From: Gemmatimonadaceae bacterium
GTDB taxonomy: Bacteria; Gemmatimonadota; Gemmatimonadetes; Gemmatimonadales; Gemmatimonadaceae
Reading direction: 5' to 3'
Length of the DNA stretch: 64,000 nt
NCBI GenBank assembly: GCA_051859245.1
Contig: JBHYGA010000008.1
Location: forward strand, 47,179 to 111,178
Shown: one piece after another, positions 1-64,000 of the stretch
Numbering within the stretch: position 1 is the stretch's first letter
Layout: each line of letters begins with the position of its first letter
The notes under the pieces: model-generated
Told to the model about the DNA's origin: nothing
Seen by the model: only the letters and a program-made list of their open reading frames with translations
Database searches by the model: none
Translations under genes and position numbers: made by a program

Positions 1-2
1 GT

Positions 3-575
3 AAAACCACGCTGCTCGGCCTGTTGGCTGGTGTGCTCACCGCCACGTCGGGATCGGTGCGTATTCTTGGCCAGGATCTGACCCCCATGTCGAGCGGCGC
101 GCGCGATGCGTTTCGTGCGCAGCACCTGGGCTATGTGTTTCAGCAGTTCAACCTGATTCCGTATTTGTCGGTGCGGGAGAACATTCTGCTGCCTGTGCGG
201 CTTGATAGCGCGCGCCGTGCGAAGCTTGGTGGGACGGATCCGGTAAAGGCGGCGGAATCGTTGGCGTCGGACCTCGATATTGCGTCGGCGTTAGGCTCGC
301 CGGTCACGGAGTTGTCGGTCGGACAGCAGCAGCGCGTAGCTGTGGCGCGGGCGCTTATCGGTTCACCGGAAGTGGTGATTTGTGACGAGCCCACATCGGC
401 ATTGGATTCCGATCGCCGTGAGCGTTTCCTGCAGTTGCTCTTTGCGTCGTGTCAGAAGGCCGGCACCACGTTGGTATTTGTGAGCCATGATTTTTCGCTG
501 CAGCCGCTGTTCTCGCGTACGGTGGAGTTGCCCCAGATCAACAGCGCCAGCGCGCTGATTGCGAAGGAGAACTAG
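3..575 (+). CDS. ABC transporter ATP-binding protein (LolD/MacB-like), 5'-truncated by window edge
   Basis: Frame opens at KTTLLGLLAG (end of Walker A); Q-loop VFQQFNL, signature LSVGQQQRV, Walker B VVICDEPT, H-loop VSHD. Confidence 0.93.
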   Translation, partial: KTTLLGLLAGVLTATSGSVRILGQDLTPMSSGARDAFRAQHLGYVFQQFNLIPYLSVRENILLPVRLDSARRAKLGGTDPVKAAESLASDLDIASALGSPVTELSVGQQQRVAVARALIGSPEVVICDEPTSALDSDRRERFLQLLFASCQKAGTTLVFVSHDFSLQPLFSRTVELPQINSASALIAKEN

Positions 576-578
576 CGC

Positions 579-2129
579 GTGGGCACGATTCTTCGGCTGG
601 CCCTGCAGTCGCTGCGCAGTCGCGCGTTCACCTCGTCGCTCACCGTGGCGAGCATTGCGCTCAGCGTGACGTTGCTCGTGGGCATTGAACATGTGCGTAG
701 CGGCGTGCGCGAAAGTTTTGCGGGCACCATTCGTGGTGTGGATCTCATCGTTGGTGCGCGCGGTGGATCGCTGCAGGTGTTGCTGTCCACGGTGTTTGGT
801 ATTGGTGCGTCGTCCACGGCGATCAGCTACGAAACGTACGAGCGCTGGGCCGAACATCCGGCGGTGGCGTGGTCCATTCCGTTTGCGCTTGGCGACAGTC
901 ATCGCAGTTATCGCGTGATTGGCACCACGAACGAGTTTTACGAGCGGTATCGTTTTCGTGAAGACGGGCGCGTGACCTTTGCGGAGGGGCGTGCCGCGGA
1001 AACGGATACCGATGTGGTACTTGGTGCCGAAGTCGCGTCGCGTTTGGGTTACACGCTGGGTTCGCCGATCGTGGTGACGCACGGATTGCAGGGTGGCGGC
1101 ATCGCGGACCACGAGGCGAATCCGTTTACGGTGGTGGGTATTTTGAACCGCACGTTCACGCCGATTGATCGCGCGATTTACGTGACGCTCGGTGGTATTG
1201 AAGCGATGCACGAGGATTTTGAGCAGGCGCCGAGTGCGGCGCCTGTGGTGCCGCCGGCGGGGACGCCGAGCATGCCGGGGGCGACGCCGCCGGTGATGCC
1301 GGGTGCGGAGCCGCCGCCGGTGATGCCTGGCGCTACGCCGCCTGCAATGCCGGGATACGAGCCCCCGCCGGGCACGCCAACCATGCCGGGTGCGACGCCG
1401 CCGGTCATGCCGGGTGCAACGCCGCCGGTCATGCCGGGATATGAGCCGCCACCGGGCACGCCCACGATGCCCGGTGCGCAGCCGCCGGTAGCCTCAGAAG
1501 CGCGTCCGACGGCGTCGGTGTCGAGCGATTCGGCGCCGGCGGCCGACGACGACCACGCCGACCACGATCACGAAGCCGAACAGGTCTCGTCGTTCATGGT
1601 GGGGACGAAGAACCGATTCGAGGCGCTGCAGCTGCAGCGCGAAATGAACACGGATCTGGTGGAGCCAGTCACGGCCATCATTCCCGGCGTCGCACTCGGC
1701 GAACTGTGGCAGAACATTTCCAGCGCCGAAGTCGGCCTGCGCATTGTGGCCATGTTTGCGGTGGCGATTGGCCTCACGGGTATGCTGGTAGCGCTGTACA
1801 GCTCACTCGACGCGCGTCGCCGCGAAATGGCGATTCTGCGCGCGGTTGGCGCGGGTCCGCGCACCATTGTGTCGTTGCTCGTGATTGAATCCGCATTGCT
1901 GGCGTTTGTTGGCTGCGTGCTTGGTGTGTTGTTCGTCTATGCGATTCTCACGCTGGGGCAAGGCGCAATCGAAGCGCGTTCCGGTGTGCATCTTGCGATT
2001 CGCGCACTCGGCGCCACTGAGTGGAAGTATCTCGCGCTCGTGCTTGGCGCCGGCACGCTGATTGGTTTTGTGCCGGCGATCAAGGCGTATCGTATGTCGC
2101 TCACGGATGGCTTGAGTCCGCGCGCCTGA
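579..2129 (+). CDS. ABC transporter permease (FtsX/MacB type) with Pro/Met-rich repeat insert and His/Asp patch
   Basis: N-terminal TM, periplasmic domain, C-terminal RRREMAILRAVGA motif and TM helices; directly after the ATPase. Confidence 0.9.
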   Translation: MGTILRLALQSLRSRAFTSSLTVASIALSVTLLVGIEHVRSGVRESFAGTIRGVDLIVGARGGSLQVLLSTVFGIGASSTAISYETYERWAEHPAVAWSIPFALGDSHRSYRVIGTTNEFYERYRFREDGRVTFAEGRAAETDTDVVLGAEVASRLGYTLGSPIVVTHGLQGGGIADHEANPFTVVGILNRTFTPIDRAIYVTLGGIEAMHEDFEQAPSAAPVVPPAGTPSMPGATPPVMPGAEPPPVMPGATPPAMPGYEPPPGTPTMPGATPPVMPGATPPVMPGYEPPPGTPTMPGAQPPVASEARPTASVSSDSAPAADDDHADHDHEAEQVSSFMVGTKNRFEALQLQREMNTDLVEPVTAIIPGVALGELWQNISSAEVGLRIVAMFAVAIGLTGMLVALYSSLDARRREMAILRAVGAGPRTIVSLLVIESALLAFVGCVLGVLFVYAILTLGQGAIEARSGVHLAIRALGATEWKYLALVLGAGTLIGFVPAIKAYRMSLTDGLSPRA

Positions 2130-2252
2130 TTCGTGTCGCTCGCGTGGCAGGTGTGGCGATACATGCCGCGCACGCAGTTGAAGTAACCAACCCCGTGCGC
2201 GTCAGGTCGCGGAGAGACGCGCACACTCTCCAGTTCCGCGCAGGAGTTTTAC

Positions 2253-3908
2253 ATGTCGTCACGTTTGTTCACGCGTTCGGGCATCGCCCTCGCGTTTGTG
2301 ATTGCGGCTATGCCGCTCGACGCGCAGGGCCCGGGTGGTCGCGGTCCGGCTCGCCCGATTGTCAAAGCGCCTGGTGCCACGCCCCCCGCGATCGATAGCG
2401 CACCGGAATACGTGCGTCGCTCGCCCGCTACTGATGCGGGCATCAATCGCATTTATGAAGAGGGCATGCAGCGCTCGCAGGTGGCGAAAATTGCGCAGGT
2501 GTTGCTCGACTCGATTGGTCCGCGACTCACGGGTTCGCCCAACATGAATCGTGCGCAAGATTGGGCCGTGTCGTTGCTTAAGAGCTGGGGCGTGGACGCA
2601 AAGAAGGAACAGTACGGCACATGGAACGCGTGGAAGCGTGGCTCTGCGTATGCATCGCTCACCGCGCCGCGTGTGAAGACACTCGACGCAACGATGTTGT
2701 CGTGGAGTGGCAATACCGGCGGACAGTTTGTTGAAGGCGGCGTGGTAATTCTTGAGCCGTATCAGACGCTCGAAGAGTTCCGTGCGTGGCTGCCGAAGGT
2801 GAAGGGCAAGATCGTTCTAACTGGCGGACCACGATTGTCGTGTCGATCGGCCGAGCAGATTGGTTTGTTCGGAATGCCGAGCACGATTGAAGCGCTGAAC
2901 CTTGAGCAGAATCAGCTCACGGCCACGTATCGCGGACTCAATCAGCGCGTGCCCACGTTCTATCAGGATGTGAAAGACGCCGGTGCACTGGCCGTCTTTG
3001 AATCGAGCTGGTCGGCGTACTCGGGCGTACAGAAGATCTTCGGATCGCCGCGCAACAACCCGCTGCCCACGCTCGACATTGGCTGCGAAGATTACGGCAT
3101 GCTGTTCCGACTGGCGCAGAACAACCAGGGTCCAGTTGTGAAGTTGATGGCCGAATCGGAGTCACTCGGCGAACAGCCGGTGTTCAATGTGGTTGGCACG
3201 ATCAAAGGCTCGGAGAAGCCGAACGAATACGTGATGCTCTCTGCGCACTATGATTCGTGGGAAGGACACTCGGGCGCCACCGACAATGGCACGGGCTCCG
3301 TGACCATGCTCGAGGCGCTGCGTATTCTGAAGACGGTATATCCGCAGCCGAAGCGCACGATCATCATTGGGCTTTGGAGCGGTGAAGAGCAGGGCCTCAA
3401 CGGATCTGGCGCGTATTCGGCCGATCATCCGGAAGTGATTGAAGGGCTGCAGTTCCTCTTCAATCAGGACAACGGCACAGGCCGCGTGGTCAGCATGGGC
3501 CCGGGCATTCTGCCCAAGAACGGCGCGCGTTTGGCGCAGTACATGTCGGCGATGCCCTCAGACATCACGCAGTGGATTCGCCTGTCAGGCCCTGGCGGCA
3601 TTGGTGGTGGCACCGACCACGTGTCGTTCGCCTGTCGCGGCGCGCCGGCGCTGACGCTCAACGCACTGTCTTGGGATTACAGCAACAGCACGTGGCACAC
3701 GCAGCGCGACTCGTACGACAAGCTGATCATCGACGACGTGAAGAACAACGCGACCCTCACGGCGATGCTGGCGTACATGGCGAGCGAAGATCCGGAGCGT
3801 AGCTCGCGTGAGCTGATCAGTCCGCTGCCAACGGGGCCGAACGGTCAGCCGATCACGATTCCGAACTGTGGTACGCCGACGCGCAGTTCGCAGGGGAACC
3901 GAAGATAG
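2253..3908 (+). CDS. Secreted M28 family metallopeptidase (carboxypeptidase Q-like)
   Basis: Signal peptide; IGPRLTGS, SAHYDSW, GATDNGTG, SGEEQGL, TDH, WHT motifs; AGGAG RBS. Confidence 0.9.
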   Translation: MSSRLFTRSGIALAFVIAAMPLDAQGPGGRGPARPIVKAPGATPPAIDSAPEYVRRSPATDAGINRIYEEGMQRSQVAKIAQVLLDSIGPRLTGSPNMNRAQDWAVSLLKSWGVDAKKEQYGTWNAWKRGSAYASLTAPRVKTLDATMLSWSGNTGGQFVEGGVVILEPYQTLEEFRAWLPKVKGKIVLTGGPRLSCRSAEQIGLFGMPSTIEALNLEQNQLTATYRGLNQRVPTFYQDVKDAGALAVFESSWSAYSGVQKIFGSPRNNPLPTLDIGCEDYGMLFRLAQNNQGPVVKLMAESESLGEQPVFNVVGTIKGSEKPNEYVMLSAHYDSWEGHSGATDNGTGSVTMLEALRILKTVYPQPKRTIIIGLWSGEEQGLNGSGAYSADHPEVIEGLQFLFNQDNGTGRVVSMGPGILPKNGARLAQYMSAMPSDITQWIRLSGPGGIGGGTDHVSFACRGAPALTLNALSWDYSNSTWHTQRDSYDKLIIDDVKNNATLTAMLAYMASEDPERSSRELISPLPTGPNGQPITIPNCGTPTRSSQGNRR

Positions 3909-3928
3909 TAACTGGAGCAGGCATAACT

Positions 3929-3998
3929 GCCGGGGCCCGTCGGCGCGCTGCGCCGACGGGCCAAGGGCACGAAGAACACAAAAGGACACGAAAACTGC
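3929..3998. repeat. REP-like palindromic repeat, family 2 (GCCGGGGCCCGTCGG..CCGACGGGCCAAGG..ACACGAAAACTGC)
   Basis: Hairpin GGCCCGTCGGCGC/GCGCCGACGGGCC; near-identical copy at 34990-35064. Confidence 0.75.
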
Positions 3999-4068
3999 AA
4001 CGGCAACAGATTCTGAGGGGAACTGCAACGGGCCACTGCTTCCTAATCGAATTTGCGATGCGTTCTTA

Positions 4069-5223
4069 TCAGCTTGGGCGCTTAGGTGCTCTCTCCAAAC
4101 GGTAACGCTCGACCGAGAGCAGGTCATCCGCATTCCGACGAACTCCAAGCACGTAGTCGCGTCCGATTTCCATCACTTGCAAGCCGTTAGGTAGCACGAC
4201 CGTCGCGATAACGGCACCTGAGGCGTTCAGCACTAGACACTCACGTGGTTGCGCTGTAGGCACTTCCTCGAACAACTCGACCCACAGACCATCGTTGTAG
4301 TCGGCGTATAAGCTGCTGTAGTAGGGTCGTGTCTTGGGACGCCACTTACTGTCCAGCTCCGCAAGAGCCAGCTCGCGATCTGCCCCAGGAGAGACCTCGC
4401 GAACCAGCCTTGCTCGTTCTGCTGCGATCCGCGACTCCCTCCAAGCCGTCTCTTTGATGGCCAACGTCGTGGATCCGGTGCTTCCGGTGCGAGTATCGAG
4501 CCACGACAGCTTTCTCTCGCCTGAGTCTCCGAACCACAGTTTCTCATAGGCACCAACAACGTGGAGATGGTGACCCAGCCGTTGTTTAGAGCCTAGCATG
4601 CCAGCTGCTGCGTTCGACGTCGCGACTGTAAGTGAGGTCGACGCCAAGCGCGGACCAAGCGACGCCGTGACCCGCGTCCGAGTGGGGTCCAGAAGCACGT
4701 ACTCCACCGAATCTCGACGAACTCCGGTTACCACCTTCGCTTCAACCGTCCAGCTACTCGTGCGCATTCCCCAGAACCGACCATTCCCTAGAACGCCGCC
4801 GATAGTGACTTTAGCGCCGTCGAGCACGGTCTCTCGGCGCTTCTCACGAACTGAGTCACTGTCGAACCAGACTGCTCGACGTCGGTCGTAAACGACGATT
4901 GCGTCGTTCAAGCGTCGCAGGAATGCGATGGAACCGACTTCGTTTGGCCCCTCGCCGCGTCGTGTCGCGATCTGCAGAGGCTGACCGTTCGCGTCGAAGA
5001 TGCGCAGTTCTCCTGATTGTCTCTCTGCGACTAGAAGGCGTCCGCGATTGAGTTCGCTAACCGCAACAATGGCGCCGAAATTTTTCGCAGGCGATCCATC
5101 ATCCTCTATTCGAAGAGTCGGTGCAGACGAAACTTCGTAGCGTTGTATCGACTGTGCGGCGAGCGGGCGCAAGCCCATCCAAGCAAACAGTAGAAGTAAA
5201 TTCGCACTTAAAGGTCCGGTCAC
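4069..5223 (-). CDS. Secreted 6-bladed beta-propeller-like protein (start uncertain)
   Basis: Signal-like N-terminus (..LAAQ), RRGEGPNE motif, repeated beta-blade segments, C-terminal VMEIGRDYVLGVRR..VERYRL. Confidence 0.7.
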   Translation of the reverse strand: MTGPLSANLLLLFAWMGLRPLAAQSIQRYEVSSAPTLRIEDDGSPAKNFGAIVAVSELNRGRLLVAERQSGELRIFDANGQPLQIATRRGEGPNEVGSIAFLRRLNDAIVVYDRRRAVWFDSDSVREKRRETVLDGAKVTIGGVLGNGRFWGMRTSSWTVEAKVVTGVRRDSVEYVLLDPTRTRVTASLGPRLASTSLTVATSNAAAGMLGSKQRLGHHLHVVGAYEKLWFGDSGERKLSWLDTRTGSTGSTTLAIKETAWRESRIAAERARLVREVSPGADRELALAELDSKWRPKTRPYYSSLYADYNDGLWVELFEEVPTAQPRECLVLNASGAVIATVVLPNGLQVMEIGRDYVLGVRRNADDLLSVERYRLERAPKRPS

Positions 5224-5265
5224 GATGACTCCAAGACGAAGAAGAATGAGCAAAAAAGAAAATGC

Positions 5266-5296
5266 TTGACAAAGATGCAGGGGGGGGGAGTATCGT
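5266..5296 (+). promoter_or_regulatory. sigma70-like promoter with G9 tract in the spacer
   Basis: TTGACA 5266-5271, G9 5280-5288, TATCGT 5291-5296 (19-nt spacer), upstream of the peptide gene. Confidence 0.45.
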
Positions 5297-5383
5297 CGGC
5301 AACTCATCTCACCCTGAGATGTAGTCGAAGCGTTCACTCAGGGGCGCTCCGAAGCTGATCCTCTAGACTGTCAGGAGTAGTCG

Positions 5384-5608
5384 ATGACGTTGAGACACTT
5401 TGGTTTTGCATTGTCGATGGCGGTCCTCAGTTTCGCATACACCGAAACCGCTCAAGCAGCGGACGAGGGTCCATGCCCTCGCATTACTTACGACTCGACA
5501 AACGGCTCGTGCAGCAACACCGGCGGAACGACGTGCAAGACCTGCAAGTACAACTGCAGCATCACCGGTGATGACGTCGAGATCGATCGCTGCCCGGCAG
5601 TCGAGTAA
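5384..5608 (+). CDS. Small secreted Cys-rich peptide (74 aa, 6 Cys)
   Basis: AGGAG RBS; Sec signal ending AQA; mature part ADEGPCPRITYDSTNGSCSNTGGTTCKTCKYNCSITGDDVEIDRCPAVE. Confidence 0.8.
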   Translation: MTLRHFGFALSMAVLSFAYTETAQAADEGPCPRITYDSTNGSCSNTGGTTCKTCKYNCSITGDDVEIDRCPAVE

Positions 5609-5688
5609 GGCCATAGCGATAAAGCATTTCTCAAGCACACTCTGAAGCCTGCGTCCACGAACACTTTAGCTCAGGAACTACATCACGC

Positions 5689-6345
5689 GTGCGCAACAAG
5701 GAAAAACGTTCACGTTTCGATCGCATCCTGAGTGTTGCAACGGTCTTGGCATTTGCGACCGCGATCGGATTGTTCATTCGTCCGAGTGCTCCGCTTGGAC
5801 GCAGGCTGATGAGCTATGTAGAGATACTGGAAGTTCAGTGGAAGGCACCAAAACGTTGGGCCGAGCTTTCTCTTGCTGCGCTGCCCCTGCAGGAAGGAGC
5901 AGCCAACTATCAAGTGATTATGATCGCTGACTTTCAATGTGCGTTTTGCGCTGAGAGTGCACCGATCGTAGACTCCGCAATAGCACTTGGAATGAGCGTC
6001 GGATACCTGCACATGCCAGCTCCATCGCGCGCTTTAGCAGTCAGGGCTGCTGAGCTCAGTGTTTGCGCAGCCGCAGGTGGCGAGTTCAAACGGGCGTTTG
6101 ACCACTATTTCTACACACTCAATTGGGCGAACGCGGATTCCGTGGAGCTCATTCTGCCTAATGTCGAAGACCCGCGCTTCCAATCGTGTGCGCAATCAGA
6201 TAGCGCGAAGCTTGAAGTGGAACGATCGATTCGAGTTGCCTCGGAGCTTGGCGTTCGAGGTACTCCGGTCTTCGTCTCAAGAACCGGATTGATTCGCGGA
6301 ATCCCAAGTCTGAAAGAGCTTCAGGCAATCGCCGGGGCGCAGTAA
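5689..6345 (+). CDS. Membrane-anchored DsbA/thioredoxin-fold protein
   Basis: N-terminal TM; ADFQCAFC (CxxC); GVRGTPVF cis-Pro motif. Confidence 0.8.
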   Translation: MRNKEKRSRFDRILSVATVLAFATAIGLFIRPSAPLGRRLMSYVEILEVQWKAPKRWAELSLAALPLQEGAANYQVIMIADFQCAFCAESAPIVDSAIALGMSVGYLHMPAPSRALAVRAAELSVCAAAGGEFKRAFDHYFYTLNWANADSVELILPNVEDPRFQSCAQSDSAKLEVERSIRVASELGVRGTPVFVSRTGLIRGIPSLKELQAIAGAQ

Positions 6346-6600
6346 TGTCAGCTTAGCTACGAAGGTGCGAATGGAGATAGTCACCATTCGGGAGCGACGG
6401 CAAACATCTTCGCTGAATGCTGGGCCTCTTGGACAAGGTGTAAGTCAATCCAAGAGACCAGACTCATTCAGATGAAAACTGAACGGTTCGCGACTTGCTT
6501 CCAAGCCGCGAGCTGCTTTCGGGTTTTTGTAGTTCGCAGTTTTCGCGCCTTCGCGTTCCCTGCGGCCCGCCCTGCAGGAACGTTGACCGGAGGGCAGTGA

Positions 6601-7197
6601 CTACCGGCCCAGCACCACCAGCGCCGCGCGCACTGTACTCGCGACATCACCCTGCGCGCCAACTTGCCGCACCGCCGCAAGCGCCTCGGCTTCGCCATAA
6701 CCGAGTGCAATAAGCGCACGCACCGATTCGTTATTCGGCGCAGCACCGCCCGCCCGCGCGCGCGACACATCACCGCCACCGGCCACGAGCAAGTCGTCTA
6801 CCTTCTCGGAAAGATCCAGCACAATCTGCTCGGCTTTACGCTTACCCACGCGCGGTACGCGCATGAGTGTGGTGATGTCCTTGGCGCGCAGCACTTCGAC
6901 TACTCGCTCGGCGCCAATGGTTGAGAGAATGCCCAGCGCCAGCGACGGACCTACGCCCTTGGCCGTGAGCACACGACGGAATACATCGCGTTCCAGTCGC
7001 GAGACAAAGCCGTATAGATCCCACGCATCTTCACGCACCGCGAGATGTGTATGCAACGTGAGTTCCGCGCCGTCAGCCGGGAGCTTCTCGAAAACGGAGA
7101 GCGGAATATGCACTTCGTACCCCGTGCCACCGCTCGTTTCGATTTCGATGAGCGCAACAGAGCGATACACCAGACGACCAGTCAGCAGCGCAATCAT
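6601..7197 (-). CDS. ruvA: Holliday junction branch migration protein RuvA
   Basis: MIALLTG start, VREDAWDLYGF, GVGPSLAL and VPRVGKRKAEQI HhH motifs, ALIALGY. Confidence 0.96.
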   Translation of the reverse strand: MIALLTGRLVYRSVALIEIETSGGTGYEVHIPLSVFEKLPADGAELTLHTHLAVREDAWDLYGFVSRLERDVFRRVLTAKGVGPSLALGILSTIGAERVVEVLRAKDITTLMRVPRVGKRKAEQIVLDLSEKVDDLLVAGGGDVSRARAGGAAPNNESVRALIALGYGEAEALAAVRQVGAQGDVASTVRAALVVLGR

Positions 7198-7724
7198 GGG
7201 CGGCGCGTGGGCAACTTGAGTGAAGACAACGAGGGGAGCCGCGGCGCGAGCAGCGCACACAGCGCCGCAGCGACACCGTCGGCCGCGTCGGCGGGCTGCG
7301 GCGGAGACTTCAGGCGAAGCAACTGCGCCACCATGTACTGCATTTGTTCTTTCGTTGCGGCGCCACGTCCGACAATGGCCTTTTTGATCACCGCGGGCGG
7401 GTACTCCTCGATCGTGACACCAGCCAGTTCACCGGCCAGCAGAATCACACCGCGCGCGTGGCCCAATACAACAGTAGTGCGCACATTCTTGGCGTAGAAC
7501 ACGTCTTCAACAGCCATTGTTGACGGTGCGTGACGCGCGATCAGTTCCGTCACACCTTCATGAATGTCGCGCAGCCTCGCCGCCAACGGCTGCTCGGCGC
7601 GCGTCCGAATCACACCACATTCAATGAGCTCCGGTGCACCGCGAACACCGCGTCGCACCACACCGTACCCGGTGACCGCCGTGCCCGGATCAATGCCGAG
7701 AACGACGCCACCGGTGAGCGTCAC
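7194..7724 (-). CDS. ruvC: Crossover junction endodeoxyribonuclease RuvC
   Basis: LGIDPG, AVEDVF, LGHARG, GAATKEQM, DAADGVA. Confidence 0.97.
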   Translation of the reverse strand: MTLTGGVVLGIDPGTAVTGYGVVRRGVRGAPELIECGVIRTRAEQPLAARLRDIHEGVTELIARHAPSTMAVEDVFYAKNVRTTVVLGHARGVILLAGELAGVTIEEYPPAVIKKAIVGRGAATKEQMQYMVAQLLRLKSPPQPADAADGVAAALCALLAPRLPSLSSLKLPTRRP

Positions 7725-8452
7725 GCGTCGTCGTCCATTTCGAAGTTCGCGTCAATGTTCTGCACGTCGTCGAGATCATCGAGTGCGTCGAGCAACTTGA
7801 GCAGCGCGGTCGCATTTTCGCCTTCCACTTTTACCGTGGACTTAGGCACCCAGGCCAGCGCCGCTTCACGCACCGGATAACCCGCCTTCTCGAGTGCTTC
7901 ACGTACCGCGTGCAAATCCGAGGGCGCAGTGGTGATGGTAAAATCTTCGCCGTCGAGCGCTACATCTTCAGCGCCCGCTTCAAGCGAGGCCATCATCACC
8001 GTGTCTTCGTCGCGCCCTTCGGCAGCGAGTGACATGCGTCCCTTGCGATCAAACAGATACGACACGGAGTTCGACGCACCAAGATTTCCACCGTTGCGCG
8101 ACAACTTGTGCCGCACGTCGGCCACGGTGCGCGTGGGATTGTCGGTGAGTGCCTGAATCATCAGCGCCACACCGCCCGGCGCGTACGCCTCGTACAGCAC
8201 TTCGATGTAGTCCACACCTTCGAGTTCGCCGGTGCCCTTCTTGATGCCGCGCTCAATGTTTTCCTTGGGGCACGACACTTTGCGCGCGTTGTCAATTGCG
8301 GTGCGCAAACGCGGATTGCCCTCGGGGTCACCGCCGCCGGCCTTGGCGGCTACGGTGATTTCACGAATGAGCTTTGTGAACAAGGCACCGCGCTTGGCGT
8401 CAACCGCCGCCTTGTAGTGCTTGGTGGTTTTCCATTTACTGTGACCAGCCAT
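7721..8452 (-). CDS. yebC: YebC/PmpR family protein
   Basis: MAGHSKW, GGGDPEGNPRLR, TDNPTRT, LDDLDDVQNI. Confidence 0.96.
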   Translation of the reverse strand: MAGHSKWKTTKHYKAAVDAKRGALFTKLIREITVAAKAGGGDPEGNPRLRTAIDNARKVSCPKENIERGIKKGTGELEGVDYIEVLYEAYAPGGVALMIQALTDNPTRTVADVRHKLSRNGGNLGASNSVSYLFDRKGRMSLAAEGRDEDTVMMASLEAGAEDVALDGEDFTITTAPSDLHAVREALEKAGYPVREAALAWVPKSTVKVEGENATALLKLLDALDDLDDVQNIDANFEMDDDA

Positions 8453-8545
8453 ATTCACTCCGGGAGCGTCTCAAAGGCGAAGGCGCCGCAGAAGCGGGGC
8501 CAACCTGATTCAACCTCAAAATATAATCAGCGCTGAGGGCTGGCC

Positions 8546-9355
8546 CTACGCCTCGATCACGTCTTCGAACCGCAGGCAGGGGGCGTCAAAATAGAGGTCC
8601 ACATAGGCCCGATCACCCGTGCGGTGCTTGAGCAGATGCAATTCGGCCGCCCCGACCAGCGCCGAGTCTGATTGGTAGAGCTCTTCCCGAAACAGGCCGA
8701 GCACGAGGTCCGCGTGCGCACTCACCGCACCGCGCACGCCAAAATCGGCGAGCACCGGGCGCAGGTCGCGGCGCGTGCGATCAAGGTTCGGCAGGTGCGC
8801 GGTGAGCAGCACCACCATGTCACGTGACACCGCGAGGCGCTTGCAGGCGAGTACCGCGTACGCGAGCGCGTCGTCGCGCGACGATGGATCCGTGAGCAGC
8901 GCTTCAAGTCCGTCAATCACGAGCAGTCGCGTGCCGCGCGCGGCGTCAACGGCGCGGGTGACGCCGGCCACACCGTCAAGCTCCATGGACATGATCACTG
9001 GTGCACGCTCGCGCAAATGCGATGCGGCCGCCGAGAGCGCGGTGCGCGCCGCATCATCGAGTGAACCGCGCCGCAAGGTTTCCAGCGGAACGCGCGAAAC
9101 CGACGTGAGTGCGCGTTCAAACGTGCGCGCCGCCGAGTATTCAGACGAGAGTACAAGCGAAGGCGTACCCATGGCGCTGGCGCGCAGTGCAAACGCGAGG
9201 GCCAGCGATGATGTACCGCTGCCTGCGTCGCCACCAAGCACGATCAGATCACCGGCGCGAAAACCGCCGTGCACCAGTGGTGCCAGGCTTGGAAATCCGC
9301 ACGGCACGAGCCACGGATCAGCTGACGCGGTGCGAACGGGTGGTCGCGCGGTCAT
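8546..9355 (-). CDS. DnaB-like helicase C-terminal domain protein with degenerate Walker A
   Basis: GGFRAGDLIVLGGDAGSGTS, RPVLADF, HADLVLGLFRE, AELHLLKHRTG. Confidence 0.75.
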   Translation of the reverse strand: MTARPPVRTASADPWLVPCGFPSLAPLVHGGFRAGDLIVLGGDAGSGTSSLALAFALRASAMGTPSLVLSSEYSAARTFERALTSVSRVPLETLRRGSLDDAARTALSAAASHLRERAPVIMSMELDGVAGVTRAVDAARGTRLLVIDGLEALLTDPSSRDDALAYAVLACKRLAVSRDMVVLLTAHLPNLDRTRRDLRPVLADFGVRGAVSAHADLVLGLFREELYQSDSALVGAAELHLLKHRTGDRAYVDLYFDAPCLRFEDVIEA

Positions 9356-9401
9356 GCGTCGTGCCCTCGCGAAGCAGCACCGCCAAATCTGGCCAGCACG
9401 C

Positions 9402-9794
9402 TCATGACGCCGTGGCGAGTCGGCGCACCAACCGCTCGATTTCGAGCGACGCGGCGCCGTCGAGATATCCGCCCGCCGCCGCACCAACCGCACGTAAGGC
9501 GCCGGCAGTTGGCATCGCGCCAGCCGTGGTTGCATCGATCACGCGGGCCAACGGCACACGCAGCGCGGCCGGGAGCGCAAGCGACGCCAGCCAGATGCGG
9601 GCCGCCGCCGAACGAGCCTGTCGATCTTCGAGCGGCAATCGGTCGGGCGGCAGCAAGCCACTCGCCAGCCGCGCGACCGCGAGCAGGGCCAGCACCACTT
9701 CGCGCCCGCCGCCAAGCGGCAGCCGGCCGGCCAGTCCGGCCATGGCGGGAAACGGGAACCCGATGGGAGCGAGTGAGTAGGGAGGTTGAAGCAT
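9402..9794 (-). CDS. Hypothetical protein
   Basis: ORF filling the gap, ATG start, host-like codon usage; no recognised motif. Confidence 0.6.
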   Translation of the reverse strand: MLQPPYSLAPIGFPFPAMAGLAGRLPLGGGREVVLALLAVARLASGLLPPDRLPLEDRQARSAAARIWLASLALPAALRVPLARVIDATTAGAMPTAGALRAVGAAAGGYLDGAASLEIERLVRRLATAS

Positions 9795-9855
9795 AGACAC
9801 GAGCGAATCTACATCGCCTCTCATCCGCCCGCGAAACCGGATAGCTTTCACGCAT

Positions 9856-11418
9856 ATGGCATTACCGGTCAAACAGATTCTCTGGGTCGACGACGAAGCC
9901 GAGCTTCTTGAACCCCACAAGCTTTTCCTCGGCGACAAAGGCTACGCCGTGGAGATGGCCACGAACGCGGACGACGCGCTCGAGCTGCTGCGGCGGCGTC
10001 CGTTTGATTTGCTGCTGCTCGACGAGCAGATGCCAGGCACGCGTGGCCTGGCGGCGTATCGTGAGCTGCGAGAGTTTGCGCCATCTCTTCCCGTGGTGAT
10101 GATCACCAAGAGCGAAGAAGACGCCACCATGAAGGAGGCGATCGGCGCGAACGTACGCGACTATCTGGTGAAGCCGGTCACACCACGTCAGGTGCTCGCG
10201 GTTGTCACGCGCATTCTCGAGGGTCCGCTCATTCGCTCGCAGGCGCTGGCCCGCGGATTTGTGGAGCGGTTTCGTGCGATTGAGGCCGAACGTCATTCCG
10301 GACTCGACTGGCGCGGCTGGATTGATCGCTGGGTGGAACTGGCGCAATGGGATGTTGACCTCGCGGACGCCGGCGAAATGGGGCTGCACGAATCGCTGCG
10401 CGGGCTCTATCCCGACATGCACCGCGCGTTTGCGCAGTTCATGAAGACGGAGTATCCGCGATGGTTGCGCGATCTTGAAGGCGAACGTCCACCGCTTTCC
10501 GTAGACGTGGTGCCGGAGTTTGTCGCGCCCGTGCTGCGCAACGATCGGAAGGTGGTGTTCATTGTGATCGACTGCTTGCGTCAGGATCAGTGGAAGGCGA
10601 TTGAGCCGTTGTTCGCGCCGCTCTTTGAGATTGAGACCACGCACTACTACGGCATTCTGCCCACGGCCACACCGTACGCACGCAACTCGCTCTTCAGCGG
10701 ACTGTTTCCTGGCGAAATCGCGGCGAGATACCCCGATTGGTGGGGCGATCGTGACGACGAAACGCTGAACGCGCACGAGAAGGATCTGCTGCAGGCGCAG
10801 TTGAAAGACCTCGGCTTTGATCTGCCCGTTCGCTACAGCAAGATCACATCGCCCGCAGATGCCGACGATCTGCTGCGGCACCTGTCGAGTGCAATTGCCG
10901 GTGACGGCATCTCGGCGTTCGTGTTCAACTTTGTAGACTTGCTCACACACGGACGCAGCGAGTCCATGATTCTGTACGAAGTGGCGCGCGACGAGATGGC
11001 ACTGCGTGCGCTTACGCATCAGTGGGTGCAGCGGTCTGCGCTGTTCGCACTCCTGCAGGATGCTGCGCGTCGCGGCATCAAAGTCGTGATCACCACTGAT
11101 CACGGCGCGCTGCATTGCAACACGCCGGCTACGGTATTCGCCAAGCGCGATGCGACGTCGAACCTTCGTTACAAGTTCGGCGAAGACTTGCGCGCCGAAC
11201 GCGAAGACCAGGCGCTGCTCTTTACGAATCCCGACGATCTGCGACTGCCACACCGCGGGCAGTCCATGAATACGCTGCTGTCAACGGGCGACACGTTTTT
11301 TGTGTACCCCACGAAACTGCGCGAATATCAGCAGCGCTATAAGGGATCGTTTCTGCACGGCGGTGTCACGCCGGAAGAGTGCATTCTTCCGGTGTCGCTG
11401 CTGACGCCCAAACGCTAG
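9856..11418 (+). CDS. PorX-like response regulator (receiver + PglZ/alkaline-phosphatase domain)
   Basis: ILWVDDE..LLDEQMPG..LVKP receiver; VIDCLRQDQW, LPTATPYARN, NFVDLLTH, TTDHG, HGG. Confidence 0.88.
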   Translation: MALPVKQILWVDDEAELLEPHKLFLGDKGYAVEMATNADDALELLRRRPFDLLLLDEQMPGTRGLAAYRELREFAPSLPVVMITKSEEDATMKEAIGANVRDYLVKPVTPRQVLAVVTRILEGPLIRSQALARGFVERFRAIEAERHSGLDWRGWIDRWVELAQWDVDLADAGEMGLHESLRGLYPDMHRAFAQFMKTEYPRWLRDLEGERPPLSVDVVPEFVAPVLRNDRKVVFIVIDCLRQDQWKAIEPLFAPLFEIETTHYYGILPTATPYARNSLFSGLFPGEIAARYPDWWGDRDDETLNAHEKDLLQAQLKDLGFDLPVRYSKITSPADADDLLRHLSSAIAGDGISAFVFNFVDLLTHGRSESMILYEVARDEMALRALTHQWVQRSALFALLQDAARRGIKVVITTDHGALHCNTPATVFAKRDATSNLRYKFGEDLRAEREDQALLFTNPDDLRLPHRGQSMNTLLSTGDTFFVYPTKLREYQQRYKGSFLHGGVTPEECILPVSLLTPKR

Positions 11419-11421
11419 CCC

Positions 11422-13290
11422 ATGGCAACGCATACGTCTGAGATGCGGGCGGTAGCGCCGCTCAAGGTGTATCCGAGACTGTTCGCGTTCCTGCGCCCGC
11501 ACCGTTGGCGCATGGTGCTGGCAGTGGTTACAAACGTAGGAGCGGCGATTCTCGACGTCTTCTCGTTCACGCTGCTCATTCCGTTTCTGAATGCGCTGTT
11601 CAAGTTGCCGCCACTCACCAACTCGCCAGGGTTGGTGAACGACCTCTTGCAGGTCACGGTCGGCTGGTTCCTTGATTCCACCGATCCGCGCGGCTCTCTG
11701 CTCAGCGTCATTCTGTTCATTCTGGCCGTTGTCACGGCCAAGAATGTGCTGGTGTGGTTTAGCGGACAGCTCGGTGCGCAGCTGCAGGAGTACGTGCTGC
11801 GCGATTTGCGGAGTGCGCTGTACAGCCACTTGCAGCGCTTGCCGTTGCCCTGGTTTACGAGTACCAAAGTGGGGCAGGTGATTGCGCGTGTTCTCACCGA
11901 TACGCAGAACACCAAGGCCGTGATCACCGAGTTGATTACACGCTCAATCATGAGCGGCGCACAGGTGATCGTGACGATTGTGGCGCTGCTTTCCATGTCG
12001 TGGGAGCTGACGCTGGTATCGCTGGTGGGCGCGCCGCTCATTACAGCGTCGCTGCTGCCGGTGCTGCGCAAGTTACGAAAGGGGCACCGTCGATTAGGTA
12101 ATCAGCACGGTGAACTCACGAGCATTGTCCAGGAGTCGGTCACCGGCATGCGATTGGTGAAAGCATTCCGCGCCGAACCGTATGAAACGCAGCGCTTTCA
12201 GCAAGCCAACGAGGTGTTCGCCCGCGGCAACGTGAAAGTGGGTCGTCTGGCCATGTTGAGCGCACCGATTACGGAAACGCTCGGTACCGTGGTGGCCGTG
12301 GCCGTGCTGTGGACGGGCGCGCAGCTGGTCATGGTTGAGGAGACGATGGTGGGCTCCGAGCTGGTCGCGTTCCTGATCATGGTGATGCGCATGTTGCAGC
12401 CTCTCAAGCAGCTTGCGCAGGTACCCACCGTGGCGCAGCAGTCGCTGGCCAGCGCGGAGCGAGTGTTTGAAGTGTTCGATGCACCGTCGGAAACCATGAA
12501 CGATCGCGGCACACGCACCATCGCCGAGTTTAAGGAAGGACTGACGTTTGAAGGCGTGCACTTTGCGTACGAGGGCGGCGCCGAGGCATTGCGCGGCGTG
12601 TCATTCCGTGCGCGCAAAGGCGAGGTCGTGGCGCTGGTGGGGCCGAGCGGTGCGGGAAAGTCGACGCTGGTGGACCTGATTCCGCGGTTCGCCGAGCCTT
12701 CGCAAGGTCGCATTGTCCTTGATGGTGTGAACATTGCGGACATCCGGTTGGATGCACTGCGTTCACTCACTGGCATTGTGAGTCAGGACACCGTGCTATT
12801 TAACGACACCGTGCGCAACAACATTGCGTTTGGTGGTCGCACATATACCGATGCGCAGGTGGAAGCGGCCGCACGCGCGGCCAACGCGCACGGATTCATC
12901 ACCGAACTGCCCGACGGTTACAATACGTCTCTAGGCGAACGTGGCGCGCGTTTGTCGGGTGGACAGCGTCAGCGGCTGGCCATCGCGCGGGCGCTGCTGC
13001 TCGACCCGCCGATTCTCATTCTCGACGAAGCCACGAGTGCGCTCGATGTGGAATCGGAGCGACTGGTGCAGGAAGCAATTGATCGGTTGCTGGAGGGCCG
13101 CACGGTGTTTGTGATTGCGCACCGGTTGTCCACCATTCAGCATGCCGACCGCATTCTGGTGTTAGAGCGCGGCGAACTCGTAGAAGAGGGCACGCATCAG
13201 CAGTTGCTTGCCCGCGGTGGTACCTACGCGCGGCTGCACGCAATGCAGTTTGACGGTGGCCGTACGGCCGTGTCGGCTGGCGCCGCGTGA
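11422..13290 (+). CDS. MsbA-like ABC exporter (TMD+NBD)
   Basis: TM domain, GPSGAGKS, LSGGQRQR, ILDEATSALD, IAHRLST. Confidence 0.93.
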   Translation: MATHTSEMRAVAPLKVYPRLFAFLRPHRWRMVLAVVTNVGAAILDVFSFTLLIPFLNALFKLPPLTNSPGLVNDLLQVTVGWFLDSTDPRGSLLSVILFILAVVTAKNVLVWFSGQLGAQLQEYVLRDLRSALYSHLQRLPLPWFTSTKVGQVIARVLTDTQNTKAVITELITRSIMSGAQVIVTIVALLSMSWELTLVSLVGAPLITASLLPVLRKLRKGHRRLGNQHGELTSIVQESVTGMRLVKAFRAEPYETQRFQQANEVFARGNVKVGRLAMLSAPITETLGTVVAVAVLWTGAQLVMVEETMVGSELVAFLIMVMRMLQPLKQLAQVPTVAQQSLASAERVFEVFDAPSETMNDRGTRTIAEFKEGLTFEGVHFAYEGGAEALRGVSFRARKGEVVALVGPSGAGKSTLVDLIPRFAEPSQGRIVLDGVNIADIRLDALRSLTGIVSQDTVLFNDTVRNNIAFGGRTYTDAQVEAAARAANAHGFITELPDGYNTSLGERGARLSGGQRQRLAIARALLLDPPILILDEATSALDVESERLVQEAIDRLLEGRTVFVIAHRLSTIQHADRILVLERGELVEEGTHQQLLARGGTYARLHAMQFDGGRTAVSAGAA

Positions 13291-14375
13291 ATACACCGCG
13301 CGTTCGGTTGCTGCTGGCATCGTCGCGCGCGTGGGATGCGTCAACGCTGCAGCTTGCGCTCTTCGCTCAGGAAGCACGTGTGCGTGATTTGCCAGTGTCG
13401 GCCGTGGTGCCGAATGGTGCGGACGCGTACTGGCGCGACGTGGCACCTGATGTCACGCTGTCAACATTCGACACCGAAGCGCGGGCTCGCGTGATCGCAT
13501 CCACGCTGCGTGCGCGTGCGGAATCGGTGCGCGCGAATGTGGCCGTCACCGACGATGAAGTATTGCGACGGCTGCTTGCCCGCACCGTGGCCGAACACGG
13601 ATGTGTGTTGCAGCGATTGGCGTTTGGCGCAGCGCCCCAGGAGGCCTCACTCGGGTCGCGGCTGTTTTCGCGGCGTGTGCCGAGCGCGTACCTCTTGCCA
13701 ACGTTGCGCGAAAAAATCAGCACCGCACGTGAGCCGGCGAACAACAACACGTGCGAAATCCCGATGGCCGTGAGCCCGCGCGAGGACGTGCTGTTTCAGG
13801 CCGCGCGTGAAACACCGGTGTTGGTGATCGTACCGCACCCGGAGGCGCCCCACGAATCGCTGAGTGCGTTGCGCGCCGCCGCTCAGGTTGCCAAACGGCA
13901 CGCGCAGCTGCGTATTCACTTGCTCGGCGCACCCGAAGCACTGCAACCGCTGCGTGTACACGGTGCCGCGCTGCAAATCGCGTCGCAGTTGACCACAGGA
14001 CCACTCGGTGATGGAAGTAGAATGCTGCCGGTGGGCACATTTGCCGCGTGGGTGATTGCCGAGGGTGACTCGGGCGCTTCCGTGGCGTTGCATGCAATGG
14101 CGCAACGTGTGCCACTGCTGCTGTGGGCGGAGTCTACGCTGATGCCGTTGGTTGAGCATGGTGTGACTGGCTGTGTGCTGGGCGGCGAGGGCGTGCTGGC
14201 CGAATCACTGGCGGCGGCCGAGTTGGCGCGCTTGATCGCGCACGACAATGAGCAGCGCGCGCTTGGTGGTGCGGCGCGACTTCGTGTGCAGCGGTTGCAC
14301 GGGCCTGAGCGACTGTATGACGCGGTGCTCGAGGCGGTAACGCGCGTGCAAAGCGCGGCGCGTCGCGCGGCATGA
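13287..14375 (+). CDS. Glycosyltransferase family 4-like protein (divergent)
   Basis: C-terminal HAMAQRVP..VEHGVTG..LGGAARLRV pattern of GT-B fold. Confidence 0.6.
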   Translation: MNTPRVRLLLASSRAWDASTLQLALFAQEARVRDLPVSAVVPNGADAYWRDVAPDVTLSTFDTEARARVIASTLRARAESVRANVAVTDDEVLRRLLARTVAEHGCVLQRLAFGAAPQEASLGSRLFSRRVPSAYLLPTLREKISTAREPANNNTCEIPMAVSPREDVLFQAARETPVLVIVPHPEAPHESLSALRAAAQVAKRHAQLRIHLLGAPEALQPLRVHGAALQIASQLTTGPLGDGSRMLPVGTFAAWVIAEGDSGASVALHAMAQRVPLLLWAESTLMPLVEHGVTGCVLGGEGVLAESLAAAELARLIAHDNEQRALGGAARLRVQRLHGPERLYDAVLEAVTRVQSAARRAA

Positions 14376-15211
14376 TGGCGGAGCGTTCGCGCGCCTGGCG
14401 GCACTTGCTGCGCGATGCACGCGGGTGGATTGGTGTCAGCGTCGTTGGTTTGCTCGTGCTGCTTGCAATCGCCGCGCCACTCGTGGCCGGAGATCCGCTG
14501 CGCATCAGCCTCAACGATGCACTGCAAGCGCCCTCGGCTGATCACTGGTTCGGCACTGACGTACAGGGGCGCGATGTGTGGTCGCGCCTGGTGTATGGCG
14601 CGCGTGTGTCGTTGCTGGTGGGCATCGTGTCGCAGGGCATCGCGCTGTTGCTTGGCGTCGCGCTTGGGCTGGTGGCCGGATACTACGGTCGGTGGATTGA
14701 TGAAATCGTGATGCGACTCGCCGATGTGACGCTCGCATTTCCGTCGTTGTTGCTACTCATTGCCATGGCCGCCGCATTTTCGCCGTCGCTTACGGTGGTG
14801 TGCGTAACGATCGGTGTAGTGGGCTGGGCTGGCATGGCGCGGTTGGTGCGTGGTCAGGTGCTGGTGGTGCGTGAGCTGGAGTATGTGCAGGCCATGCGCG
14901 CGGTGGGTGCGCGTGACGCGCGCATTCTGGTGCGGCATGTTCTGCCGAACGTTGCGGCGCCGGTGCTGATTGCGGTCACGCTTGGTGTAGCCGGTGCTAT
15001 CATGGCCGAGGCGGCGCTGTCGTTTCTTGGGCTCGGCGTGCAACCGCCAACGCCGAGTTGGGGCGCCATGATTGCCGACGGCCGCGACCTTTCGCAGCTG
15101 CGTGGCGCGCCGTGGACGTCACTTGCGCCTGGTCTCGCCATTGGCGCGGCGGTGCTTGGTTTTAATCTCTTGGGCGACGCGGTGCGCGACGCTACCGATC
15201 CTCGTCGCTAG
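14372..15211 (+). CDS. Oligopeptide/dipeptide ABC permease (OppC/DppC family)
   Basis: HWFGTDVQGRD, EAA loop EYVQAMRAVGA, EAALSFLGLG, PSWG. Confidence 0.93.
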   Translation: MMAERSRAWRHLLRDARGWIGVSVVGLLVLLAIAAPLVAGDPLRISLNDALQAPSADHWFGTDVQGRDVWSRLVYGARVSLLVGIVSQGIALLLGVALGLVAGYYGRWIDEIVMRLADVTLAFPSLLLLIAMAAAFSPSLTVVCVTIGVVGWAGMARLVRGQVLVVRELEYVQAMRAVGARDARILVRHVLPNVAAPVLIAVTLGVAGAIMAEAALSFLGLGVQPPTPSWGAMIADGRDLSQLRGAPWTSLAPGLAIGAAVLGFNLLGDAVRDATDPRR

Positions 15212-15230
15212 ACATCTTTCAGATTTTCAT

Positions 15231-16373
15231 ATGAGCACTGCTCCGCTTCGCGCACACTATCCGTGGATGTCGTCAGACGACGTCATCTATCTGAACGCCG
15301 CCAGCACTGGCCCGCATCCGGCGCGTGCGGTGGAGAAGGGGCGCGAGTGGTTGGAGCTGCGCGCGCAGCCACAGAACATCTCGATCCCGCACATGGTGAA
15401 CGCCGCGCAGCACGCGCGTGAGCACTTTGCAGCGATGATTGGCGCAGAGAGCACCGAGATCGCGCTCATGCCCAATACTACCTACGGTTTGAACGTGGCC
15501 GCACGTGGATTGCCGCTGCGCCCCGGCACGATTCTCACCTTCGACGGCGAGTTTCCGAGCTGCGTGTATCCGTTCATGGCGCTTGGTTCGCGCGGTGTTG
15601 GCCTTGAGCGTGTGCCGTTTGGCGAAGATGGACTGCCAGACGAAAACGAACTGATCACGCGCATCTCACGCGGTGATGTTGTGGCCGTAGTGGTGTCGTG
15701 GGTGCAGTACGCGAGCGGCTTTGTGGTGGATCTCGCGCGGATTGGTGACGCCTGTCGAGCGGCCGGCGCCTTCTTTATTGTGGACGGCATTCAGGGCTGC
15801 GGTGTACGCGAGATTAATGTGCGAGAGCTCGGCGTTGATGTGTTTGCGAGCGGTGCTCAAAAGTGGATGCTGAGTCCGTGGGGAACGGGCTTCGTGTACG
15901 TGCGCCAGGAATTGCACGATGTGCTGCAGGCGCCTGATGTAGGCTGGGCGTGCATGACTGCATCGGCAGACTACGCGCATCTTACCGACTACAAGTACGA
16001 GTTCTGGCCCGACGCGCGCCGGTTTGAAGTGGTGACGCTCGCGTATCACGACTTTGGCGTGGCGAACGAATCACTCGCCGCCATGCGCGAAGCGGGCGGG
16101 CCGGCGGCGCTCGGCGCGCACATTGAAGCGTTGGCGGATCGGCTCGTGGAGTGGGCGCAGTCGCGCAGCGATGTGAAGTTGTGGACGCCGGCTGACCGCT
16201 CGCGTCGTGCGGGTGTAGTTGCGGTTACGCCTGACGATATGTCGGGCGCGCTTGGTCGACTAAAGCGTGCCGGTGTGGTATGTGTGCCGCGCGAGGGCGC
16301 GATTCGGCTCGCGCCCCACGGTTACAACACGATGGAAGAGATTGAGCGGACGATTGCGGCGCTGGAATCCTAG
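15231..16373 (+). CDS. Class V PLP-dependent aminotransferase
   Basis: YLNAASTG, VDGIQG, GAQKWMLSPWG (PLP Lys), IRLAPHGYN. Confidence 0.9.
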   Translation: MSTAPLRAHYPWMSSDDVIYLNAASTGPHPARAVEKGREWLELRAQPQNISIPHMVNAAQHAREHFAAMIGAESTEIALMPNTTYGLNVAARGLPLRPGTILTFDGEFPSCVYPFMALGSRGVGLERVPFGEDGLPDENELITRISRGDVVAVVVSWVQYASGFVVDLARIGDACRAAGAFFIVDGIQGCGVREINVRELGVDVFASGAQKWMLSPWGTGFVYVRQELHDVLQAPDVGWACMTASADYAHLTDYKYEFWPDARRFEVVTLAYHDFGVANESLAAMREAGGPAALGAHIEALADRLVEWAQSRSDVKLWTPADRSRRAGVVAVTPDDMSGALGRLKRAGVVCVPREGAIRLAPHGYNTMEEIERTIAALES

Positions 16374-16404
16374 TTCGCGCCGAAAGGGCTGCGGCGATGA
16401 GAGC

Positions 16405-17223
16405 TTAGCGCCGAGCTCCCGTCCAGATCGCAACAATCCCGCATGATCCACCTCCTGTCAGCGGGATGAGTTCTGCAGGCGCATTCGCTGTACTCGGATA
16501 GATCTCAATTGCGGCTACAGATCCGCCTCCCACCAACTCGTCAACCGTCAACCGCCTGTCGGCCGGCTCGGGCCCCGAGTAGTTGGGTGGTCGACGCTCG
16601 CGCGCCATTTCATCACCTGGTTGAAGCACGTCGTTCATTCGTACACCATCAAGCAGTATGGTCATCGCGCATGAACCTCGACCCGAAAGCGTCGAGCGCG
16701 AACGTTTGCCCTCTCGACGTACCGTGACGTACCGTTTGCCTGCGAGCGCGTAAGAAGTCTGCATGGGTTTACGCTGATCCAGTTCCTCCGGCGTAATGAA
16801 CTCGCCCACGATTGCACCATTCTGCACGCGCTGCATGCGATCGCAAAAGCCATTGCGGGCGAGAGGTGACGCTAGTGGGTTTCCCACCACGCGTACGCCT
16901 TGGATCTCCGTTGCGGTGCGCGAAAGCGTCACTTAATAAACCCCGTTGGTATCGCGATCCACTTTGCCAGAGAACGGCGCGTACCCTATGCGTCGCGCGC
17001 GGATTTGCAGCGTTGCTTGCTCCGTGTTGACGAGCCTCAGAATGCCTAGCGAATCTGTGACGCGACCGGACAAGGAACCGGCGTCCACAAGCGCGTACGG
17101 AACGGCAATGCCGGCCGAGTCTCGTACGTGCACCACAGAATCCTGGCCTGTGACAATCGCGCACGGAGCGGCAAGCGCCGCTAACGCGAGAGTCAGCCGG
17201 AGAGTGCTTATTCGCATCGGCAT
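16405..17223 (-). pseudogene. Secreted carboxypeptidase-regulatory-like + TonB plug-like protein interrupted by in-frame TAA (16933-16935)
   Basis: Two same-frame ORFs join as ..NGVY*VTLSRTATEIQGVRV..; VRDSAGIAVPYA..ARRIGY and C..LLDG..IEIY..CGIVAIWT motifs. Confidence 0.7.
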
Positions 17224-17405
17224 GCGAAAAAGGTACGAAATCGGGGGGGGGCAAGCGAGCTGAGCTTCTAGCCCTGCGCCGCTCTTGGCACGCCTGAGAC
17301 ACGCCTTGCGCTGCGAGAGTTCCAACCGTCGATTGGACATGAGCGAGGACATTCATGGGAGTTCGTCGCAATGTTTTCCCGTGAGAAGACCTTCACACGA
17401 CAACC

Positions 17406-18614
17406 ATGAAGCATTCTCTCAAGGCCGTCGCTTTGGTTTGCGTCGCATTAATCGGCTGCGCCGACAGTTCGCGCGGTGACGATGCTGCGGTAGGAGCGAT
17501 TGCAGCGACGGGTGAAGACGCTCCGTCGCGACCTGTCGAGATGGTCGCAGCCGAAGATGTGTTGAGCGACTCTGTGCCTGATGATCCGTCGCCCAACGCC
17601 ACGGAGAAGATTCTCCTTCAGCCCGCACATTGGCCCGAGGATCTGCGCGAATCCGGTCGACGTCCGACATCGCTACAAATGCGCGTGCGTTGGAGCAACG
17701 TCGGCACGTGGGACGATACCACCTTCCTGCACCCGACACACGCAGAAGTTATGCCGAACTCTGTGATCGTTCAGGACATTGGACGCATGTCCTTGATGGG
17801 ACTGCGACGTGAGGATGGCGAGGTGCTGTGGAGAAAGGGCAGACGCGGAAGCGGGCCGGGCGAGTTGCTGCTTGGTGAAATCTCGAGAGCGACAGATTCT
17901 TCCGTTTTTTACTACGATTCTGGAAACAGGCGCATCACGGAATGGACGAGCGAGGGCGCGCTCCTTGAATCGCGGAATGTCACCATGATGGGATTGCTTC
18001 GCGGGCTCTGTCGTTTATCGAACGGAGAACTGCACGCGTTCACTTTCCCGAGTGGCACGATTCGGGGTCGCGGTCTCGCCCGACTCGTGCCCGATGTCGA
18101 CTCACTGGTGGACTTAATACCGGTAGCACTTGGTCGGCCCGTTCACCGCACTGCGCTGGATGCCCAACTGAAGCTCTATCCGCTTGAAGGCGGCTCGTGC
18201 GCACTGGGCGCTCATGACGAGTCGTGGCTTGCCGTATTTTCCGACGTGGCAACGGTTTCGCCGCTTCCGTTAGTTGAGTTTGTGCCGCCGCCGATTGTCA
18301 TCGACACGAAAGAAGGCAAGGGCACGCGAACATCTTTCGTGCCCGGACAGCCGTTCGGGGTGCAGGCGGTTGCGCAGCTCGGCTCCTATCTCGCGGTCGG
18401 GTTTGGGGGAAAAACGTCAGTGCGGCGGCGCCTCGTTGATTTTTACCATCTGAATCCCTGGCGCTACGAGGGCAGCATCGTGATGCCTGGCACTGTGCGC
18501 GGATTATCCGCCCGCGACTCCACGCTGGTCATCGTATCCGAGGACACCTCCGGCTTTCCCCGGATCGATAACTTCGCGGTCAGTGTGTTTACGAAAGCGT
18601 GCTGCAACCAGTAA
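17406..18614 (+). CDS. Lipoprotein, 6-bladed beta-propeller-like
   Basis: Lipobox LIGC; GRRGSGPGE and YDSGNRRI blade motifs. Confidence 0.7.
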   Translation: MKHSLKAVALVCVALIGCADSSRGDDAAVGAIAATGEDAPSRPVEMVAAEDVLSDSVPDDPSPNATEKILLQPAHWPEDLRESGRRPTSLQMRVRWSNVGTWDDTTFLHPTHAEVMPNSVIVQDIGRMSLMGLRREDGEVLWRKGRRGSGPGELLLGEISRATDSSVFYYDSGNRRITEWTSEGALLESRNVTMMGLLRGLCRLSNGELHAFTFPSGTIRGRGLARLVPDVDSLVDLIPVALGRPVHRTALDAQLKLYPLEGGSCALGAHDESWLAVFSDVATVSPLPLVEFVPPPIVIDTKEGKGTRTSFVPGQPFGVQAVAQLGSYLAVGFGGKTSVRRRLVDFYHLNPWRYEGSIVMPGTVRGLSARDSTLVIVSEDTSGFPRIDNFAVSVFTKACCNQ

Positions 18615-18626
18615 GCGGTAAAGCGC

Positions 18627-19901
18627 CTAACGCACCCGCACCAACCCCCAATCCCGGCTCCCCTTCTTCACCAGCACATGCCGCCCGGCGAGCCAACGTT
18701 CGTTTGGCACCGTGCGATCGGCCATCGACACCTTCTCGCCGTTCACACTCACACCGCCCTGCTCCACGAGCCGCTTCGCATCACCGCGGCTCTTCGCGAG
18801 GCCCGTGCTCACGACCAGATCCAGCGCGTCAATCGGCGCGCCATCGGCCGGTACATCCACCTCGGCGAACGGCACTTCACCCGCCATTGCACGCAACGTG
18901 CCCTCGGCGAGCTCGCGCGGATCTCCCTTGCCAAACAGCACGCGCGAAATCTCGTCCACCGTGCGCAGCACATCACGGCCGTGCACACGCGCGGTCATGT
19001 CATCGGCCAGCGCACGCTGCGCCTCGCGCTGATCCGGACGTGACTCCGTAGCCGCTTCGAGCGCACCAATCTCGTCGCGCGTGAGAAACGTGAACAGCTT
19101 GAGCCAGCGAATCACGTCGCGATCGTCTGCACCAAGCCAGAACTGATAAAACCGGTACGGCGACGTGCGCTGGGCATCGAGGTACACCGCGCCCGCTTCC
19201 GATTTACCAAACTTCTGTCCACTCGCCGTGGTGACCAGCGGCAATGTGAACACATGCGCCTCAGCGCCATTCGTGCGCCGAATGAGCTCGAGACCAGCCG
19301 TCATGTTGCCCCACTGATCGCTGCCGCCAATCTGCAGCGTCACGCCGAGCCGCTTGTGCAGCTCGGCGTAGTCGTGCGCTTGCAGCAACATGTAGGTGAA
19401 CTCGGTGTAGGAAATTCCGTCTTCAAGACGGGACTTCACCGAGTCCTTGGCCAGCATGTAGTTCACCGTAAAGTGCTTGCCGGTGGTACGAAGAAAATCG
19501 AGCATGCCGAGTCCGCCCAGCCACTCCAGGTTGTTCGACATGCGCGCCGCCTGCGGTCCGTCAAAGTCGAGAAAGCGCTCAAGCTGTAACCCGATCAGTC
19601 GCGCGTTTTCGGCGATCACGTCCAGCGACTGCAGCGTGCGTTCGGCGCTTTTGCCACTTGGATCACCGATCATTCCTGTCCCGCCGCCCACAAGCGCGAT
19701 CGGCCGATGGCCGGCGCGCTGCAAATGGCGCAGCCCCATGACGGGCACGAGATTGCCCACGTGCAGGCTGGGCGCGGTGGGATCAAAGCCGCAGTACGCG
19801 GTTACTGATCCGGAGGCGAGGTGCTGGGCGAGGCCGTCGGTGTGCTGGAACAGCAGGCCGCGCCACGCCAATTCGTCGAGCAGTGCGATATCAGAGGACA
19901 T
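18627..19901 (-). CDS. tyrS: Tyrosine--tRNA ligase
   Basis: YCGFDPTAPSLHVGN, QIGGSDQWGN, KFGKS, C-terminal S4 domain. Confidence 0.98.
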   Translation of the reverse strand: MSSDIALLDELAWRGLLFQHTDGLAQHLASGSVTAYCGFDPTAPSLHVGNLVPVMGLRHLQRAGHRPIALVGGGTGMIGDPSGKSAERTLQSLDVIAENARLIGLQLERFLDFDGPQAARMSNNLEWLGGLGMLDFLRTTGKHFTVNYMLAKDSVKSRLEDGISYTEFTYMLLQAHDYAELHKRLGVTLQIGGSDQWGNMTAGLELIRRTNGAEAHVFTLPLVTTASGQKFGKSEAGAVYLDAQRTSPYRFYQFWLGADDRDVIRWLKLFTFLTRDEIGALEAATESRPDQREAQRALADDMTARVHGRDVLRTVDEISRVLFGKGDPRELAEGTLRAMAGEVPFAEVDVPADGAPIDALDLVVSTGLAKSRGDAKRLVEQGGVSVNGEKVSMADRTVPNERWLAGRHVLVKKGSRDWGLVRVR

Positions 19902-20008
19902 ACGCCCAATTATAGGCGCCTGTAGCTCTTGGCGCGTCTGCGCCATTCCTGTAGCGTTCATTTCATGAATTCTCGCGAACCAAGCAGCGCCACGCGCGCC
20001 CGCAGCCT

Positions 20009-22201
20009 GTGAGCGCCGCCACCAAACGTGCCAAGGGGCCGCGCTTTTGGCGTCGTCCATGGTTTGGCTGGCTCTGCATTGCGGCGATTTTCGGCACGGC
20101 GGTGGGCATTGCCGGAACCGCCGTGGCTTGGACCATGGTGTGCCGAGGCAATGTGTGCCCCACCGTGGCCGCACTGGACGCGTACATCCCGAACCAGACG
20201 TCCAAGCTCTACGCGGCCGATGGTCGATTTATCGCCGAACTCGGACTCGAGCGACGCACCCTCGTGCGCCTGACCGATCTGCCGCAGCACGTGAAAGACG
20301 CGTTTCTGGTGGTGGAAGACAAGCGATTCTACGACCACAACGGCATCGACTTCATCCGCGTGTTCGGCGCGTTGGCTCGCAACATCAAAGCCGGTGGATT
20401 CGCTGAGGGCTTCAGCACCATCACCATGCAGTTGGCGCGCAATATTTTTCCGGAGTCGTTGTCGCGCGAAAAAACGATCGTGCGCAAGCTCAAGGAAGCG
20501 CGCGTCGCGATCTCCATTGAACGTGCGTACGAAAAAGATCGCATTCTCGAGTTGTATCTGAATCAGATCTATCTCGGCGCGGGCGCCTACGGCGTGGAAA
20601 CAGCAGCGCAGCGCTACTTCGGCAAATCTGTCAAGGACATCAGCGTGGCCGAAGCCGCCATGCTGGCCGCACTGCCTAAAGCCCCGGAGCGGTACAACCC
20701 GCGCCGCTTTGCCGATCGCGCCATTCAGCGCCGCAATACCGTTATCGAACTGATGCGACGCGCCGGTGTGGTTACCAGCGCTGACGCGAGTCTGGCGAAA
20801 GCTTTTCCGTTACAGCTGGCGCAGCGCACGGAGTCAGGCGAAACAGCGCCGTACTTTGTGGAATGGGTGCGTCAACAGCTTGATCAGCACTTTGGTCAGA
20901 AGCTGTACGAGCAGGGGCTCAAGGTGTACACCACGCTCGACCTCGACATGCAGGTCGCGGCCGAACGCGCCATGGAAGAACAGCTCGGCGCAATTGAATC
21001 CGGAAAGTTTGGCAACTACACGCATCTCACGTACGAGCAGTATCAGGCGCGCAACGCGGAAGGCGCCGCGCTCGGCGGAGGTGGCGACTCTCCGTACTTG
21101 CAGGGCGCCTTTGTGGCCGTTGACCCACGTGCGGGCGCGGTGCGCGCGCTCGTTGGCGGACGCGACTTTGCCGATTCCAAGTTCAATCGTGCGGTGCAGG
21201 CGCTGCGTCAGCCAGGGTCAACGTTCAAGCCGATCGTGTACGCGACGGCCGTCCGCGCAGGACTCGGGCCTGCGTACGTGATCGATGATTCACCGCTCAG
21301 CATGGATCAGGTGAGTGGCGAAACATGGCGGCCGCAGAACTTTGACTTCAAGTTCGATGGTCCGATTGCGATGCGTCGCGCGCTGTTCATGTCGCGCAAC
21401 ATTCCGGCTATTCGCACCGGCATGGAACTGGGGCCGCAACCGGTCATAGCGATGGCGCGCCGGTTCGGCATCAGCACACCCATTCCGCCGTACCCGTCGC
21501 TCTATATTGGCGCGGCCGATGTGTATCCGCTTGAAATGATCGCGTCGTATTCGGTGTTCGCCAACCTCGGACTGCGCACCACGCCATACGCAATCATGCG
21601 CGTTGAAACGGCCGATGGCGAAGTGCTGTGGCAGCCGCGTCCGGAACGCGAAGCGGTGCTCACACCGGAAGAAGCGTGGCTCATGGTGAGCATGATGAAG
21701 GATGTGGTCGGTCGCGGTACAGCCTACGGTGCCACCACTGGCGCCGGATTTCGTGTGCCCGCTGGTGGCAAAACAGGTACCACCAACGATGGTGCCGATG
21801 TGTGGTTTATCGGGTACACGGCCGACCTTGTGGCCGGTATGTGGGTGGGCTTTGATCGACCGAAGAAAATCAAAGCCAACGCGCAGGGTGGATCGCTTGT
21901 GGCGCCGGCCTGGACGGCGTTCATGACCGACGTGTACAAGCGCAAGCCGGTGCCGCCCGACTGGCCTCGACCAGATGGTGTCATCGCCCGTGAAATTGAC
22001 GCCGCAACCGGATTGCTCCCGAACTTCTCGTGTATGGATCGCCGTGTCACTGAGTATTTCATTGCCGGAACGGAGCCGCGTCTGACCTGTTCTGAGTCGG
22101 CCTTCCTGCTGCCGAAAGTGGTGGGTGACTCGGTTGTCGGTGGCGCGGTACCACGCGCATTCCGCGATACCACCAACCCGTTTCGTATCCCTCCCCAGTG
22201 A
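20009..22201 (+). CDS. mrcA: Class A penicillin-binding protein (PBP1A family)
   Basis: EDKRFYDHNG, GFSTITMQLARN, RKLKE; SxxK (GSTFK), SRN, KTG. Confidence 0.93.
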   Translation: MSAATKRAKGPRFWRRPWFGWLCIAAIFGTAVGIAGTAVAWTMVCRGNVCPTVAALDAYIPNQTSKLYAADGRFIAELGLERRTLVRLTDLPQHVKDAFLVVEDKRFYDHNGIDFIRVFGALARNIKAGGFAEGFSTITMQLARNIFPESLSREKTIVRKLKEARVAISIERAYEKDRILELYLNQIYLGAGAYGVETAAQRYFGKSVKDISVAEAAMLAALPKAPERYNPRRFADRAIQRRNTVIELMRRAGVVTSADASLAKAFPLQLAQRTESGETAPYFVEWVRQQLDQHFGQKLYEQGLKVYTTLDLDMQVAAERAMEEQLGAIESGKFGNYTHLTYEQYQARNAEGAALGGGGDSPYLQGAFVAVDPRAGAVRALVGGRDFADSKFNRAVQALRQPGSTFKPIVYATAVRAGLGPAYVIDDSPLSMDQVSGETWRPQNFDFKFDGPIAMRRALFMSRNIPAIRTGMELGPQPVIAMARRFGISTPIPPYPSLYIGAADVYPLEMIASYSVFANLGLRTTPYAIMRVETADGEVLWQPRPEREAVLTPEEAWLMVSMMKDVVGRGTAYGATTGAGFRVPAGGKTGTTNDGADVWFIGYTADLVAGMWVGFDRPKKIKANAQGGSLVAPAWTAFMTDVYKRKPVPPDWPRPDGVIAREIDAATGLLPNFSCMDRRVTEYFIAGTEPRLTCSESAFLLPKVVGDSVVGGAVPRAFRDTTNPFRIPPQ

Positions 22202-23562
22202 GTTCGCACACGCCACGAGACTCTCGCGTCGCGTGGCACGCGCGCTGGGTGTTGCCAATCGTGGGGCCGCCGATCGCGAACGGTGCGGTTGTGGTTGACG
22301 GGAGCACGATCAGCTGGGTGGGTCCGTCGAGCGAAGCGCAGGCAGCCGTACACGAACAGCTCGGCAACGCCATTCTGCTGCCCGGCCTCGTGAATGCGCA
22401 CACGCATCTCGAACTCACCGGCCTGCGCGGACTGCTTGAAGGACTCGACTTTCGCGAGTGGTTGCGTGTGCTCACCACAGTGCGCGCCAAGGTGCTCGAT
22501 CAACGCGCGCTCACGGATGCGTCTCGCTTTGGAGTTTCGGAAGCGTTGCGAGCGGGCATTACCACCCTCGCGGATTGTTCAGCCAGTGGCACGCCGCTTG
22601 GCAGCATGATCGAAGCGGGCGTCCGTGGGCGGGTGTATCTCGAAACGTTCGGACCGGACAGCGCGCAGGCGGTGGACGCCATGTCCGCCCTTCGCCAAGG
22701 CGTTGATCGACTGCGCACGCAGGCCACATCGCTGGTGAGCGTGGGCGTATCTCCACACGCGCCGTACACGGTGCACGAGTCCCTGTTCGCAGCGGTGGCC
22801 GAATACGCGCAACAGGAGAAGCTGCCTGTCGCCACGCACGTCGCGGAAAGCGCCGATGAAGTGCGCTTTGTGCAGCATGGCGACGGACCGTTCGCGGAAC
22901 GCTTGCGCGCTCGCACTATCGCGGTCGCTCCCACCGGTGCGTCTCCGATTGCGCTGCTCGCGCGCACCGGGCTACTCGATACGCAGCCACTCTGCATTCA
23001 TACCATCCACGCGAGCGGCGACGACCTCGGCTTGATTGCCGATCGCGGAGCTACGGTCGTGCACTGTCCCATCAGTAACGCCAAGCTGGGGCAGGGCATT
23101 GCACCGGTGCGCGACATGCTGAGCGCGGGCATCGCGGTTGGACTCGGCACGGATTCCGTCGCCAGCAATGATCGCATGGATCTGATCGCCGAGGCCCGAC
23201 AGGCGGTGCTTCTGCAATCGCTCGCTGCAGCGGTTCCCGATGCGCTCTCCAGCGAAGCTGTCATTCGTATGGCGACGCTCGGAGGGGCACGCGCGCTGGG
23301 ACTCGACGCGCTCGGTGCGCTCGCTCCTGGAAACGCCGCGGATCTTTGTGCGTTCTCCTGTGGGGCGTTTGAGGCGGCTCCCGTGTATGACCCGTACGTG
23401 TTGCTTGTCCACGTGCTGGGTAGCGGCGCGAACGCCGAGCTCACCATGGTGAATGGACGTGTGCTGGTACGTCACGGCCAGGAGCTGGCATTCGATCCGA
23501 CCGTTCGAATGCGTGTAATAGAAGACGCGGAGCGTGTGGCCGCTTTCGTCACGCCCGCGTGA
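22198..23562 (+). CDS. Amidohydrolase (MTA/SAH deaminase-like)
   Basis: PGLVNAHTH, PHAPYT, HVAES, HCPISN, GLGTD. Confidence 0.88.
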   Translation: MSSHTPRDSRVAWHARWVLPIVGPPIANGAVVVDGSTISWVGPSSEAQAAVHEQLGNAILLPGLVNAHTHLELTGLRGLLEGLDFREWLRVLTTVRAKVLDQRALTDASRFGVSEALRAGITTLADCSASGTPLGSMIEAGVRGRVYLETFGPDSAQAVDAMSALRQGVDRLRTQATSLVSVGVSPHAPYTVHESLFAAVAEYAQQEKLPVATHVAESADEVRFVQHGDGPFAERLRARTIAVAPTGASPIALLARTGLLDTQPLCIHTIHASGDDLGLIADRGATVVHCPISNAKLGQGIAPVRDMLSAGIAVGLGTDSVASNDRMDLIAEARQAVLLQSLAAAVPDALSSEAVIRMATLGGARALGLDALGALAPGNAADLCAFSCGAFEAAPVYDPYVLLVHVLGSGANAELTMVNGRVLVRHGQELAFDPTVRMRVIEDAERVAAFVTPA

Positions 23563-23659
23563 CAAGGTGTACCACGCCATAGCATTGCGAACGTACCTGA
23601 CAGTATTTTGAACCATACGCAGTCCAGTACCTCACGCGTACCTGACACGGAGGGCATGA

Positions 23660-24238
23660 GTGATTGCCGGGTGTCTTGCTCTGAATGCGTCGTACGAGCC
23701 GTTAACGATGGTCCCGCTTCGCCGGGCCCTCAGACTCGTAATCGATGGAAAGGCGGAAATCGTCGAAGCGGAGGGTGACAGGCCCATTCGCTCCGAGCGT
23801 CTGGCCATGCCGCGCCCGGCCGTTATCCGGCTCACCAAGTTCATTCATGTGCCGCGGCGCTTTCGCCGTCAGGTCACGAACATCTTCCTGTTCGCGCGTG
23901 ATCACTACCAGTGCCAGTACTGCGGTCGACTGAGCGCCGAGCTCAAACCGCGCGAGTCACTCACGCGTGATCACGTGATTCCGATGTCACGTGGTGGCCT
24001 GAACGAGTGGACCAACGTGGTCACGGCGTGCAGCAGCTGCAATACGCGCAAGGCGAGCCGCCTGCCAAACGAAATCGGCATGCATCCGATCGCCGATCCC
24101 GCTGAGCCGCACTTTGTGCATCTGAGCTGGGCCGTGCGTCGTCTGACGCCAACACAATCGCGCTACATCAAGGTGTTCTACGGCGAGGAAACACTTCGTC
24201 GTGTGAAGGCCATGGACGCGTTGCCGGCGGTGGTGTAG
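23660..24238 (+). CDS. HNH endonuclease family protein
   Basis: LNASYEP, RDHYQCQYC, DHVIP, NVVTACSSCN. Confidence 0.9.
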   Translation: MIAGCLALNASYEPLTMVPLRRALRLVIDGKAEIVEAEGDRPIRSERLAMPRPAVIRLTKFIHVPRRFRRQVTNIFLFARDHYQCQYCGRLSAELKPRESLTRDHVIPMSRGGLNEWTNVVTACSSCNTRKASRLPNEIGMHPIADPAEPHFVHLSWAVRRLTPTQSRYIKVFYGEETLRRVKAMDALPAVV

Positions 24239-24239
24239 G

Positions 24240-24935
24240 TCAGGGCTCAGCGGTCACACGGAACAGCGGCGACCGCGCCTCAAGCCGCCGCACCTCACCG
24301 CCCATCACGCGTGATACAAGCGTACGCAGTCCGCGGCCAAGCGCAGTGCCCGGATTGCGTCGACCTTGTACCGCCGGCGCGAGTTCACCGCGCAACCAGC
24401 GCGTGACTTCGTCGAGATCCTTGAGATCAAGCGTTTCGATATCGGTCTGCACACTGTAGTAGTGTGACTGCCCGGCACGCGGTCGACCGATTGGCGGAGA
24501 ATACGGCAGCGCGAGCGCCGCTTTCGCGTCGGCGAGCCGGCGATACGTGCCGAGCGGTGCGACCTCGCCGTTTCCGTTAATACGCGCGACCTCGAAGGTT
24601 TGATCAAACTGATCGTAGTGTACGATCACATCCCATTCCTGGCGCGCCACCACGTCGTTCAGAAATCGGCCGGTTTTCCAGAGCTCGGCGCGCATGTGCA
24701 CCCGCACATCAAATCCATTGCGCAAGAGCTCTTCGAATCGGCCCCCGTCAATCGCATTGCGCAATCGCACCGACATCGGCGCAGACGCCGTTGGCAGCTC
24801 GATCTCAATGCGCGGCCCGGCCTCACCTTGCGCCATCGCAACGGTCAACGGCGCGCTGAACAACAGCGCACCACAGATCAACGCAGTGCGCGCCGCGGCG
24901 CGTGTGAGAAACGTTCGACGAGAAAGCGCGGGCAC
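24240..24935 (-). CDS. Exported hypothetical protein (DUF4390-like position and features)
   Basis: Signal peptide; last gene of the two-component operon. Confidence 0.6.
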   Translation of the reverse strand: MPALSRRTFLTRAAARTALICGALLFSAPLTVAMAQGEAGPRIEIELPTASAPMSVRLRNAIDGGRFEELLRNGFDVRVHMRAELWKTGRFLNDVVARQEWDVIVHYDQFDQTFEVARINGNGEVAPLGTYRRLADAKAALALPYSPPIGRPRAGQSHYYSVQTDIETLDLKDLDEVTRWLRGELAPAVQGRRNPGTALGRGLRTLVSRVMGGEVRRLEARSPLFRVTAEP

Positions 24936-24937
24936 TG

Positions 24938-26728
24938 TCAGAATCGCGCTCCCAATCTGACAAACACGCGCGGCGTATTGCTGTCGCCTTGCAATGGCTG
25001 CGCGACATACACCCCAAGAATCCCAAAATCGAGGCCAACGCCAACATCGGAGCGGAAGCCATCGAACAGCGGCGCCGAACCACGCGGGTACGTGAGTTCG
25101 TTGTCGCCATTGCTGTCACGGTCGCCTACCAGCCAGCCGCGACCGCTGTTTGCAAAAATGATCCAGGTGCCGTCGGCGCGCAGTCCGTCGGCGTACCAGC
25201 GCCGTGCATCCGTACGCTCGTTGGCGCCGAACAGCGCAATGCGGAAGTCGCCCTTCCACTCCGCCTGCAGCAACATCATCGCGTCGCAACCGGCGGGTCG
25301 ACCAGCGGCTGCGAACTCGGCTTGCGAGCGCACGTTGCACATGCCAACGTCAACATTGCCTTCGAGTGAGCGAAAGCCGTAGCCCGGCAGTGCATCAACG
25401 CCGCTCACCGAGAGTTTGCGCTGTGCTGGCAACGCATCGCCGTGCAAGAGGCCACCCGCAACAAGTCGCAGGTTCACGGAAGAATGCGGCGACACACGAT
25501 TGTATCGTCGTGCGTCCACGAACAGACGGCCGTACGTGATTTCAGGAACAGACAACGCGAGCACGGTGGTGTCGGCAGCACGCGTAATGTCCACGTGGCC
25601 GCGCTCATATTCGGCGCTCAGCAGCCAGCCATCGCGCGGTTGCAAGGGATCATTGCGCGTGTCGATCACGCCTTTCACACCGAACAGCGTCGCGGTGCCT
25701 TCGAGTGCGCCGGGATTCACGCGCCATTCGCGCCCACTGCGAAAGAGCGCCAACGGATCGCGCGCCTCGCGTGATTCCCATTCTTCGCGTCCGAGCGACA
25801 GTTGCACCTGCGAACCATTGGCACCGGCGGCCCGCACAAACGCACTGCCGCCGAGCCGGTTGTAGTAGTCGCGGTAGTCGCGCGCGAACAGCAGTGAGGT
25901 GAGTCCGGTTTCCGCGTCGCCGAGCGACCAGCTTTCCACGGCTGCGACTTCATCCACATGTTGCGCGCCAAAGGCGATGTGCCGTGCATCGGTGCCTTCG
26001 CGGAACTCAGCGAGCAACTGATGGCCGAGGTTTCTGCGCTCCCACGCGAGTCGATCGCCCGTTCGGAAGATGCCGAGCGCTTCGAACGTAGCGCGACTGG
26101 CGCCGCGGCTGAGTCGCAACCGGGGACCCGCGAGTATGGACAGCCCCTCGACACGATTGTACGTGTGCGCCGACGACACCAGCACATCGCGGAACGCATC
26201 CGACTTTCGCTTGCGCCACTCGGCGTAGCGAGAGAAGAACGTTTCGTTCTCGTCGGCGACCAGGCGGCCGTCCACCTCGCGGTACGCGAGTGCAGATCGC
26301 CACACCTGCAGCTCTCCATCAACGCGCCCCTGTGATCGGCCAACCACCGTGCCGCCCACCACCACAATTGAACCTTGCACCACGGCCGTGGAATCCAGAC
26401 GGAGGTCACCGTTGATCACCACGAGATCACCGAGCACCGTGCCGCTGACAATGACCGGTCCTTGCAGCACACCAAGTGTGCGACGGACGGTATCAGAGGC
26501 GGTGATTGTGAAGCGGCCGCGTTCTCGCTGCGTGGTTGGCGCGTTCCAGGCTTCGACTACGGCGAGGGTGACCTGAGACGACAGCGGACCAACGCGCGGA
26601 GCGCCGCGCTCCTGCGCATCAAGCGACGTGGCGGACGCAGCGGCTGCGAGCAACGCACACGCGGTCAGCGTGAACAGGCGTATCCGCCACGTCGTGCTCC
26701 GAGGCGCCAGCGAGGCATTAGTTGTCAT
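24938..26728 (-). CDS. Omp85/BamA-like outer membrane protein with N-terminal bactofilin-like beta-helix
   Basis: Signal; V.G.V.GDLVV.NG repeats; YNRVEG; LPAQRKLSVSG..LPGY; terminal Phe. Confidence 0.65.
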   Translation of the reverse strand: MTTNASLAPRSTTWRIRLFTLTACALLAAAASATSLDAQERGAPRVGPLSSQVTLAVVEAWNAPTTQRERGRFTITASDTVRRTLGVLQGPVIVSGTVLGDLVVINGDLRLDSTAVVQGSIVVVGGTVVGRSQGRVDGELQVWRSALAYREVDGRLVADENETFFSRYAEWRKRKSDAFRDVLVSSAHTYNRVEGLSILAGPRLRLSRGASRATFEALGIFRTGDRLAWERRNLGHQLLAEFREGTDARHIAFGAQHVDEVAAVESWSLGDAETGLTSLLFARDYRDYYNRLGGSAFVRAAGANGSQVQLSLGREEWESREARDPLALFRSGREWRVNPGALEGTATLFGVKGVIDTRNDPLQPRDGWLLSAEYERGHVDITRAADTTVLALSVPEITYGRLFVDARRYNRVSPHSSVNLRLVAGGLLHGDALPAQRKLSVSGVDALPGYGFRSLEGNVDVGMCNVRSQAEFAAAGRPAGCDAMMLLQAEWKGDFRIALFGANERTDARRWYADGLRADGTWIIFANSGRGWLVGDRDSNGDNELTYPRGSAPLFDGFRSDVGVGLDFGILGVYVAQPLQGDSNTPRVFVRLGARF

Positions 26729-28106
26729 TCGCGCCTCCCAATCCAAGCCGACGCATGCGCCGATACAGGTTCGGTCGATCGGTTTGCAGCCGTCGCGCCG
26801 CTTCGGCAATGTTGCCGCTGGACGCGCTGAGCGCGCGCGTGATGAGCGAACGCTCGTATTCATCCAGCGCGTCGTTCAGACTGAGGCTCTCGCTCTCGTC
26901 ACCAACCTGCGCAATGCGTGCGACGGATGGTGGCGTTTGCATGCTGTCCGGCAATAAACGGCGCAGCTGGTCACCGGTGACCGCGCTGCCGGGATAGAGA
27001 ATGGAAAGTCGTTCCACAATGTTGGCGAGTTCCCGGATATTTCCAGGCCAGGAGTAACTCGTCAGCACATGGATCACCTCGTTCGACCAGGCGCAGCACG
27101 TTTTCCCGGTGCGCGTTCTGTGGCGCTCCGCAAAGTGCTCAACCAGCAACGGAATGTCTGCAGGACGTTCCCGCAGTGGCGCCAGTTCAATTGGAATCAC
27201 GTTCAAACGAAAGAGCAGATCCTCGCGAAAGGCGCCCTCTTTCACGGCTTTGTTGAGATCCTTGTTGGTGGCGGCAATAATGCGCACATCAATCTTGATG
27301 GGTTTGCCACCACCGACCCGTTCAATCTCGCGTGCTTCAATGGCGCGCAACAGTTTGGCCTGCGCCTCGAGGCCGAGGTCGCCCACTTCGTCGAGGAACA
27401 GTGTGCCGGTGTGTGCGAGTTCAAACCGACCAATGCGTCGCTCGGTGGCTCCGGTAAACGCACCGCGCTCATGGCCAAACATTTCGCTCTCGAGCAGATC
27501 GCGCGGAATGGCGGCGCAGTTCACACGAATGAACGGCAGATCTCGACGCGGACTCGACGCATGCAGCGCGGCTGCGACGAGTTCCTTGCCGGTTCCGGAT
27601 TCACCAGTCACGAGCACGCGTGCATCGGTGGGCCCGACCTGCGCAATGAGCTGACGCACCGCGCGGATCTGCGCGCTGTCGCCCACCATCTGCGACGTGA
27701 GCCCAAGATCTTCACGCAGCGAACGCGCCGTGCGCCGCGCCTGGCGCAGTTCCAGCGCTGAACCCAGCGCCAACAACACACTTTCCGGCGTGAGTGGTTT
27801 TTCAAGGAACGTGAACGCGCCAAGTCGGGTGGCGCGCACGGCGTCGGTCAGCGCGGCGCGTCCGCTCATCATGACCACGGGCAAATCGGGCGAAATGCGA
27901 CGCAACTGCTCAAGCAGCGCCAGTCCGTCCAACTCGCCGGGCATCATGAGGTCTACCAGCGCAATGTCCGGATCCTGCGCTTGTGCCATGGTCAGACCGG
28001 CGCGGCCATCCGGCGCATCGAGCACATCGTAGCCTTCGGCCGACAACAACGCGCCCACCATGCGACGAATGTTTGGTTCGTCATCAACAATCAAGACGCT
28101 GGGCAC
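26718..28106 (-). CDS. sigma54-dependent response regulator (NtrC/NtrX family)
   Basis: Receiver, GESGTGKE, GAFTGA, FREDL, WPGNIREL, Fis HTH. Confidence 0.95.
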   Translation of the reverse strand: MPSVLIVDDEPNIRRMVGALLSAEGYDVLDAPDGRAGLTMAQAQDPDIALVDLMMPGELDGLALLEQLRRISPDLPVVMMSGRAALTDAVRATRLGAFTFLEKPLTPESVLLALGSALELRQARRTARSLREDLGLTSQMVGDSAQIRAVRQLIAQVGPTDARVLVTGESGTGKELVAAALHASSPRRDLPFIRVNCAAIPRDLLESEMFGHERGAFTGATERRIGRFELAHTGTLFLDEVGDLGLEAQAKLLRAIEAREIERVGGGKPIKIDVRIIAATNKDLNKAVKEGAFREDLLFRLNVIPIELAPLRERPADIPLLVEHFAERHRTRTGKTCCAWSNEVIHVLTSYSWPGNIRELANIVERLSILYPGSAVTGDQLRRLLPDSMQTPPSVARIAQVGDESESLSLNDALDEYERSLITRALSASSGNIAEAARRLQTDRPNLYRRMRRLGLGGANDN

Positions 28107-28170
28107 TGCGGCCTCCCAGTCGCGTGTCGCAGTGTGTCGCATCCAACGGCAAAAATGCGCACGCGCGTTC

Positions 28171-28833
28171 TCACCCTCGGATTGCGTCAGAACGCTGCAC
28201 GTTCGAGCTTGCGACGTCGCGGGCCATGGGTTCACGCCCATTCGCATCGTGGCGCGCCGAAAAATCGGGCGCGTTCACACGCTCCGTGAGCAGTCGCGTG
28301 GTGAAGCGATTGGCTTCACTCATCTTTTCCATTTCAATGGCCACCGTGTCAATCGATTGTTCGATCGCATCCAGTCGACGCGCCACATCGTCAGGCGCTT
28401 TGCTGACGGTGCCGCGCCGATCAATCCAGCGCGCGATTGCGCGTCCGATGGGGAACGCCATGATGATGCCGATCAGTCCGATCACGCTGATGAACAGAAT
28501 TTCCGGCACCTGCGGTGGAATCACATTGTTCGCGTCGTATGGGACAACGGTCACGGCACCGTCGGGACTCGTTTGCACAATCTCGAGTCCATCGGGTCCA
28601 ACACGGATGTCGAAATCATTACCGCCGGGTGGAACCGGCGGTGCCGGGACTTCCTGCAGCGCTTCGAGTCGCGCCATCTCGGCTTCCGTGCGTGCTTCCT
28701 GCGCCGCTTCGCGCGCGGCTTGCATCGCTTCCTGAATGGTCTGCCGAATTTCTTCTTGATTGGTACGCGGCGCCTGCGCAGGCTGTCCTTGCTGCAATAC
28801 GGGTGCGCTTGATGGGAGTGTAAGGCGATTCAT
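28171..28833 (-). CDS. Single-TM hypothetical protein with coiled-coil C-terminus
   Basis: TM ILFISVIGLIGIIMAFPI; RRLDAIEQSIDTVAIEMEK; start overlaps kinase stop. Confidence 0.7.
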   Translation of the reverse strand: MNRLTLPSSAPVLQQGQPAQAPRTNQEEIRQTIQEAMQAAREAAQEARTEAEMARLEALQEVPAPPVPPGGNDFDIRVGPDGLEIVQTSPDGAVTVVPYDANNVIPPQVPEILFISVIGLIGIIMAFPIGRAIARWIDRRGTVSKAPDDVARRLDAIEQSIDTVAIEMEKMSEANRFTTRLLTERVNAPDFSARHDANGREPMARDVASSNVQRSDAIRG

Positions 28834-30197
28834 GCGTGCGCTCCGGAAAGTGACGACTCAGACGAAACAGGAATGCCGCGCGCCGGAATGCGAAACCGGA
28901 CTTCCGTGCCGCGACCAACAGTGCTCTCAGCTTCTACGACGCCGCGATGCGCGGATATCGTTTGTCGTGCGATTGCGAGACCCAGCCCCGTGCCGCCGGG
29001 TTTTGTGGTGACATACGGATCAAACATGCGATCGAGGACCTGCGCCTCAATGCCGGGACCGGAGTCACGGACTGCAACACAGACGGCCGGTTCGCCCGCG
29101 AGCTCGTCAGCGTCAACGCGCACGGTAATGACGCCGGCCGCAGGACAGACGTCGACCGCATTGATGAGCACGTTCGTTACCGCCCGCACGAGCGCGTCGT
29201 GAAAACCGCGTACGAGCGGAAGGTCGCTCGCGATCTCGCGCACGAGCGTAATGCGCTCCGGAACAGTGGATTCGGCCGCACGCGACACGAGATCGCCCAC
29301 GTCGACATCCGCCGCTGGCCCATCGGGCAACCGACCGAACTGGGCAAATGACCGGGCCATGGTTTCAAGTCGCGCCGACTCTTCGGCCAGCACTTCAACC
29401 GTGTCGTGCAGTTCGGGCGGTGCGCCACGTCGCAGTCGATCCACGGCGAAGCGAATGGGTGTGAGCGGGTTCTTGAGCTCGTGGGCGAAGCGACGCGCGC
29501 TTTCGCGAAACGCTTCAGCGCGTTCCGCCGCGAGCGCCTGTTGTCGACCCTGCTCCAGTTCGTTCGCCATGGTGCGCATGCCGGTGCGGAGCACTTCGAA
29601 CTCGGGTGCGCCCTTTCTCGCAGTAGCCGCGGGCAGTTGGCTGCCCGAACGGATGAGCCCCGTCCAACCGACGAGTTCATCGAGCGGCCGACTGAGCTGA
29701 CGTGCGAGGTGACCGGCCACGCGAGACGCGCCAAGGGCCACGCCGAACAGCAGGACAAAGGCGCCAAGCCCGATAAGCTGGACGGCTTGCGGAACCACAA
29801 ATCCGAAGCGCTTGGCCATTTCGAGCGAGCGGCGGAGTTCGGATTCATGGGTTCGCAGAGCCTCGCGCTGAGCATCAGTGAGTGGCGCGTCGGCGAGCGC
29901 GGAGATGGCGCGCTCCCCACTGCTGCCTACCCGCTCCCAGGCCGACGTGGCACCGACCAGTGGCAAGGCTCGGCTGGTGGTGATCACCCACGCTGCGGTG
30001 AGCAGAATCGAGGGGACGACCGCGAAGAGCAGCAGCACCGCGAACAAACGCGTCCGGAACGGCGTGTGGGCGCGTTTGGGAACGCGCGCACCGACCGACT
30101 GACTCGCGTGGGAGTCCGTACGGCGCCCGTTGGAGGGCGGTTTCGGGGAGGGCGTGTGTGGATCCAACCCGGTGGTCGGCTTCCGCATCTCGTTCAT
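28830..30197 (-). CDS. Sensor histidine kinase (HAMP, NtrY-like)
   Basis: AHELKNPLTP, NVLINA, DSGPG, FDPYVTTK, GTGLGL. Confidence 0.93.
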   Translation of the reverse strand: MNEMRKPTTGLDPHTPSPKPPSNGRRTDSHASQSVGARVPKRAHTPFRTRLFAVLLLFAVVPSILLTAAWVITTSRALPLVGATSAWERVGSSGERAISALADAPLTDAQREALRTHESELRRSLEMAKRFGFVVPQAVQLIGLGAFVLLFGVALGASRVAGHLARQLSRPLDELVGWTGLIRSGSQLPAATARKGAPEFEVLRTGMRTMANELEQGRQQALAAERAEAFRESARRFAHELKNPLTPIRFAVDRLRRGAPPELHDTVEVLAEESARLETMARSFAQFGRLPDGPAADVDVGDLVSRAAESTVPERITLVREIASDLPLVRGFHDALVRAVTNVLINAVDVCPAAGVITVRVDADELAGEPAVCVAVRDSGPGIEAQVLDRMFDPYVTTKPGGTGLGLAIARQTISAHRGVVEAESTVGRGTEVRFRIPARGIPVSSESSLSGAHA

Positions 30198-30241
30198 GGC
30201 TGGTAATTTACATGATTGTGTTGTCTCATGACCGGAGCGGA

Positions 30242-31819
30242 ATGCCAAACCAGTGGACCCTGACCACCCTATTCGAATCGCGCGTCCGGGAATTCCCGGA
30301 TCGATTCGTTGTTGTGGCAGGTGATCGGTCGCATTCGTTCCAACAGGTGGACGCGCAGGCGTCGGCACTCGCCGCCGCGTTCGCGGAACTTGGCATTGAG
30401 CACGGTGATCGTGTCGCCGTGAACTTGCCCAACGGGGTGGAGTGGCTCATCACCCTGGTTGCGTGCGCCAAACTTGGCGCCGCTGTGGTTCCGATCAGCC
30501 CGCAGCTCAACATTCACGAGTTGCGTTATCAGCTGCGTCATGCCGAAGCGAGTCTCGTCGTCACGATTGAACGACTCGATGGCGTGGATTTTCTGCAGCG
30601 TTTTGAAGACGTGCTCGCCGATCTTCCTGATCTGCAGTACGTGGTCACCGTGGGCGAAGAAGATCTGTGGTACGACGATCGCATTTTTCAGTTCGAGGAT
30701 TTGCTCTCGAGCGGAACGGGACGTCCGGTTCCGATGGTGTCGTGCACAGATGATGACGATCTGGCGGTGATTTATACGTCGGGTTTGTCGGGTAAGCCAA
30801 AGGGTGTGCGCCTGAGCCACCGGGCATTGCTCGAAAACGCCGCTTTGACAGGCGACGTTCTTGAACTGTCACCCGATGATCGGGTGCTGACGCCGGTGCC
30901 ATTTTTTACCGTGTTTGGATTTTCGGTGATGGTAGGGGCGATCAAGGCTGGTGCACCGTTGGTTGTCACGCCGCACTTTGACGCACGCGACACGTTGCGT
31001 GTGATTGAGACCCAGCGAGTCTCGGTGTTGTACGGTGTGCCCACCATGTGGCAGTTGCTGATGCGTGACTCGACGTTCTCACCGGCGCGTGTGCAGTCGC
31101 TGCGCACGGGTGTGATTGCCGGAACCGATGTCGCAGAAGATCTCGTGCAGCGCGTGCGCCAATGGTGCAATGTGCTGGTTGCGTACGGGCTGACGGAAAC
31201 CGGGCCCACCGTAACGATCACGCGTTTCTCTGATGACGACGAACAGCGTGTGAGCAGTGTAGGTCGCGCCCTTCCGGGTGTGGAGGTGATGGCGGTAGAC
31301 GTTGTCACCGGAGTGTTGCACGGGCCCGAAGCCGTCGGCGAAATCGCTGTACGTGGGCCGTTTCTCATGCGCGGGTATCTGCGCATGCCGGCCGAAACCG
31401 CCAAGGTTCACACGCCGGAAGGATTCTTTCTCACCGGTGATCTCGGCATCATCGACGAGGAAGGATACGTTCGCATCGTTGGTCGCCGTCGGGACACCAT
31501 CGCGCGCGGAGGATTCCAAGTGTATCCCCGTGAGGTGGAAGACCGGCTTCGCGCGCATCCAGCGGTAGACGATGTCTGCGTCATCGGTATTCCCCATGAG
31601 GTGCTGGGGGAGCAGGTGTGCGCATGCATCGTGCCCATTGAGGGCGCAGTCATCACGGGACGCGACATCATACTGTTCGCGCGCGACGTCATGGCTGAAT
31701 ACAAAGTTCCCGATCTCGTGCGCTTCTACGATGCTTTCCCCATGACGGGGAGTGGCAAGGTGAGGCGGCGCGAGCTAGCGCGGTCAATCGCGCTCGAACT
31801 CTCCGCATCGTACACCTGA
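30242..31819 (+). CDS. Acyl-CoA synthetase / AMP-binding enzyme
   Basis: YTSGLSGKPKG, YGLTE, TGDLG, SGKV. Confidence 0.92.
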   Translation: MPNQWTLTTLFESRVREFPDRFVVVAGDRSHSFQQVDAQASALAAAFAELGIEHGDRVAVNLPNGVEWLITLVACAKLGAAVVPISPQLNIHELRYQLRHAEASLVVTIERLDGVDFLQRFEDVLADLPDLQYVVTVGEEDLWYDDRIFQFEDLLSSGTGRPVPMVSCTDDDDLAVIYTSGLSGKPKGVRLSHRALLENAALTGDVLELSPDDRVLTPVPFFTVFGFSVMVGAIKAGAPLVVTPHFDARDTLRVIETQRVSVLYGVPTMWQLLMRDSTFSPARVQSLRTGVIAGTDVAEDLVQRVRQWCNVLVAYGLTETGPTVTITRFSDDDEQRVSSVGRALPGVEVMAVDVVTGVLHGPEAVGEIAVRGPFLMRGYLRMPAETAKVHTPEGFFLTGDLGIIDEEGYVRIVGRRRDTIARGGFQVYPREVEDRLRAHPAVDDVCVIGIPHEVLGEQVCACIVPIEGAVITGRDIILFARDVMAEYKVPDLVRFYDAFPMTGSGKVRRRELARSIALELSASYT

Positions 31820-31823
31820 GTCC

Positions 31824-33923
31824 ATGTCTCCTCGTCATTTACGTCCGTCTGCTCCACCTCGCCGTCCCGTCGCGCCGCTGCATCGCGGACCGCAGGCCGC
31901 TCCGATTTCTGCCTCCATGAGTTCGAACGTTGTCGGAGGCGCACCGCCGCATCAGGCGCCCAACGCCGCCATGCTCATCGATTTTGACAACGTCACGATG
32001 GGTATTCGCTCCGACCTGCAGGAAGAGCTCAAGAATCTGCTCTCGTCGGACATCATCAAAGGCAAAGTGGCCGTGCGTCGTGCCTACGCCGACTGGCGCC
32101 GCTATCCGCAGTACATCGTGCCGCTCACCGAAGCGTCGATCGATCTGATCTTTGCACCGGCGTATGGTTCGGCCAAAAAGAACGCCACCGATATTCGACT
32201 TGCCATCGACGCGCTTGAGCTCGTGTTCACGCGTCCTGAAATCGGCACGTTTGTATTGCTCTCCGGCGATTCCGATTTCTCGAGCATGGTGATCAAGCTC
32301 AAGGAGTACGGCAAGTACGTGATCGGCGTGGGCATTCGCGAATCGTCGAGCGATTTGCTGGTGATGAATTGCGACGAGTACTACTCGTACAACGCACTCG
32401 CCGGTCTAGTGCGCAACAGCGATGAAGAAGCAGTGCGCTGGGATCCGTGGGAGTTGGTGACGGAAGCCGTGCAGCGCATGAAGCGTAACGGTGATGTCAT
32501 GCGCTCCGATCGCCTCAAGCAGGTGATGCAGGAAATCGACGCACAGTTCGACGAGAAAAATCTCGGCATGCCGAAGTTCTCGCGTTTTGTGCAGGAAGCA
32601 CAGGCGAAGGGTTTGGTGACGGTCACCAAACTTGAGAACGGACAGCTGGAAATTGGTGTACCGGTGAGCGCAGTCGCGGCGACTGACGCGCCTGTTGCCG
32701 TTGCCGGTGTCGCTCCTGTGGAAGGCGCGGACGTCGAAACGCGTGAAGCACGCGAAGAGCGCGAAGAGCGTCGCGGTGGCCGTCGTGGTCGTCGTGGTCG
32801 TGGACGTGATCGTGAGCGTGAGCCACGTGGTGCGGAAAGCAGTGACGACACGGCGCCTGCCGCGGCCGGTGCAACGGCCGCTGCTGCTCCAGCGGCGCCC
32901 GTCGTTGACGCCAGCGCACCGCTCGGTTCAGTCGCGCGCGTTGGTGCGGTACGCCCGCCGGTTGCGGCGCCTGTTGCCCCAGCTGCTGCCGCACCTGCCG
33001 CTGACGCGCCGGTTGTCTCGCCGCCGCGCGACATGATTCGTGTGTCGCCGGAAAATGATACGATCGGCTTGTCGGGTGAAAAACTCACGCGCGCCGAAGC
33101 GTTTGATCTGGTGCAGCGTGCCGTCGCCTCACTCGTGAAGGGTGTGCAAACGACCACCGCGGTGAAGGTGCGCAAGAAGTCGTTCGAGTTGCTCGGCCGC
33201 GACTCCGAAACGCTGGCCGCGCGCATGTTCGAGCGCATTCTGCGTGACGCGCATGATGCTGACGTGATTGATTTGCGTCGTCGTGGTGATGATTACGAAG
33301 TCGGTCGCGTTGCAGAAGCCGCCACGATTTCCGATCAGCTCGCGAAGAAGGAAGCCGAGATCGTGCAGGAACAGAAGGCGGCCAAGATTGCGAGTGGCAC
33401 GGCCGGTCCGAGCGGACTTGGCACGCGTGGTCGTGCACCGGCGCGCGGTGGATCGCGTGGTGGTCCGCCGCCGGAGTTGTTGATGGTTGGTGTGGTGTCG
33501 CAGTCGTCGAGCGCAGCGGCAGCCGCCGCGGCGAAGCCGGTTGTACCAGCGACACCGGTTGTGGCTGCTCCAGTTGCATCCGCGCCGGTTGCGGCAGCGC
33601 CAATCGTTGAAGAGAAGGCCGAGCCGAAGGTCGACGCGAAGCCTGCGCGTGGTGGCAAGCCCGCAGCCAAGGCTCCGGCCAAGGCTGCAGCGCGCACGGA
33701 GCCGCGTACATCGGTGGCAACCAAGCCAGCCAAGGCAGCCAAGGCTCCGGCCAAGACTGCGGCCAAGGCACCAGCCAAGGCACCAGCCAAAGCACCGGCC
33801 AAGACCGCGGCCAAGGCTGCGCCCAAGCCAGCTGCGAAGTCTCCGGCGAAGGCCGCGGCCAAGCCAGCAAAGTCGGCCGCCAAGGCGCCCGCGAAGAAAG
33901 CGGCGAAGAAGGCCGCGAAGTAG
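31824..33923 (+). CDS. NYN domain protein with LOTUS/OST-HTH domain and Lys/Ala-rich tail
   Basis: IDFDN, KKNATDI, LSGDSDF; FDEKNLGMPKFSRFV; AKAPAK repeats. Confidence 0.88.
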   Translation: MSPRHLRPSAPPRRPVAPLHRGPQAAPISASMSSNVVGGAPPHQAPNAAMLIDFDNVTMGIRSDLQEELKNLLSSDIIKGKVAVRRAYADWRRYPQYIVPLTEASIDLIFAPAYGSAKKNATDIRLAIDALELVFTRPEIGTFVLLSGDSDFSSMVIKLKEYGKYVIGVGIRESSSDLLVMNCDEYYSYNALAGLVRNSDEEAVRWDPWELVTEAVQRMKRNGDVMRSDRLKQVMQEIDAQFDEKNLGMPKFSRFVQEAQAKGLVTVTKLENGQLEIGVPVSAVAATDAPVAVAGVAPVEGADVETREAREEREERRGGRRGRRGRGRDREREPRGAESSDDTAPAAAGATAAAAPAAPVVDASAPLGSVARVGAVRPPVAAPVAPAAAAPAADAPVVSPPRDMIRVSPENDTIGLSGEKLTRAEAFDLVQRAVASLVKGVQTTTAVKVRKKSFELLGRDSETLAARMFERILRDAHDADVIDLRRRGDDYEVGRVAEAATISDQLAKKEAEIVQEQKAAKIASGTAGPSGLGTRGRAPARGGSRGGPPPELLMVGVVSQSSSAAAAAAAKPVVPATPVVAAPVASAPVAAAPIVEEKAEPKVDAKPARGGKPAAKAPAKAAARTEPRTSVATKPAKAAKAPAKTAAKAPAKAPAKAPAKTAAKAAPKPAAKSPAKAAAKPAKSAAKAPAKKAAKKAAK

Positions 33924-33951
33924 TTCGACGCGGTCGCTTCGTTTTGTGCGC

Positions 33952-34000
33952 GAACCGCGCAATACCCCCGGTGTACTTGCCGGGTGGTATTGCGCGGTTC
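33952..34000. terminator. Long hairpin after the NYN gene
   Basis: GAACCGCGCAATACC..GGTATTGCGCGGTTC. Confidence 0.55.
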
Positions 34001-34022
34001 CACGTTTTCGCGGTTGCAGTTG

Positions 34023-34238
34023 CTGATGCGTCCATTCGGCCGCTCTGGAAGGAGCTCAGGGCCATTTGGCCTTTCGACAAATCATTTTCGTACGACGGCG
34101 TGGAGCACCAGCGCTGGTTGACCACCTCGTGGTATTACACAGCCCGACATCGCTGCTGAGTGCACCTTTTCGAAACACGTTCGCCGAACGGCCAAATGGC
34201 CCTGGGCTCCTTCCAGAGCGGCCGAATGGACGAATCAG
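34023..34238. repeat. REPIN/MITE-like element, family 1, copy A
   Basis: Inverted arms 34023-34076 and 34185-34238; homologous to 46278-46496 and 63946-64000. Confidence 0.8.
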
Positions 34239-34353
34239 ACCGCATGTTGACGCAAGTTCGTTTCGTGTAACCGAGAGGCTGTGATGCAGCAGCGGAATCT
34301 TGCGTTGATGTTGGCACTCTTTCTCCCCACGCCCACGCTACACTCGCACTCTG

Positions 34354-35049
34354 GTGCAGGTGAATAATCGCCTCGCACTTCCGCGCGAGTTCTACGATCG
34401 CGATGCCGACCTCGTCGCGCGCGACTTGCTCGGCGCCGAGCTGCGGTTTGCATCGCCCGACGGTGTGACGAGTGGTGTGATCGTGGAGACGGAGGCGTAC
34501 CTTGGTCCGCACGATCCGGCGTGTCACGCGGTGGTCGGTCGCACCGCTCGCACCTGGCATCTGTTCGGACCGCCCGGCACGGCCTACGTGTATTTCGTGT
34601 ACGGCATGCACTGGTGTGTGAATGCGGTCACGCGTGAAGACGGGTTCGGTAGTGCCGTACTCATTCGTGCGGTGCAGCCGGTGGAGGGAATTGCGATCAT
34701 GCGCCAGCGTCGCGTGAAGGCGCGTCGTGATGTGGACCTGTGCAACGGCCCGGCGAAGTTGTGCGAAGCGTTTGGTATTACGCGGGCGCAGGACGGTGTA
34801 TCGCTCGTTGAGAGCGAGCTGCAGATTGGTGCCGGAACGTATGTGCCTGACGCGCAGGTGATTGTGGGTCCACGCGTTGGGATCAGTAAGGCAGTGGACT
34901 GGCCGCTGCGGTTTCGGGTTCGCGCGGATCGCGGGGTAACGGCAACGCCAACTGCAAAAGCCACTGCAAAAGCCACTGCAAAAGCCACAGCCGGGGCCCG
35001 TCGGCGCGTTGCACCGACGGGCCAAGGACACGAAAACAGCAACAGATAA
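34354..35049 (+). CDS. mpg: DNA-3-methyladenine glycosylase
   Basis: VETEAYLG..DPACH, YVYFVYGMHWC, AVLIRA, NGPAKL, PRVGI. Confidence 0.94.
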   Translation: MQVNNRLALPREFYDRDADLVARDLLGAELRFASPDGVTSGVIVETEAYLGPHDPACHAVVGRTARTWHLFGPPGTAYVYFVYGMHWCVNAVTREDGFGSAVLIRAVQPVEGIAIMRQRRVKARRDVDLCNGPAKLCEAFGITRAQDGVSLVESELQIGAGTYVPDAQVIVGPRVGISKAVDWPLRFRVRADRGVTATPTAKATAKATAKATAGARRRVAPTGQGHENSNR

Positions 35050-35076
35050 GGACACGAAAACTGCTTTCGTGTCCTT
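34951..35076. repeat. 3x ACTGCAAAAGCC tandem plus family 2 REP-like palindrome and terminal hairpin
   Basis: Direct reading; matches 3929-3998; hairpin AAGGACACGAAA/TTTCGTGTCCTT 35048-35076. Confidence 0.75.
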
Positions 35077-35128
35077 CCCGCCGCAGTTCCCCCAGCCCTA
35101 GGCGAACGCGCGCGACAACGATCGAACC

Positions 35129-37801
35129 CTACCGCCCCAGATACAACGCGTTGAACAGCAGCCGGAACGTGCCGTACGACTGCGCGCGATGCTGAGGCCG
35201 AAAACCAAAGAGCACCGCGTCACCCTGGCCCGCGCGCACACGAACCATCGCGGCGCGACCGGCGATGGTTTCGGCGCCGTCGAGATAGCCACTTAATAGA
35301 ATGTCGCTCGCCTGGGTCGGATACCGTGCCACCACTTCGGCCGGACCGTCGGCGGGCATCAGGAACGACACGCTGTTGGTGAAGTACACCGCCGTCGTAT
35401 CGCTGGCGCCAACGGCCAAAGGATGACGCGTGCTCACGAGCGTGCGCAGGATGGATCCGGGCGCGTACGGTGATGTGCGTGGTGCCGCCACAGCGGCCTG
35501 ATCGCCTCCCGGATTTGCTTCGCCGGTGCGATTGCCACCGGCAATGATGCGCAGTGGTGCACCGAGCTGCTCCACCGCAAACTCACTCGCGTGATCGAGC
35601 AGTACGAGTCGGCCACCGGCGCGAGTGAACGATGCGAGCTCGCCCAGGCCTGCGTCGCCAAGTCCGCTTGCGTAACGCGCCGGCACCTCGCGCGCAGACA
35701 TGCCGTCGCGCATTTGACGCAGCGGCATATCAGGCACCACGATCACATCGAACTGGCGCGAGAGACCACCCGCACGCACCATGGAATCGGTGAGCGCGGT
35801 GAACGGTACTCCAAACTGTTCGAGGATCCAGCGTGTCCACCCTTCATCCATATTGGCGGTCCACGGCTTGTACATCGCAATGCGTGGCGCGCGAATGACG
35901 GTGCTCCCTGGTACGCGCGAGACCGCATGCACCTGATGCGCGCACACCGGCTCGTCGCCCAATGCTGATGCGGCTGGCAACCGGTCGAGGATCACCGTAC
36001 CGGCAGGCATCGTAACACCAGCAGCGGTGACAAACTCGGCGTTGCTCGATCGCGCCCGCACGCCCGCTTTGAGTGCACGTGCAAGCAGGGAGTAGGAGCG
36101 CGTATCCCGCAGGTCGAGCGCAACCGCACCGCGAACGGTGGCCGCGGTGCAGGTGGTTGCGCGATCATGCAGTGCAGCAACCGGCGCCGCGGCAACGTTC
36201 GTGAGTGGTGCGTCAGTTACCGCGTTGGCGAGCACGCCGAGCTGCATGGGCAGCGTCCAGCCGGCCACATCATATGGTGGATCGACCGGTCCGCCCGGAT
36301 ACTGCTCCATGCGCGGGAATCGCTGCACCTCGAGCAGGTCCTTGGCGTGCGCGCGGAATGGCTGCGACATGGGCACCACATACGATCCCGCCGCATATTC
36401 GCGCCCGTTCGCTCGGAAGGGCGCGCTGGCCTTGGACACTTCCACGCCGCCAAGGCGCAACACTTCCACAAGTCGCTGCACCGCACTCGGATCACGCTGT
36501 CCCGACGGAATCACGTACGCGTACGGCGCGGAATCGGCGCCGAGTGCAAGCTGCTTGCGCGTGAGCTGCACCTGGTTGCGCACAAAGCTGGCGCGCTGTG
36601 TGCTGGCGAGTTCAATGAGCGCTTCAACGGCGATCAGCTCGTAATCCATGATGTCACGCAGGCGCCATGTGCCGCCCATCCACGGATTCGGGAAGTTCAC
36701 CTTTTTCTCGTAGACTGGCAGTCCGCGCGGATGGCCGCGCAACTCACTCGCCGACTGCGTGATCGGTGTGGCAATGCGAACGCTCGCCGCTTCAGACAGC
36801 AGGCCCACCATGTTGTGGCGCGTGGGCGTAGAACGTGCGCCGCCGTGCCACCACAGGTCGTACGTCACACCATCGCCAACGCCGGTTTTACCCGCCGCTT
36901 CGAGCGAAAACTGCATTTGCATGCCGACCAGATTGATGCTGCGCACAATGAGCGGATCAAGATTGTCGTTGATCGGATCCACGTGCGGCGGCACGGTGAG
37001 TCGCATGCCGGCGTTGCCCTGCTGGTGCACATCATAGAACACATGCGGGAACCAGCGACGGTACAGGTAGTCGGTGACAAGACGCGTTTCCGTCTGGGTC
37101 ACCATGAACCAATCGCGGTTGTTGTCGTGCCCGGTGTACACGTGGTACAACCACGGCAGCAGTCCACCTTCGAACGGCGTGCCCACGCCTTGGCGGTACC
37201 AGTCGGTGATCATCTGCTGGCCGTCGGGATTCATGCTCGGCACGAGCAGGACGACGACATTTTCCAACTGACGCTGCAGCGTGTCCACCGTGGCCAGACG
37301 ATACGCCAGCTCCATGGCCATCTGCGACGCGCCAATTTCGTTGGAGTGCAGATTGCACGAAATGAAGAGCACCGTGGGCTGATCGGCGCGCAGTCGCGCT
37401 TCGTCGGCGCTGCTCAATCCGCGCGGGTCGGCGAGGCGCGCTTGCGTGGTACGGATCTGCTCCAGCCGCGCGATGTTGCGCGTCGACGAAATTGCGGCCA
37501 CAACAAACGGTTTGCCCTGCGTAGTGCGGCCAAGGGTGTCGAGCTTCATCTGCTGCGGCACCGCACGCGCGAGCGCGGAGAAGTAGCTCGTGATCTGCGT
37601 CCAGTCGGCGAGCACGCGGTCGGCCCCTACATCTATACCAATGTGCGCGCTGGGCGTTGGAACGCCCGACACGGGGCGAATGGGCTGCGCGTGCAACCGC
37701 GACGCAGAGGTCGCGGCCGCGAGGGCGAGCGTAGTTGCACACACGGTCTGCGCGAGTCGATGACCGAGTGACGCGGCGCGGTGCGCCTTACGCCCGATCA
37801 T
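35129..37801 (-). CDS. Secreted M14 family zinc carboxypeptidase
   Basis: HSNE, NPDG, DNNRD, DVHQ; C-terminal GATase-like domain (DEGWTRW, FRPQHR). Confidence 0.88.
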   Translation of the reverse strand: MIGRKAHRAASLGHRLAQTVCATTLALAAATSASRLHAQPIRPVSGVPTPSAHIGIDVGADRVLADWTQITSYFSALARAVPQQMKLDTLGRTTQGKPFVVAAISSTRNIARLEQIRTTQARLADPRGLSSADEARLRADQPTVLFISCNLHSNEIGASQMAMELAYRLATVDTLQRQLENVVVLLVPSMNPDGQQMITDWYRQGVGTPFEGGLLPWLYHVYTGHDNNRDWFMVTQTETRLVTDYLYRRWFPHVFYDVHQQGNAGMRLTVPPHVDPINDNLDPLIVRSINLVGMQMQFSLEAAGKTGVGDGVTYDLWWHGGARSTPTRHNMVGLLSEAASVRIATPITQSASELRGHPRGLPVYEKKVNFPNPWMGGTWRLRDIMDYELIAVEALIELASTQRASFVRNQVQLTRKQLALGADSAPYAYVIPSGQRDPSAVQRLVEVLRLGGVEVSKASAPFRANGREYAAGSYVVPMSQPFRAHAKDLLEVQRFPRMEQYPGGPVDPPYDVAGWTLPMQLGVLANAVTDAPLTNVAAAPVAALHDRATTCTAATVRGAVALDLRDTRSYSLLARALKAGVRARSSNAEFVTAAGVTMPAGTVILDRLPAASALGDEPVCAHQVHAVSRVPGSTVIRAPRIAMYKPWTANMDEGWTRWILEQFGVPFTALTDSMVRAGGLSRQFDVIVVPDMPLRQMRDGMSAREVPARYASGLGDAGLGELASFTRAGGRLVLLDHASEFAVEQLGAPLRIIAGGNRTGEANPGGDQAAVAAPRTSPYAPGSILRTLVSTRHPLAVGASDTTAVYFTNSVSFLMPADGPAEVVARYPTQASDILLSGYLDGAETIAGRAAMVRVRAGQGDAVLFGFRPQHRAQSYGTFRLLFNALYLGR

Positions 37802-39003
37802 TTGAGCAGTCCCGCCGCGCGTCCTGCCACCTTGAACGCGGCCACGACCTGCTCCAGATCCTCGCGCGTGTGATCGGCACTGACCTGACACCGCACGCGC
37901 GCTTCGCCTTTGGGCACTACGGGAAATCCGAAGCCTGTAACAAACACACCCTGCTCCAGCAGCAATTCGCTCATGCGAATCGCCAGTGCCGTTTCGCCCA
38001 CAATGATCGGAACGATTGGCGTCTCACCTTCCATGGGCGCAAAACCGGCTTCGCGAATCGCGCCGCGAAACCAGTTCGCGTTCTCGCGTAGCGTGGTCAC
38101 ACGCTCCGGCTCCGCGCGCAGGACACGTACCGCGGCGAGCGATGACGCGGCCACGGTGGGCGGCAACGCATTCGAAAACAGCTGCGGACGCGAACGCTGC
38201 GTGAGCAGATCTACCACTGATTCGGCAGACGCGACAAACCCACCGGCGGCCCCGCCGAGCGCTTTGCCAAGCGTGGACGTGATCACGTCCACTTCACCGA
38301 TCACACCAAAATGTTCGGCCGTGCCGCGTCCGGTGGCGCCGAGCACGCCGGTGGCGTGCGAGTCGTCCATGATCACAATCGCGTCGTACTCGCGCGCCAG
38401 TTCGAGAATCTCGGGCAGTTTTGCAATGCTGCCCTCCATGGAAAACACGCCATCGGTCCAGATAAAACGGCGGCGTGCGTCGCGCGAAGCGGCCAGCTTT
38501 TCGCGCAGGTCGTCCATGTCGCTGTGCTTGTACACGGCGCTCCGACACTTGGTGATGGACTTGGCCAGGCGCACCGAATCAATGATCGAGGCGTGGTTGA
38601 GTTCATCGGAAATCACCATGTCGTCGGGGCCGGCATGCGTGGGCGTGAACGCTTCGTTCGCATTCCACGCCGACACGTACGACAGGCTGGCGGGCGTTCC
38701 GGCCAACTGTGCCAGCTCGGCTTCAAGCTCGCGGTGCAGGGCAAACGTGCCGCAGATAAAGCGCACGCTGGCCGTACCGGCGCCGTAGCGGTGCAGTGCA
38801 TCAACACCGGCCTGTACCACGGTGGGATGGTTGGCCAGTCCCAGATAGTTATTGGACGACAGCACAATCACCTCGCCGCGCCCTTCCATGCGCACGCGCG
38901 CGCCCTGCGGTGACTCGAGGTGATTGAGGCGCTTGTACACGCGGTCAGCTTTGAGCTGGGCGATCTCGGCGTCGCTATCGGCGACGAAGCGGGCGTTGAG
39001 CAT
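37798..39003 (-). CDS. kbl: Glycine C-acetyltransferase
   Basis: SNNYLGLA, SVRFICGT, DDSHATG, TLGKALGG; next to tdh. Confidence 0.95.
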   Translation of the reverse strand: MLNARFVADSDAEIAQLKADRVYKRLNHLESPQGARVRMEGRGEVIVLSSNNYLGLANHPTVVQAGVDALHRYGAGTASVRFICGTFALHRELEAELAQLAGTPASLSYVSAWNANEAFTPTHAGPDDMVISDELNHASIIDSVRLAKSITKCRSAVYKHSDMDDLREKLAASRDARRRFIWTDGVFSMEGSIAKLPEILELAREYDAIVIMDDSHATGVLGATGRGTAEHFGVIGEVDVITSTLGKALGGAAGGFVASAESVVDLLTQRSRPQLFSNALPPTVAASSLAAVRVLRAEPERVTTLRENANWFRGAIREAGFAPMEGETPIVPIIVGETALAIRMSELLLEQGVFVTGFGFPVVPKGEARVRCQVSADHTREDLEQVVAAFKVAGRAAGLLK

Positions 39004-39070
39004 GTGACGAATCGGAGTCAAGGAAGAGCGCGAACTGCGTGACGAACAATTGGCGAGCCAGCGGGCGGCG

Positions 39071-40096
39071 TTACGCGATCTCGAAAATCACCTTACCGGC
39101 TTCACCGGATTTGATCAGGTGCATGGCGTCGTCCACCGCTTCCAGCGGCAGGCGGTGCGTGATCACCGGTGTGGGATCAAACGTGCCGGCGCGCAGGAAA
39201 CGCGTCATCTGGTGCCACGTGTCGTACATGCGACGACCCACCACACCGTAGATCGTGAGTCCCTTGAAGATGATTTCGGTGGCGAAATCGATGTCGATGG
39301 AGCGGTTCGGAATGCCCAGCATGTTGACGCGGCCGGCCGGTCGCGCGAGCGCAAACGCCTGATGCACGGCGCTCGGTACACCGGACATTTCGAGCACCAC
39401 ATCGGCGCCGTGCCCGTTCGACGCGGCGTACACGAGCGCGGCGGCTTCGTCGGGATGCACGGCATCGTGCGCACCCATCGTGCGCGCGAGTTCGAGCCGG
39501 CGCGGGTTCACATCGGTGGCGATAATGCGTGCTGCACCGGCGGCTCGGCAGATGCCAACGGCGAACGCGCCGATCGGTCCGCAGCCTGTGATGAGCACCA
39601 CGGCGCCGGGAATATCGGCGGTGAGCGCGGTGTGAAACGCGTTGCCCATCGGGTCGTGAATGCCGCCAATGTCGTAGCTGATCGCGTCGTCGAGATGCCA
39701 GACGTTGGTGGCCGGCATGGCGATGTACTCGGCGAAACAGCCGTCGCGGTCCACGCCAATGATCTTGGTGGACGGGTCGACGTGCGCGTTGCCGGTGCGC
39801 GAAAAGATCGAACGCTCGTCGACAACGTGTCCTTCGGCGGTGACACGATCACCGACCGCGACGGACTCCACGAGCTTGCCAACTTCGACCACGTCGCCGG
39901 CAAATTCGTGGCCCACGACGAACGGCGCTTTGCATCTCCCCTGTGCCCAGGCGTCCCATTCGTAAATGTGGACGTCGGTTCCGCAGACGCCCGCGCGTCG
40001 CACTTTGATCAGCACTTCATCGTCGCGAATGCGCGGCTCGGGAACATCGGTGAGCACGAGACCAGGCGCAGCGGACGGTTTGACGAGAGCTTTCAC
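39071..40096 (-). CDS. tdh: L-threonine 3-dehydrogenase
   Basis: GVCGTD, GHEFAG, DPMGNAFHT, GCGPIG, GRRMYDTW. Confidence 0.93.
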   Translation of the reverse strand: MKALVKPSAAPGLVLTDVPEPRIRDDEVLIKVRRAGVCGTDVHIYEWDAWAQGRCKAPFVVGHEFAGDVVEVGKLVESVAVGDRVTAEGHVVDERSIFSRTGNAHVDPSTKIIGVDRDGCFAEYIAMPATNVWHLDDAISYDIGGIHDPMGNAFHTALTADIPGAVVLITGCGPIGAFAVGICRAAGAARIIATDVNPRRLELARTMGAHDAVHPDEAAALVYAASNGHGADVVLEMSGVPSAVHQAFALARPAGRVNMLGIPNRSIDIDFATEIIFKGLTIYGVVGRRMYDTWHQMTRFLRAGTFDPTPVITHRLPLEAVDDAMHLIKSGEAGKVIFEIA

Positions 40097-40352
40097 GGTG
40101 GTGTTTGAAGAGTCGATTTGGGAGTGTCGTGCACCGCGTTCCGATGCGCGCCACGTCAAAGCTCGCACCGCGTCGGGGTGGTTGGAAGGGTTTACGCGTG
40201 GTGCATTCCGCGTGTTCGACATTACAATTTCGCGCGCGTTCTTTATACGCACTATTGCGCAGTTGAAATGTCCACACGTATATTCGCGTTAATTCAACAA
40301 CTTGCGCGCGCTGTCCACAGTGGACGCCGCACTCACTGAACCCCGGAACTGC

Positions 40353-42002
40353 GTGGCCATAAACCGGCGCGAGTTTCTTCAAGGCACAAGCGCTGCAGCA
40401 GCGGCGCTCGGATTGACCGTCGGCGCTCCGTCGCTGCTGTCAGCCGAAGGCTTCGCTCCACGCATCGCACATCCGGGAACGCCGGGCGACGCCGTGTCTC
40501 GCGACCTCGCCCTGCTCGCGCTCGATGCCGCAAAGTCCGCCGGTGCGTCGTACGCCGACGCCCGCATCAGTCGCAACAACGTGCGCACCGTGGCCACCCG
40601 CGAACAGCGTGTGCTCGGCCTGGTCGATAACGAAACGTTTGGCATCGGCGTGCGCGTGCTGGTTGGTGGGGCGTGGGGTTTCGCCGCCACGCACGAGCTC
40701 ACGCGTGACGAAGTGATCCGCGTGGCCAAGCAGGCGGTCGCACAGGCGCAGGCCAATCGTTCGGCGCAGCGTCGTCCGGTTACGCTTGCGCCCGTGACGC
40801 CCACGCCCGATGGCACGTGGCGTTCGCCGGCGCGCATCGATCCGTTCGACGTGCCGATCGAAGACCAGGTCGGATTGCTGTTGCAGGCCAACGAGGCGGC
40901 ACTCAAAGTGCTCAAGCCCGGTGGACGCGGCATGGGTTTTGTGAACTCGTCCATGTTCTTCCTGCGCGAAGAAAAAACGCTGGCCACCACCGACGGTACG
41001 TTCGTGGTGCAGACGATTTATCGGTCGCAGCCGAGCATGACGTGTCAGGCGGTGAACGTGTCGGCGGGTGATTTTCAGTCGCGCCAGAGCACGGACATTC
41101 AGCCCATGGGGCGCGGGTACGAGCATGTGCTCGACGCGAACCTGGTGGTGAATGCGGAACGCTGGGCCACCGAAGCTACGGAAAAACTGAGCGCCAAATC
41201 GGTGGATGTGGGGCGCTACGATCTGGTGCTGCACCCCACGCATTTGTGGCTCACGATTCACGAATCGATTGCGCATCCCACCGAACTCGATCGCGCGCTT
41301 GGCTTCGAAGCCAACTACGCCGGCACCAGTTTTGTGGCGCCGCCGGAGCGTGTGCTCGGCTCGCTCAAGTTCGGTCCGGAGTTCATGAACGTGCAGGCCG
41401 ACCGCTCGCAGGAAGGATCGTTGGCGGCGGTGGGTTGGGATGACGAAGGCGTGAAGCCCGACGAGTTCCTGATCATCAAGAACGGCATCATGAACGACTA
41501 CCAGACCACGCGCGAACAGGCGCCGTATCTGGAATCGTGGTACCGCTCGCAGGGGCGCGAGGTGCGGTCGCACGGCAACTCGTATTCGCAAAGCTGGGCA
41601 GACGTGCAGTTCCAGCGTATGCCGAATGTGTCGCTCATGCCGGGCGAGCGTGATCTGGTGTGGGATGATCTCATTGCGGCTACAGATCGCGGGATCGCGA
41701 TTGTAGGTGACGGATCGTTCTCCATTGATCAGCAGCGCTACAACGCGCAGTTCGGCGGCCAGCTGTTCTACGAAATCCGCGGTGGCAAGATCGTGGGTAT
41801 GCTCAAGGACGTCGCGTATCAAATGCGCACGCCCGAGTTCTGGGGCGGCATGGATATGCTCGGCGGCAAGCGCAGCTACGTGCTGGGCGGTGCGTTCAAC
41901 GATGGCAAGGGTCAGCCCTCGCAGTCGAACGCCGTGAGCCATGGCTGCCCGCCCACGCGCCACAAAGCGGTGAATGTGATCAACACGGGACGGCAGTCGT
42001 GA
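40353..42002 (+). CDS. tldD: TldD metalloprotease with Tat-like leader
   Basis: NRREFL leader; HESIAH, DDEG, RMPN, SHGCP. Confidence 0.9.
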   Translation: MAINRREFLQGTSAAAAALGLTVGAPSLLSAEGFAPRIAHPGTPGDAVSRDLALLALDAAKSAGASYADARISRNNVRTVATREQRVLGLVDNETFGIGVRVLVGGAWGFAATHELTRDEVIRVAKQAVAQAQANRSAQRRPVTLAPVTPTPDGTWRSPARIDPFDVPIEDQVGLLLQANEAALKVLKPGGRGMGFVNSSMFFLREEKTLATTDGTFVVQTIYRSQPSMTCQAVNVSAGDFQSRQSTDIQPMGRGYEHVLDANLVVNAERWATEATEKLSAKSVDVGRYDLVLHPTHLWLTIHESIAHPTELDRALGFEANYAGTSFVAPPERVLGSLKFGPEFMNVQADRSQEGSLAAVGWDDEGVKPDEFLIIKNGIMNDYQTTREQAPYLESWYRSQGREVRSHGNSYSQSWADVQFQRMPNVSLMPGERDLVWDDLIAATDRGIAIVGDGSFSIDQQRYNAQFGGQLFYEIRGGKIVGMLKDVAYQMRTPEFWGGMDMLGGKRSYVLGGAFNDGKGQPSQSNAVSHGCPPTRHKAVNVINTGRQS

Positions 42003-43378
42003 GCGGCCCGCGTTCGCTGTACTCGGCCGCGCTCGCGCCGCATTTGTCGCGCGAGCAGGCGCAGGCGCTCACCGCGCGTGTCCTCAGCTTTTCTACGGCC
42101 GACGAGATGCGTGTGAACGTGAACTCGGGTTCTACGGCCAACACGCGCTTTGCGGTGAACCAGGTTTCCACGGCGGGTGACAACACCAACGTGTCGATCA
42201 CGGTGCGCGCGGTGTTCGGCAAAAAAGCCGGTAGTGCGACCACTAATCGCCTCGATGACGAATCGCTGCGCGCCGTGGTAAAGCGTGCCGAATCGCTCGC
42301 GCGACTGGCGCCGGAAGATCCGGAAATGCTACCCGAGCTCGGCCCGCAAACGTATTTGAATGGAAGTGCCTACTCCGCGAACACGGCCAATCTTGATCCG
42401 GCCGGACGTGCGCGAGCGGTGCAGGCCATTACCGAACCGGCCGCTGCGGCCGGACTAATCGCCACAGGTTATATGCAGGCCAACACCGGTTCGTCGGCGG
42501 TTGCCACGTCGCGCGGATTGTTTGCCTGGGCTGAACAAACGGCGTCGTCGCTCACCACCACGGTGCGCACCACAGACGGAACTGGTTCTGGTTGGGCCGG
42601 TGCCACGCATCATGATTGGTCGCGGATCAATCCCGCTGAACTCGGCGCGCGTGCCATCGACAAGGCTAAACGTTCGGCGAATCCCGTGGCTGTTGAACCG
42701 GGGCGTTACACCGTGGTGCTCGAGCCGACAGCGGTTGGCAACCTTGTGCAGTTGATCGTTGGTGCGGCGCAGGCGCGCTCGGCCGACGAAGGGCGTTCGT
42801 TTTTTTCAAAGCCTGGCGGCGGTACCAAGATCGGACTCAAAGTGGTGGATGAGCGCGTGACGCTGCTCTCCGATCCGCTGGATGCCGACGCGGCTGGCAG
42901 CACGTTTGGTGGCGATGGACTGCCCACGTCCAAAATGACGTGGATTGAAAACGGCGTGGTGAAGAACCTCGCGTACGATCGCTATTGGGCGCAGCAGAAG
43001 GGCGCACAGGCGTCGGCGTTTTCGGGTTCACTGCGCATGATGGGTGGCAACAGCAGTGTGGAGGAGATGATCGCGTCGACCGAGCGCGGACTCCTCGTGA
43101 CACGGCTCTGGTATATCCGACCGGTTGATCCGCGCACGATTCTGTTCACCGGCCTCACACGCGACGGCACGTTCCTCATTGAGAACGGCAAAGTCACGCG
43201 CGCGGTCAAGAATCTGCGGTGGAACGAGTCTCCGATTTTCATGCTCAACAACATTGAAGCGATGGGTGCACCGGTGCGTGTCAGCGCCAGTGAAGACGGC
43301 GGGCCTGGTCAGGCTGTCGTTGTTCCACCGCTCAAAGTTCGTGATTTCACATTCACCAGTCTTAGCGACGCGGTATAA
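41999..43378 (+). CDS. tldE: TldE/PmbA partner
   Basis: TRFAVN, PGRYTVVLEP, TGLTRDG, NLRWNES; overlaps tldD stop. Confidence 0.88.
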   Translation: MSGPRSLYSAALAPHLSREQAQALTARVLSFSTADEMRVNVNSGSTANTRFAVNQVSTAGDNTNVSITVRAVFGKKAGSATTNRLDDESLRAVVKRAESLARLAPEDPEMLPELGPQTYLNGSAYSANTANLDPAGRARAVQAITEPAAAAGLIATGYMQANTGSSAVATSRGLFAWAEQTASSLTTTVRTTDGTGSGWAGATHHDWSRINPAELGARAIDKAKRSANPVAVEPGRYTVVLEPTAVGNLVQLIVGAAQARSADEGRSFFSKPGGGTKIGLKVVDERVTLLSDPLDADAAGSTFGGDGLPTSKMTWIENGVVKNLAYDRYWAQQKGAQASAFSGSLRMMGGNSSVEEMIASTERGLLVTRLWYIRPVDPRTILFTGLTRDGTFLIENGKVTRAVKNLRWNESPIFMLNNIEAMGAPVRVSASEDGGPGQAVVVPPLKVRDFTFTSLSDAV

Positions 43379-43573
43379 AAGCGTGACGTTGTAACACGTT
43401 GCACCGTCATTCCGACAACCGTTCGCAGTGCTGTACATGCAGGTCGTGTATCGACACGCATGTTCAGCGTATCACCACCGGGAGCTCGCTCCGCATTACG
43501 GACGGTGATACGTCGCTCAAGTTTCCACCGGGGGAAACTGGGCAGTTCACCCTCCTCGTGAGGAGTTTTTCAG

Positions 43574-43939
43574 ATGTCACCAGCCAAGAAGGGCGCGCGC
43601 AAGAAGACGGCCAAGAAGGCCACGCGCAAGACCGCAAAGAAGGCCACGCGTAAGACCGCGAAGAAGGCCGGACGCAAGACGGCGAAGAAGGCCACGCGTA
43701 AGACCGCGAAGAAGGCCACTCGCAAGACTGCAAAGAAGGCCACTCGCAAGACTGCGAAGAAGGCCGCGAAGAAGGCCGGTCGCAAGACCGCCAAGAAGGC
43801 CACTCGCAAGACGGCCAAGAAGGCTGCGAAGAAGGCCGGTCGTAAGAAGACCGCCAAGAAAGCAGCGAAGAAGACCACTCGCCGCAAGACCACGCGGAAG
43901 CGCGCGGCGGCCGAAGCACCGGCTGCGGCTCAGGCGTAA
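43574..43939 (+). CDS. Histone H1/Hc2-like basic protein of KTAKKATR repeats
   Basis: AGGAG RBS, 24-nt repeat units with synonymous variation, followed by a terminator. Confidence 0.85.
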   Translation: MSPAKKGARKKTAKKATRKTAKKATRKTAKKAGRKTAKKATRKTAKKATRKTAKKATRKTAKKAAKKAGRKTAKKATRKTAKKAAKKAGRKKTAKKAAKKTTRRKTTRKRAAAEAPAAAQA

Positions 43940-43979
43940 GCCATATACCGTCGCGGGTCCCTCGGGATTCGTCGAACGC

Positions 43980-44017
43980 AAAGACGCCGGCATGTCTGCC
44001 GGCGTCTTTCGCGTTTT
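43980..44017 (+). terminator. Intrinsic terminator
   Basis: AAAGACGCCGGCA-TGTC-TGCCGGCGTCTTT followed by T-rich sequence. Confidence 0.75.
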
Positions 44018-44031
44018 GTGAAGTCACGCGC

Positions 44032-44067
44032 AAAAAAATCGCGCGCTACGATGTGCGTAGCGCGCGA
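44032..44067 (-). terminator. Intrinsic terminator
   Basis: TCGCGCGCTACG/CGTAGCGCGCGA stem with T7 on the minus strand. Confidence 0.75.
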
Positions 44068-44092
44068 CCTTGATGTACGACCAAGACGTGAG

Positions 44093-44281
44093 TCAGGCCG
44101 TTGCTGCAGTCAGCAACGAGGACGTGAACGGAGACGTTTCATCGTCATCGTCCGGACCGGGTCCCCACACATAGGCCAGAAAGCGCGTTGCCGTTTCCGG
44201 CACACCGCCGTCGGCAATCACAATCCCCATGGGTTCGCGCGCTTCTACGTCTGGCGCGCTCTTCTTACGATTTAGTGGCAT
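44093..44281 (-). CDS. Small hypothetical protein (62 aa)
   Basis: GGAGGT RBS 7 nt upstream, own terminator and sigma54-like promoter. Confidence 0.7.
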   Translation of the reverse strand: MPLNRKKSAPDVEAREPMGIVIADGGVPETATRFLAYVWGPGPDDDDETSPFTSSLLTAATA

Positions 44282-44354
44282 TGGGCAGACCTCCACCCGT
44301 ATTCGAGAACTGTCTTGGGCCGACCGTCATGGCCAGCGCCTCGAAGGGGTGTAG

Positions 44355-44399
44355 TGCAGGAGTCGTGCCGGTTCTCCGCTCGCGTGTAAGCCGTTGAAA
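44355..44399 (-). promoter_or_regulatory. sigma54-like promoter with IHF-like site
   Basis: Minus strand CCGGCACGACTCCTGCA (GG-N10-GC) 44371-44355; TTTCAACGGCTTA 44399-44387. Confidence 0.55.
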
Positions 44400-44494
44400 A
44401 ACAAACGCTTGCGTATCCCAGGCCAGCACTGCCGGAGCCCGTTGTGTCGTTTTCGCACAGGGGAAAACGAACAGAGAGTGTCGTTACGACACGG

Positions 44495-45319
44495 TTACGC
44501 GACGGCTTCCTTGCGGGCCAGGAAGGTACGGCTTCCGTTTTCGCGCGTGCGTTCCAAAGACACCTGCCAACCGCGATAACGCGCTTCCAACTCTTCGATT
44601 GGAATCACCACCGCACCGGTGGCCAGCTCTTCACCGTCGCGCACCACATCCGGATTCGCGCCCGTGGCCACAGTCTCCACAAGGTGCACGCCACCGTCTG
44701 CCGTTGCTTGCTGCAACACGGTGATGACGCGCGCACGATCACCAGGTGACAGCATGGCGAGCGACGCTGCACTGCACACCACCGCGTGCAGCTCGACATC
44801 AGGACTCCAACCGGCGAGGTCGGCACAGTAACCGCGCACACGATCAATCAGGCCGGCCTGCTGCGCTGCAGCGAGCACACGCTGCATGGCATCTGCGGCG
44901 GGATCCAGCGCTGTCACGGCGCAGCCATGCGCCGCAAGGAACAGCGCTTGCCCTTCGCGCGCAGCGCCAGCGACCAGCACGTGTCGATCCGGCGAGTGTT
45001 GCAGTTCGCGTACGAGCGCCGCATTGGGATCGAGCCCCCAGTGTTCAGGGCGGCGATATTGCTCCAGTTCTTTGACGCGACGACGACGCCACGTGGAGTA
45101 ACTGGGCAACCGCAGGCGACGCGAAATAATGCGGTCGACTTCCTGCCAGATCAGGATTTCCGTGAGCGCAACCTGCGCCTGTTCGGCGAGCGCTGCCACA
45201 GCCTCATCCCCAATCTTCAGGATGTGGCTGCGTGGGATCGAGTCCTTGTAGTCCTCGATCTCGCGTTCGACGTATAGCTCGTATTCGTGCTTGAGCGAGC
45301 GCGGATTCTGGAAGGGCAT
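44495..45319 (-). CDS. SAM-methyltransferase-fold protein with novel N-terminal domain
   Basis: VLVAGAAREGQALFLAAHGCAVTALD, GGVHLVE. Confidence 0.65.
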   Translation of the reverse strand: MPFQNPRSLKHEYELYVEREIEDYKDSIPRSHILKIGDEAVAALAEQAQVALTEILIWQEVDRIISRRLRLPSYSTWRRRRVKELEQYRRPEHWGLDPNAALVRELQHSPDRHVLVAGAAREGQALFLAAHGCAVTALDPAADAMQRVLAAAQQAGLIDRVRGYCADLAGWSPDVELHAVVCSAASLAMLSPGDRARVITVLQQATADGGVHLVETVATGANPDVVRDGEELATGAVVIPIEELEARYRGWQVSLERTRENGSRTFLARKEAVA

Positions 45320-45444
45320 GCCCCATGTGGAAAGGTGTGGACAAATCATAGGTTACAATCAAAAATACGCAAGGGCACAACACGCATTTGACGTTCGTTT
45401 CACGCACGAATCATCACATTCTCACGTCATGACACCGAGGTGAC

Positions 45445-46263
45445 GTGCCCGAGTTACCAGAAGTCGAGCGGGCCACGCGATTGCTGCGCAACGCGCTCGA
45501 AGGCCGAACACTAATCGACGTGCGCACGCTGCATCCGTCCGCCGCTCGTTCGTTACCGCACACGGTGGCCCACTCGGTGCTCGGCCACGTCGTGACGGCG
45601 GTCACTCGACGCGCCAAATATCAATTGCTCACACTCGATGACGGGCGCGTGATCGAAGTGCACTTCAAGATGACGGGTGACTGGGCCATTGGTCCGGTGT
45701 CGCTTGAACCGCCCCCACTTGAACGCGTGCGGCTCATTACGAACGACGGCACGCGCATCTCACTGGTTGACGGCCGAGCGTTTGCGGTGGTGCGTGTGCA
45801 CGCGGCTGGCGCGGTGTTCTTGCCGCCGCTCGGGCTGGAGCCGCTTGATCCCGAATGGTCCGGCGCCGTGCTGCGCGACGCACTGTCGCGCAAACGTGGC
45901 CCGATCAAACCCGCATTACTGGACCAGCAGGTTGTTGCGGGGCTCGGCAATATCTACGCCGCGGAAGCCCTGTGGGAGGCGCGCATTCATCCGCTCGCGC
46001 GCGCGAATCGATTGTCGGTGGCGCGAACCGAGCGGCTTGCTGATGCCGCGAGAGAAGTGCTCGAGCGCGCACCGTCGGCCCGGTACTACGGCAAACGAGC
46101 CACGGATAATGGCTATACCTACGCGCTTGGCGACGGTGATGACGAATCGTGGAAGGTATACGACCGCGAAGGCGAGCCATGCGCGCGCTGCGGCGCGGTG
46201 GTGAAGCGCATGGAGCAGGCGGGGCGGAGTACGTACTACTGCGGCGGGTGTCAGCGGGTGTAG
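45445..46263 (+). CDS. mutM: Formamidopyrimidine-DNA glycosylase
   Basis: PELPEVE, RRAKY, GLGNIYAAE, C-terminal zinc finger. Confidence 0.95.
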   Translation: MPELPEVERATRLLRNALEGRTLIDVRTLHPSAARSLPHTVAHSVLGHVVTAVTRRAKYQLLTLDDGRVIEVHFKMTGDWAIGPVSLEPPPLERVRLITNDGTRISLVDGRAFAVVRVHAAGAVFLPPLGLEPLDPEWSGAVLRDALSRKRGPIKPALLDQQVVAGLGNIYAAEALWEARIHPLARANRLSVARTERLADAAREVLERAPSARYYGKRATDNGYTYALGDGDDESWKVYDREGEPCARCGAVVKRMEQAGRSTYYCGGCQRV

Positions 46264-46277
46264 CAGTTGCCGTTCAA

Positions 46278-46496
46278 TGATTCGGTCATTCGGCCCAGTC
46301 GCGGGAGCCCACGGCCATTTGGCCTTTCGGCCTCGCCGTTTCGTACAGCGGCACACAGCACCAGTGCAATCCATTGAAATCGGTGCGACGCGATTCTTTA
46401 ACGACGATTCGTACGTTCCGTGCGGCCTTTCGAAACTGCGAGGCCGAAAGGCCAAATGGCCGTGGGCTCCCGCTACTGGGCCGAATGACCGAATCA
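46278..46496. repeat. REPIN/MITE-like element, family 1, copy B
   Basis: 66-bp inverted arms 46278-46343 and 46431-46496. Confidence 0.85.
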
Positions 46497-46531
46497 GAAC
46501 AGCATGCTAATACAGCGTTCGCAGCTCGCCG

Positions 46532-47713
46532 CTACCCCACATCCTCCAACAACACGCCCTTCAGGTACCCGGTCTCCGGAATGGTGATCACCTCGGGATG
46601 ATCAACGCCCTGTCCGGTGACGGCACGAATCGCGAAACGTCTGCCGCTATCTGCTGCCGCTGCTTGCAGCATCTCCAGAAACATCGCGCGATCCACGTGA
46701 TGTGAGCAGCTTGCACTGAACAACACACCGCCGGGTGCCAGCAACTTCATGGCCTGCACATTCACATCCTTGTAACCGCGCAGTGCACCGTTCAGCGAGG
46801 CGCGATTCTTGGCGAATGCTGGTGGATCCACCACGATCGTTTCAAAACGGCGGCCTTCGCGGTGCCACAGGCGCATGGTATCGAACGCATCGCCCACATG
46901 GGTGTGCAGATTGTCGTAACCATTCAGCGCGGCGTTCGCTACGGCCCGCTCAAGCGCTGGCGCCGAAATATCGAGCGCCGTGACGTCTGTTGCGTTGCGC
47001 GCGAGATGCAGCGCAAACGAACCGTGGTACGCAAAACAGTCGAGCGCGCGACCTCGCGCCAGCGAACCAATGAGAACACGATTGTCGCGCTGGTCAAGAA
47101 ACGCACCCGTCTTCTGACCGTCCCACGGTGCGGCCAGAAATCGGACCCCATGCTCGACCACTTCAATCGTGCGCGGTACGGTGCCCATAAGCTCCACGGT
47201 TTCCCGCGGCAGTCCTTCGCGTGAACGCACCGCCGGATCATTGCGCGCGAGAATTCCTTCGCACGCCGTGTGCGCGACCAGTGCCGAAATGATCTGTTCA
47301 CGGCACGCTTCGAGCCCGGCCGAGAGCAGTTGCACCACCAGCCAGCGATCGTACTGATCGACCACCAGCGACGGCAATCCATCGCCCTCGCCGTGAATGA
47401 GGCGACGCGCATTCGTGTGCGCACCCACTCCACTGCGGCGAGCGATGGCCGCGCCAATGCGATCGTGCCACCAGGCGGCGTCAACGGTGCGGTCACTCGA
47501 CGCGTCGATCAGACGCAGTGAAATTTCAGATGCCGGACTCCACAAGGCCTGGCCAAGCGGTCGACCGTTCGACGCTTGCATGCGCACCACGCCGGCCGCC
47601 ACTGTAGGTGCGGCCAGCACATCACTCTTGAAGATCCACGGATGGCCGTGCGACAATCGTTGTTCGGCGCGTTTGTTCACTGTCGCCACCGACGGAAGAT
47701 TCGGTCGGTTCAC
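46532..47713 (-). CDS. rlmI: RlmI-family rRNA methyltransferase
   Basis: GHPWIF PUA domain, GEGDGLP, GQKTGAFLDQR, VDPPAF, SCSHH. Confidence 0.9.
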   Translation of the reverse strand: MNRPNLPSVATVNKRAEQRLSHGHPWIFKSDVLAAPTVAAGVVRMQASNGRPLGQALWSPASEISLRLIDASSDRTVDAAWWHDRIGAAIARRSGVGAHTNARRLIHGEGDGLPSLVVDQYDRWLVVQLLSAGLEACREQIISALVAHTACEGILARNDPAVRSREGLPRETVELMGTVPRTIEVVEHGVRFLAAPWDGQKTGAFLDQRDNRVLIGSLARGRALDCFAYHGSFALHLARNATDVTALDISAPALERAVANAALNGYDNLHTHVGDAFDTMRLWHREGRRFETIVVDPPAFAKNRASLNGALRGYKDVNVQAMKLLAPGGVLFSASCSHHVDRAMFLEMLQAAAADSGRRFAIRAVTGQGVDHPEVITIPETGYLKGVLLEDVG

Positions 47714-48564
47714 GCGGGGACCGACGAACGAAAAGACGGTGTGGCAGTCACAGAAGTCGGATTGTTCAGTCCCAGTTCGCACCAGGTGGCACGAGTTGAG
47801 AGTGTGTGTTGAAGGATCGCCTGATTGCGCGGGAGCGCTGCACGCGGTTGTTCAGGATGCCACAGGTGCCATGCTGCCGCGGCCAACTTTCGGGAGGCGC
47901 GTCGCACTCCGGTGTGCTGGAGACGCGCGACAAACTCACTGTCTTCACGACCCCATCCGGTGATGGCTTCATTGAATCCGTTCACGCGCACGGCGTCGTC
48001 GCGCCAGAACCCCATGTGACATCCGCGAATGCCACGTTCCGGATCATTGGGTACGCGCGCGAAGAGTGGCGTGAGCATGGGCACGTACCAACCGTTGGCA
48101 CGATTGCGCACCTCGCGTTCAAACGGGCCCACCCACGCACGCCCTGTTTGCAACAGCTGCTGCGTAAGCTGCGGCCCGATCAGTGCCCGACTGCCCTGCA
48201 CAAACTCGCCGCGCCGCGCGCGGGTGATGTGTGCGCGCATGGCTTCAGGATGCAACAGGATATCGCCGTCGAGCTGCACGATATAGTCGCACTGCGTGGC
48301 ACTGATGGCGCGATTGCGAATGGCACCGAGCCGAAACCCTTCGTCCGCGTGCCACACGTGTCGCAGTGGCACCGGAAAATCGTGCGCCTGCGCATCCACA
48401 AGTTCGGCCGTTTCGACTCCCGATCCATCATCCGCAATGATCACTTCCGTGGGCAGCAACGACTGCCTGCGCAGCGCCGTGAGCACGAGCGACAGCGCGG
48501 CGGGCCAGTTGTACGTGGCCACGATCACTGCACACGACGGCAGCCCCGAGCGGGAAGCGCTCAC
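47710..48564 (-). CDS. Glycosyltransferase family 2
   Basis: IVATYN, ADDGS, LDGD, GWGREDSE. Confidence 0.9.
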   Translation of the reverse strand: MSASRSGLPSCAVIVATYNWPAALSLVLTALRRQSLLPTEVIIADDGSGVETAELVDAQAHDFPVPLRHVWHADEGFRLGAIRNRAISATQCDYIVQLDGDILLHPEAMRAHITRARRGEFVQGSRALIGPQLTQQLLQTGRAWVGPFEREVRNRANGWYVPMLTPLFARVPNDPERGIRGCHMGFWRDDAVRVNGFNEAITGWGREDSEFVARLQHTGVRRASRKLAAAAWHLWHPEQPRAALPRNQAILQHTLSTRATWCELGLNNPTSVTATPSFRSSVPA

Positions 48565-49256
48565 GCGGACGTGGGCGCATGCGACGGCGTCGCGCCGCGC
48601 AATGTCATTCCAGCGTCGACGGCTGCACGCAGCGTGCGCGCCGCCAGCTCTGGATCAGGCTGCGACAACACCGCGCGAATCACCGACACGCCATCAAATC
48701 CGGCCGCCACAATGGGTGCGGCGTTGTCACTATCGATGCCACCAATGGCAACCGCCGGCCGCAACGCGGCGTGTGCCAATGCGGAGGCACCGGCAAGCCC
48801 CAATCCGTCGCCCGCGTCACTCTTGCTTGGCGTGTCAAAAATCGGGCCAACACCGACGTAATCGGCATCATCAAGCTCGGGTAACTCCGCCGCGTTGCCG
48901 AGCGACGCACCGAGCAAAAAGTTTGGCGGCACGATGGTGCGTGCCAGCAGGATCGGCACGTCCTGCATCCCCAGATGCGCGCCCGCGGCATCGGCGAGCA
49001 CCGCAATATCCACGCGATCATTCACGAGGACGGGAATGTGTAACGCACCCACCAGCGATCGTGTCACGCGCAGCAGCTCGCGCGACGTGGCCTGCTTGAG
49101 TCGCACCTGCAGCATCGTCACACCACCACGTTCCGCCGCGATGGCTCGTGCGACCAGTCCATCAATGCCGTCGTGCAGGTTGTCGGTGATGGCAACAACG
49201 GCCAACGCTTCGCGCACGCGATCAGGTGTCCACAACGATGCGTTGCGTCCACGCAT
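48561..49256 (-). CDS. thiE: Thiamine phosphate synthase
   Basis: QVRLK, VNDRVD, HLGMQD, GPIFDTPSK, AIGGI. Confidence 0.93.
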   Translation of the reverse strand: MRGRNASLWTPDRVREALAVVAITDNLHDGIDGLVARAIAAERGGVTMLQVRLKQATSRELLRVTRSLVGALHIPVLVNDRVDIAVLADAAGAHLGMQDVPILLARTIVPPNFLLGASLGNAAELPELDDADYVGVGPIFDTPSKSDAGDGLGLAGASALAHAALRPAVAIGGIDSDNAAPIVAAGFDGVSVIRAVLSQPDPELAARTLRAAVDAGMTLRGATPSHAPTSA

Positions 49257-50308
49257 TACTGCGAGCCACCGTTGCCGCGGGGTTCCGAGCTGTTGGCGCG
49301 CCGGCGTGCTTCACGTCGCACCATCGCGATCGCCTGCTGATGTTCGGCAAAGGTGGTGCGAAACTCATGATGCCCATCGGGATGCGCCACGAAGTACAGA
49401 TACGGCACATCCACGGGATAAAGCGCGGCTTCAATGCTGGCCGCACCAGGCGACGCGATTGGTCCGGGCGGCAGGCCGTCATTGCGATACGTGTTGTACG
49501 GCGAGTCCACTTCGAGATGCACGAACAACACGCGGTCCACATGCTCCGGCAGCGCGTATTGCACCGTGGGATCGGCCTGCAGCCGCATGCCGCGCTTGAC
49601 ACGATTCCAGTACACGGCCGCAATCATCGGACGTTCCGCAGCCACCCGTGCTTCTTTCTCCACCAGCGCCGCCATAGTCATTGCTTCGTGTCGCGTAATG
49701 CCGAGAGAGTCGACGCGTGCGTTCCATTCAGGACGCCACACATCATCAAACCGCTCCAGCATGGCTTGCACGGCGCGCCGCGCACTGGTCTTTGCCGGAA
49801 ACGTGTACGTATCCGGGAAGAGATACCCTTCAAGTGTCGCGGCTGTCACAGATCGCTCGGCGCGCCACGCGGAATCACTCGCGGCCGCACGCACCGAATC
49901 TTCTGGTACCTGCAGCACACGCGCGAGCCGAGGGGCGATCTGTCGCAGATCAAACCCCTCGGGGATGGTGACGGATACAAGCTGTCCCTCGCCGCGCACG
50001 AGCGCGTCGAGAATGTCACTCCACGATTGCCCGGGATGCAGCGCGTACGTGCCTGCCTGAATCGCGCGATCACGATTCCCCACGGATGCGTACCAACGGA
50101 ACAAGCGCGCGGAGCGAATGACTCCCGTGCGTTCCAGCGAATCGGCGGCCGAGCGCAGCGATGCGCCGTTTGGCACGATCACTTGCACTGGTGCACCGGC
50201 GGCCGAGCCGCCACACGCACCAACGCTGGCCACCACGCCCGTGCCAATCAGTACGAAGGCAATCGCACTCACGGAGACCGCGCGCCGGAACACGGAGCGT
50301 CGTGCCAT
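49256..50308 (-). CDS. mltG: Endolytic transglycosylase MltG
   Basis: TIPEG, LEGYLFPDTY, VEKE, LQADPT, SPYNTY. Confidence 0.95.
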   Translation of the reverse strand: MARRSVFRRAVSVSAIAFVLIGTGVVASVGACGGSAAGAPVQVIVPNGASLRSAADSLERTGVIRSARLFRWYASVGNRDRAIQAGTYALHPGQSWSDILDALVRGEGQLVSVTIPEGFDLRQIAPRLARVLQVPEDSVRAAASDSAWRAERSVTAATLEGYLFPDTYTFPAKTSARRAVQAMLERFDDVWRPEWNARVDSLGITRHEAMTMAALVEKEARVAAERPMIAAVYWNRVKRGMRLQADPTVQYALPEHVDRVLFVHLEVDSPYNTYRNDGLPPGPIASPGAASIEAALYPVDVPYLYFVAHPDGHHEFRTTFAEHQQAIAMVRREARRRANSSEPRGNGGSQ

Positions 50309-50781
50309 CAGTTGTTGGCCTCCGCCGGAAGTGGTGTCACGCTTTCGCCGAGTGTTACGCCGCCACGTTGTGCGTTGAGTACCTGCTCGAGCAGAATCGC
50401 GGCTGCGAGCGCGTCGACGTCACCCTTGCGACCGCGCGTACTGCCGCCCTGTTCGCGCACGGTGCGCAGCGCGGCGGCGGTGGTGAAGCGCTCGTCAACA
50501 AGACGCACCGGACGCGAGGTGCGTGCCGCAAGACGCGCGGCGACCTCGCGCACTTCGACCGAGCGAGGGGTTTCGTTGCCGTCACCATCGATGGGCAATC
50601 CAAACACAATTGCCTCCACGCCGAGTGCGTCCGCGTGACGCAGCACTTCAGCGATTGGTGGTCGTTTGCCAGCCCGACGCATGATCACACCCGCGGGTGA
50701 GGCGAGCAGACCGAGCTCGTCGCTCACCGCCAGACCAATGCGTCGGTCGCCCCAGTCTACTGCCAATATTCGAACCGACAT
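50308..50781 (-). CDS. ruvX: YqgF/RuvX family protein
   Basis: AVDWGDRRIGLAVSD, VDERFTT, VDALAAAILLE. Confidence 0.94.
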   Translation of the reverse strand: MSVRILAVDWGDRRIGLAVSDELGLLASPAGVIMRRAGKRPPIAEVLRHADALGVEAIVFGLPIDGDGNETPRSVEVREVAARLAARTSRPVRLVDERFTTAAALRTVREQGGSTRGRKGDVDALAAAILLEQVLNAQRGGVTLGESVTPLPAEANN

Positions 50782-50845
50782 GCGATGTGCTACTCAGCGT
50801 AGGAAGTCGCACGCGCTCGTGCGACCGAAATCACAAACACGCGCC

Positions 50846-52099
50846 TCACGGCTCATGCATGCGTTCGAAGAACTCCTGATTCGTGGCTGTGCGCTCCATG
50901 CGCTTGAGCAAGAAAAGCATCGCTTCATCACTCGGCATTTCACTCACAAACGATCGCAACAGATAAATGCGTTGCTGTTCGAACGGTGTCAGCAGCAGTT
51001 CTTCACGCCGCGTGCCCGACTTGTTCACGTCGATGGCCGGGAAGATACGCTTGTCGGCAATTTTGCGTTCGAGCACGAGCTCCATGTTACCGGTGCCCTT
51101 GAACTCTTCGAAGATCACATCGTCCATGCGCGATCCCGTTTCGATCAGTGCGGTCGCGAGAATGGTGAGTGACCCACCTTCGGCGACATTGCGCGCTGAG
51201 CCAAAGAACCGTTTGGGTTTCTGCAACGCCTGGGCTTCTACACCGCCGGACATGATTTTGCCGCCGGAGGGTGCAATCGCGTTGTGTGCGCGTCCGAGAC
51301 GAGTGATCGAGTCCAGGAGAATCACCACATCCCGGCCGCTTTCGACCAACCGCTTGGCCTTCTCAATGACCATGTCCGCCACCTGTACATGACGGTCGGG
51401 CTGTTCGTCGAACGTGGAGCTGATCACTTCCGCCGATGGCACGCTGCGCTGCATGTCGGTGACTTCTTCCGGCCGTTCATCGATGAGCAGAATGATGAGC
51501 GTGATTTCCGGATGATTCGCCGCGATGGCATTCGCGAACTGTTGCAGCAGAATTGTTTTGCCGGCTTTGGGCGGGGCCACGATCAGACCGCGCTGCCCTT
51601 TGCCAAGCGGCGCAATGATGTCACACAGTCGACAGGCAACATCTCCGCCCGGATGTTCGAGGCGAATGCGTTGATCGGGATAGCGGGGGGACAGGTTGTC
51701 GAAGGAGATCCGCTGCTTCGCCTTCTCAGGATCAAGACCGTTAATACGTTCCACCTTCAGCAACGCCAGGTACCGCTCTCCTTCTTTCGGCGGGCGCACT
51801 TCGCCCATGACCGTGTCGCCCTTGCGGAGATCGAACCGCTTGACTTGCGACGGAGAGACATAGATGTCGTCAGGGCCGTACAGGTAGTTGAAATCCTGCG
51901 CGCGCAGAAATCCGTACCCTTCGGGCAGGACTTCGAGCACACCTTCCCCGTACAACGTGGTCTCCGCATCGAGCAGCGCTTGCTCGATGCGGAAAATGAG
52001 GTCCTGCTTTCGCAGGCCTGACGTGTTGGTTACGTGAAGCGATGCAGCGAGAGCCTGGAGCTCCTGCACCGACATACGCTTCAATTCGGCGACGTGCAC
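50846..52099 (-). CDS. rho: Transcription termination factor Rho
   Basis: [29 protein letters not shown]. Confidence 0.98.
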
Positions 52100-52192
52100 G
52101 CAGCGCGACGGGATAAGGGTGGGCAGGCGAACGTATCTGCCACGCCCGTCCCGGTCAATGCCAGCACAACCGGAACATGAACAAAAGTGAAA

Positions 52193-52266
52193 TGCGCGCG
52201 GCAGGATTCGAACCTGCGACCTTCGCCTCCGGAGGGCGACGCTCTATCCAACTGAGCTACGCGCGC
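52193..52266 (-). tRNA. tRNA-Arg (CCG), CCA not encoded
   Basis: GCGCGCG acceptor stem, AGTTGGATA D-loop, TCGCC-CTCCGGA-GGCGA anticodon arm, GTTCGAATC. Confidence 0.96.
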
Positions 52267-52388
52267 AGTGTGGTAAGCCTAACGGCGCGGCCCCACTGCG
52301 AGCAAGCAGTTGACGCGAGGTAACGAGTGGCGACCGGCGTTGACGCGTGGTGACGCCAAGATGACGCCGGCTCGTATGCTGGGGCAGC

Positions 52389-53342
52389 TTGTCCACCCTA
52401 GCCCCTGATCGGATGCTCATAGAATTTGGCGTACCGCGCACCGCGCTCGCCGCTGTACGCGGTCTCCTTCCCGTTGGCGCCGAGCTGCATCACGCGGAGA
52501 GCATGCGCCGCCTTCGCTCGCTGGCGGGTCAAGCCAGCGGCGTGCTGGTCGGTTTCGAGGATCTCCCAACCGACGAGCTCATCGCGGACATGCAGCTGCT
52601 GCGGGTGCGGCATCCGTGGTTGCCAATCGTGGCCGCCGGCTCGGTCCCGATCTACGGTATCAGCTCCTTCAAGCGGCACGACCTGCTGCAGGCCGGCGTC
52701 GATCGCGTCATGTCCTTTACCGCGCCAACGCGGGCCGATCGCGCGCTGCGGGAAAGCTGGCGTCACTCGCCGCTCCAGCGACTCGCGGCCGTGGTGTATC
52801 ACGCGGAGCACGTCCCGGAGAACATTCGCGAGTTGATGGTCAAAGCGATTGCCGCGCAGGTGCCGGTCGCGAACGTAGCCGAACTCGCCAAGATCGGTGG
52901 AATGCATCGGGCGTCGCTCTGGAAGTCGTGGGCCCGTTCATCGCGACCCTTGCCCACGGCCGGCGCGTTTATTGACTGGCTGCAACTCCTGCACGTGGCG
53001 GTACGCAAAGACACCGGTCGCACCTGGCGGGGGGTGGCCAGCGAACTCGGCGTTCGTCATTCCTCCATTTCGCGCATGGGTAAGCGCGTATTGGGACACA
53101 CGCTCTCCGAGTATGACGAACGTGTGCGGCGTCGAATCTTTGATCGGTTTCTCCGCGACGCGGTTGGCTTCACGCAGCTGGAAATCCGAACGCACGCGCT
53201 CGTGGCCCCACCCTTGGTGGACGACGCCGGCGTGCCTGCCGCTCCGGTCCCTGATCCGCCGCCTCGCGATCCGGCGGTCGAGGCCGCCATTCGGGCCGAA
53301 CAGCGTGAGTACTACGGCATCGGGCGCATGTGGGCGATGTAG
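52389..53342 (+). CDS. AraC-like regulator with receiver-like N-terminal domain (start uncertain)
   Basis: Two HTHs: VAELAKIGGMHRASLWK and WRGVASELGVRHSSISR. Confidence 0.7.
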   Translation: MSTLAPDRMLIEFGVPRTALAAVRGLLPVGAELHHAESMRRLRSLAGQASGVLVGFEDLPTDELIADMQLLRVRHPWLPIVAAGSVPIYGISSFKRHDLLQAGVDRVMSFTAPTRADRALRESWRHSPLQRLAAVVYHAEHVPENIRELMVKAIAAQVPVANVAELAKIGGMHRASLWKSWARSSRPLPTAGAFIDWLQLLHVAVRKDTGRTWRGVASELGVRHSSISRMGKRVLGHTLSEYDERVRRRIFDRFLRDAVGFTQLEIRTHALVAPPLVDDAGVPAAPVPDPPPRDPAVEAAIRAEQREYYGIGRMWAM

Positions 53343-53370
53343 CGCGCCCACACGAAGTCCCACGCCCGTG

Positions 53371-54207
53371 TCAGTCGGCGGCGGCCACGCTGCCCTGCGC
53401 CGAAAAATGCACCATGGGCGTGGGCGAGGCGGCGCCGAACTCGCGGCGAAAGGTCTGGAGTGACTCTTCATACGCGCCTTCATGGCGCAACTGACGTACA
53501 CCCTTGCCGAGGTAGCGCTTGAGTAGCGAACCCAGGCTTCGCCACGACGGCACATCGAGCTGCGACGCGACCAGCGACAGTGGTGCGCCGTCAAAACAAA
53601 TCTGATGCGCGGCATACAGCGCGCGACACCAGCTCACGAGCTCACTGGCCGGCGGACTGCCGGCCCCGCGAAGCCGGTTGTGCAATGTGCGTCGACTGAG
53701 ACCGAGCCCCGCCGAGATGGATAGCACATCCAGCGGTTCGCGCAGGTGACGACAGATGAACTGCACCGTGAGGCGAACCTCACGAGGCAACCCTTCACTC
53801 ATCGCATCCGCGAGTCGCGACGAGACGCCGCGCTGCTCGGCGTTCTGTAACACACGCTGCAGCACGCTTCGCGAGTCGTCGATGTCTCGCAGCAGGAGGT
53901 CCGCGAGATCGGCTTTGCCCGTTTGCAGAATGAAGCGGGACGTCAGGTTGCGCGGGTCGACGTAACCGATAATCGGGTGGTCCGGAAAGGCGTGGCGCAG
54001 CTGTTCCACCGCTGCGAACGCTTCCTTCTGCCGCGACGGCTCAAACAGCACGACGGTGGCGCAGATCCTGATCGAGGCCGAGAGGGCCTCGATAACATCG
54101 GTGCCCGAGTCGGCTCGCCAGAGTACCGCGAAGCCGCGAAACGCCTCGGATAGCCGGGCGTGGGCAATCCGATCAACAAAAAGAAGGGCCACACGGCGTT
54201 CAGCCAC
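53371..54207 (-). CDS. AraC-like regulator with receiver-like N-terminal domain
   Basis: ISAGLGLSRRTLHNRL, VASQLDVPSWRSLGSLLKRYLG. Confidence 0.8.
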   Translation of the reverse strand: MAERRVALLFVDRIAHARLSEAFRGFAVLWRADSGTDVIEALSASIRICATVVLFEPSRQKEAFAAVEQLRHAFPDHPIIGYVDPRNLTSRFILQTGKADLADLLLRDIDDSRSVLQRVLQNAEQRGVSSRLADAMSEGLPREVRLTVQFICRHLREPLDVLSISAGLGLSRRTLHNRLRGAGSPPASELVSWCRALYAAHQICFDGAPLSLVASQLDVPSWRSLGSLLKRYLGKGVRQLRHEGAYEESLQTFRREFGAASPTPMVHFSAQGSVAAAD

Positions 54208-54225
54208 GCGTGGCCCCAAAAGTCG

Positions 54226-54255
54226 TTGCCCGTGGAGTGCACCAATTGCCCGTGG
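54226..54255 (+). promoter_or_regulatory. Tandem direct-repeat operator TTGCCCGTGG-N10-TTGCCCGTGG
   Basis: Exact 10-mers at 54226 and 54246; same arrangement at 56131-56160. Confidence 0.7.
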
Positions 54256-54315
54256 CGAGCACCCGCTCCGGTTTGAGAAGGGCTACTAGTTCTTCAACCC
54301 TTACCGGAGTCGCAA

Positions 54316-54444
54316 ATGTCACGTTCGATCCGCCTCTTGGCCGTAGCCCTGATCAGCTCGTTCGCCCTCGCCGCCTGCACGGGTTCACCGACCGGCGTTG
54401 ACGATCCAAAGCAGTCGAGCTTTGACACGATGCCTTGGGTGTGA
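54316..54444 (+). CDS. 42-aa lipoprotein-type propeptide MSRSIRLLAVALISSFALAACTGSPTGVDDPKQSSFDTMPWV
   Basis: GGAG RBS at 54306-54309; basic N-terminus, hydrophobic core, lipobox LAAC; fills the gap between regulator and TPR gene. Confidence 0.8.
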   Translation: MSRSIRLLAVALISSFALAACTGSPTGVDDPKQSSFDTMPWV

Positions 54445-54462
54445 TGTAGAGGCGGGGTGGGC

Positions 54463-55668
54463 TCACGCTGCCACTGAGCACAAACGAGCCAACCCTGTTC
54501 GGGCAGCCTCCGGAAGAGTCTCCTCAGCCGGACTGTCAGTCTCCAGCGACGCCGTGACGAGTGGCTGGGTCGTAACCCGATCCAGCGCCTCCTCGGCTCT
54601 ATACGCAAGTTCGTGGAATTCATGCGTGCGCGCCAGTGCCAGTGCCTCGCGGCCGAATCGTTCGGCCGGTTCTGGCTCGCTCGCGGCGGTCCACCCTTGC
54701 GCCAGACCCAGCAGCCACTGGCAGTGCTCGAAGGGCACGGCCGTGCTGGTGTGTCGCTGTCCACGGGTCTCAAGTTGTTTTAACAGGTCACGACGTCCGG
54801 CGTCCCCGGCGGCGTGCGCTGCGGACGCCGCAATGCTGAGCCAGAGCCGAGCCGGCTTGGCGAGGCGCAGGGCGCCCTCAAAGCCGGCCACTGCCTGGTC
54901 CACAAAACGGGCTCGGTGGGCGACCGACGCAAGGTTGGACAGAATACCGGCCCGCTCGTCGTCGGTGGTGGCCAGGTCGTGTGCCCGCCATCCGTGCAAC
55001 AGCGCATCGGCCAGCGAGTTGGTGGCCAGCGCGTAGTTCATCAGCCCCCACCGTGCGGCACCCTCAAGGGCGGTGTTCAACGGCGCGACGGCGAGGGCCT
55101 GGGTAAAAAAACCAAGCTGCGCCGGGCGATTGCCTCGCATGATGGCGATGTTGCCCAAACCCGCCAACGCCAAGCCAGCTACCGCCGGATAGCCGCGCGA
55201 CGTGCCGTCTTCCACCACGTTGCGGTAAATCTCCTCGGCCGTTTCCACGTCGCCGAGCTGTCGCGCAATACGTGCCAGCTGATTGTTGGCACACATCGCA
55301 CTCACCGCGTCGAATCGCGCGACAATTCGCGCCGCCGCCGTCACCGTGGTGTAGGCCATTTCAAAACAGCCGTCGCGCTCCATTTCTTCCGCGGCCACGC
55401 GCAGCTGTTCGGACATGACCACGAACGGATTCGCCGATCGCGGATTGCCGTAGTCGATATGCGTGGGACGTCGCTCCGGATCCGGCAGGAGCGACTCGGG
55501 CGTGGTGCGAATGAATCCCAGTCGCGCTTCTGGTGGAAGCGACGCGATTCGATACGCCAGATGCGTGATCGAGAACCAGCCATGCGGCTGCGTAGGGTGC
55601 CCGAGCCAGCGGTCCCCTTCGCCCACATCGACCTGATACGCGTTCATCGGAATTAGCGGTTCACGCAT
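54463..55668 (-). CDS. Cytoplasmic TPR-repeat protein
   Basis: AAGGAG RBS; helical repeats LARIARQLGDVETA, GLGNIAIMRGN, ILSNLA, AERFGREALALA; no signal peptide. Confidence 0.8.
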   Translation of the reverse strand: MREPLIPMNAYQVDVGEGDRWLGHPTQPHGWFSITHLAYRIASLPPEARLGFIRTTPESLLPDPERRPTHIDYGNPRSANPFVVMSEQLRVAAEEMERDGCFEMAYTTVTAAARIVARFDAVSAMCANNQLARIARQLGDVETAEEIYRNVVEDGTSRGYPAVAGLALAGLGNIAIMRGNRPAQLGFFTQALAVAPLNTALEGAARWGLMNYALATNSLADALLHGWRAHDLATTDDERAGILSNLASVAHRARFVDQAVAGFEGALRLAKPARLWLSIAASAAHAAGDAGRRDLLKQLETRGQRHTSTAVPFEHCQWLLGLAQGWTAASEPEPAERFGREALALARTHEFHELAYRAEEALDRVTTQPLVTASLETDSPAEETLPEAARTGLARLCSVAA

Positions 55669-55704
55669 CATCACTCCTTCTTCGGCAGTGGCCGACGGTT
55701 TGGT

Positions 55705-56040
55705 TCACGACAGGTTCTTCGCGTCATTTGACGCTGGCGGCAATGACAACGGTGGGGGACTGCTGAGCAGATCACCGCGGCTACGCAATAGATGCGCAAC
55801 ACGCAGCGCATCGATCACACGTTCGACCTGACCTGGTCGATCGCTGAACGGGAGATTGCACAACGCGACCATGAATCGCATCCATGCGGCCTCGTACCCC
55901 GCACGAATGCGCGCGTTGACCTCGTCGGGGGCTGCATCGCGAACCGCAGTGGCCGCCGTCAACAACTCTCGTTCCGCCAACCACACTTCATAGTGCGATT
56001 GCGACTCGGGGTCGTTGATAGGGTCAGGCGGATCGCTCAT
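55705..56040 (-). CDS. Small helical hypothetical protein
   Basis: ATG ORF co-oriented 36 nt upstream of the TPR gene. Confidence 0.55.
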   Translation of the reverse strand: MSDPPDPINDPESQSHYEVWLAERELLTAATAVRDAAPDEVNARIRAGYEAAWMRFMVALCNLPFSDRPGQVERVIDALRVAHLLRSRGDLLSSPPPLSLPPASNDAKNLS

Positions 56041-56130
56041 GCACGCGTGAAAATGGTGAAGGTCCAAGGCAACGAATTGCACATTCTCCAACCACAAACA
56101 TGTGCGATTTCCGGCGAGGGCATGTGTACC

Positions 56131-56160
56131 CCACGGGCATTTTGTGTGCACCACGGGCAA
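56131..56160 (-). promoter_or_regulatory. Tandem operator TTGCCCGTGG-N10-ATGCCCGTGG
   Basis: Plus strand CCACGGGCAT (56131) and CCACGGGCAA (56151). Confidence 0.7.
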
Positions 56161-56422
56161 CTGATTTCATGCCACGAGCCGTTTCGCCCGTCGTATCGTT
56201 GGGCTCGCTTGGCAAATTTTGTGTATCACGACACACTTTGGGGTGAAGCCAATCGTGTACCCGCGCCGTATACTGGGGCAGCAGAGGCGATGGCGCCGCA
56301 AGCCGGCCCAGCAACCTTTTGCCGGTTTCGCGCCACCAATGGGCGACCCTTTTCTGCGTTCGCTTCTATCTCACCACGTCGCCGACAGCTCCGGTCGGTC
56401 CCGCCCTGTGACCCGATAGCGC

Positions 56423-57616
56423 ATGTCATCTCGTATCACTCGTCCATCAGTGCTCCTGCTGCTCGGTTGTGTTGCGTTCGCCTGTAAGGGCGACGGAGAC
56501 GACAGCGCCAATGGCGATTCCACTGCTGACAGCGCCTCCGTGGCCGATGCAGCCCCCGACGGTGACGCACCACGCGCTGGCGTGGCGCTTCCCGTTGTGG
56601 CCGAAGAAGCGCGCGAAGGTGATCTCGTATTGCGGGTTAACACGCGCGGCGATGTATACGGCGATGTGGTGGTCAAGCTTTCAGCAGATGTCAGCGGCCG
56701 CGTGGCGGAAGTGCTGGTGAAGGCCGGTTCGCGCGTGAGCAAAGGGCAGCCGCTGGTTCGACTGGCGCAGGAACCGTTCGATCTCGCGGTTCGTGAGGCG
56801 CAGTCGGCACTCGACGAACGTGAACAGGCATTTCGCGAATCCTTCATGCCGGAATCGTTGGTCACGGGTATTGGCCCCACGGGCGAGCAGCGCAAAGCAC
56901 TTCGCGTGCGCAGTGGCGCGGCGGCGGCCGAAATTCGGCTTGAGAAAGCGCAGTGGGAACGGAGTCGTTCGGTGATTGTGTCACCGGTGAACGGCTTTAT
57001 TGACCGGTTTGATCTTGCGGTTGGTGAGCAGCTTGGTGCGGGCACACCGTTTGCAACGGTGGTGGACGTTGGCGCGCTGCGTATCGAAGCGCGTGTGCTC
57101 GAAGACGATCTACCGCTCATTCGTGTGGGCGGTGAAGCTGTGGTGTCGATTCCCGCCGTGCCCGGGCGCGTGTTGCGAGGACGTATCGATGCGGTGTTGC
57201 CGCTGGTGGATAGTGTGCGGCGTACGGGGCGCGTGATTGTGCGCGTGCCCGGCGAGTCATCACTGCGTCCAGGCATGTACGCGGATGTGCAGTTGGAAGC
57301 ACAGCGTTTGCCGGGGCGCATCATGGTGCCGGCTAAAGCGGTTATTGAACGCGATGGTCGTCCGCTGGTGTTCGTGGTGCGCGAGGGGCGCGGTCAGTGG
57401 ACGTACATTCAACCTGGTCGCAGTAACGGCGTAGACACGGAAGTGCTGCCCGACTCGACCACGGGTGTCATTCCGATCAACAAGGGCGATCAGATTATTG
57501 TAGACGGGCACCTCACGCTCACGCACGACGCCGCGGTTACGGTGTCCTCGCTGCGTGAACGCGATGATGCACCAGCGCGGCGCACGCCGGCGTCGGTGCG
57601 CCGCGAAAACAACTAG
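56423..57616 (+). CDS. RND efflux periplasmic adaptor (lipoprotein)
   Basis: Lipobox AFAC; VSGRV..V..G..VSKGQPL lipoyl motif; LRPGMY. Confidence 0.92.
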   Translation: MSSRITRPSVLLLLGCVAFACKGDGDDSANGDSTADSASVADAAPDGDAPRAGVALPVVAEEAREGDLVLRVNTRGDVYGDVVVKLSADVSGRVAEVLVKAGSRVSKGQPLVRLAQEPFDLAVREAQSALDEREQAFRESFMPESLVTGIGPTGEQRKALRVRSGAAAAEIRLEKAQWERSRSVIVSPVNGFIDRFDLAVGEQLGAGTPFATVVDVGALRIEARVLEDDLPLIRVGGEAVVSIPAVPGRVLRGRIDAVLPLVDSVRRTGRVIVRVPGESSLRPGMYADVQLEAQRLPGRIMVPAKAVIERDGRPLVFVVREGRGQWTYIQPGRSNGVDTEVLPDSTTGVIPINKGDQIIVDGHLTLTHDAAVTVSSLRERDDAPARRTPASVRRENN

Positions 57617-57626
57617 GCCGAGACGC

Positions 57627-60600
57627 ATGTCACTTTCGCGTCAGGCGATCGCACGTCCCGTCGCCACGATTGCTGCGGTACTTGGCGTGGTGCTGCTCGG
57701 CAGTGTCTCGCTGAGTCGCATGCCGGTGTCGCTGCTACCGGATGTCACGCTGCCCGTGTTGACCATTCGCACCAACTATCCAGGTGCGGCCGCAACGGAA
57801 GTCTCGCGGTTTGTTGGCGAACCCATTGAAGAAGCCATCGCGGCCACGCCGGGCTTGGTGGAGTTGCGATCGGTCAGTCGCAATGGCGAAGTCACCACAA
57901 CGGCGCGCTTTGGCTGGGGCACGGACATGCGCACCACGGTGCTCAATGTGCGTGAGCGCCTTGATGCCACGCGCAGCCGACTGCCCGAGCGTGCAGAACG
58001 TCCCACACTGCTCACCAGTGATCCCGGTGAACGGCCGATCGCGGTGCTCGGTATGCGGGCCACCAGCAGCGCGGAACGAGCGGCGCGTGACAGTTTGCAG
58101 GGCAGTGTCTCCGGTGGGCTTGGTGTGGGTGACCTGCGCGGACTTGCGCGCACCGCCGAAGATGTGTTCGCGCGACGTCTCGAGCAGATCGCCGGCGTGG
58201 CATCGGTTGCGGTGGTGGGTGCACCAGCCGACGAAATTCGCGTTGATGTGAATCCGGATCGATTGCGCGCGTTGTCACTCACACCGGAAGATGTCGCACA
58301 GGCCATTCGCGTTCAGAACTCCACCGGTGCCGGTGGTACGGTGCGTCGCGGACAGTTCCGGTTTTCGGTGCGTGCGCTGACGGAGTTTCGCGATATCGAT
58401 GAAATCCTGTCGGTACCGATTGGCGCACAGGGCAGTGGCATCACGCTACGCGATGTTGCGACGGCCTCAATCGCGCTAGCTGATCCGGTCACGATCACGC
58501 GCCTCGACGGTCGCGAGTCCATTGGTCTCGTGGTGTACAAAGACGCGGGCTCCAATACGGTGTCTGTCACCAACCGCATGATGGAAGCTGTGGAGTCGCT
58601 GGAAGCCGAGTTTCCGGCGGTGGAACTCACGGTGGTGGCGTCGCAGGCCGAGTTCGTGGTGGACGCGTTGTCTAATCTCGGTCAGGAAATTGTGGTGGGC
58701 GGCCTGATGTCGCTGCTCATGATTCTGGTGTTCCTGCGTGACTGGCGCGTGTCGATGGCGATTGGACTGATGGTGCCACTGTCGGTGATGGTGGCGCTGG
58801 TCACGTTGCAAACGCTCGGTGTGACGATCAACGTGCTCTCGCTGGGCGGACTCGCGCTTGGCACCGGTATTCTTGTTGATACTGCAATTGTTGTGGCGGA
58901 GGGTGTGGGACGACGGCGTGAAGAAGGTATGGGCTACATCGATGCGGCAATAGTGGGCACGGAAGAAGTGTCCGGACCACTGCTCGCGGGTACGCTCACC
59001 ACGATGCTGGTGTTTGGGCCGATCATTTTTGTGCAAGGATTGGCGGCTGCACTGTTCCGCGATCTGTCGCTGAGCGTGGTGATGACGGTTGGTGCGTCAC
59101 TGCTGCTGTCGCTCACCCTGATGCCGGTAATGATGGTGGGCAACCGGCGACGGGCCATGCGTTTGCAGGCCAATCCACAACCGAAAAAAGCGCCGGGCCC
59201 AACCGGCGCAAAGCTTGATGCCTTCGGTACGCGCATCGCAGATATGTACGAACACGGCATGTCATGGTCGCTGCGCAATCCGGTGCCAGTTTTTGCCGGT
59301 GGTTTGGCGTTGCTGGTGATCATGGTGGTGCTGTTCATTCGCTTGCCCAAGGAAGTGCTGCCGCGTGTTGACGAGGGCGTGCTGGTAGCCGAAGTGCAGT
59401 TGCCGGAAGGAACGGCGATCGAAGCCACCACCACCGCCATCGCCGACATTGAGCGCGCGTCCGCCGCGATGGGTGCGCAGGGAGTGTACGCACGTGTTGG
59501 TCGTGCAACTGATGAAGAAATTCTTTCGGGCGCAAATCCCGGATCGTCGGCCACGGCACAACTGATTGTGCCAGTACCCGACGGTGAGAGTGCGGCGCGT
59601 TTTGCAGAGGCACTCCGCGATTCCGTGCCGCAGCTGGTCGCGCAAGGTGCGCTCGCCATTGATCTGGCCGGCCAGTCGGAGTTTGGCTCGCTGATTGGCC
59701 GCGAAGGGCGCATTGTGCGCGTGGAAGTGTCGGGTGCATCGCTTGACGATTCGCAGCGATGGGCCGATTCCGTGCGCACCATGATGGGCGGCGTGCCCAC
59801 GCTTTCCGATGTGCGCGACGCCTTTGCGGCGACACAGCCGGTGATCGAAGTCTCGCTGTTGCGTTCGCGCATGGCCGAACGTGGCATCACGCCCGCACAA
59901 GTGGCGAGTGCGTTGCAGGGTGGACTGGGCGGTGTGGCGTCATCTGAACTGCGCGAAACAGATCGCCGTACACCAATTCGCGTTCGCTACGAAGGTGTGC
60001 GCAACGAGGAGTTGGAAACCGCGCTCAATACGAGCATTAACGGCGTGCCGGTGTCGCAGCTGGTTGAAGTGAAGGAAACGCGCGCGCCGCTTGAAGTGGT
60101 GCGTATTGGTCAGCGTCCCGTGTCCATTGTGGAAGGGCTCGTGGAAGAAGGGGGCACGGCGAAAGCCGCCACTGATGTGGCAAAGAACATGGAAGCACTC
60201 GGACTACCGGCCACGGTGAGCTGGCAGGTGGCGGGAGCAGACTCCGAACGCAAGCGTACCTCGGATGAGTTGGCGCTCGTTGCTGTGTTGGCCGTGCTGC
60301 TGGTGTTCCTCGTGCTCGCTGGCGAGTTCAGCTCGTTCACGATTCCGCTCGTGGTGATTACCACGGTACCGCTGGCAGCTGCCGGAGGCGTGATCTTCTT
60401 GTGGGCCACTGGGCAAAGCATCAACGCCGTGTCGCTCATCGGAATCGTGATCATGGTGGGTATGGCCGACAATGAAGCGGTCGTCAAACTCGACGCCATT
60501 CGGCGATTCCGCGAAATGGGTCACAGCGTGAACGAGTCGGTGTTGCTCGGTGGCCGACAGCGTTTGCGCGCCATTACCATGACGTCACTCACCACCATCA

Positions 60601-60851
60601 CCGGTGTACTGCCGCTCATGCTTGGCGTGGGCAGTGGTGGCGCGTTGTACCGTCCGCTTGCGGCGGCCGTGATTGGTGGATCAATCAGCGCACTGGTGGT
60701 GACGTTTTTCCTGTTGCCCACCGTGTACTCCGTTGTTGAGCGCAATCTTGAACGTCGTCGCAACGCGCAGGACGCTCGTGATGGCGGAAGTCGCGATGGT
60801 GAAGCGCGTGTTGCGCGTGATGTGGTACTCGCCCGAGGGGACGCGCTGTGA
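57627..60851 (+). CDS. RND efflux permease
   Basis: RPVAT, YPGA, INVLSLGGLALGTGILVD, RLRAITMT. Confidence 0.93.
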   Translation: MSLSRQAIARPVATIAAVLGVVLLGSVSLSRMPVSLLPDVTLPVLTIRTNYPGAAATEVSRFVGEPIEEAIAATPGLVELRSVSRNGEVTTTARFGWGTDMRTTVLNVRERLDATRSRLPERAERPTLLTSDPGERPIAVLGMRATSSAERAARDSLQGSVSGGLGVGDLRGLARTAEDVFARRLEQIAGVASVAVVGAPADEIRVDVNPDRLRALSLTPEDVAQAIRVQNSTGAGGTVRRGQFRFSVRALTEFRDIDEILSVPIGAQGSGITLRDVATASIALADPVTITRLDGRESIGLVVYKDAGSNTVSVTNRMMEAVESLEAEFPAVELTVVASQAEFVVDALSNLGQEIVVGGLMSLLMILVFLRDWRVSMAIGLMVPLSVMVALVTLQTLGVTINVLSLGGLALGTGILVDTAIVVAEGVGRRREEGMGYIDAAIVGTEEVSGPLLAGTLTTMLVFGPIIFVQGLAAALFRDLSLSVVMTVGASLLLSLTLMPVMMVGNRRRAMRLQANPQPKKAPGPTGAKLDAFGTRIADMYEHGMSWSLRNPVPVFAGGLALLVIMVVLFIRLPKEVLPRVDEGVLVAEVQLPEGTAIEATTTAIADIERASAAMGAQGVYARVGRATDEEILSGANPGSSATAQLIVPVPDGESAARFAEALRDSVPQLVAQGALAIDLAGQSEFGSLIGREGRIVRVEVSGASLDDSQRWADSVRTMMGGVPTLSDVRDAFAATQPVIEVSLLRSRMAERGITPAQVASALQGGLGGVASSELRETDRRTPIRVRYEGVRNEELETALNTSINGVPVSQLVEVKETRAPLEVVRIGQRPVSIVEGLVEEGGTAKAATDVAKNMEALGLPATVSWQVAGADSERKRTSDELALVAVLAVLLVFLVLAGEFSSFTIPLVVITTVPLAAAGGVIFLWATGQSINAVSLIGIVIMVGMADNEAVVKLDAIRRFREMGHSVNESVLLGGRQRLRAITMTSLTTITGVLPLMLGVGSGGALYRPLAAAVIGGSISALVVTFFLLPTVYSVVERNLERRRNAQDARDGGSRDGEARVARDVVLARGDAL

Positions 60852-63800
60852 TTGGTTTCGCCACGCGCCGACCGGCCGTTATCTGGGCCATGTGCGTTGC
60901 CATTCTGGTGGCGGGCGGCATCGCGTTTTCGCGCTTGCCGTTGGCATCGCGGACTACGGTAGAGCTGCCGCGGCTCACGGTGTCGGCCGGGTGGAATGGC
61001 GCGGCGGCGGAAGTTGTGGAGATGTACGTGACGTCGCCGATCGAATCGTTGGTGCAGGGCGTGCGCGGTGTACGTCGCACCACCAGTGAGTCGCGCGACA
61101 ACAGCATGAACATTACCGTGGAGCTCGATCCGGAAGCCGACGTGCAACTCGCGAGACTTGGCATTCTCGAGCGACTGGAACTGTTGCGTGGTGAGTTTCC
61201 GGCCGGTGTAACGCGACCGAGTGTCTCGAACTACACACCGGAGGGGTTGGAAGAGCCGGTGTTGTTGCAGGTGCAGGTCTCTGGTCCGTACACGCCGGGT
61301 GCGCTTGGCAAAATGCTTGAGGAACAGGCGTCGCCTCGGCTCGCCGCAGTACCTGGCGTGTCGGCTGTGTATTCGCGTGGCGGAAGTGATATCGGCGTGG
61401 CGTTGGCATACGATCCCGCGCGGCTTCGCCGGATCAATGTGTCGCCGGCGGCACTGTCGCAAGCGATCAATGGCGCGCGCGTTGTACAGGCGCTCGGTGA
61501 AGAAACGCGTGATGGTGTCACACGTTCGGTCACATTGCGTGATGAACCGCGCTCACTCGATGAAGTGGGTGCCCTGCCGATCAGTGCGCCGAACGATCGT
61601 GTGTTTCGCCTGAGCGAACTCTCCACGATTCGCGCCGAAGAAGATGCCGGCGGACGGTTTTTTCGGATTAACGGCGTTCCTGCTGTGGCGATCAGTTTGT
61701 ATCGGCATGCTGGTGCCGATGCCATCAAGACCGCGTTGGCGGCACGCGCGGAAGTGGCCGAGTTGCAGAAGATCGCGCCACCTGGCGTTCGGTATCGTGT
61801 GAGTCAGGATGCCAGCATCGATCTCGACAAAGAATTGAAAGATCTGATGAAGCGCGGAGCAATTGCGTTTGTCAGCGTATTGCTCGTGTTGGCGCTCATG
61901 TTGCAACGTGTTCGTGCGGTCGCACTCGTGATGTTCAGCACGGCGGTGGCCATTGCCGGTACGGCGCTGGGTTTGTACATGCTGGATGTGCCGGCGAACT
62001 TGCTCACGCTGGCTGGACTTGGCATGGGTGTTGGAATTCTGGTGCAAAACGCACTGGTCGTTGTAGACCGGATGCGCTCGGCGCCGAACACGGCCGAGGG
62101 GCGCGCGACTGCCGCATCACGCATCACGCCGGCGGTGATTGGTGCAACGCTTACCACGGCGGTGGTGCTCTTTCCGTTTCTGTATCTGCAAGGTGACACG
62201 CGCGCTGCGTTCGTGCCGTTTGCGGCTGCCTTCGCGCTGGCGCTCACGTGGAGTGTGATTACGGCGTTGCTGGTGGTGCCCGCGCTCGGCCGAGGTGGTG
62301 CGGGCGAGAAGGCGGTCACGTGGCCGCGCATGTCACGCGTGTTCAGAAAGATTGTGCGTGGGACGCTGCGCTGGCGCTGGGCCACGCTCACAACAAGTGT
62401 GGTGCTGTTGTCAGTGATGACGTGGGGTTTTGTGAAAAAGGTGCCGCGCTCGAGTTGGGGTGGCTGGGGCGAGCGTCGCACCACACTGGGGGTGAATCTC
62501 ACATTCCCGCGCGGCTCGGATCCGGAAACGCTCGACCGCGCGATGCGCGAGTTTGAATCGATTGTTGTTGGTCGTCCGGAAGTGGAGCAGGTGACCACGA
62601 CCGGCAACTTGCAGAGTGCGAACATGCAGGTGCTGTTCACGCGCGAAGGTGGCATGACGGCCGTGCCACTGGAGCTCGAAGAGCTGCTCACGCAGCGCGC
62701 TGTGCTCGTGGGTGGTGCAAACATCAGCGTACGCGGTGAAGGGCCGGGCTTTTACGCTGGTGGTGGCGGTGGCACATCGGTGTCGTTCCGAATTCGCGTG
62801 CTTGGATATTCGTATTCTGGCGTCACAGCGTTGGCCGAAGACTTGAAGAGTCGCCTGAGCAAGATTGCGCGAGTTCGCGACATTTCCATTACATCGGGTC
62901 AGGGGTGGGGGAACGAACGTGGTTACGCCGTCACGCTCGAGCCTGATCGCGATGCGCTCGCACGTTTTGGTGTGACGTCAACAGACTTTGCGGCTGCGGT
63001 GGCGCGTGAAGTTCGTGGACCGGTGGGTGGCCAGCTGCTGGAAATCGACGGCGACGAACTGCCGGTAACCGTGAAGTCCATTGGCGCGCGAGATCGCACA
63101 CTGGAGCAGTTGCGTGAAGCAATCATGCCCACGGAATCAGGTGCACCGGCCCGCCTGAGTGACCTCGCCTACGTGGATGCGCAGGAAGCGCTGAGCATTG
63201 TGACGCGTGAAGACCAGCAGTATATCCGGCAGGTGAACTACGACTTTCGTGGCCCACAGAAACTTGCGCAACGCACCCACGATGCGTTTCTGAAATCAGT
63301 GGCCGTTCCCGCCGGATACGATGTGAAAGACGCCGGCTCCATGTGGGGCTACAACGACGACAAGAGTGCGAAAGGGTTGTGGTTGGTGTTTGGCATCGGG
63401 CTCGCGTTGGTCGTACTCGCGGTCGCGCTGGTGTTTGATTCCGTTTGGGGCGCGGCCATGGTGTTTCTGTCGCTGCCACTCGCGCTCGCCGGTGTTGTGG
63501 CAGCGTTCTGGATCCAAAAGGCCGCGTTTGGTCGCGAAGCGGCGGTTGGTGTGATTCTTGTGGTGGGATTGGCCGTGAACCAGGCGATTCTGCTGGTTGA
63601 TGCGGCACTCATTCGTCGCCGACAGCGTGCGGCGACGGGTGGATCCAGCGCACTGCACGCCGGAGATATTCTGCGCGCCGCCAATGATCGCTCCGGCATG
63701 ATTGTGCTCGTCACGTTGAGTGCGCTGGCGAGTCTCGTGCCGCTGAGTGTGGGAACCAGCGCTACCACATTGTTCGGTGCGATCGCACTGGCAACGGCCG

Positions 63801-63931
63801 GCGGCACGATCATGGGAACGGTTGGCGCGTTGTTCCTCATGCCGGCGATGCTTGTTGGGCAGCGGTTGAGTAAGCGAACGAAGCGGCGGTTGTTCTCGAA
63901 GAAGCAGCCGAGGGAAGTGGTGGCGGTGTAG
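60848..63931 (+). CDS. Second, divergent RND permease
   Basis: TSPIES, NLLTLAGL, GLAVNQAILL; overlaps the previous stop. Confidence 0.88.
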   Translation: MIGFATRRPAVIWAMCVAILVAGGIAFSRLPLASRTTVELPRLTVSAGWNGAAAEVVEMYVTSPIESLVQGVRGVRRTTSESRDNSMNITVELDPEADVQLARLGILERLELLRGEFPAGVTRPSVSNYTPEGLEEPVLLQVQVSGPYTPGALGKMLEEQASPRLAAVPGVSAVYSRGGSDIGVALAYDPARLRRINVSPAALSQAINGARVVQALGEETRDGVTRSVTLRDEPRSLDEVGALPISAPNDRVFRLSELSTIRAEEDAGGRFFRINGVPAVAISLYRHAGADAIKTALAARAEVAELQKIAPPGVRYRVSQDASIDLDKELKDLMKRGAIAFVSVLLVLALMLQRVRAVALVMFSTAVAIAGTALGLYMLDVPANLLTLAGLGMGVGILVQNALVVVDRMRSAPNTAEGRATAASRITPAVIGATLTTAVVLFPFLYLQGDTRAAFVPFAAAFALALTWSVITALLVVPALGRGGAGEKAVTWPRMSRVFRKIVRGTLRWRWATLTTSVVLLSVMTWGFVKKVPRSSWGGWGERRTTLGVNLTFPRGSDPETLDRAMREFESIVVGRPEVEQVTTTGNLQSANMQVLFTREGGMTAVPLELEELLTQRAVLVGGANISVRGEGPGFYAGGGGGTSVSFRIRVLGYSYSGVTALAEDLKSRLSKIARVRDISITSGQGWGNERGYAVTLEPDRDALARFGVTSTDFAAAVAREVRGPVGGQLLEIDGDELPVTVKSIGARDRTLEQLREAIMPTESGAPARLSDLAYVDAQEALSIVTREDQQYIRQVNYDFRGPQKLAQRTHDAFLKSVAVPAGYDVKDAGSMWGYNDDKSAKGLWLVFGIGLALVVLAVALVFDSVWGAAMVFLSLPLALAGVVAAFWIQKAAFGREAAVGVILVVGLAVNQAILLVDAALIRRRQRAATGGSSALHAGDILRAANDRSGMIVLVTLSALASLVPLSVGTSATTLFGAIALATAGGTIMGTVGALFLMPAMLVGQRLSKRTKRRLFSKKQPREVVAV

Positions 63932-63945
63932 CAGTTGCAGTTCCC

Positions 63946-64000
63946 GATTCGGTCATTCGGCCCCTGTGAAGGAGCCCACGGCCATTCGGCCTTTCGGCCT
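63946..64000. repeat. REPIN/MITE-like element, family 1, copy C (left arm, truncated by window end)
   Basis: GATTCGGTCATTCGGCCC..GGAGCCCACGGCCATTCGGCCTTTCGGCCT matches the 46279 arm. Confidence 0.8.

Follow-up and report, generated by a model that had tools for sequence, protein, structure and literature searches.

The window, a 64,000-nucleotide stretch of a Gemmatimonadaceae genome, contains all five open reading frames that an earlier note had read as an RRNPP-like peptide-signalling cassette. The core consists of reg2, an AraC-type factor, a tiny pre-lipoprotein and a cytoplasmic TPR protein of ~400 aa; reg1 and a small helical protein encoded 5' of the TPR gene are lineage-specific additions.

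Genes of the locus

The peptide gene (54316..54444, plus strand) encodes 42 aa that begin MSRSIRLLAVALISSFALAAC, with GGAG 8–11 nt before its ATG. A lipobox, L-A-A-C21, ends the signal peptide, and the 22-aa mature part, CTGSPTGVDDPKQSSFDTMPWV, would include Cys21 as the lipid-modified residue. The N-terminus is hydrophobic (maximum KD(15) 2.44) and the signal is predicted to be of lipoprotein (SPase II) type, not of Phr type. It is a true gene, convergent to the TPR gene as had been proposed, an arrangement kept in 37 of the 38 Gemmatimonadaceae loci that could be assessed; the other three of the 41 loci are contig ends with at most 161 nt after the TPR gene. A peptide profile yields a single match per locus in 37/41 loci, every time convergent after the TPR gene, and the four misses are the three contig ends and one TPR-GAF fusion. 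Across an alignment of 31 orthologues R6, A19, A20, C21, T26 and W41 are invariant, and a Pro-rich linker of variable length leads to a C-terminal ...PW-x motif that holds the invariant Trp. Substitutions are biased towards synonymous change (among 14 close relatives, the first 29 codons show 9/0/23 variable columns at the three codon positions), and the peptide is more conserved than its neighbours, with 74–100% identity where the TPR protein has 55–91%. Among close relatives the signal peptide, too, is unusually conserved. In three chromosomal loci the PW-x motif is not C-terminal and is followed by 8–17 further residues, including two Cys, and in the Gemmatirosa paralogues it lies between or beside Cys. 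Such Cys pairs around the motif, seen in five loci, suggest a folded, disulfide-held periplasmic epitope. None of the 54 protein-database clusters of the peptide carries a functional name. One orthologue, P0233, belongs to the cultured species Gemmatimonas groenlandica.

The TPR gene (54463..55668, minus strand) encodes 401 aa. Its reading frame extends to 55674, with ATG 55668 as the likely start; from there the protein begins MREPL, as in homologues, and an AAGGAG ribosome-binding site precedes it. Three N-terminal helices and a linker are followed by eight helical hairpins, a disordered segment (371–379) and a conserved tail helix (389–402); the AF2 model has a pLDDT of 87.3 and a pTM of 0.83. 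As the earlier comparison with Rap proteins implied, the protein lacks an HTH, and its domain order is Rap-like. The fold is matched by TPR superhelices of a generic kind (LGN/Pins, OGT, MalT domain III), and the protein is a predicted peptide- or protein-binding superhelix that contains neither a DNA-binding nor an enzymatic domain. As the first 45 residues have no hydrophobic stretch (maximum KD(15) 0.69 vs 2.44 for the peptide), the protein is probably cytoplasmic. Close homologues of ~400 aa number 47 in the database; at E≤1e-30 a profile retrieves 183 representatives. Gemmatimonadota supply the nearest Atlas clusters. In one relative the TPR domain is fused to two GAF domains, with neither peptide nor reg2 in the 1,140 nt downstream, so the TPR part can work in a peptide-free setting.

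Is either of the two genes described as AraC-like a member of that family? reg2 (53371..54207, minus strand, divergent from the peptide gene) has an AraC/XylS DNA-binding domain. Its reading frame runs to 54219, and the likely start, GTG 54207, makes the protein as long as the database copy P0049 (278 aa). The HTH_18 match (23.4 bits) falls under the cut-off of 33.6, PF12833 is found in 24/30 homologues, and the reg2 family profile matches AraC DNA-binding domains in the PDB (AdpA at 2.8e-13, VirS, SoxS, XylR). The AF2 model (pLDDT 89.3) has a (beta-alpha)5 domain at residues 9–110, then a seven-helix DNA-binding domain, and the best fold matches are the response regulators FixJ, StyR, PorX, RcsB and CheY. 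The receiver part contains zero invariant residues and its phospho-Asp column reads E/D/G/R/H; reg2 thus combines a degenerate receiver, apparently not open to phosphorylation, with the AraC/XylS domain. The second gene, reg1 (52389..53342, plus strand, 317 aa; orthologues start near M9, at 52413), is weakly AraC-like and has no match in Pfam, NCBIfam or PDB. Hhalign aligns it collinearly with the reg2 family across 207 columns (48% probability, E 1.8e-4), a similarity at the level of a lead; its nearest Atlas clusters are ~300-aa Gemmatimonadota proteins, and 26/30 matches lie in HTH_18-carrying sets. reg1 is possibly an accessory regulator-like protein, a divergent paralogue of reg2. It was found in 8/41 loci by tblastn and 10/41 by profile, so that of the two AraC factors placed in the circuit reg2 stays as a core component, whereas reg1 is confined to a subclade.

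The small ORF (sORF; 55705..56040, minus strand) encodes a small helical protein of 111 aa; its stop and the TPR start are 36 nt apart. It exists as proposed, but its original extent, 55705–56160, was too long: the first 40 codons cross the repeat motif described below, and orthologues begin at ATG 56040. Ten close orthologues share 27 invariant columns. An ORF fills this slot in 31/41 loci, an accessory and lineage-variable position; the clade-A profile has no detectable relation to other slot profiles (hhalign, 0.7%), and the protein matches nothing in Pfam, NCBIfam or PDB.

A tandem repeat at two promoters

The same tandem motif had been reported 5' of the peptide gene and of the sORF-TPR operon, and it is present at both sites. 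Operator 1 (54226..54265, plus strand) is a pair of 20-bp direct repeats that each combine a box A (TTGCCC) with a box B (GTGCAC/GAGCAC). Counted from the operator's start, the peptide ATG is 90 nt downstream and the reg2 start codon 19 nt away. Operator 2 (56121..56167, minus strand) has the same paired 20-bp direct repeats ~85 nt before the ATG of the sORF, within a 382-nt gap common to the sORF and a divergent RND-adaptor gene. The string TTGCCCGTGG-N-GTGCAC occurs twice with 20-nt spacing at 54226–54263 (plus) and again at 56124–56161 (minus), and the two 38-nt sites are 79% alike. TGCCCGTGG is found in 5 copies in the 64 kb, against 0.97 expected (0/100 shuffles reach 5), and four of the five lie at the two operator sites. 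A profile built from 27 peptide-upstream sites picks out two places alone in the window at E≤10, 54218–54266 and 56121–56167, the latter at E 2.9e-4 although outside the training set.

Across the family, peptide gene and TPR operon have one operator type in common. A profile whose training set comprised peptide-side sites, with sORF/TPR-side sites excluded, gave 69 matches at E≤1 in 413,129 bases: 34 of them precede the peptide gene, 33 precede sORF/TPR (33/42 sequences) and 2 lie elsewhere. The motif starts 89–93 nt upstream of the peptide ATG in 27 of 28 regex-positive loci. The profile, which is clade-biased, misses the both-sided pair in 13/42 sequences, some of them divergent clades, and in both Gemmatirosa paralogues a second copy of the peptide-side repeat was not found within 3 mismatches.

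The two promoters of a genome co-evolve. Repeat units are more alike between the two promoters of one genome than across genomes (identity 0.805 vs 0.636; 0/5000 permutations, in a test that leaves out L001, a near-duplicate of the window), and the same comparison among 11 clade representatives gives 0.766 vs 0.591, again with 0/5000 permutations. Recognition helix 1 of reg2 is almost invariant, as is box A, and recognition helix 2 and box B vary together by clade. In L010–L012 a His-to-Tyr change in helix 1 is paired with TTGCCC-to-TTGCAC in 11/12 repeat units; L020, with His and TTTCCC, breaks this pattern. Position and covariation, which kinship by descent also yields, suggest that reg2 binds the operator. 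A consensus scan found no sigma-70-like promoter, and our guess that the operator overlaps a -35 element is read from conserved TAnnnT-like words.

The module and its possible readings

The AraC-type factor had been proposed to belong to the unit, and reg2 is indeed present in 37/41 loci. Lipobox ORFs of <80 aa with a conserved C-terminus adjoin TPR homologues, as had been anticipated, in 37/38 assessable loci and in two distant paralogous loci. These two are on megaplasmids 1 and 2 of Gemmatirosa kalamazoonensis, where the trio of TPR protein, peptide and AraC factor recurs in unrelated neighbourhoods (TPR matches at E 4e-55 and 2e-49, AraC matches at 2e-60 and 3e-56) and the lipobox ORFs end ...QPWY and ...QPWWLC.

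We consider it probable, on balance, that the interval is a self-contained, conserved Gemmatimonadaceae regulatory module in which reg2 drives the two promoters and is partnered by the cytoplasmic TPR protein. It looks like a signalling circuit without prior description, in a lineage of soil bacteria. Two reg2 monomers would bind the two 20-bp direct repeats in the manner of XylS at Pm; XylS contacts two direct repeats, each of box A and box B, through helices 3 and 6 (PMC5481539, in part). Each repeat would join a conserved box A to a lineage-specific box B at a fixed distance 5' of the peptide gene and the (sORF-)TPR operon, and reg2, placed over the -35, would act as an activator of both promoters rather than a repressor. 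Operator 1 abuts the reg2 start codon, and reg2 therefore probably regulates itself. The TPR protein, produced under reg2 control, may bind reg2, through that factor's pseudo-receiver domain or its conserved tail at the C-terminus, and so feed back on it, and the lipopeptide would be exported and lipid-anchored. As the TPR protein is structurally generic, the case for it as a reg2 partner is built on linkage and precedent: Rap proteins act on response regulators and TPR chaperones on type III secretion AraC activators, and control of AraC factors by protein partners is described in parts of PMC10761746, PMC10977090, 10.1101/2022.04.20.488988 and PMC4552939.

Could the genes be chance neighbours, held together by slow rearrangement next to rho, with the repeat a promoter element or another factor's site? 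The rho-side flank is common to 31/41 loci, so much of the synteny is inherited, and the tie between reg2 and the repeat is itself read from sequence. Yet the trio is also found, without rho, on two megaplasmids and stays constant while flanking genes (reg1, sORF, HlyD) come and go, and the operator is nearly confined to two promoters (67/69 matches) and co-varies between each genome's promoters and with the second recognition helix of reg2, so that we regard this explanation as highly improbable. A weightier possibility, though still a doubtful one, is that the lipopeptide is the module's product, an envelope-anchored periplasmic or outer-membrane effector, and that the AraC-TPR pair regulates it on a cytoplasmic cue with no return signal; it might serve a periplasmic protein as tethered ligand, or act on the neighbouring RND pump. 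The invariant lipobox, the strong purifying selection without diversification, the Cys pairs around the PW motif in five loci, and the conservation of both ends of the mature peptide around a flexible linker, as for a tethered ligand, all fit an effector, and next to operator 2 the window encodes a divergent adaptor of HlyD type together with two RND permeases, the adaptor being present in 26/41 loci. However, the RND operon is missing from 15/41 loci and from both Gemmatirosa paralogues and so is not a constant partner, the module encodes no periplasmic partner, and the constant linkage of TPR and peptide genes in every copy is left without a reason.

The RRNPP-like reading was upheld in part: linkage, common operator and an AraC-type factor stand, but RRNPP kinship and a core role for the second AraC factor are not supported. 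Here the C-terminal PW-x fragment of the exported pre-lipoprotein would be released, re-imported and bound in a Rap-like TPR groove, and the TPR protein would then free or capture the receiver-AraC factor, reporting cell density or periplasmic proteolysis; we think this unlikely. An exported-peptide gene of ~40 codons does adjoin the TPR gene at the 37/38 assessable and two paralogous loci, as in Rap-Phr pairs, with a conserved C-terminal motif, an invariant Trp and a Pro-rich linker of variable length, and one operator for both genes is what an autoinduction loop would predict. Like Rap, the TPR protein is devoid of an HTH, and its tail is preceded by three N-terminal helices, a linker and a repeat array; according to parts of PMC3601957, Rap proteins have ~380–400 aa and 7–8 repeats, RapF is built of a 3-helix bundle (1–68), a linker (69–97) and TPRs (98–370), and Rap targets are response regulators, whose receiver fold reg2 shares. 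The window also encodes an Opp/Dpp/Nik-family permease, at 314 bits against the Opp4C model and under its cut-off of 350. Against this, no homology or preferential fold match to RRNPP receptors was detected: a profile search of the PDB gives NprR at E 1.1 and none of Rap, PlcR, Rgg, PrgX or AimR, and no RRNPP receptor is among the best 49 PDB or the best 50 viral fold matches of the TPR protein. Nor is the propeptide Phr-like. Its lipobox predicts a membrane-anchored product rather than a free peptide, whereas Phr has a Sec/SPase I signal, and it is highly conserved among relatives where Phr diversifies, with no pherotype-like pattern (74–100% vs 55–91% identity for the TPR protein). The PW-x motif is internal, with Cys pairs, in three chromosomal loci and Cys-flanked in the Gemmatirosa paralogues; across loci there is no linked exporter, importer or protease; and the TPR-GAF relative has neither peptide nor reg2 in its 1,140 nt downstream. 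Rap-Phr genes form an operon, unlike the convergent genes here, and the host is a diderm of the Gemmatimonadota, whereas RRNPPA genes were reported from Firmicutes alone (PMC9765709, in part).

Comparison with other known systems

Like XylS/AraC-type activators, reg2 has a seven-helix, two-HTH DNA-binding domain, and, as at Pm with its two 15-bp box A/box B repeats (PMC5481539, in part), each of two direct repeats consists of a 5' box and, roughly one helical turn away, a 3' box. In contrast to these systems, reg2 has a degenerate receiver at its N-terminus in place of a cupin or a domain that binds sugar or benzoate; the repeats have a period of 20 bp, and the motif, TTGCCC...GCACAC, is unrelated. 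The order of receiver and AraC DNA-binding domain is that of the REC-AraC response regulators of the YesN type, and the PDB matches of the reg2 DNA-binding domain include chains entitled 'two-component response regulator' and 'hybrid two-component system protein'. Unlike those regulators, reg2 would be an orphan pseudo-receiver, since the acceptor Asp and acidic pocket are unconserved and the module contains no histidine kinase.

The TPR chaperones of type III secretion are small, three-repeat proteins tied to the secretion apparatus and its substrates. The module may resemble InvF-SicA, MxiE-IpgC and ExsA-type control in that an AraC-family activator would depend on a TPR-protein partner, as described for those systems in parts of their literature. 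Unlike SicA and IpgC, the TPR protein has ~8 repeats in 401 aa, and the window contains no secretion-system genes.

Enterococcal sex pheromones derive from lipoproteins, the signal being a signal-peptide remnant, and are sensed by PrgX/TraA, plasmid-borne receptors that carry an HTH. By analogy, the module would offer a lipoprotein precursor as candidate signal source and a cytoplasmic repeat protein as candidate receptor, but its candidate epitope is the C-terminus of the peptide rather than the remnant of a signal peptide.

The lipopeptide gene and its locus

The window, a high-GC piece of chromosome, carries the housekeeping genes ruvABC, yebC and tyrS, one for a class A PBP, and fpg, thiE, mltG/yceG, ruvX and rho. 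Between tRNA-Arg(CCG) (52192-52267) and a divergent RND efflux operon (56423-63928, +) lie five ORFs, all of them present as an earlier note on this DNA had described, except for the start of the small ORF (sORF), which had been put at 56160. This longer frame crosses a repeat motif and the orthologues begin at an internal Met, so that we place the start at ATG 56040 (55705-56040, −; 111 aa). The most likely starts of the TPR gene (ATG 55668; 54463-55668, −; 401 aa) and of the regulator gene reg2 (GTG 54207; 53371-54207, −; 278 aa) agree with the homologues and with the database copy. The other two ORFs are a 42-aa peptide gene (54316-54444, +), convergent with the TPR gene, and reg1 (52389-53342, +; 317 aa). 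A search of the interval for RNA families returned nothing beyond the tRNA, a consensus promoter scan gave 0 promoters, and a terminator scan gave 3 terminator-like sites versus 3.2 expected. A genomic island at the tRNA-Arg was ruled out by the flank common to the family (rho, and the tRNA where inspected).

Is the peptide ORF a gene at all? With an alignment of 47 close homologues of the TPR protein, each of about 400 aa, we retrieved 41 loci from Gemmatimonadaceae genomes. With all six frames scanned, a peptide profile matched once per locus in 37 of the 41, always on the opposite strand and directly past the TPR stop codon. The four loci lacking a match are three contigs that end at most 161 nt after the TPR gene, and L027, a TPR-GAF fusion. 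The earlier note had expected lipobox ORFs beside the TPR homologues, and one adjoins the TPR gene in 37 of 38 assessable loci and in two paralogous ones. Over the first 29 codons of 14 close relatives, variable columns are distributed 9/0/23 over the three codon positions, and synonymous changes exceed replacements in every comparison. This pattern is that of a translated peptide gene under purifying selection; judged by it, the ORF is a real, conserved gene. Within the same genomes the peptide is 74-100% identical, compared with 55-91% for the TPR protein and 54-76% for reg2.

Bacterial lipoprotein signals consist of a positive n-region, a hydrophobic h-region and a lipobox ending in Cys. 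The peptide has R3 and R6, then LLAVALISSFA, then L-A-A-C21, and its lipidation and export are predicted from the lipobox. R6, the lipobox residues A19-A20-C21, T26 and W41 are invariant in 31 aligned orthologues, and P40 is nearly so. In 33 of 37 loci the peptide ends in PW and a single further residue (V, T, H, N or G); one ends in TWG, and three run on for 8-17 residues that include two Cys. Across 14 relatives, residues 7-29 of the signal peptide (window 54316-54402) hardly differ, although there are up to 14 synonymous changes in 29 codons; such conservation appears to exceed what export alone usually requires.

The peptide family forms 54 clusters in a large protein collection, unnamed or 'hypothetical' save for one automatic 'YifL' label; one cluster comes from the cultured Gemmatimonas groenlandica. 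No Pfam family fits any of the 31 members (best E 0.036, scattered matches), and against NCBIfam the signal region of LptM (E 0.05) and YgdI/YgdR (E 0.21) both fall far below cut-off. That the peptide is a RiPP precursor was ruled out, no modifying enzyme being linked to it across the loci.

The TPR protein and the two regulators

The model of the TPR protein (pLDDT 87.3, pTM 0.83) comprises three N-terminal helices, an unstructured linker and sixteen helices arranged as eight hairpins, followed by a disordered stretch (371-379) and a confidently placed, conserved tail helix (389-402). Its fold matches are generic TPR superhelices: LGN/Pins, OGT, designed CTPRs and domain III of MalT. No N-terminal hydrophobic segment was found in the protein, which by model and sequence is predicted to be cytoplasmic, with a degenerate TPR-type domain. 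In a search of 1.84 billion representatives with its profile, 4,675 relatives score E<=1e-3; 760 of them reach E<=1e-10, and 183 reach E<=1e-30. Of 33 relatives scanned for domains, 31 match TPR families, one matches nothing and one has a marginal extra match below cut-off; none of the 33 carries an HTH or enzymatic domain. An N-terminal M..PL..L.AY..D motif is common to the eight relatives that we read, and the nearest Atlas clusters, of 61 to 1,559 members, are from Gemmatimonadota. One relative, L027 (6886-9123, +), encodes an in-frame fusion of the TPR family domain with two GAF domains (GAF_2, 110 bits, 2 stretches); its ORF is cut by the contig end and spans at least 746 aa. Upstream of the fusion the sORF is retained, as is the tandem operator, and neither a peptide gene nor reg2 occurs in the 1,140 nt downstream.

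The window copy of reg2 taken alone scores 23.4 bits against the Pfam AraC family, below the cut-off of 33.6; 24 of 30 homologues match PF12833, and the family profile matches solved AraC DNA-binding domains (AdpA at 2.8e-13, VirS, SoxS and XylR). In the model (pLDDT 89.3) an N-terminal (beta-alpha)5 domain is followed by a long helix and seven C-terminal helices. By profile and model, reg2 is thus an AraC/XylS-type factor with a predicted two-HTH DNA-binding domain. Its N-terminal half has, in the model, a receiver fold; the best fold matches are the response regulators FixJ, StyR, PorX, RcsB and CheY. Residues 1-120 contain no invariant or nearly invariant acidic residue. The column after beta-3 in which the phospho-acceptor is expected holds E, D, G, R or H, differing by clade, and no residue of the receiver half is conserved. 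No kinase gene occurs in the module, the nearest in the window being at 28833-30368. Given the variable acceptor position and the missing kinase, we read reg2 as an orphan pseudo-receiver fused to an AraC domain. Before the C-terminus, residues 265-282 form a linker of low confidence (pLDDT <50). Most reg2 proteins outside clade A (13 of 20) end in SLP-x-x-S-x-A-D-stop (alignment A3, columns ~280-305), and the window copy ends in ...AAAD (53371-53424); this C-terminal motif is a candidate docking tail for the TPR domain.

The earlier note counted two AraC regulators, a description that holds for reg2, which is AraC-type and part of the unit; reg1 is only weakly AraC-like and occurs in 8-10 of the 41 loci. 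No match to reg1 was found in Pfam, NCBIfam or the PDB, and BLASTP detects no similarity to reg2. A profile-profile alignment of the two (hhalign) is collinear at 48% probability, and the language-model neighbours of reg1 in the Atlas are Gemmatimonadota proteins, partly with HTH_18. To judge from these comparisons, reg1 is probably a divergent paralogue that a single subclade has gained, outside the core of the module. Upstream of it (52309-52372), (A/G)TGACG is repeated about 11 nt apart, and the same stretch holds a GTTGACGCG.GGT.ACG pair 30 nt apart. The word TGACG-N5-6-TGACGC stands upstream of reg1 in all seven other loci inspected, and this tandem word is possibly an operator of reg1 itself. 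The sORF likewise matches no family in Pfam or NCBIfam and nothing in the PDB. Homology between clade-A sORFs and the others was ruled out (hhalign 0.7%), and we treat the sORF as a variable slot and not a core component.

A tandem operator at two promoters

Ahead of the peptide gene, TTGCCCGTGG-N-GTGCAC occurs twice with a 20-nt period (54226-54263, +; operator 1, 54226-54265). A second tandem site, 79% alike over 38 nt, lies at 56124-56161 (−; operator 2, 56121-56167) on the sORF/TPR side. The core 9-mer has five copies in the 64 kb versus 0.97 expected, a count that 0 of 100 shuffles reached, and four of the five are at the two tandem sites. A site profile trained on 27 peptide-upstream sites of relatives and the window, with the sORF-side site kept out of the training set, matches only the two tandem sites in the whole window (E<=10), the sORF-side one at E 2.9e-4. 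The motif that the earlier note saw at both the peptide gene and the sORF-TPR operon is real and specific. Operator 2 lies inside the intergenic region shared by the sORF and the divergent efflux operon, which encodes one HlyD-type adaptor (56423-57616) and then two consecutive AcrB-family permeases in an MdtB/MdtC-like arrangement.

The same holds across the family. Scanning 413,129 bases (the 41 loci plus 8 kb of the window) gave 69 matches at E<=1, of which 34 precede the peptide gene, 33 precede the sORF or TPR gene and 2 lie elsewhere; both sites were found in 29 of 42 sequences. These numbers strongly support the co-regulation of peptide and TPR genes that had been proposed. In 27 of 28 regex-positive loci the peptide-side repeat begins 89-93 nt upstream of the ATG. 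After the repeat come a conserved TAnnnT-like word and a leader, also conserved, with GGAG at its end. In loci that lack the sORF, ~95-140 nt separate the operator from the start of the TPR gene.

Within the 20-bp units the 5' box is conserved as TTGCCC or, in some clades, as TTTCCC or TTGCAC; the 3' box varies from clade to clade and is identical in all four units of one genome. Across the two promoters, repeat units are 0.805 identical within a genome versus 0.636 between genomes, with 0 of 5000 permutations as high; for 11 clade representatives the values are 0.766 and 0.591, tests which relatedness inflates. What matters is the pattern itself, which in these alignments reads as a concerted change of four copies at two promoters. 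Recognition helix 1 of reg2 is nearly invariant, as is the 5' box, and recognition helix 2 varies by clade together with the 3' box. In three relatives (L010-L012) a His-to-Tyr exchange in helix 1 accompanies a change from TTGCCC to TTGCAC in 11 of 12 repeat units; one locus, L020, is an exception to the helix-1 pattern. For XylS, a pair of monomers is described on a pair of direct repeats, with helices 3 and 6 reading the box A and box B of each repeat (PMC5481539), and the arrangement found here, two direct repeats of two boxes each, has that geometry. With operator 1 placed 19 nt from its start codon, reg2 is also likely to regulate itself.

The peptide and TPR genes converge with 18 nt between their stop codons (54442-54465) and no terminator-like hairpin in that gap; the two ORFs of L018 overlap. 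Convergent transcripts governed by the same type of operator must run into each other, which makes antisense or collision effects possible.

The trio as a module and its possible function

Could the association of the TPR gene, the convergent lipopeptide gene and the reg2-type gene merely reflect inherited synteny? The flanks vary: rho is present in 31 of 41 loci, the HlyD adaptor in 26, a filled sORF slot in 31 and reg1 in 8-10. A protein search of plasmids revealed two distant TPR paralogues (30-35% identity over ~60%) on two megaplasmids of the cultured Gemmatirosa kalamazoonensis (plasmid 2, L042:5750-6500; plasmid 1, L043:5750-6500). On each plasmid the TPR gene (profile E 4e-55 and 2e-49) has a convergent lipobox ORF after it, with a receiver-AraC gene (AraC profile E 2e-60 and 3e-56; HTH_18 40-44 bits, above cut-off) coming next. 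The neighbourhoods are unrelated, with an S41 protease, a methyltransferase and a hybrid kinase on plasmid 2 and FecCD, PhoD and an integrase on plasmid 1. The peptides are longer, 69 and 75 aa, with the PW motif beside or between Cys, and end in ...AAKCCVQPWY and ...NLCDATQPWWLC. Word searches found no second operator copy in these two loci, and an inverted-repeat scan was swamped by GC-rich noise. Neither the window nor the loci contain paralogues of the module proteins (in the window, of the TPR protein, the peptide or the regulators), save one overlapping frame in L010. Copies of the trio are chromosomal and beside rho in most Gemmatimonadaceae, and two are on the Gemmatirosa megaplasmids; on this comparative evidence the trio is a module, beyond inherited synteny. 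Cassettes of rap-phr multiply in Bacillus, and the duplication of the trio within genomes resembles this. The S41 C-terminal processing protease of plasmid 2, which has a PDZ domain, is 1.5 kb from the TPR gene.

The earlier note had likened the cassette to RRNPP systems; membership of that family is not supported. Against the PDB, the TPR profile finds NprR at E 1.1 and no other RRNPP chain at E<=10, and RRNPP receptors are missing from the 49 best listed PDB and the 50 best listed viral fold matches. Neither sequence profile nor listed fold matches indicate kinship with Rap, Rgg, NprR, PlcR, PrgX, ComR or AimR, the propeptide has a lipobox-type signal atypical of the family, and the phylum is a different one, all 41 loci and the nearest Atlas clusters being of Gemmatimonadota. 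RRNPPA genes are reported only in Firmicutes (PMC9765709), a restriction that PMC10075063 states too. The pairs of AraC factor and class II TPR chaperone in type III secretion differ as well: there the chaperone is small, has three repeats and is tied to the secretion apparatus and its translocators, whereas the TPR protein here has 401 aa and eight hairpins, and a scan of 111 window ORFs gave no match to secretion-system families.

How might the parts act together? We are inclined to think, with rather more belief than doubt, that reg2 would act on the two promoters, with the TPR protein as its feedback partner and the lipopeptide exported. That the peptide has its function in the envelope and sends no signal back has a smaller, though appreciable, likelihood. 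It is improbable that the peptide is sensed back inside the cell by the TPR protein in an RRNPP-like return loop. In full, this improbable loop would have a PW-x peptide derived from the lipoprotein set free in the periplasm, taken back into the cell and captured by a Rap-like TPR protein, which would control the orphan pseudo-receiver AraC factor; that factor would drive the peptide and receptor genes. TPR grooves bind extended or C-terminal peptides, which favours the loop, as do the Rap-like layout of the TPR protein, a target, reg2, with a receiver fold, and the one operator common to both genes. The predicted lipid anchor, the lack of diversification of the peptide, the five loci in which Cys pairs adjoin or flank the PW motif, and the TPR-GAF fusion of L027, with neither peptide nor reg2 in 1,140 nt downstream, speak against it. 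As for layout, RapF is described with a 3-helix bundle (1-68), a linker and TPRs (98-370) (PMC3601957); the domain order is similar here, a likeness that is no evidence of kinship. A Rap/Phr-like circuit of intracellular peptide sensing, the first outside Firmicutes and independently evolved in a diderm phylum, is improbable in our estimate.

Gemmatimonadota are abundant in soil and freshwater, and their regulation is largely unknown. The module is conserved across the family, cultured species included (Gemmatimonas groenlandica, with a peptide-family protein, and Gemmatirosa kalamazoonensis, with two paralogous copies). It is compact, and as its cis-element is clear and a candidate regulator co-evolves with it, reporters, EMSA and synthetic peptides could test it directly. 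Should the TPR protein sense the peptide, Firmicutes would have no monopoly on RRNPP-type cytoplasmic peptide sensing, and the precursor in a diderm would be a lipoprotein. If it does not, the module still defines tiny lipoproteins with a ...PW-x end as a new family, a pseudo-receiver/AraC subfamily, likewise new, together with its candidate operator, and a family of TPR partners whose uncharacterised relatives in the phylum number in the thousands. We found no description of an AraC-lipopeptide-TPR module in Gemmatimonadota in the literature searched, and our claim is no wider than that.

Elsewhere in the window, a receiver-PglZ protein (9856-11415, +) scores 537 bits (cut-off 300) against the NCBIfam equivalog of PorX, the response regulator of type IX secretion. 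An ABC permease of the Opp/Dpp/Nik family (14372-15208, +; best model Opp4C, 314 bits, below the cut-off of 350) adjoins a 362-aa ORF (13287-14372) without a family match at the thresholds used; it lies 40 kb from the module and shows the presence of this transporter family only. At 11-19 kb from the module are a TldD/PmbA metallopeptidase pair (40302-43375, +) and a 920-aa protein with an M14 carboxypeptidase domain (35132-37891, −).

Follow-up and report, generated by a model that had tools for sequence, protein, structure and literature searches.

A small lipoprotein gene of Gemmatimonadaceae flanked by TPR and AraC-type regulator genes, candidate propeptide of a peptide-signalling circuit

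We analysed a stretch of 64,000 nucleotides from a Gemmatimonadaceae bacterium (hereafter the window), and in particular slp42, an ORF of 42 codons lying between the genes of a regulator, reg282, and of a TPR protein, TPR403. Comparison of related genomes shows that slp42 is a real gene under purifying selection, and the three genes form a cassette resembling peptide-pheromone circuits, which to date have been known from Gram-positives alone. We see an even chance that this cassette, which belongs to a diderm phylum, works as a peptide circuit akin to Rap/Phr or RRNPP, with slp42 as its propeptide gene. Peptide pheromones read by a cytoplasmic TPR protein are treated as a hallmark of the Bacillota and of their mobile elements, and diderm bacteria are thought to depend on small molecules instead.

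The slp42 gene within its genus

A first-pass annotation of this DNA had described an ORF with a GGAG ribosome-binding site, an ATG, a lipobox and 21 residues past the lipobox cysteine, and this was confirmed at 54316..54444 (+). The genes on either side, both on the minus strand, have their near ends at 54219 and 54463, and the ORF takes up the larger part of the 243 nt between them; direct reading gives a translation of 42 aa, MSRSIRLLAVALISSFALAACTGSPTGVDDPKQSSFDTMPWV. Its parts are as follows.

54306..54309 (+): Shine-Dalgarno sequence GGAG, 6 nt ahead of the slp42 ATG
54316..54444 (+): slp42, predicted lipoprotein of 42 aa and candidate propeptide gene, with ATG at 54316 and TGA at 54442-54444
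54316..54375 (+): predicted signal peptide, residues 1-20, MSRSIRLLAVALISSFALAA, of unusually high invariance within the genus
54376..54402 (+): Cys21 and the conserved motif CTGSPTGVD, most constrained segment of slp42
54403..54423 (+): variable linker, residues 30-36, DPKQSSF
54424..54441 (+): C-terminal unit DTMPWV, proposed signalling peptide, with genus consensus D[ST][MI]PW[VT]

Lipoproteins were recognized by a positively charged n-region, a hydrophobic h-region and a lipobox of the form [LVI][ASTVI][GAS]C. In slp42, the n-region (MSRSIR) contains two Arg, the h-region (LLAVALISSF) is hydrophobic, and the stretch ALAAC that follows carries the lipobox L-A-A-C, ending on Cys21, which is invariant in 13 of 13 slp42 sequences. 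The genome has one match over cut-off to Lgt (PF01790) and three to LspA, or signal peptidase II (PF01252). From these sequence features and genes, slp42 is a predicted Sec/SPII substrate.

Searches against Pfam gave no family at E ≤ 1 for slp42, hence neither Lysis_col nor Entericidin. Against NCBIfam, LptM reached 13.7 bits (cut-off 27.7) and YgdI/YgdR 11.5 bits (cut-off 42), both over the signal peptide only. A language-model look-alike search (Atlas) returned, with a score of 0.82, a cluster named colicin E1 lysis protein, a result that the tool itself grades as a lead only. Rfam gave no match at E ≤ 1 over positions 53300-55800.

An intact slp42 orthologue of 41-43 aa, with ATG, TGA and GGAG, was found in 13 of the 14 same-genus genomes; the sole genome without it, G008, is 88% complete and is also without the neighbouring HlyD-like gene. 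Two unpublished genomes, G021 and G064, were among the samples, and no claim is based on either. Start, stop and Shine-Dalgarno sequence are kept in 14/14 genus loci, and all length differences are whole codons. Disruption of the frame in close relatives had been named beforehand as a finding that would speak against the gene; slp42 was disrupted in no relative found. Over 43 codons, variable sites numbered 19, 8 and 36 at first, second and third positions, and the Nei-Gojobori dN/dS was 0.21 in the coding frame, compared with pN/pS ratios of 1.67 and 6.19 in the other two frames (13 of 14 sequences were taken in, one near-identical copy being excluded). GC at the first codon position is 0.51, below that of the neighbouring genes.

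When the protein was divided into segments, dN/dS was 0.48 in the linker, 0.175 in the C-terminal tip, 0.15 in the signal peptide (residues 2-21) and 0.013 in CTGSPTGVD. The linker holds seven of the eight second-position variable sites and all the indels. A C-terminus no more conserved than the linker would also have counted against the first-pass reading; the tip is in fact the more constrained of the two, and D37, P40 and W41 are invariant in 13/13 sequences. The hydrophobic tip originally delineated, FDTMPWV, stands as regards C-terminal conservation and had to be amended as regards its extent and character: Phe36 is not conserved, the conserved unit begins at Asp37, and it is not uniformly hydrophobic.

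Constraint at the other end of the protein is also high. Within the genus, signal peptides share 85-100% identity, with no second-position and 15 third-position variable sites in alignment columns 1-21, which comprise the signal peptide and the Cys codon. A neighbouring lipoprotein served as a control: in 10 of 11 of these genomes, the identity of its signal peptide was only 24-43%. Motifs of the CTGSPTGVD type are rare among the other lipoprotein candidates of the genome (4/296), and related C-[STG]-x-[SP]-P-T-[GA]-P motifs are present in the cassette homologues described below.

Outside the genus, a search with the single slp42 sequence found nothing convincing (best E 0.017), and relatives were reached only by profile and by TPR-anchored search. 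Fifteen of 29 related-locus matches, from Streptomyces, Acidimicrobiales and Chloroflexota, were rejected: at most query residues 1-35 were aligned, essentially the signal peptide.

The cassette, its proteins and its operators

The genes and sites around slp42 are listed here.

52389..53342 (+): p317, second regulator of the reg282 family (receiver-like plus AraC-type), convergent with reg282
53371..54219 (-): reg282, regulator with a predicted receiver-like N-domain and a predicted AraC-type DNA-binding domain of two HTHs, divergent from slp42
54226..54243 (+): half-site a of candidate operator O1, TTGCCCGTGGAGTGCACC, part of direct repeat D2
54246..54263 (+): half-site b of O1, TTGCCCGTGGCGAGCACC, adjoining the presumed -35 of the slp42 promoter
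54283..54290 (+): putative, weak -10-like element CTACTAGT
54463..55674 (-): TPR403, predicted cytoplasmic TPR superhelix protein of about 400 aa, proposed receptor, convergent with slp42
55705..56040 (-): p111, small conserved protein, first gene of the p111-TPR403 operon, with a conserved ATG at 56040
56121..56162 (-): candidate operator O2, where the half-sites of O1 recur as another tandem pair, upstream of p111-TPR403

From left to right, reg282 is thus read leftward, O1 and slp42 rightward, and TPR403, p111 and O2 leftward. The slp42 gene always lies between a divergent regulator and a convergent TPR protein of about 400 aa, and 18 nt separate its stop from that of TPR403. Regulator, small lipoprotein and TPR protein are syntenic in 14/14 genus loci, as well as in G122 and L062, two loci of other genera whose flanking proteins are only 28-32% identical to those of the window. 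The TPR family is present in 61 of 151 genomes of the family Gemmatimonadaceae. Through the TPR protein, 38 Gemmatimonadaceae loci were collected, and every one of them (30/30 plus 8/8) has a small ORF with a lipobox in the same slot, on the opposite strand; the chance background is 92 of 2000 random stretches of 700 nt with such an ORF. Two single-contig genomes of a sister genus, G080 and G250, carry the cassette.

Beyond the regulator and the TPR protein, no flanking gene family is common to the 30 loci. Their flanks revealed no exporter, protease or importer linked to the cassette and no RiPP-type modifying enzyme gene linked to slp42. The cassette contains no bacteriocin or antidote gene, and PADLOC recognized no defence system, its sole match being to a generic TPR model (E 3.6e-4). 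Three SBP_bac_5 genes (Opp/Dpp-type) are present in the genome. The same genome has three more TPR plus regulator operons, with overlapping genes and no intervening lipoprotein gene. We read these paralogous operons as a sign that the TPR protein and the regulator probably operate as a pair elsewhere too and, since no lipoprotein gene intervenes there, that such a pair can have other inputs.

Pfam matches of TPR403 (TPR_12 and others) are all below cut-off, no HTH family was detected in it with Pfam or NCBIfam, and no N-terminal hydrophobic stretch or signal peptide is visible. Its AF2 model (pLDDT 89.9) consists of three N-terminal helices (residues 8-55) followed by eight helix pairs. Residues R134, R137 and N246 of TPR403 are invariant. 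VIA Z scores were 22.7 for LGN, 19.8 for MalT domain III, 18.5 for Rap with peptide, 17.0 for RapH-Spo0F, 16.8 for NprR, 15.9 for AimR and 15.3 for PlcR; RapI was also among the structural matches, within a liganded RRNPP set at Z 15-18.5. We take the best matches of the model to be peptide-binding TPR proteins, a fold match which does not discriminate, because generic TPR proteins (LGN, Pins, MalT domain III; 19.8-22.7) outscore the RRNPP receptors. Sequence comparison of the TPR403 family reached NprR only at E about 0.9 (0.89). The longest ORF of p111, the gene which precedes TPR403, extends to 56160, and the ATG at 56040 is conserved in 10 of 12 genus loci, with conservation beginning there; no Pfam, NCBIfam or PADLOC family was found for this protein.

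The single sequence of reg282 scored 23.4 bits against Pfam HTH_18, under the cut-off of 33.6. The profile of its family (A3), compared with the PDB, matched AdpA (5.8e-14), VirS (1.5e-10) and SoxS (3.1e-7) over positions 146-245, and the NtrC receiver (6.5e-5) over positions 6-91. The AF2 model (pLDDT 90.9) shows a (beta-alpha)5 arrangement and then helices, seven of them in the DNA-binding region, and its top Foldseek matches are FixJ, StyR, PorX, RcsB and NarL. By profile and model, the C-terminus of reg282 is predicted to be an AraC/XylS-type two-HTH domain. The receiver-like domain is without the acceptor Asp at the end of beta-3, where the window's genus has E60-P61; an Asp occupies the acceptor position in 16 of 33 members of the reg family. 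The reg282 gene is syntenic in other genera as well as in the 14 genus loci. Beside it, and conserved there in the genus, is p317, which aligns with profile A3 over 231 columns (hhalign, probability 96.8, E 2.1e-10).

O1 is a direct repeat (D2) of 18 nt, with 89% identity and 20-nt spacing, conserved in 14/14 genus loci. A scan of the whole 4.7-Mb genome with a pair of position weight matrices gave scores of 49.8 for O1, 34.6 for O2 and 12.5 for the next best site, so that O1 and O2 are the only strong half-site pairs in the genome. O2 sits in a gap shared with a divergent RND efflux operon and is present in 12/12 genus loci, with scores of 28.8-52.9. A mini-ORF of 15 aa containing LPWT, downstream of O2 (56084..56037, -), was dropped from consideration: its conservation ends at the closest relative. 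In other lineages, different direct repeats are found in the same place, with a spacing of 20-21 nt, in 15 of 30 loci (at most 5% of shuffles reach the score); when the 700 nt preceding the TPR gene were scanned in 11 other-lineage loci, a second operator was found in only 3 and not in the other 8. Between O1 and the ribosome-binding site, CTA..T.T is the only block conserved in the genus alignment. The -10-like element is a weak call, because a sigma-70 consensus scan gave no promoter. The slp42 transcript would be expected to start some 25-30 nt ahead of the ATG. A terminator scan yielded only one terminator-like site, inside reg282.

C-terminal units and the proposed circuit

The tip of slp42 is kept across genera despite the divergence of signal peptide and linker: the lipoproteins of G122 and L062 end in RDSIPWN and RDTIPWN, respectively. 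More generally, the C-termini of cassette lipoproteins vary by lineage, and in many homologues from other genera a terminal unit of 7-8 residues occurs 2-5 times, the copies being contiguous or separated by spacers and in some cases followed by a short tail. Such units are DFVNPNA (four copies), DYVNPNV (five), DYVNPLG (four to five), DFVNPHV (three), DVSVPWY (three, with spacers), ATEVVPWF (two) and SGGTIPWF (two). In the sister genus g61, different units seem to occur among closely related strains. To us, the only sensible reading of these repeats is that the units are presumably cut out. The possibility that D-[ST]-[MI] is a Bacteroidetes-type O-glycosylation sequon was considered and rejected, since cassette homologues have DVK, DLK, DQI or GTI at that place. 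On a quick IQ-TREE tree of the TPR proteins, peptide classes form clades, a pattern that we do not count as evidence of binding because co-inheritance alone would yield it.

We propose the following circuit. After export of the 42-aa precursor through Sec and its lipidation at Cys21, cleavage by signal peptidase II would give a membrane-tethered lipopeptide of 22 residues. A protease would then excise the C-terminal unit, approximately DTMPWV here and several copies of the lineage's own 7-8-residue unit in other genera. The free peptide would accumulate and re-enter the cell, for example through one of the three Opp/Dpp-type systems, and bind the concave face of cytoplasmic TPR403. TPR403 would control reg282; in the simplest case it would hold the receiver-like domain of reg282, in the manner of Rap proteins with response regulators. 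By binding the tandem 18-bp half-sites of O1 and O2, reg282 would drive slp42 and the p111-TPR403 operon, a feedback on both signal and receptor, and it would probably affect its own divergent promoter. Lipidation and cleavage of the precursor, release and uptake of the peptide, its binding to TPR403, the contact of TPR403 with reg282 and the sign of the regulation are all points that we infer. The idea of a tethered precursor with a released tip goes back to the first-pass annotation, and the comparative evidence (tip conservation, multi-copy units, flanking TPR and regulator genes with matching operators) points toward it. The more ambitious version is that this would be the first pheromone circuit with a cytoplasmic TPR receptor outside Gram-positives: a Gemmatimonadaceae-wide quorum sensing in which a lipid-anchored, often multi-copy propeptide yields re-imported signals of 6-8 residues, and the TPR protein frees a pseudo-receiver/AraC activator onto two operators, all of an origin independent of RRNPP. 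We advance it tentatively, at somewhat below even chances.

Several observations count against the circuit. Cell-to-cell action in a diderm would require two passages of the outer membrane by a released 6-7-mer. Within the genus, constraint on slp42 is strongest in the signal peptide and in CTGSPTGVD and not in the tip, a pattern that the circuit leaves unexplained, and the tip has not diversified into pherotypes in the window's genus. The proposed receptor is without an HTH of its own, and the convergent gene order is unlike that of most RRNPP pairs.

Other readings of slp42 have therefore to be weighed. The shortness of the ORF, its lack of family annotation, its intergenic position and its low first-position GC would all be compatible with a chance ORF in a promoter or terminator region between two genes. 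Frame-specific purifying selection, the start, stop and Shine-Dalgarno sequence kept in all genus loci with whole-codon indels only, and positional homologues in 38/38 loci have already refuted this reading, as far as comparative data can, and its probability is close to nil. That slp42 is a small lipoprotein with lytic or toxic action, akin to colicin lysis proteins or entericidins and tightly controlled by the regulator pair, seems to us very improbable: slp42 does resemble these lipoprotein precursors of about 45 aa in size and architecture, and the look-alike cluster is a lead in their direction, but the Pfam search, the absence of a bacteriocin or antidote gene from the cassette, and the variable repeated C-terminal units, which have no counterpart in these families, all speak against it. 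The near invariance of the signal peptide in the genus, when set beside that of the neighbouring lipoprotein, raises the question of whether a hydrophobic fragment released from it is the active molecule, as with the sex pheromones of enterococci. Across genera, however, the signal peptide diverges freely and it is the C-terminal unit that is kept or multiplied; in addition, an optimal signal peptide may be no more than what post-translational export demands of a very short precursor. We give this reading only a slim chance.

More serious, even if we consider it rather unlikely, is the idea of a regulated envelope effector, in which the TPR-regulator pair senses something else and induces a small tethered lipoprotein acting in the envelope. 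In one variant, the lipoprotein may serve as an adaptor: its C-terminal PW tail would dock on a partner in the periplasm or outer membrane, for instance a PDZ protease reading aromatic C-termini; several tips do finish in an aromatic residue (PWY, PWF). The operators mark slp42 as a target of the regulator, and a target need not be an input, as the three paralogous operons devoid of a lipoprotein gene also recall. A lipid anchor, the constrained CTGSPTGVD beside it and the invariant signal peptide would suit a function at the membrane. Exact internal repeats of 7-8 residues, with spacers or tails, are nevertheless hard to square with a docking tail that has to be C-terminal, and the mature part, 21-80 residues long, is a low-complexity linker that has no fold. 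That three genes are strictly linked in all 38 loci, and nothing else is conserved, suggests moreover that the circuit closes on itself. Such closure could be private: with the same architecture, the peptide would stay with its producer, release by a periplasmic protease reporting the state of the envelope, and re-import and TPR read-out would amount to self-sensing. The lipid anchor would keep the precursor in the producer's envelope, and the barrier of the outer membrane speaks against free exchange; the cassette has no linked exporter, and Opp/Dpp-type binding proteins are present. Multi-copy units, in contrast, amplify output and are typical of secreted pheromones, according to PMC11343458, and lineage-specific diversification of the units is expected from discrimination between kin and non-kin and needless for a private reporter, which we regard as improbable.

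If the peptide circuit is the right reading, the peptide-pheromone/TPR solution arose, or spread, beyond Gram-positives, and slp42 would encode the first candidate cell-cell signal for the phylum, Gemmatimonadaceae being a widespread and little-studied group. It would also raise the questions of how a lipid-anchored propeptide gets processed and how short peptides pass the outer membrane. With its three genes, two operators and short synthetic peptides, the system is compact, and it is directly testable if a strain corresponding to G080 or G250 is in culture. The case of slp42 illustrates that a regulatory module can have at its centre an ORF too short to pass the usual length cut-off.

Relation to known systems

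In the portions of the literature covered by our searches, which included term look-ups in PMC10075063 and PMC9765709, there is no account of such a cassette, nor of RRNPP-type systems in Gemmatimonadota or other diderms; RRNPP systems are placed there only in Firmicutes/Bacillota or 'Gram-positive' bacteria. The closest parallel is with the RRNPP(A) systems of Bacillota and of their phages and plasmids (Rap-Phr, NprR-NprX, PlcR-PapR, PrgX, Rgg-SHP, AimR-AimP), in which, as proposed here, a small exported propeptide gene adjoins the gene of a cytoplasmic TPR protein. The active part of slp42 would similarly be a unit of 5-8 residues from the C-terminal region. Several RRNPP propeptides are multi-copy: PMC11343458 describes tandemly duplicated pheromones inside Rap-Phr propeptides, and PMC9765709 states that more than one peptide is contained in many of the propeptides belonging to AimR, PlcR, Rap and NprR. 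In both cases the propeptide gene would be under the circuit's own control and Opp-type importers are available, and the TPR403 model matches Rap, NprR, AimR and PlcR at Z 15-18.5, below its scores with LGN, Pins and MalT domain III. The Gemmatimonadaceae cassette differs in that it belongs to a different, diderm phylum, and in that the precursor is a predicted lipoprotein (Sec/SPII) rather than a Sec/SPI or leaderless peptide. TPR403 is without HTH, DNA binding being presumably assigned to a separate AraC-type protein. No sequence-level relationship is demonstrable, and the gene order is both convergent and divergent.

Among these systems, Rap-Phr pairs acting on response regulators (RapH-Spo0F, Rap-ComA) are reminiscent of the short N-terminal helical part of TPR403 and of its proposed partner with a receiver fold. 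The peptide would likewise relieve the hold of the TPR protein on its partner, and RapH-Spo0F and a phage Rap with peptide are among the structural matches (Z 17.0 and 18.5). By contrast, no phosphatase function is implied here, reg282 has no acceptor Asp, and the contact between TPR protein and regulator is purely our proposal.

AraC/XylS-type activators use tandem direct-repeat half-sites beside the -35. The predicted two-HTH domain of reg282, the two direct half-sites of 18 bp placed 20 bp apart in O1 and O2, just upstream of the presumed promoters, and the divergent orientation of its own gene are in keeping with this family. The N-domain of reg282 is receiver-like, and not a sugar- or effector-binding one, and the effector would be TPR403 or its complex with the peptide.

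Colicin lysis proteins (PF02402), entericidins, LptM and YgdI/YgdR share with slp42 its size and Sec/SPII architecture, whereas slp42 falls below the cut-offs of these families and stands in a different gene context. Finally, the sex pheromones of enterococci are cut from the signal peptides of full-size lipoproteins. They likewise have a lipoprotein precursor as the source of a short peptide read in the cytoplasm, whereas in slp42 the conserved or multiplied unit is C-terminal, on a precursor which has no folded domain.

A lipoprotein gene under selection

The 42-aa lipoprotein ORF claimed by the first-pass annotation, with a GGAG ribosome-binding site and 21 residues past the lipobox Cys, is borne out by the sequence. 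The GGAG lies at 54306-54309, the ATG follows 6 bases on at 54316, and the frame ends with TGA at 54442-54444. The product, MSRSIRLLAVALISSFALAACTGSPTGVDDPKQSSFDTMPWV, carries two Arg, then a hydrophobic stretch and the lipobox L-A-A-C, which ends at Cys21. The gene, hereafter slp42, lies in an intergenic gap of 243 nt, flanked on one side by the start of a minus-strand gene (53371..54219) and on the other by the end of a second (54463..55674), and is therefore expected to be monocistronic, with its own promoter.

Features of the window around slp42 (coordinates, strand, feature)
52192-52267, -, tRNA-Arg (anticodon CCG), between the rho gene and p317
53371-54219, -, reg282, regulator
54226-54243, half-site a of operator O1, upstream of slp42, TTGCCCGTGGAGTGCACC
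54246-54263, half-site b of operator O1, upstream of slp42, TTGCCCGTGGCGAGCACC
54316-54444, +, slp42
54463-55674, -, TPR403, TPR protein
56121-56162, -, operator O2, same half-sites as O1, upstream of the operon ending in TPR403
56423-63931, +, RND efflux operon: HlyD-type membrane-fusion lipoprotein, then two AcrB-type genes, with overlapping starts

Among 40 related genomes searched, intact orthologues (41-43 aa, ATG, TGA, upstream GGAG) were found in 13 of the 14 same-genus genomes; no relative found has a disrupted ORF. G008, the single genome without it, is 88% complete and is missing the neighbouring HlyD-like gene as well. In a codon alignment of 14 sequences, 19, 8 and 36 of 43 sites vary at codon positions 1, 2 and 3; columns 30-37 (the linker) hold 7 of the 8 second-position changes and all indels, which are whole codons. 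Overall dN/dS is 0.21 (Nei-Gojobori, 13 sequences, one near-identical copy omitted); by segment, the signal peptide has 0.15, C21-D29 0.013, the linker 0.48 and the C-terminal tip 0.175, as had been predicted for a tip more conserved than its linker; pN/pS in the two alternative frames is 1.67 and 6.19. D37, P40 and W41 are invariant in the tip (genus consensus D[ST][MI]PW[VT]). slp42 is a real gene under selection.

No Pfam family matched the protein at E <= 1, and NCBIfam gave only sub-threshold matches in the signal peptide region (LptM, 13.7 bits for a cut-off of 27.7; YgdI/YgdR, 11.5 for 42). A search of 5.8 billion clustered proteins returned 15 clusters, named, where named at all, "hypothetical protein" or "predicted small secreted protein".

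A conserved three-gene cassette and its operators

In 14/14 genus loci, slp42 lies between the divergent 282-aa reg282 and the convergent 403-aa TPR403. The TPR403 operon of these loci also encodes, further upstream, a small protein of no known family, p111 (conserved ATG at 56040, 111 aa, motif YEVWLAEREL). The longest ORF there (55705-56160, minus strand, 151 aa) over-calls p111, its first 40 codons being translated operator and promoter. The cassette is also present in G122, from another genus (propeptide MSRTALFRLLFVALLVSTAAACTKSPTGPNEPVRQRDSIPWN), and in the groundwater Gemmatimonadetes record L062 (tip ...HRDTIPWN), where identity between the flanking proteins and those of the window is only 28-32%. 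In both, the tip is kept while signal peptide and linker have diverged; the tip therefore outlasts the rest.

The TPR family was traced with a profile made of the window protein, 28 of 48 database relatives and two locus-derived sequences. It was detected in 61 of 151 sampled Gemmatimonadaceae genomes (34/77 genera) and, in a phylum-wide sample, in 14/52 genomes of this family, in the one genome of another family (a weak match, without cassette), in 0/113 of the next-largest family and in 0/84 across nine further families. The samples included two unpublished genomes (G021, G064), and no claim is based on either. At the 30 best loci, a small lipobox ORF lies between regulator and TPR genes, on the strand opposite to the TPR gene, in 30/30: a first pattern caught 23, visual inspection the remaining seven, and a slightly broadened pattern all of them. 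Eight more Gemmatimonadaceae loci from the phylum sample have it in 8/8; in random 700-nt stretches of the window's genome, this pattern matches 92 of 2000. Among fetched loci, the stop of the small gene falls between 17 nt inside and 104 nt beyond that of the TPR gene. Across the 30 loci no flanking gene family other than regulator and TPR is common to all, and the conserved cassette is three genes.

O1 consists of two direct 18-nt half-sites 20 nt apart, kept in 14/14 genus loci while the intergenic DNA around them varies. In other lineages, repeats of different sequence occupy this position with this spacing (for example G122, ACATAGCGT twice; G056, GCGCCGCAAAA twice); in 15/30 loci a repeat spaced 20-21 nt lies 80-123 nt ahead of the start codon, at a score reached by at most 5% of 200 shuffles. 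A weight matrix from 28 genus half-sites was run across the complete 4.7-Mb genome in search of pairs 20 nt apart: O1 scored 49.8, O2 34.6 and the next best pair 12.5. O2 is present in 12/12 genus loci (scores 28.8-52.9), and a second copy of the local operator precedes the TPR operon in 3/11 loci tested from other lineages. O2 occupies the gap from which the p111-TPR403 operon and the RND efflux operon diverge, and might influence the pump as well; the efflux operon is syntenic with the cassette throughout the genus.

The TPR protein and the regulator

The TPR403 model (pLDDT 89.9, from 31 sequences) has three N-terminal helices, a linker and 16 helices forming 8 TPR-like pairs; Foldseek matched it to OGT, designed TPRs, LGN and MalT domain III. 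A wide structural search gave Z scores of 22.7 for LGN, 21.2 for Pins, 19.8 for MalT domain III, 18.5 for a phage Rap with its peptide, 18.4 for RapI, 17.0 for RapH-Spo0F, 16.8 for NprR-NprX, 15.9 for AimR and 15.3 for PlcR-PapR. The modelled fold is compatible with a peptide receptor, without pointing to the RRNPP family in particular. Since TPR403 lacks a signal peptide, it is expected to be cytoplasmic.

A regulator profile of 33 sequences matched AraC-type DNA-binding domains at positions 146-245 (AdpA 5.8e-14, VirS, SoxS) and receiver domains at the N-terminus (NtrC 6.5e-5). The reg282 model (pLDDT 90.9) has a (beta-alpha)5 domain along with one long helix and seven others, and its best Foldseek matches are the full-length response regulators FixJ, StyR, PorX, RcsB and NarL. 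The acceptor position is Asp in 16/33 family members and Glu-Pro in the window's genus, where the domain is therefore a pseudo-receiver. Judging from the models, both proteins would fit the roles proposed below.

TPR and regulator genes recur, with no lipoprotein gene between them, as three overlapping two-gene operons elsewhere in the genome (C4:488445-490653, C4:32275-34438 and C1:1255692-1257828). The first of these has, at a distance of 1.2 kb, a Cys-rich secreted ORF of 82 aa (C4:486975-487223). p317 (52389..53342, plus strand), convergent with reg282, is its paralogue (hhalign probability 96.8) and is conserved in the genus.

C-terminal units, a proposed circuit and its rivals

Proteins in the slot between regulator and TPR genes share a lipoprotein signal peptide, a post-Cys motif C-[STG]-x-[SP]-P-T-[GA]-P (with variants) that is rare among the genome's other lipoprotein candidates (4/296), and a low-complexity linker. 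Their C-termini fall into lineage-specific classes.

C-terminal classes of slot proteins
PW tips, single copy: DTMPWV, DSIPWN, DTLPWN, DTFPWN, DVKPWG, DVRPWG (several genera)
PW tips, multi-copy: DVSVPWY x3, 11-residue spacers (G102); ATEVVPWF x2 (G048); SGGTIPWF x2 (G153)
PW unit plus Cys-containing tail: ...KDQIPWH plus tail (G250)
C..C HGT[LQ]PWY: G129, G070, G093
..PEPGM[VT]CR[GS]D.W.W: G158, G109, G020
Contiguous heptapeptide repeats: DFVNPNA x4, DYVNPNV x5, DFVNPNV x2, DFVNPHV x3, DYINPNA x2, DYVNPLG x4 or x5; single-copy D[LY]INP[KR]V (several genera)
GYS-loop class: G067, G059, G016

Units of 7-8 residues repeated exactly, some with a short unrelated tail behind them, have the look of multi-copy pheromone precursors; tandem duplication of the pheromone has been described in Rap-Phr propeptides (PMC11343458), and numerous propeptides of AimR, PlcR, Rap and NprR contain more than one peptide (PMC9765709). 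A quick tree of 45 TPR proteins groups the peptide classes into clades (NPx with 11 rows, support 99; PW in three places), a pattern that co-inheritance alone would produce. In sister genus g61 (L081, L083, L124-L128) the unit varies among genomes (DVKPWG, DLKPWG, DVRPWG, DSKVWG, EQWPWN, DQIPWH plus tail), which looks like pherotype diversification; the window's genus, in contrast, has a uniform tip.

From what the analysis shows, namely the gene and its selection, the cassette, repeats, operators and folds, we propose the following circuit. The precursor would be exported and lipidated, and its C-terminal unit (here about DTMPWV, elsewhere several copies) excised. The peptide would then be imported and bound by the TPR protein, which would alter the way it holds the AraC-type regulator by its pseudo-receiver domain; binding O1 and O2, the regulator would drive both the propeptide gene and the operon encoding the receptor. 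We infer lipidation, cleavage, release and uptake, as well as the two protein contacts and the sign of regulation, and give this mechanism as a whole an even chance. Lgt is encoded in the genome, along with three matches to signal peptidase II and three binding proteins of the Opp/Dpp type. Adjacent genes for a PmbA/TldD-type metallopeptidase pair lie 11 kb from the cassette (40302-43378, plus strand); in other bacteria this family has members that process small peptides.

With its predicted lipid anchor, the small protein could instead be an output working in the envelope, a reading that we consider unlikely though worth keeping in mind. It is rather improbable that the peptide is a private reporter staying with the producing cell, and a lysis-protein-like function is very improbable. 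That there is no gene at all is next to inconceivable given the selection on slp42.

Two constraints are left unexplained by the proposed circuit. Despite many synonymous changes, the signal peptide (54316-54375) is 85-100% identical across the genus; in a control, the HlyD-like lipoprotein next door, signal-peptide identity is 24-43% in 10/11 of the same genomes, with the mature part at 68-85% (12 of 16 places used, partial ones omitted). The most constrained segment, CTGSPTGVD, directly follows the lipid-anchor Cys and may, as a guess, be a processing or sorting site. A signal peptide that is itself the active product nonetheless seems highly improbable.

We found no description of such a cassette in Gemmatimonadota within the literature and terms searched. 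In that literature, RRNPP-type systems are confined to Firmicutes/Bacillota or "Gram-positive" bacteria and to the mobile elements of these hosts. TPR403 differs from their receptors in lacking an HTH, and sequence comparison reveals no homology to them (NprR at E 0.9 only); the cassette precursor is a predicted lipoprotein and the host (Gemmatimonadaceae/Gemmatimonas) belongs to a diderm phylum. For these reasons we do not class the cassette as RRNPP/Rap-Phr signalling, although the proposed circuit would work in a similar way.
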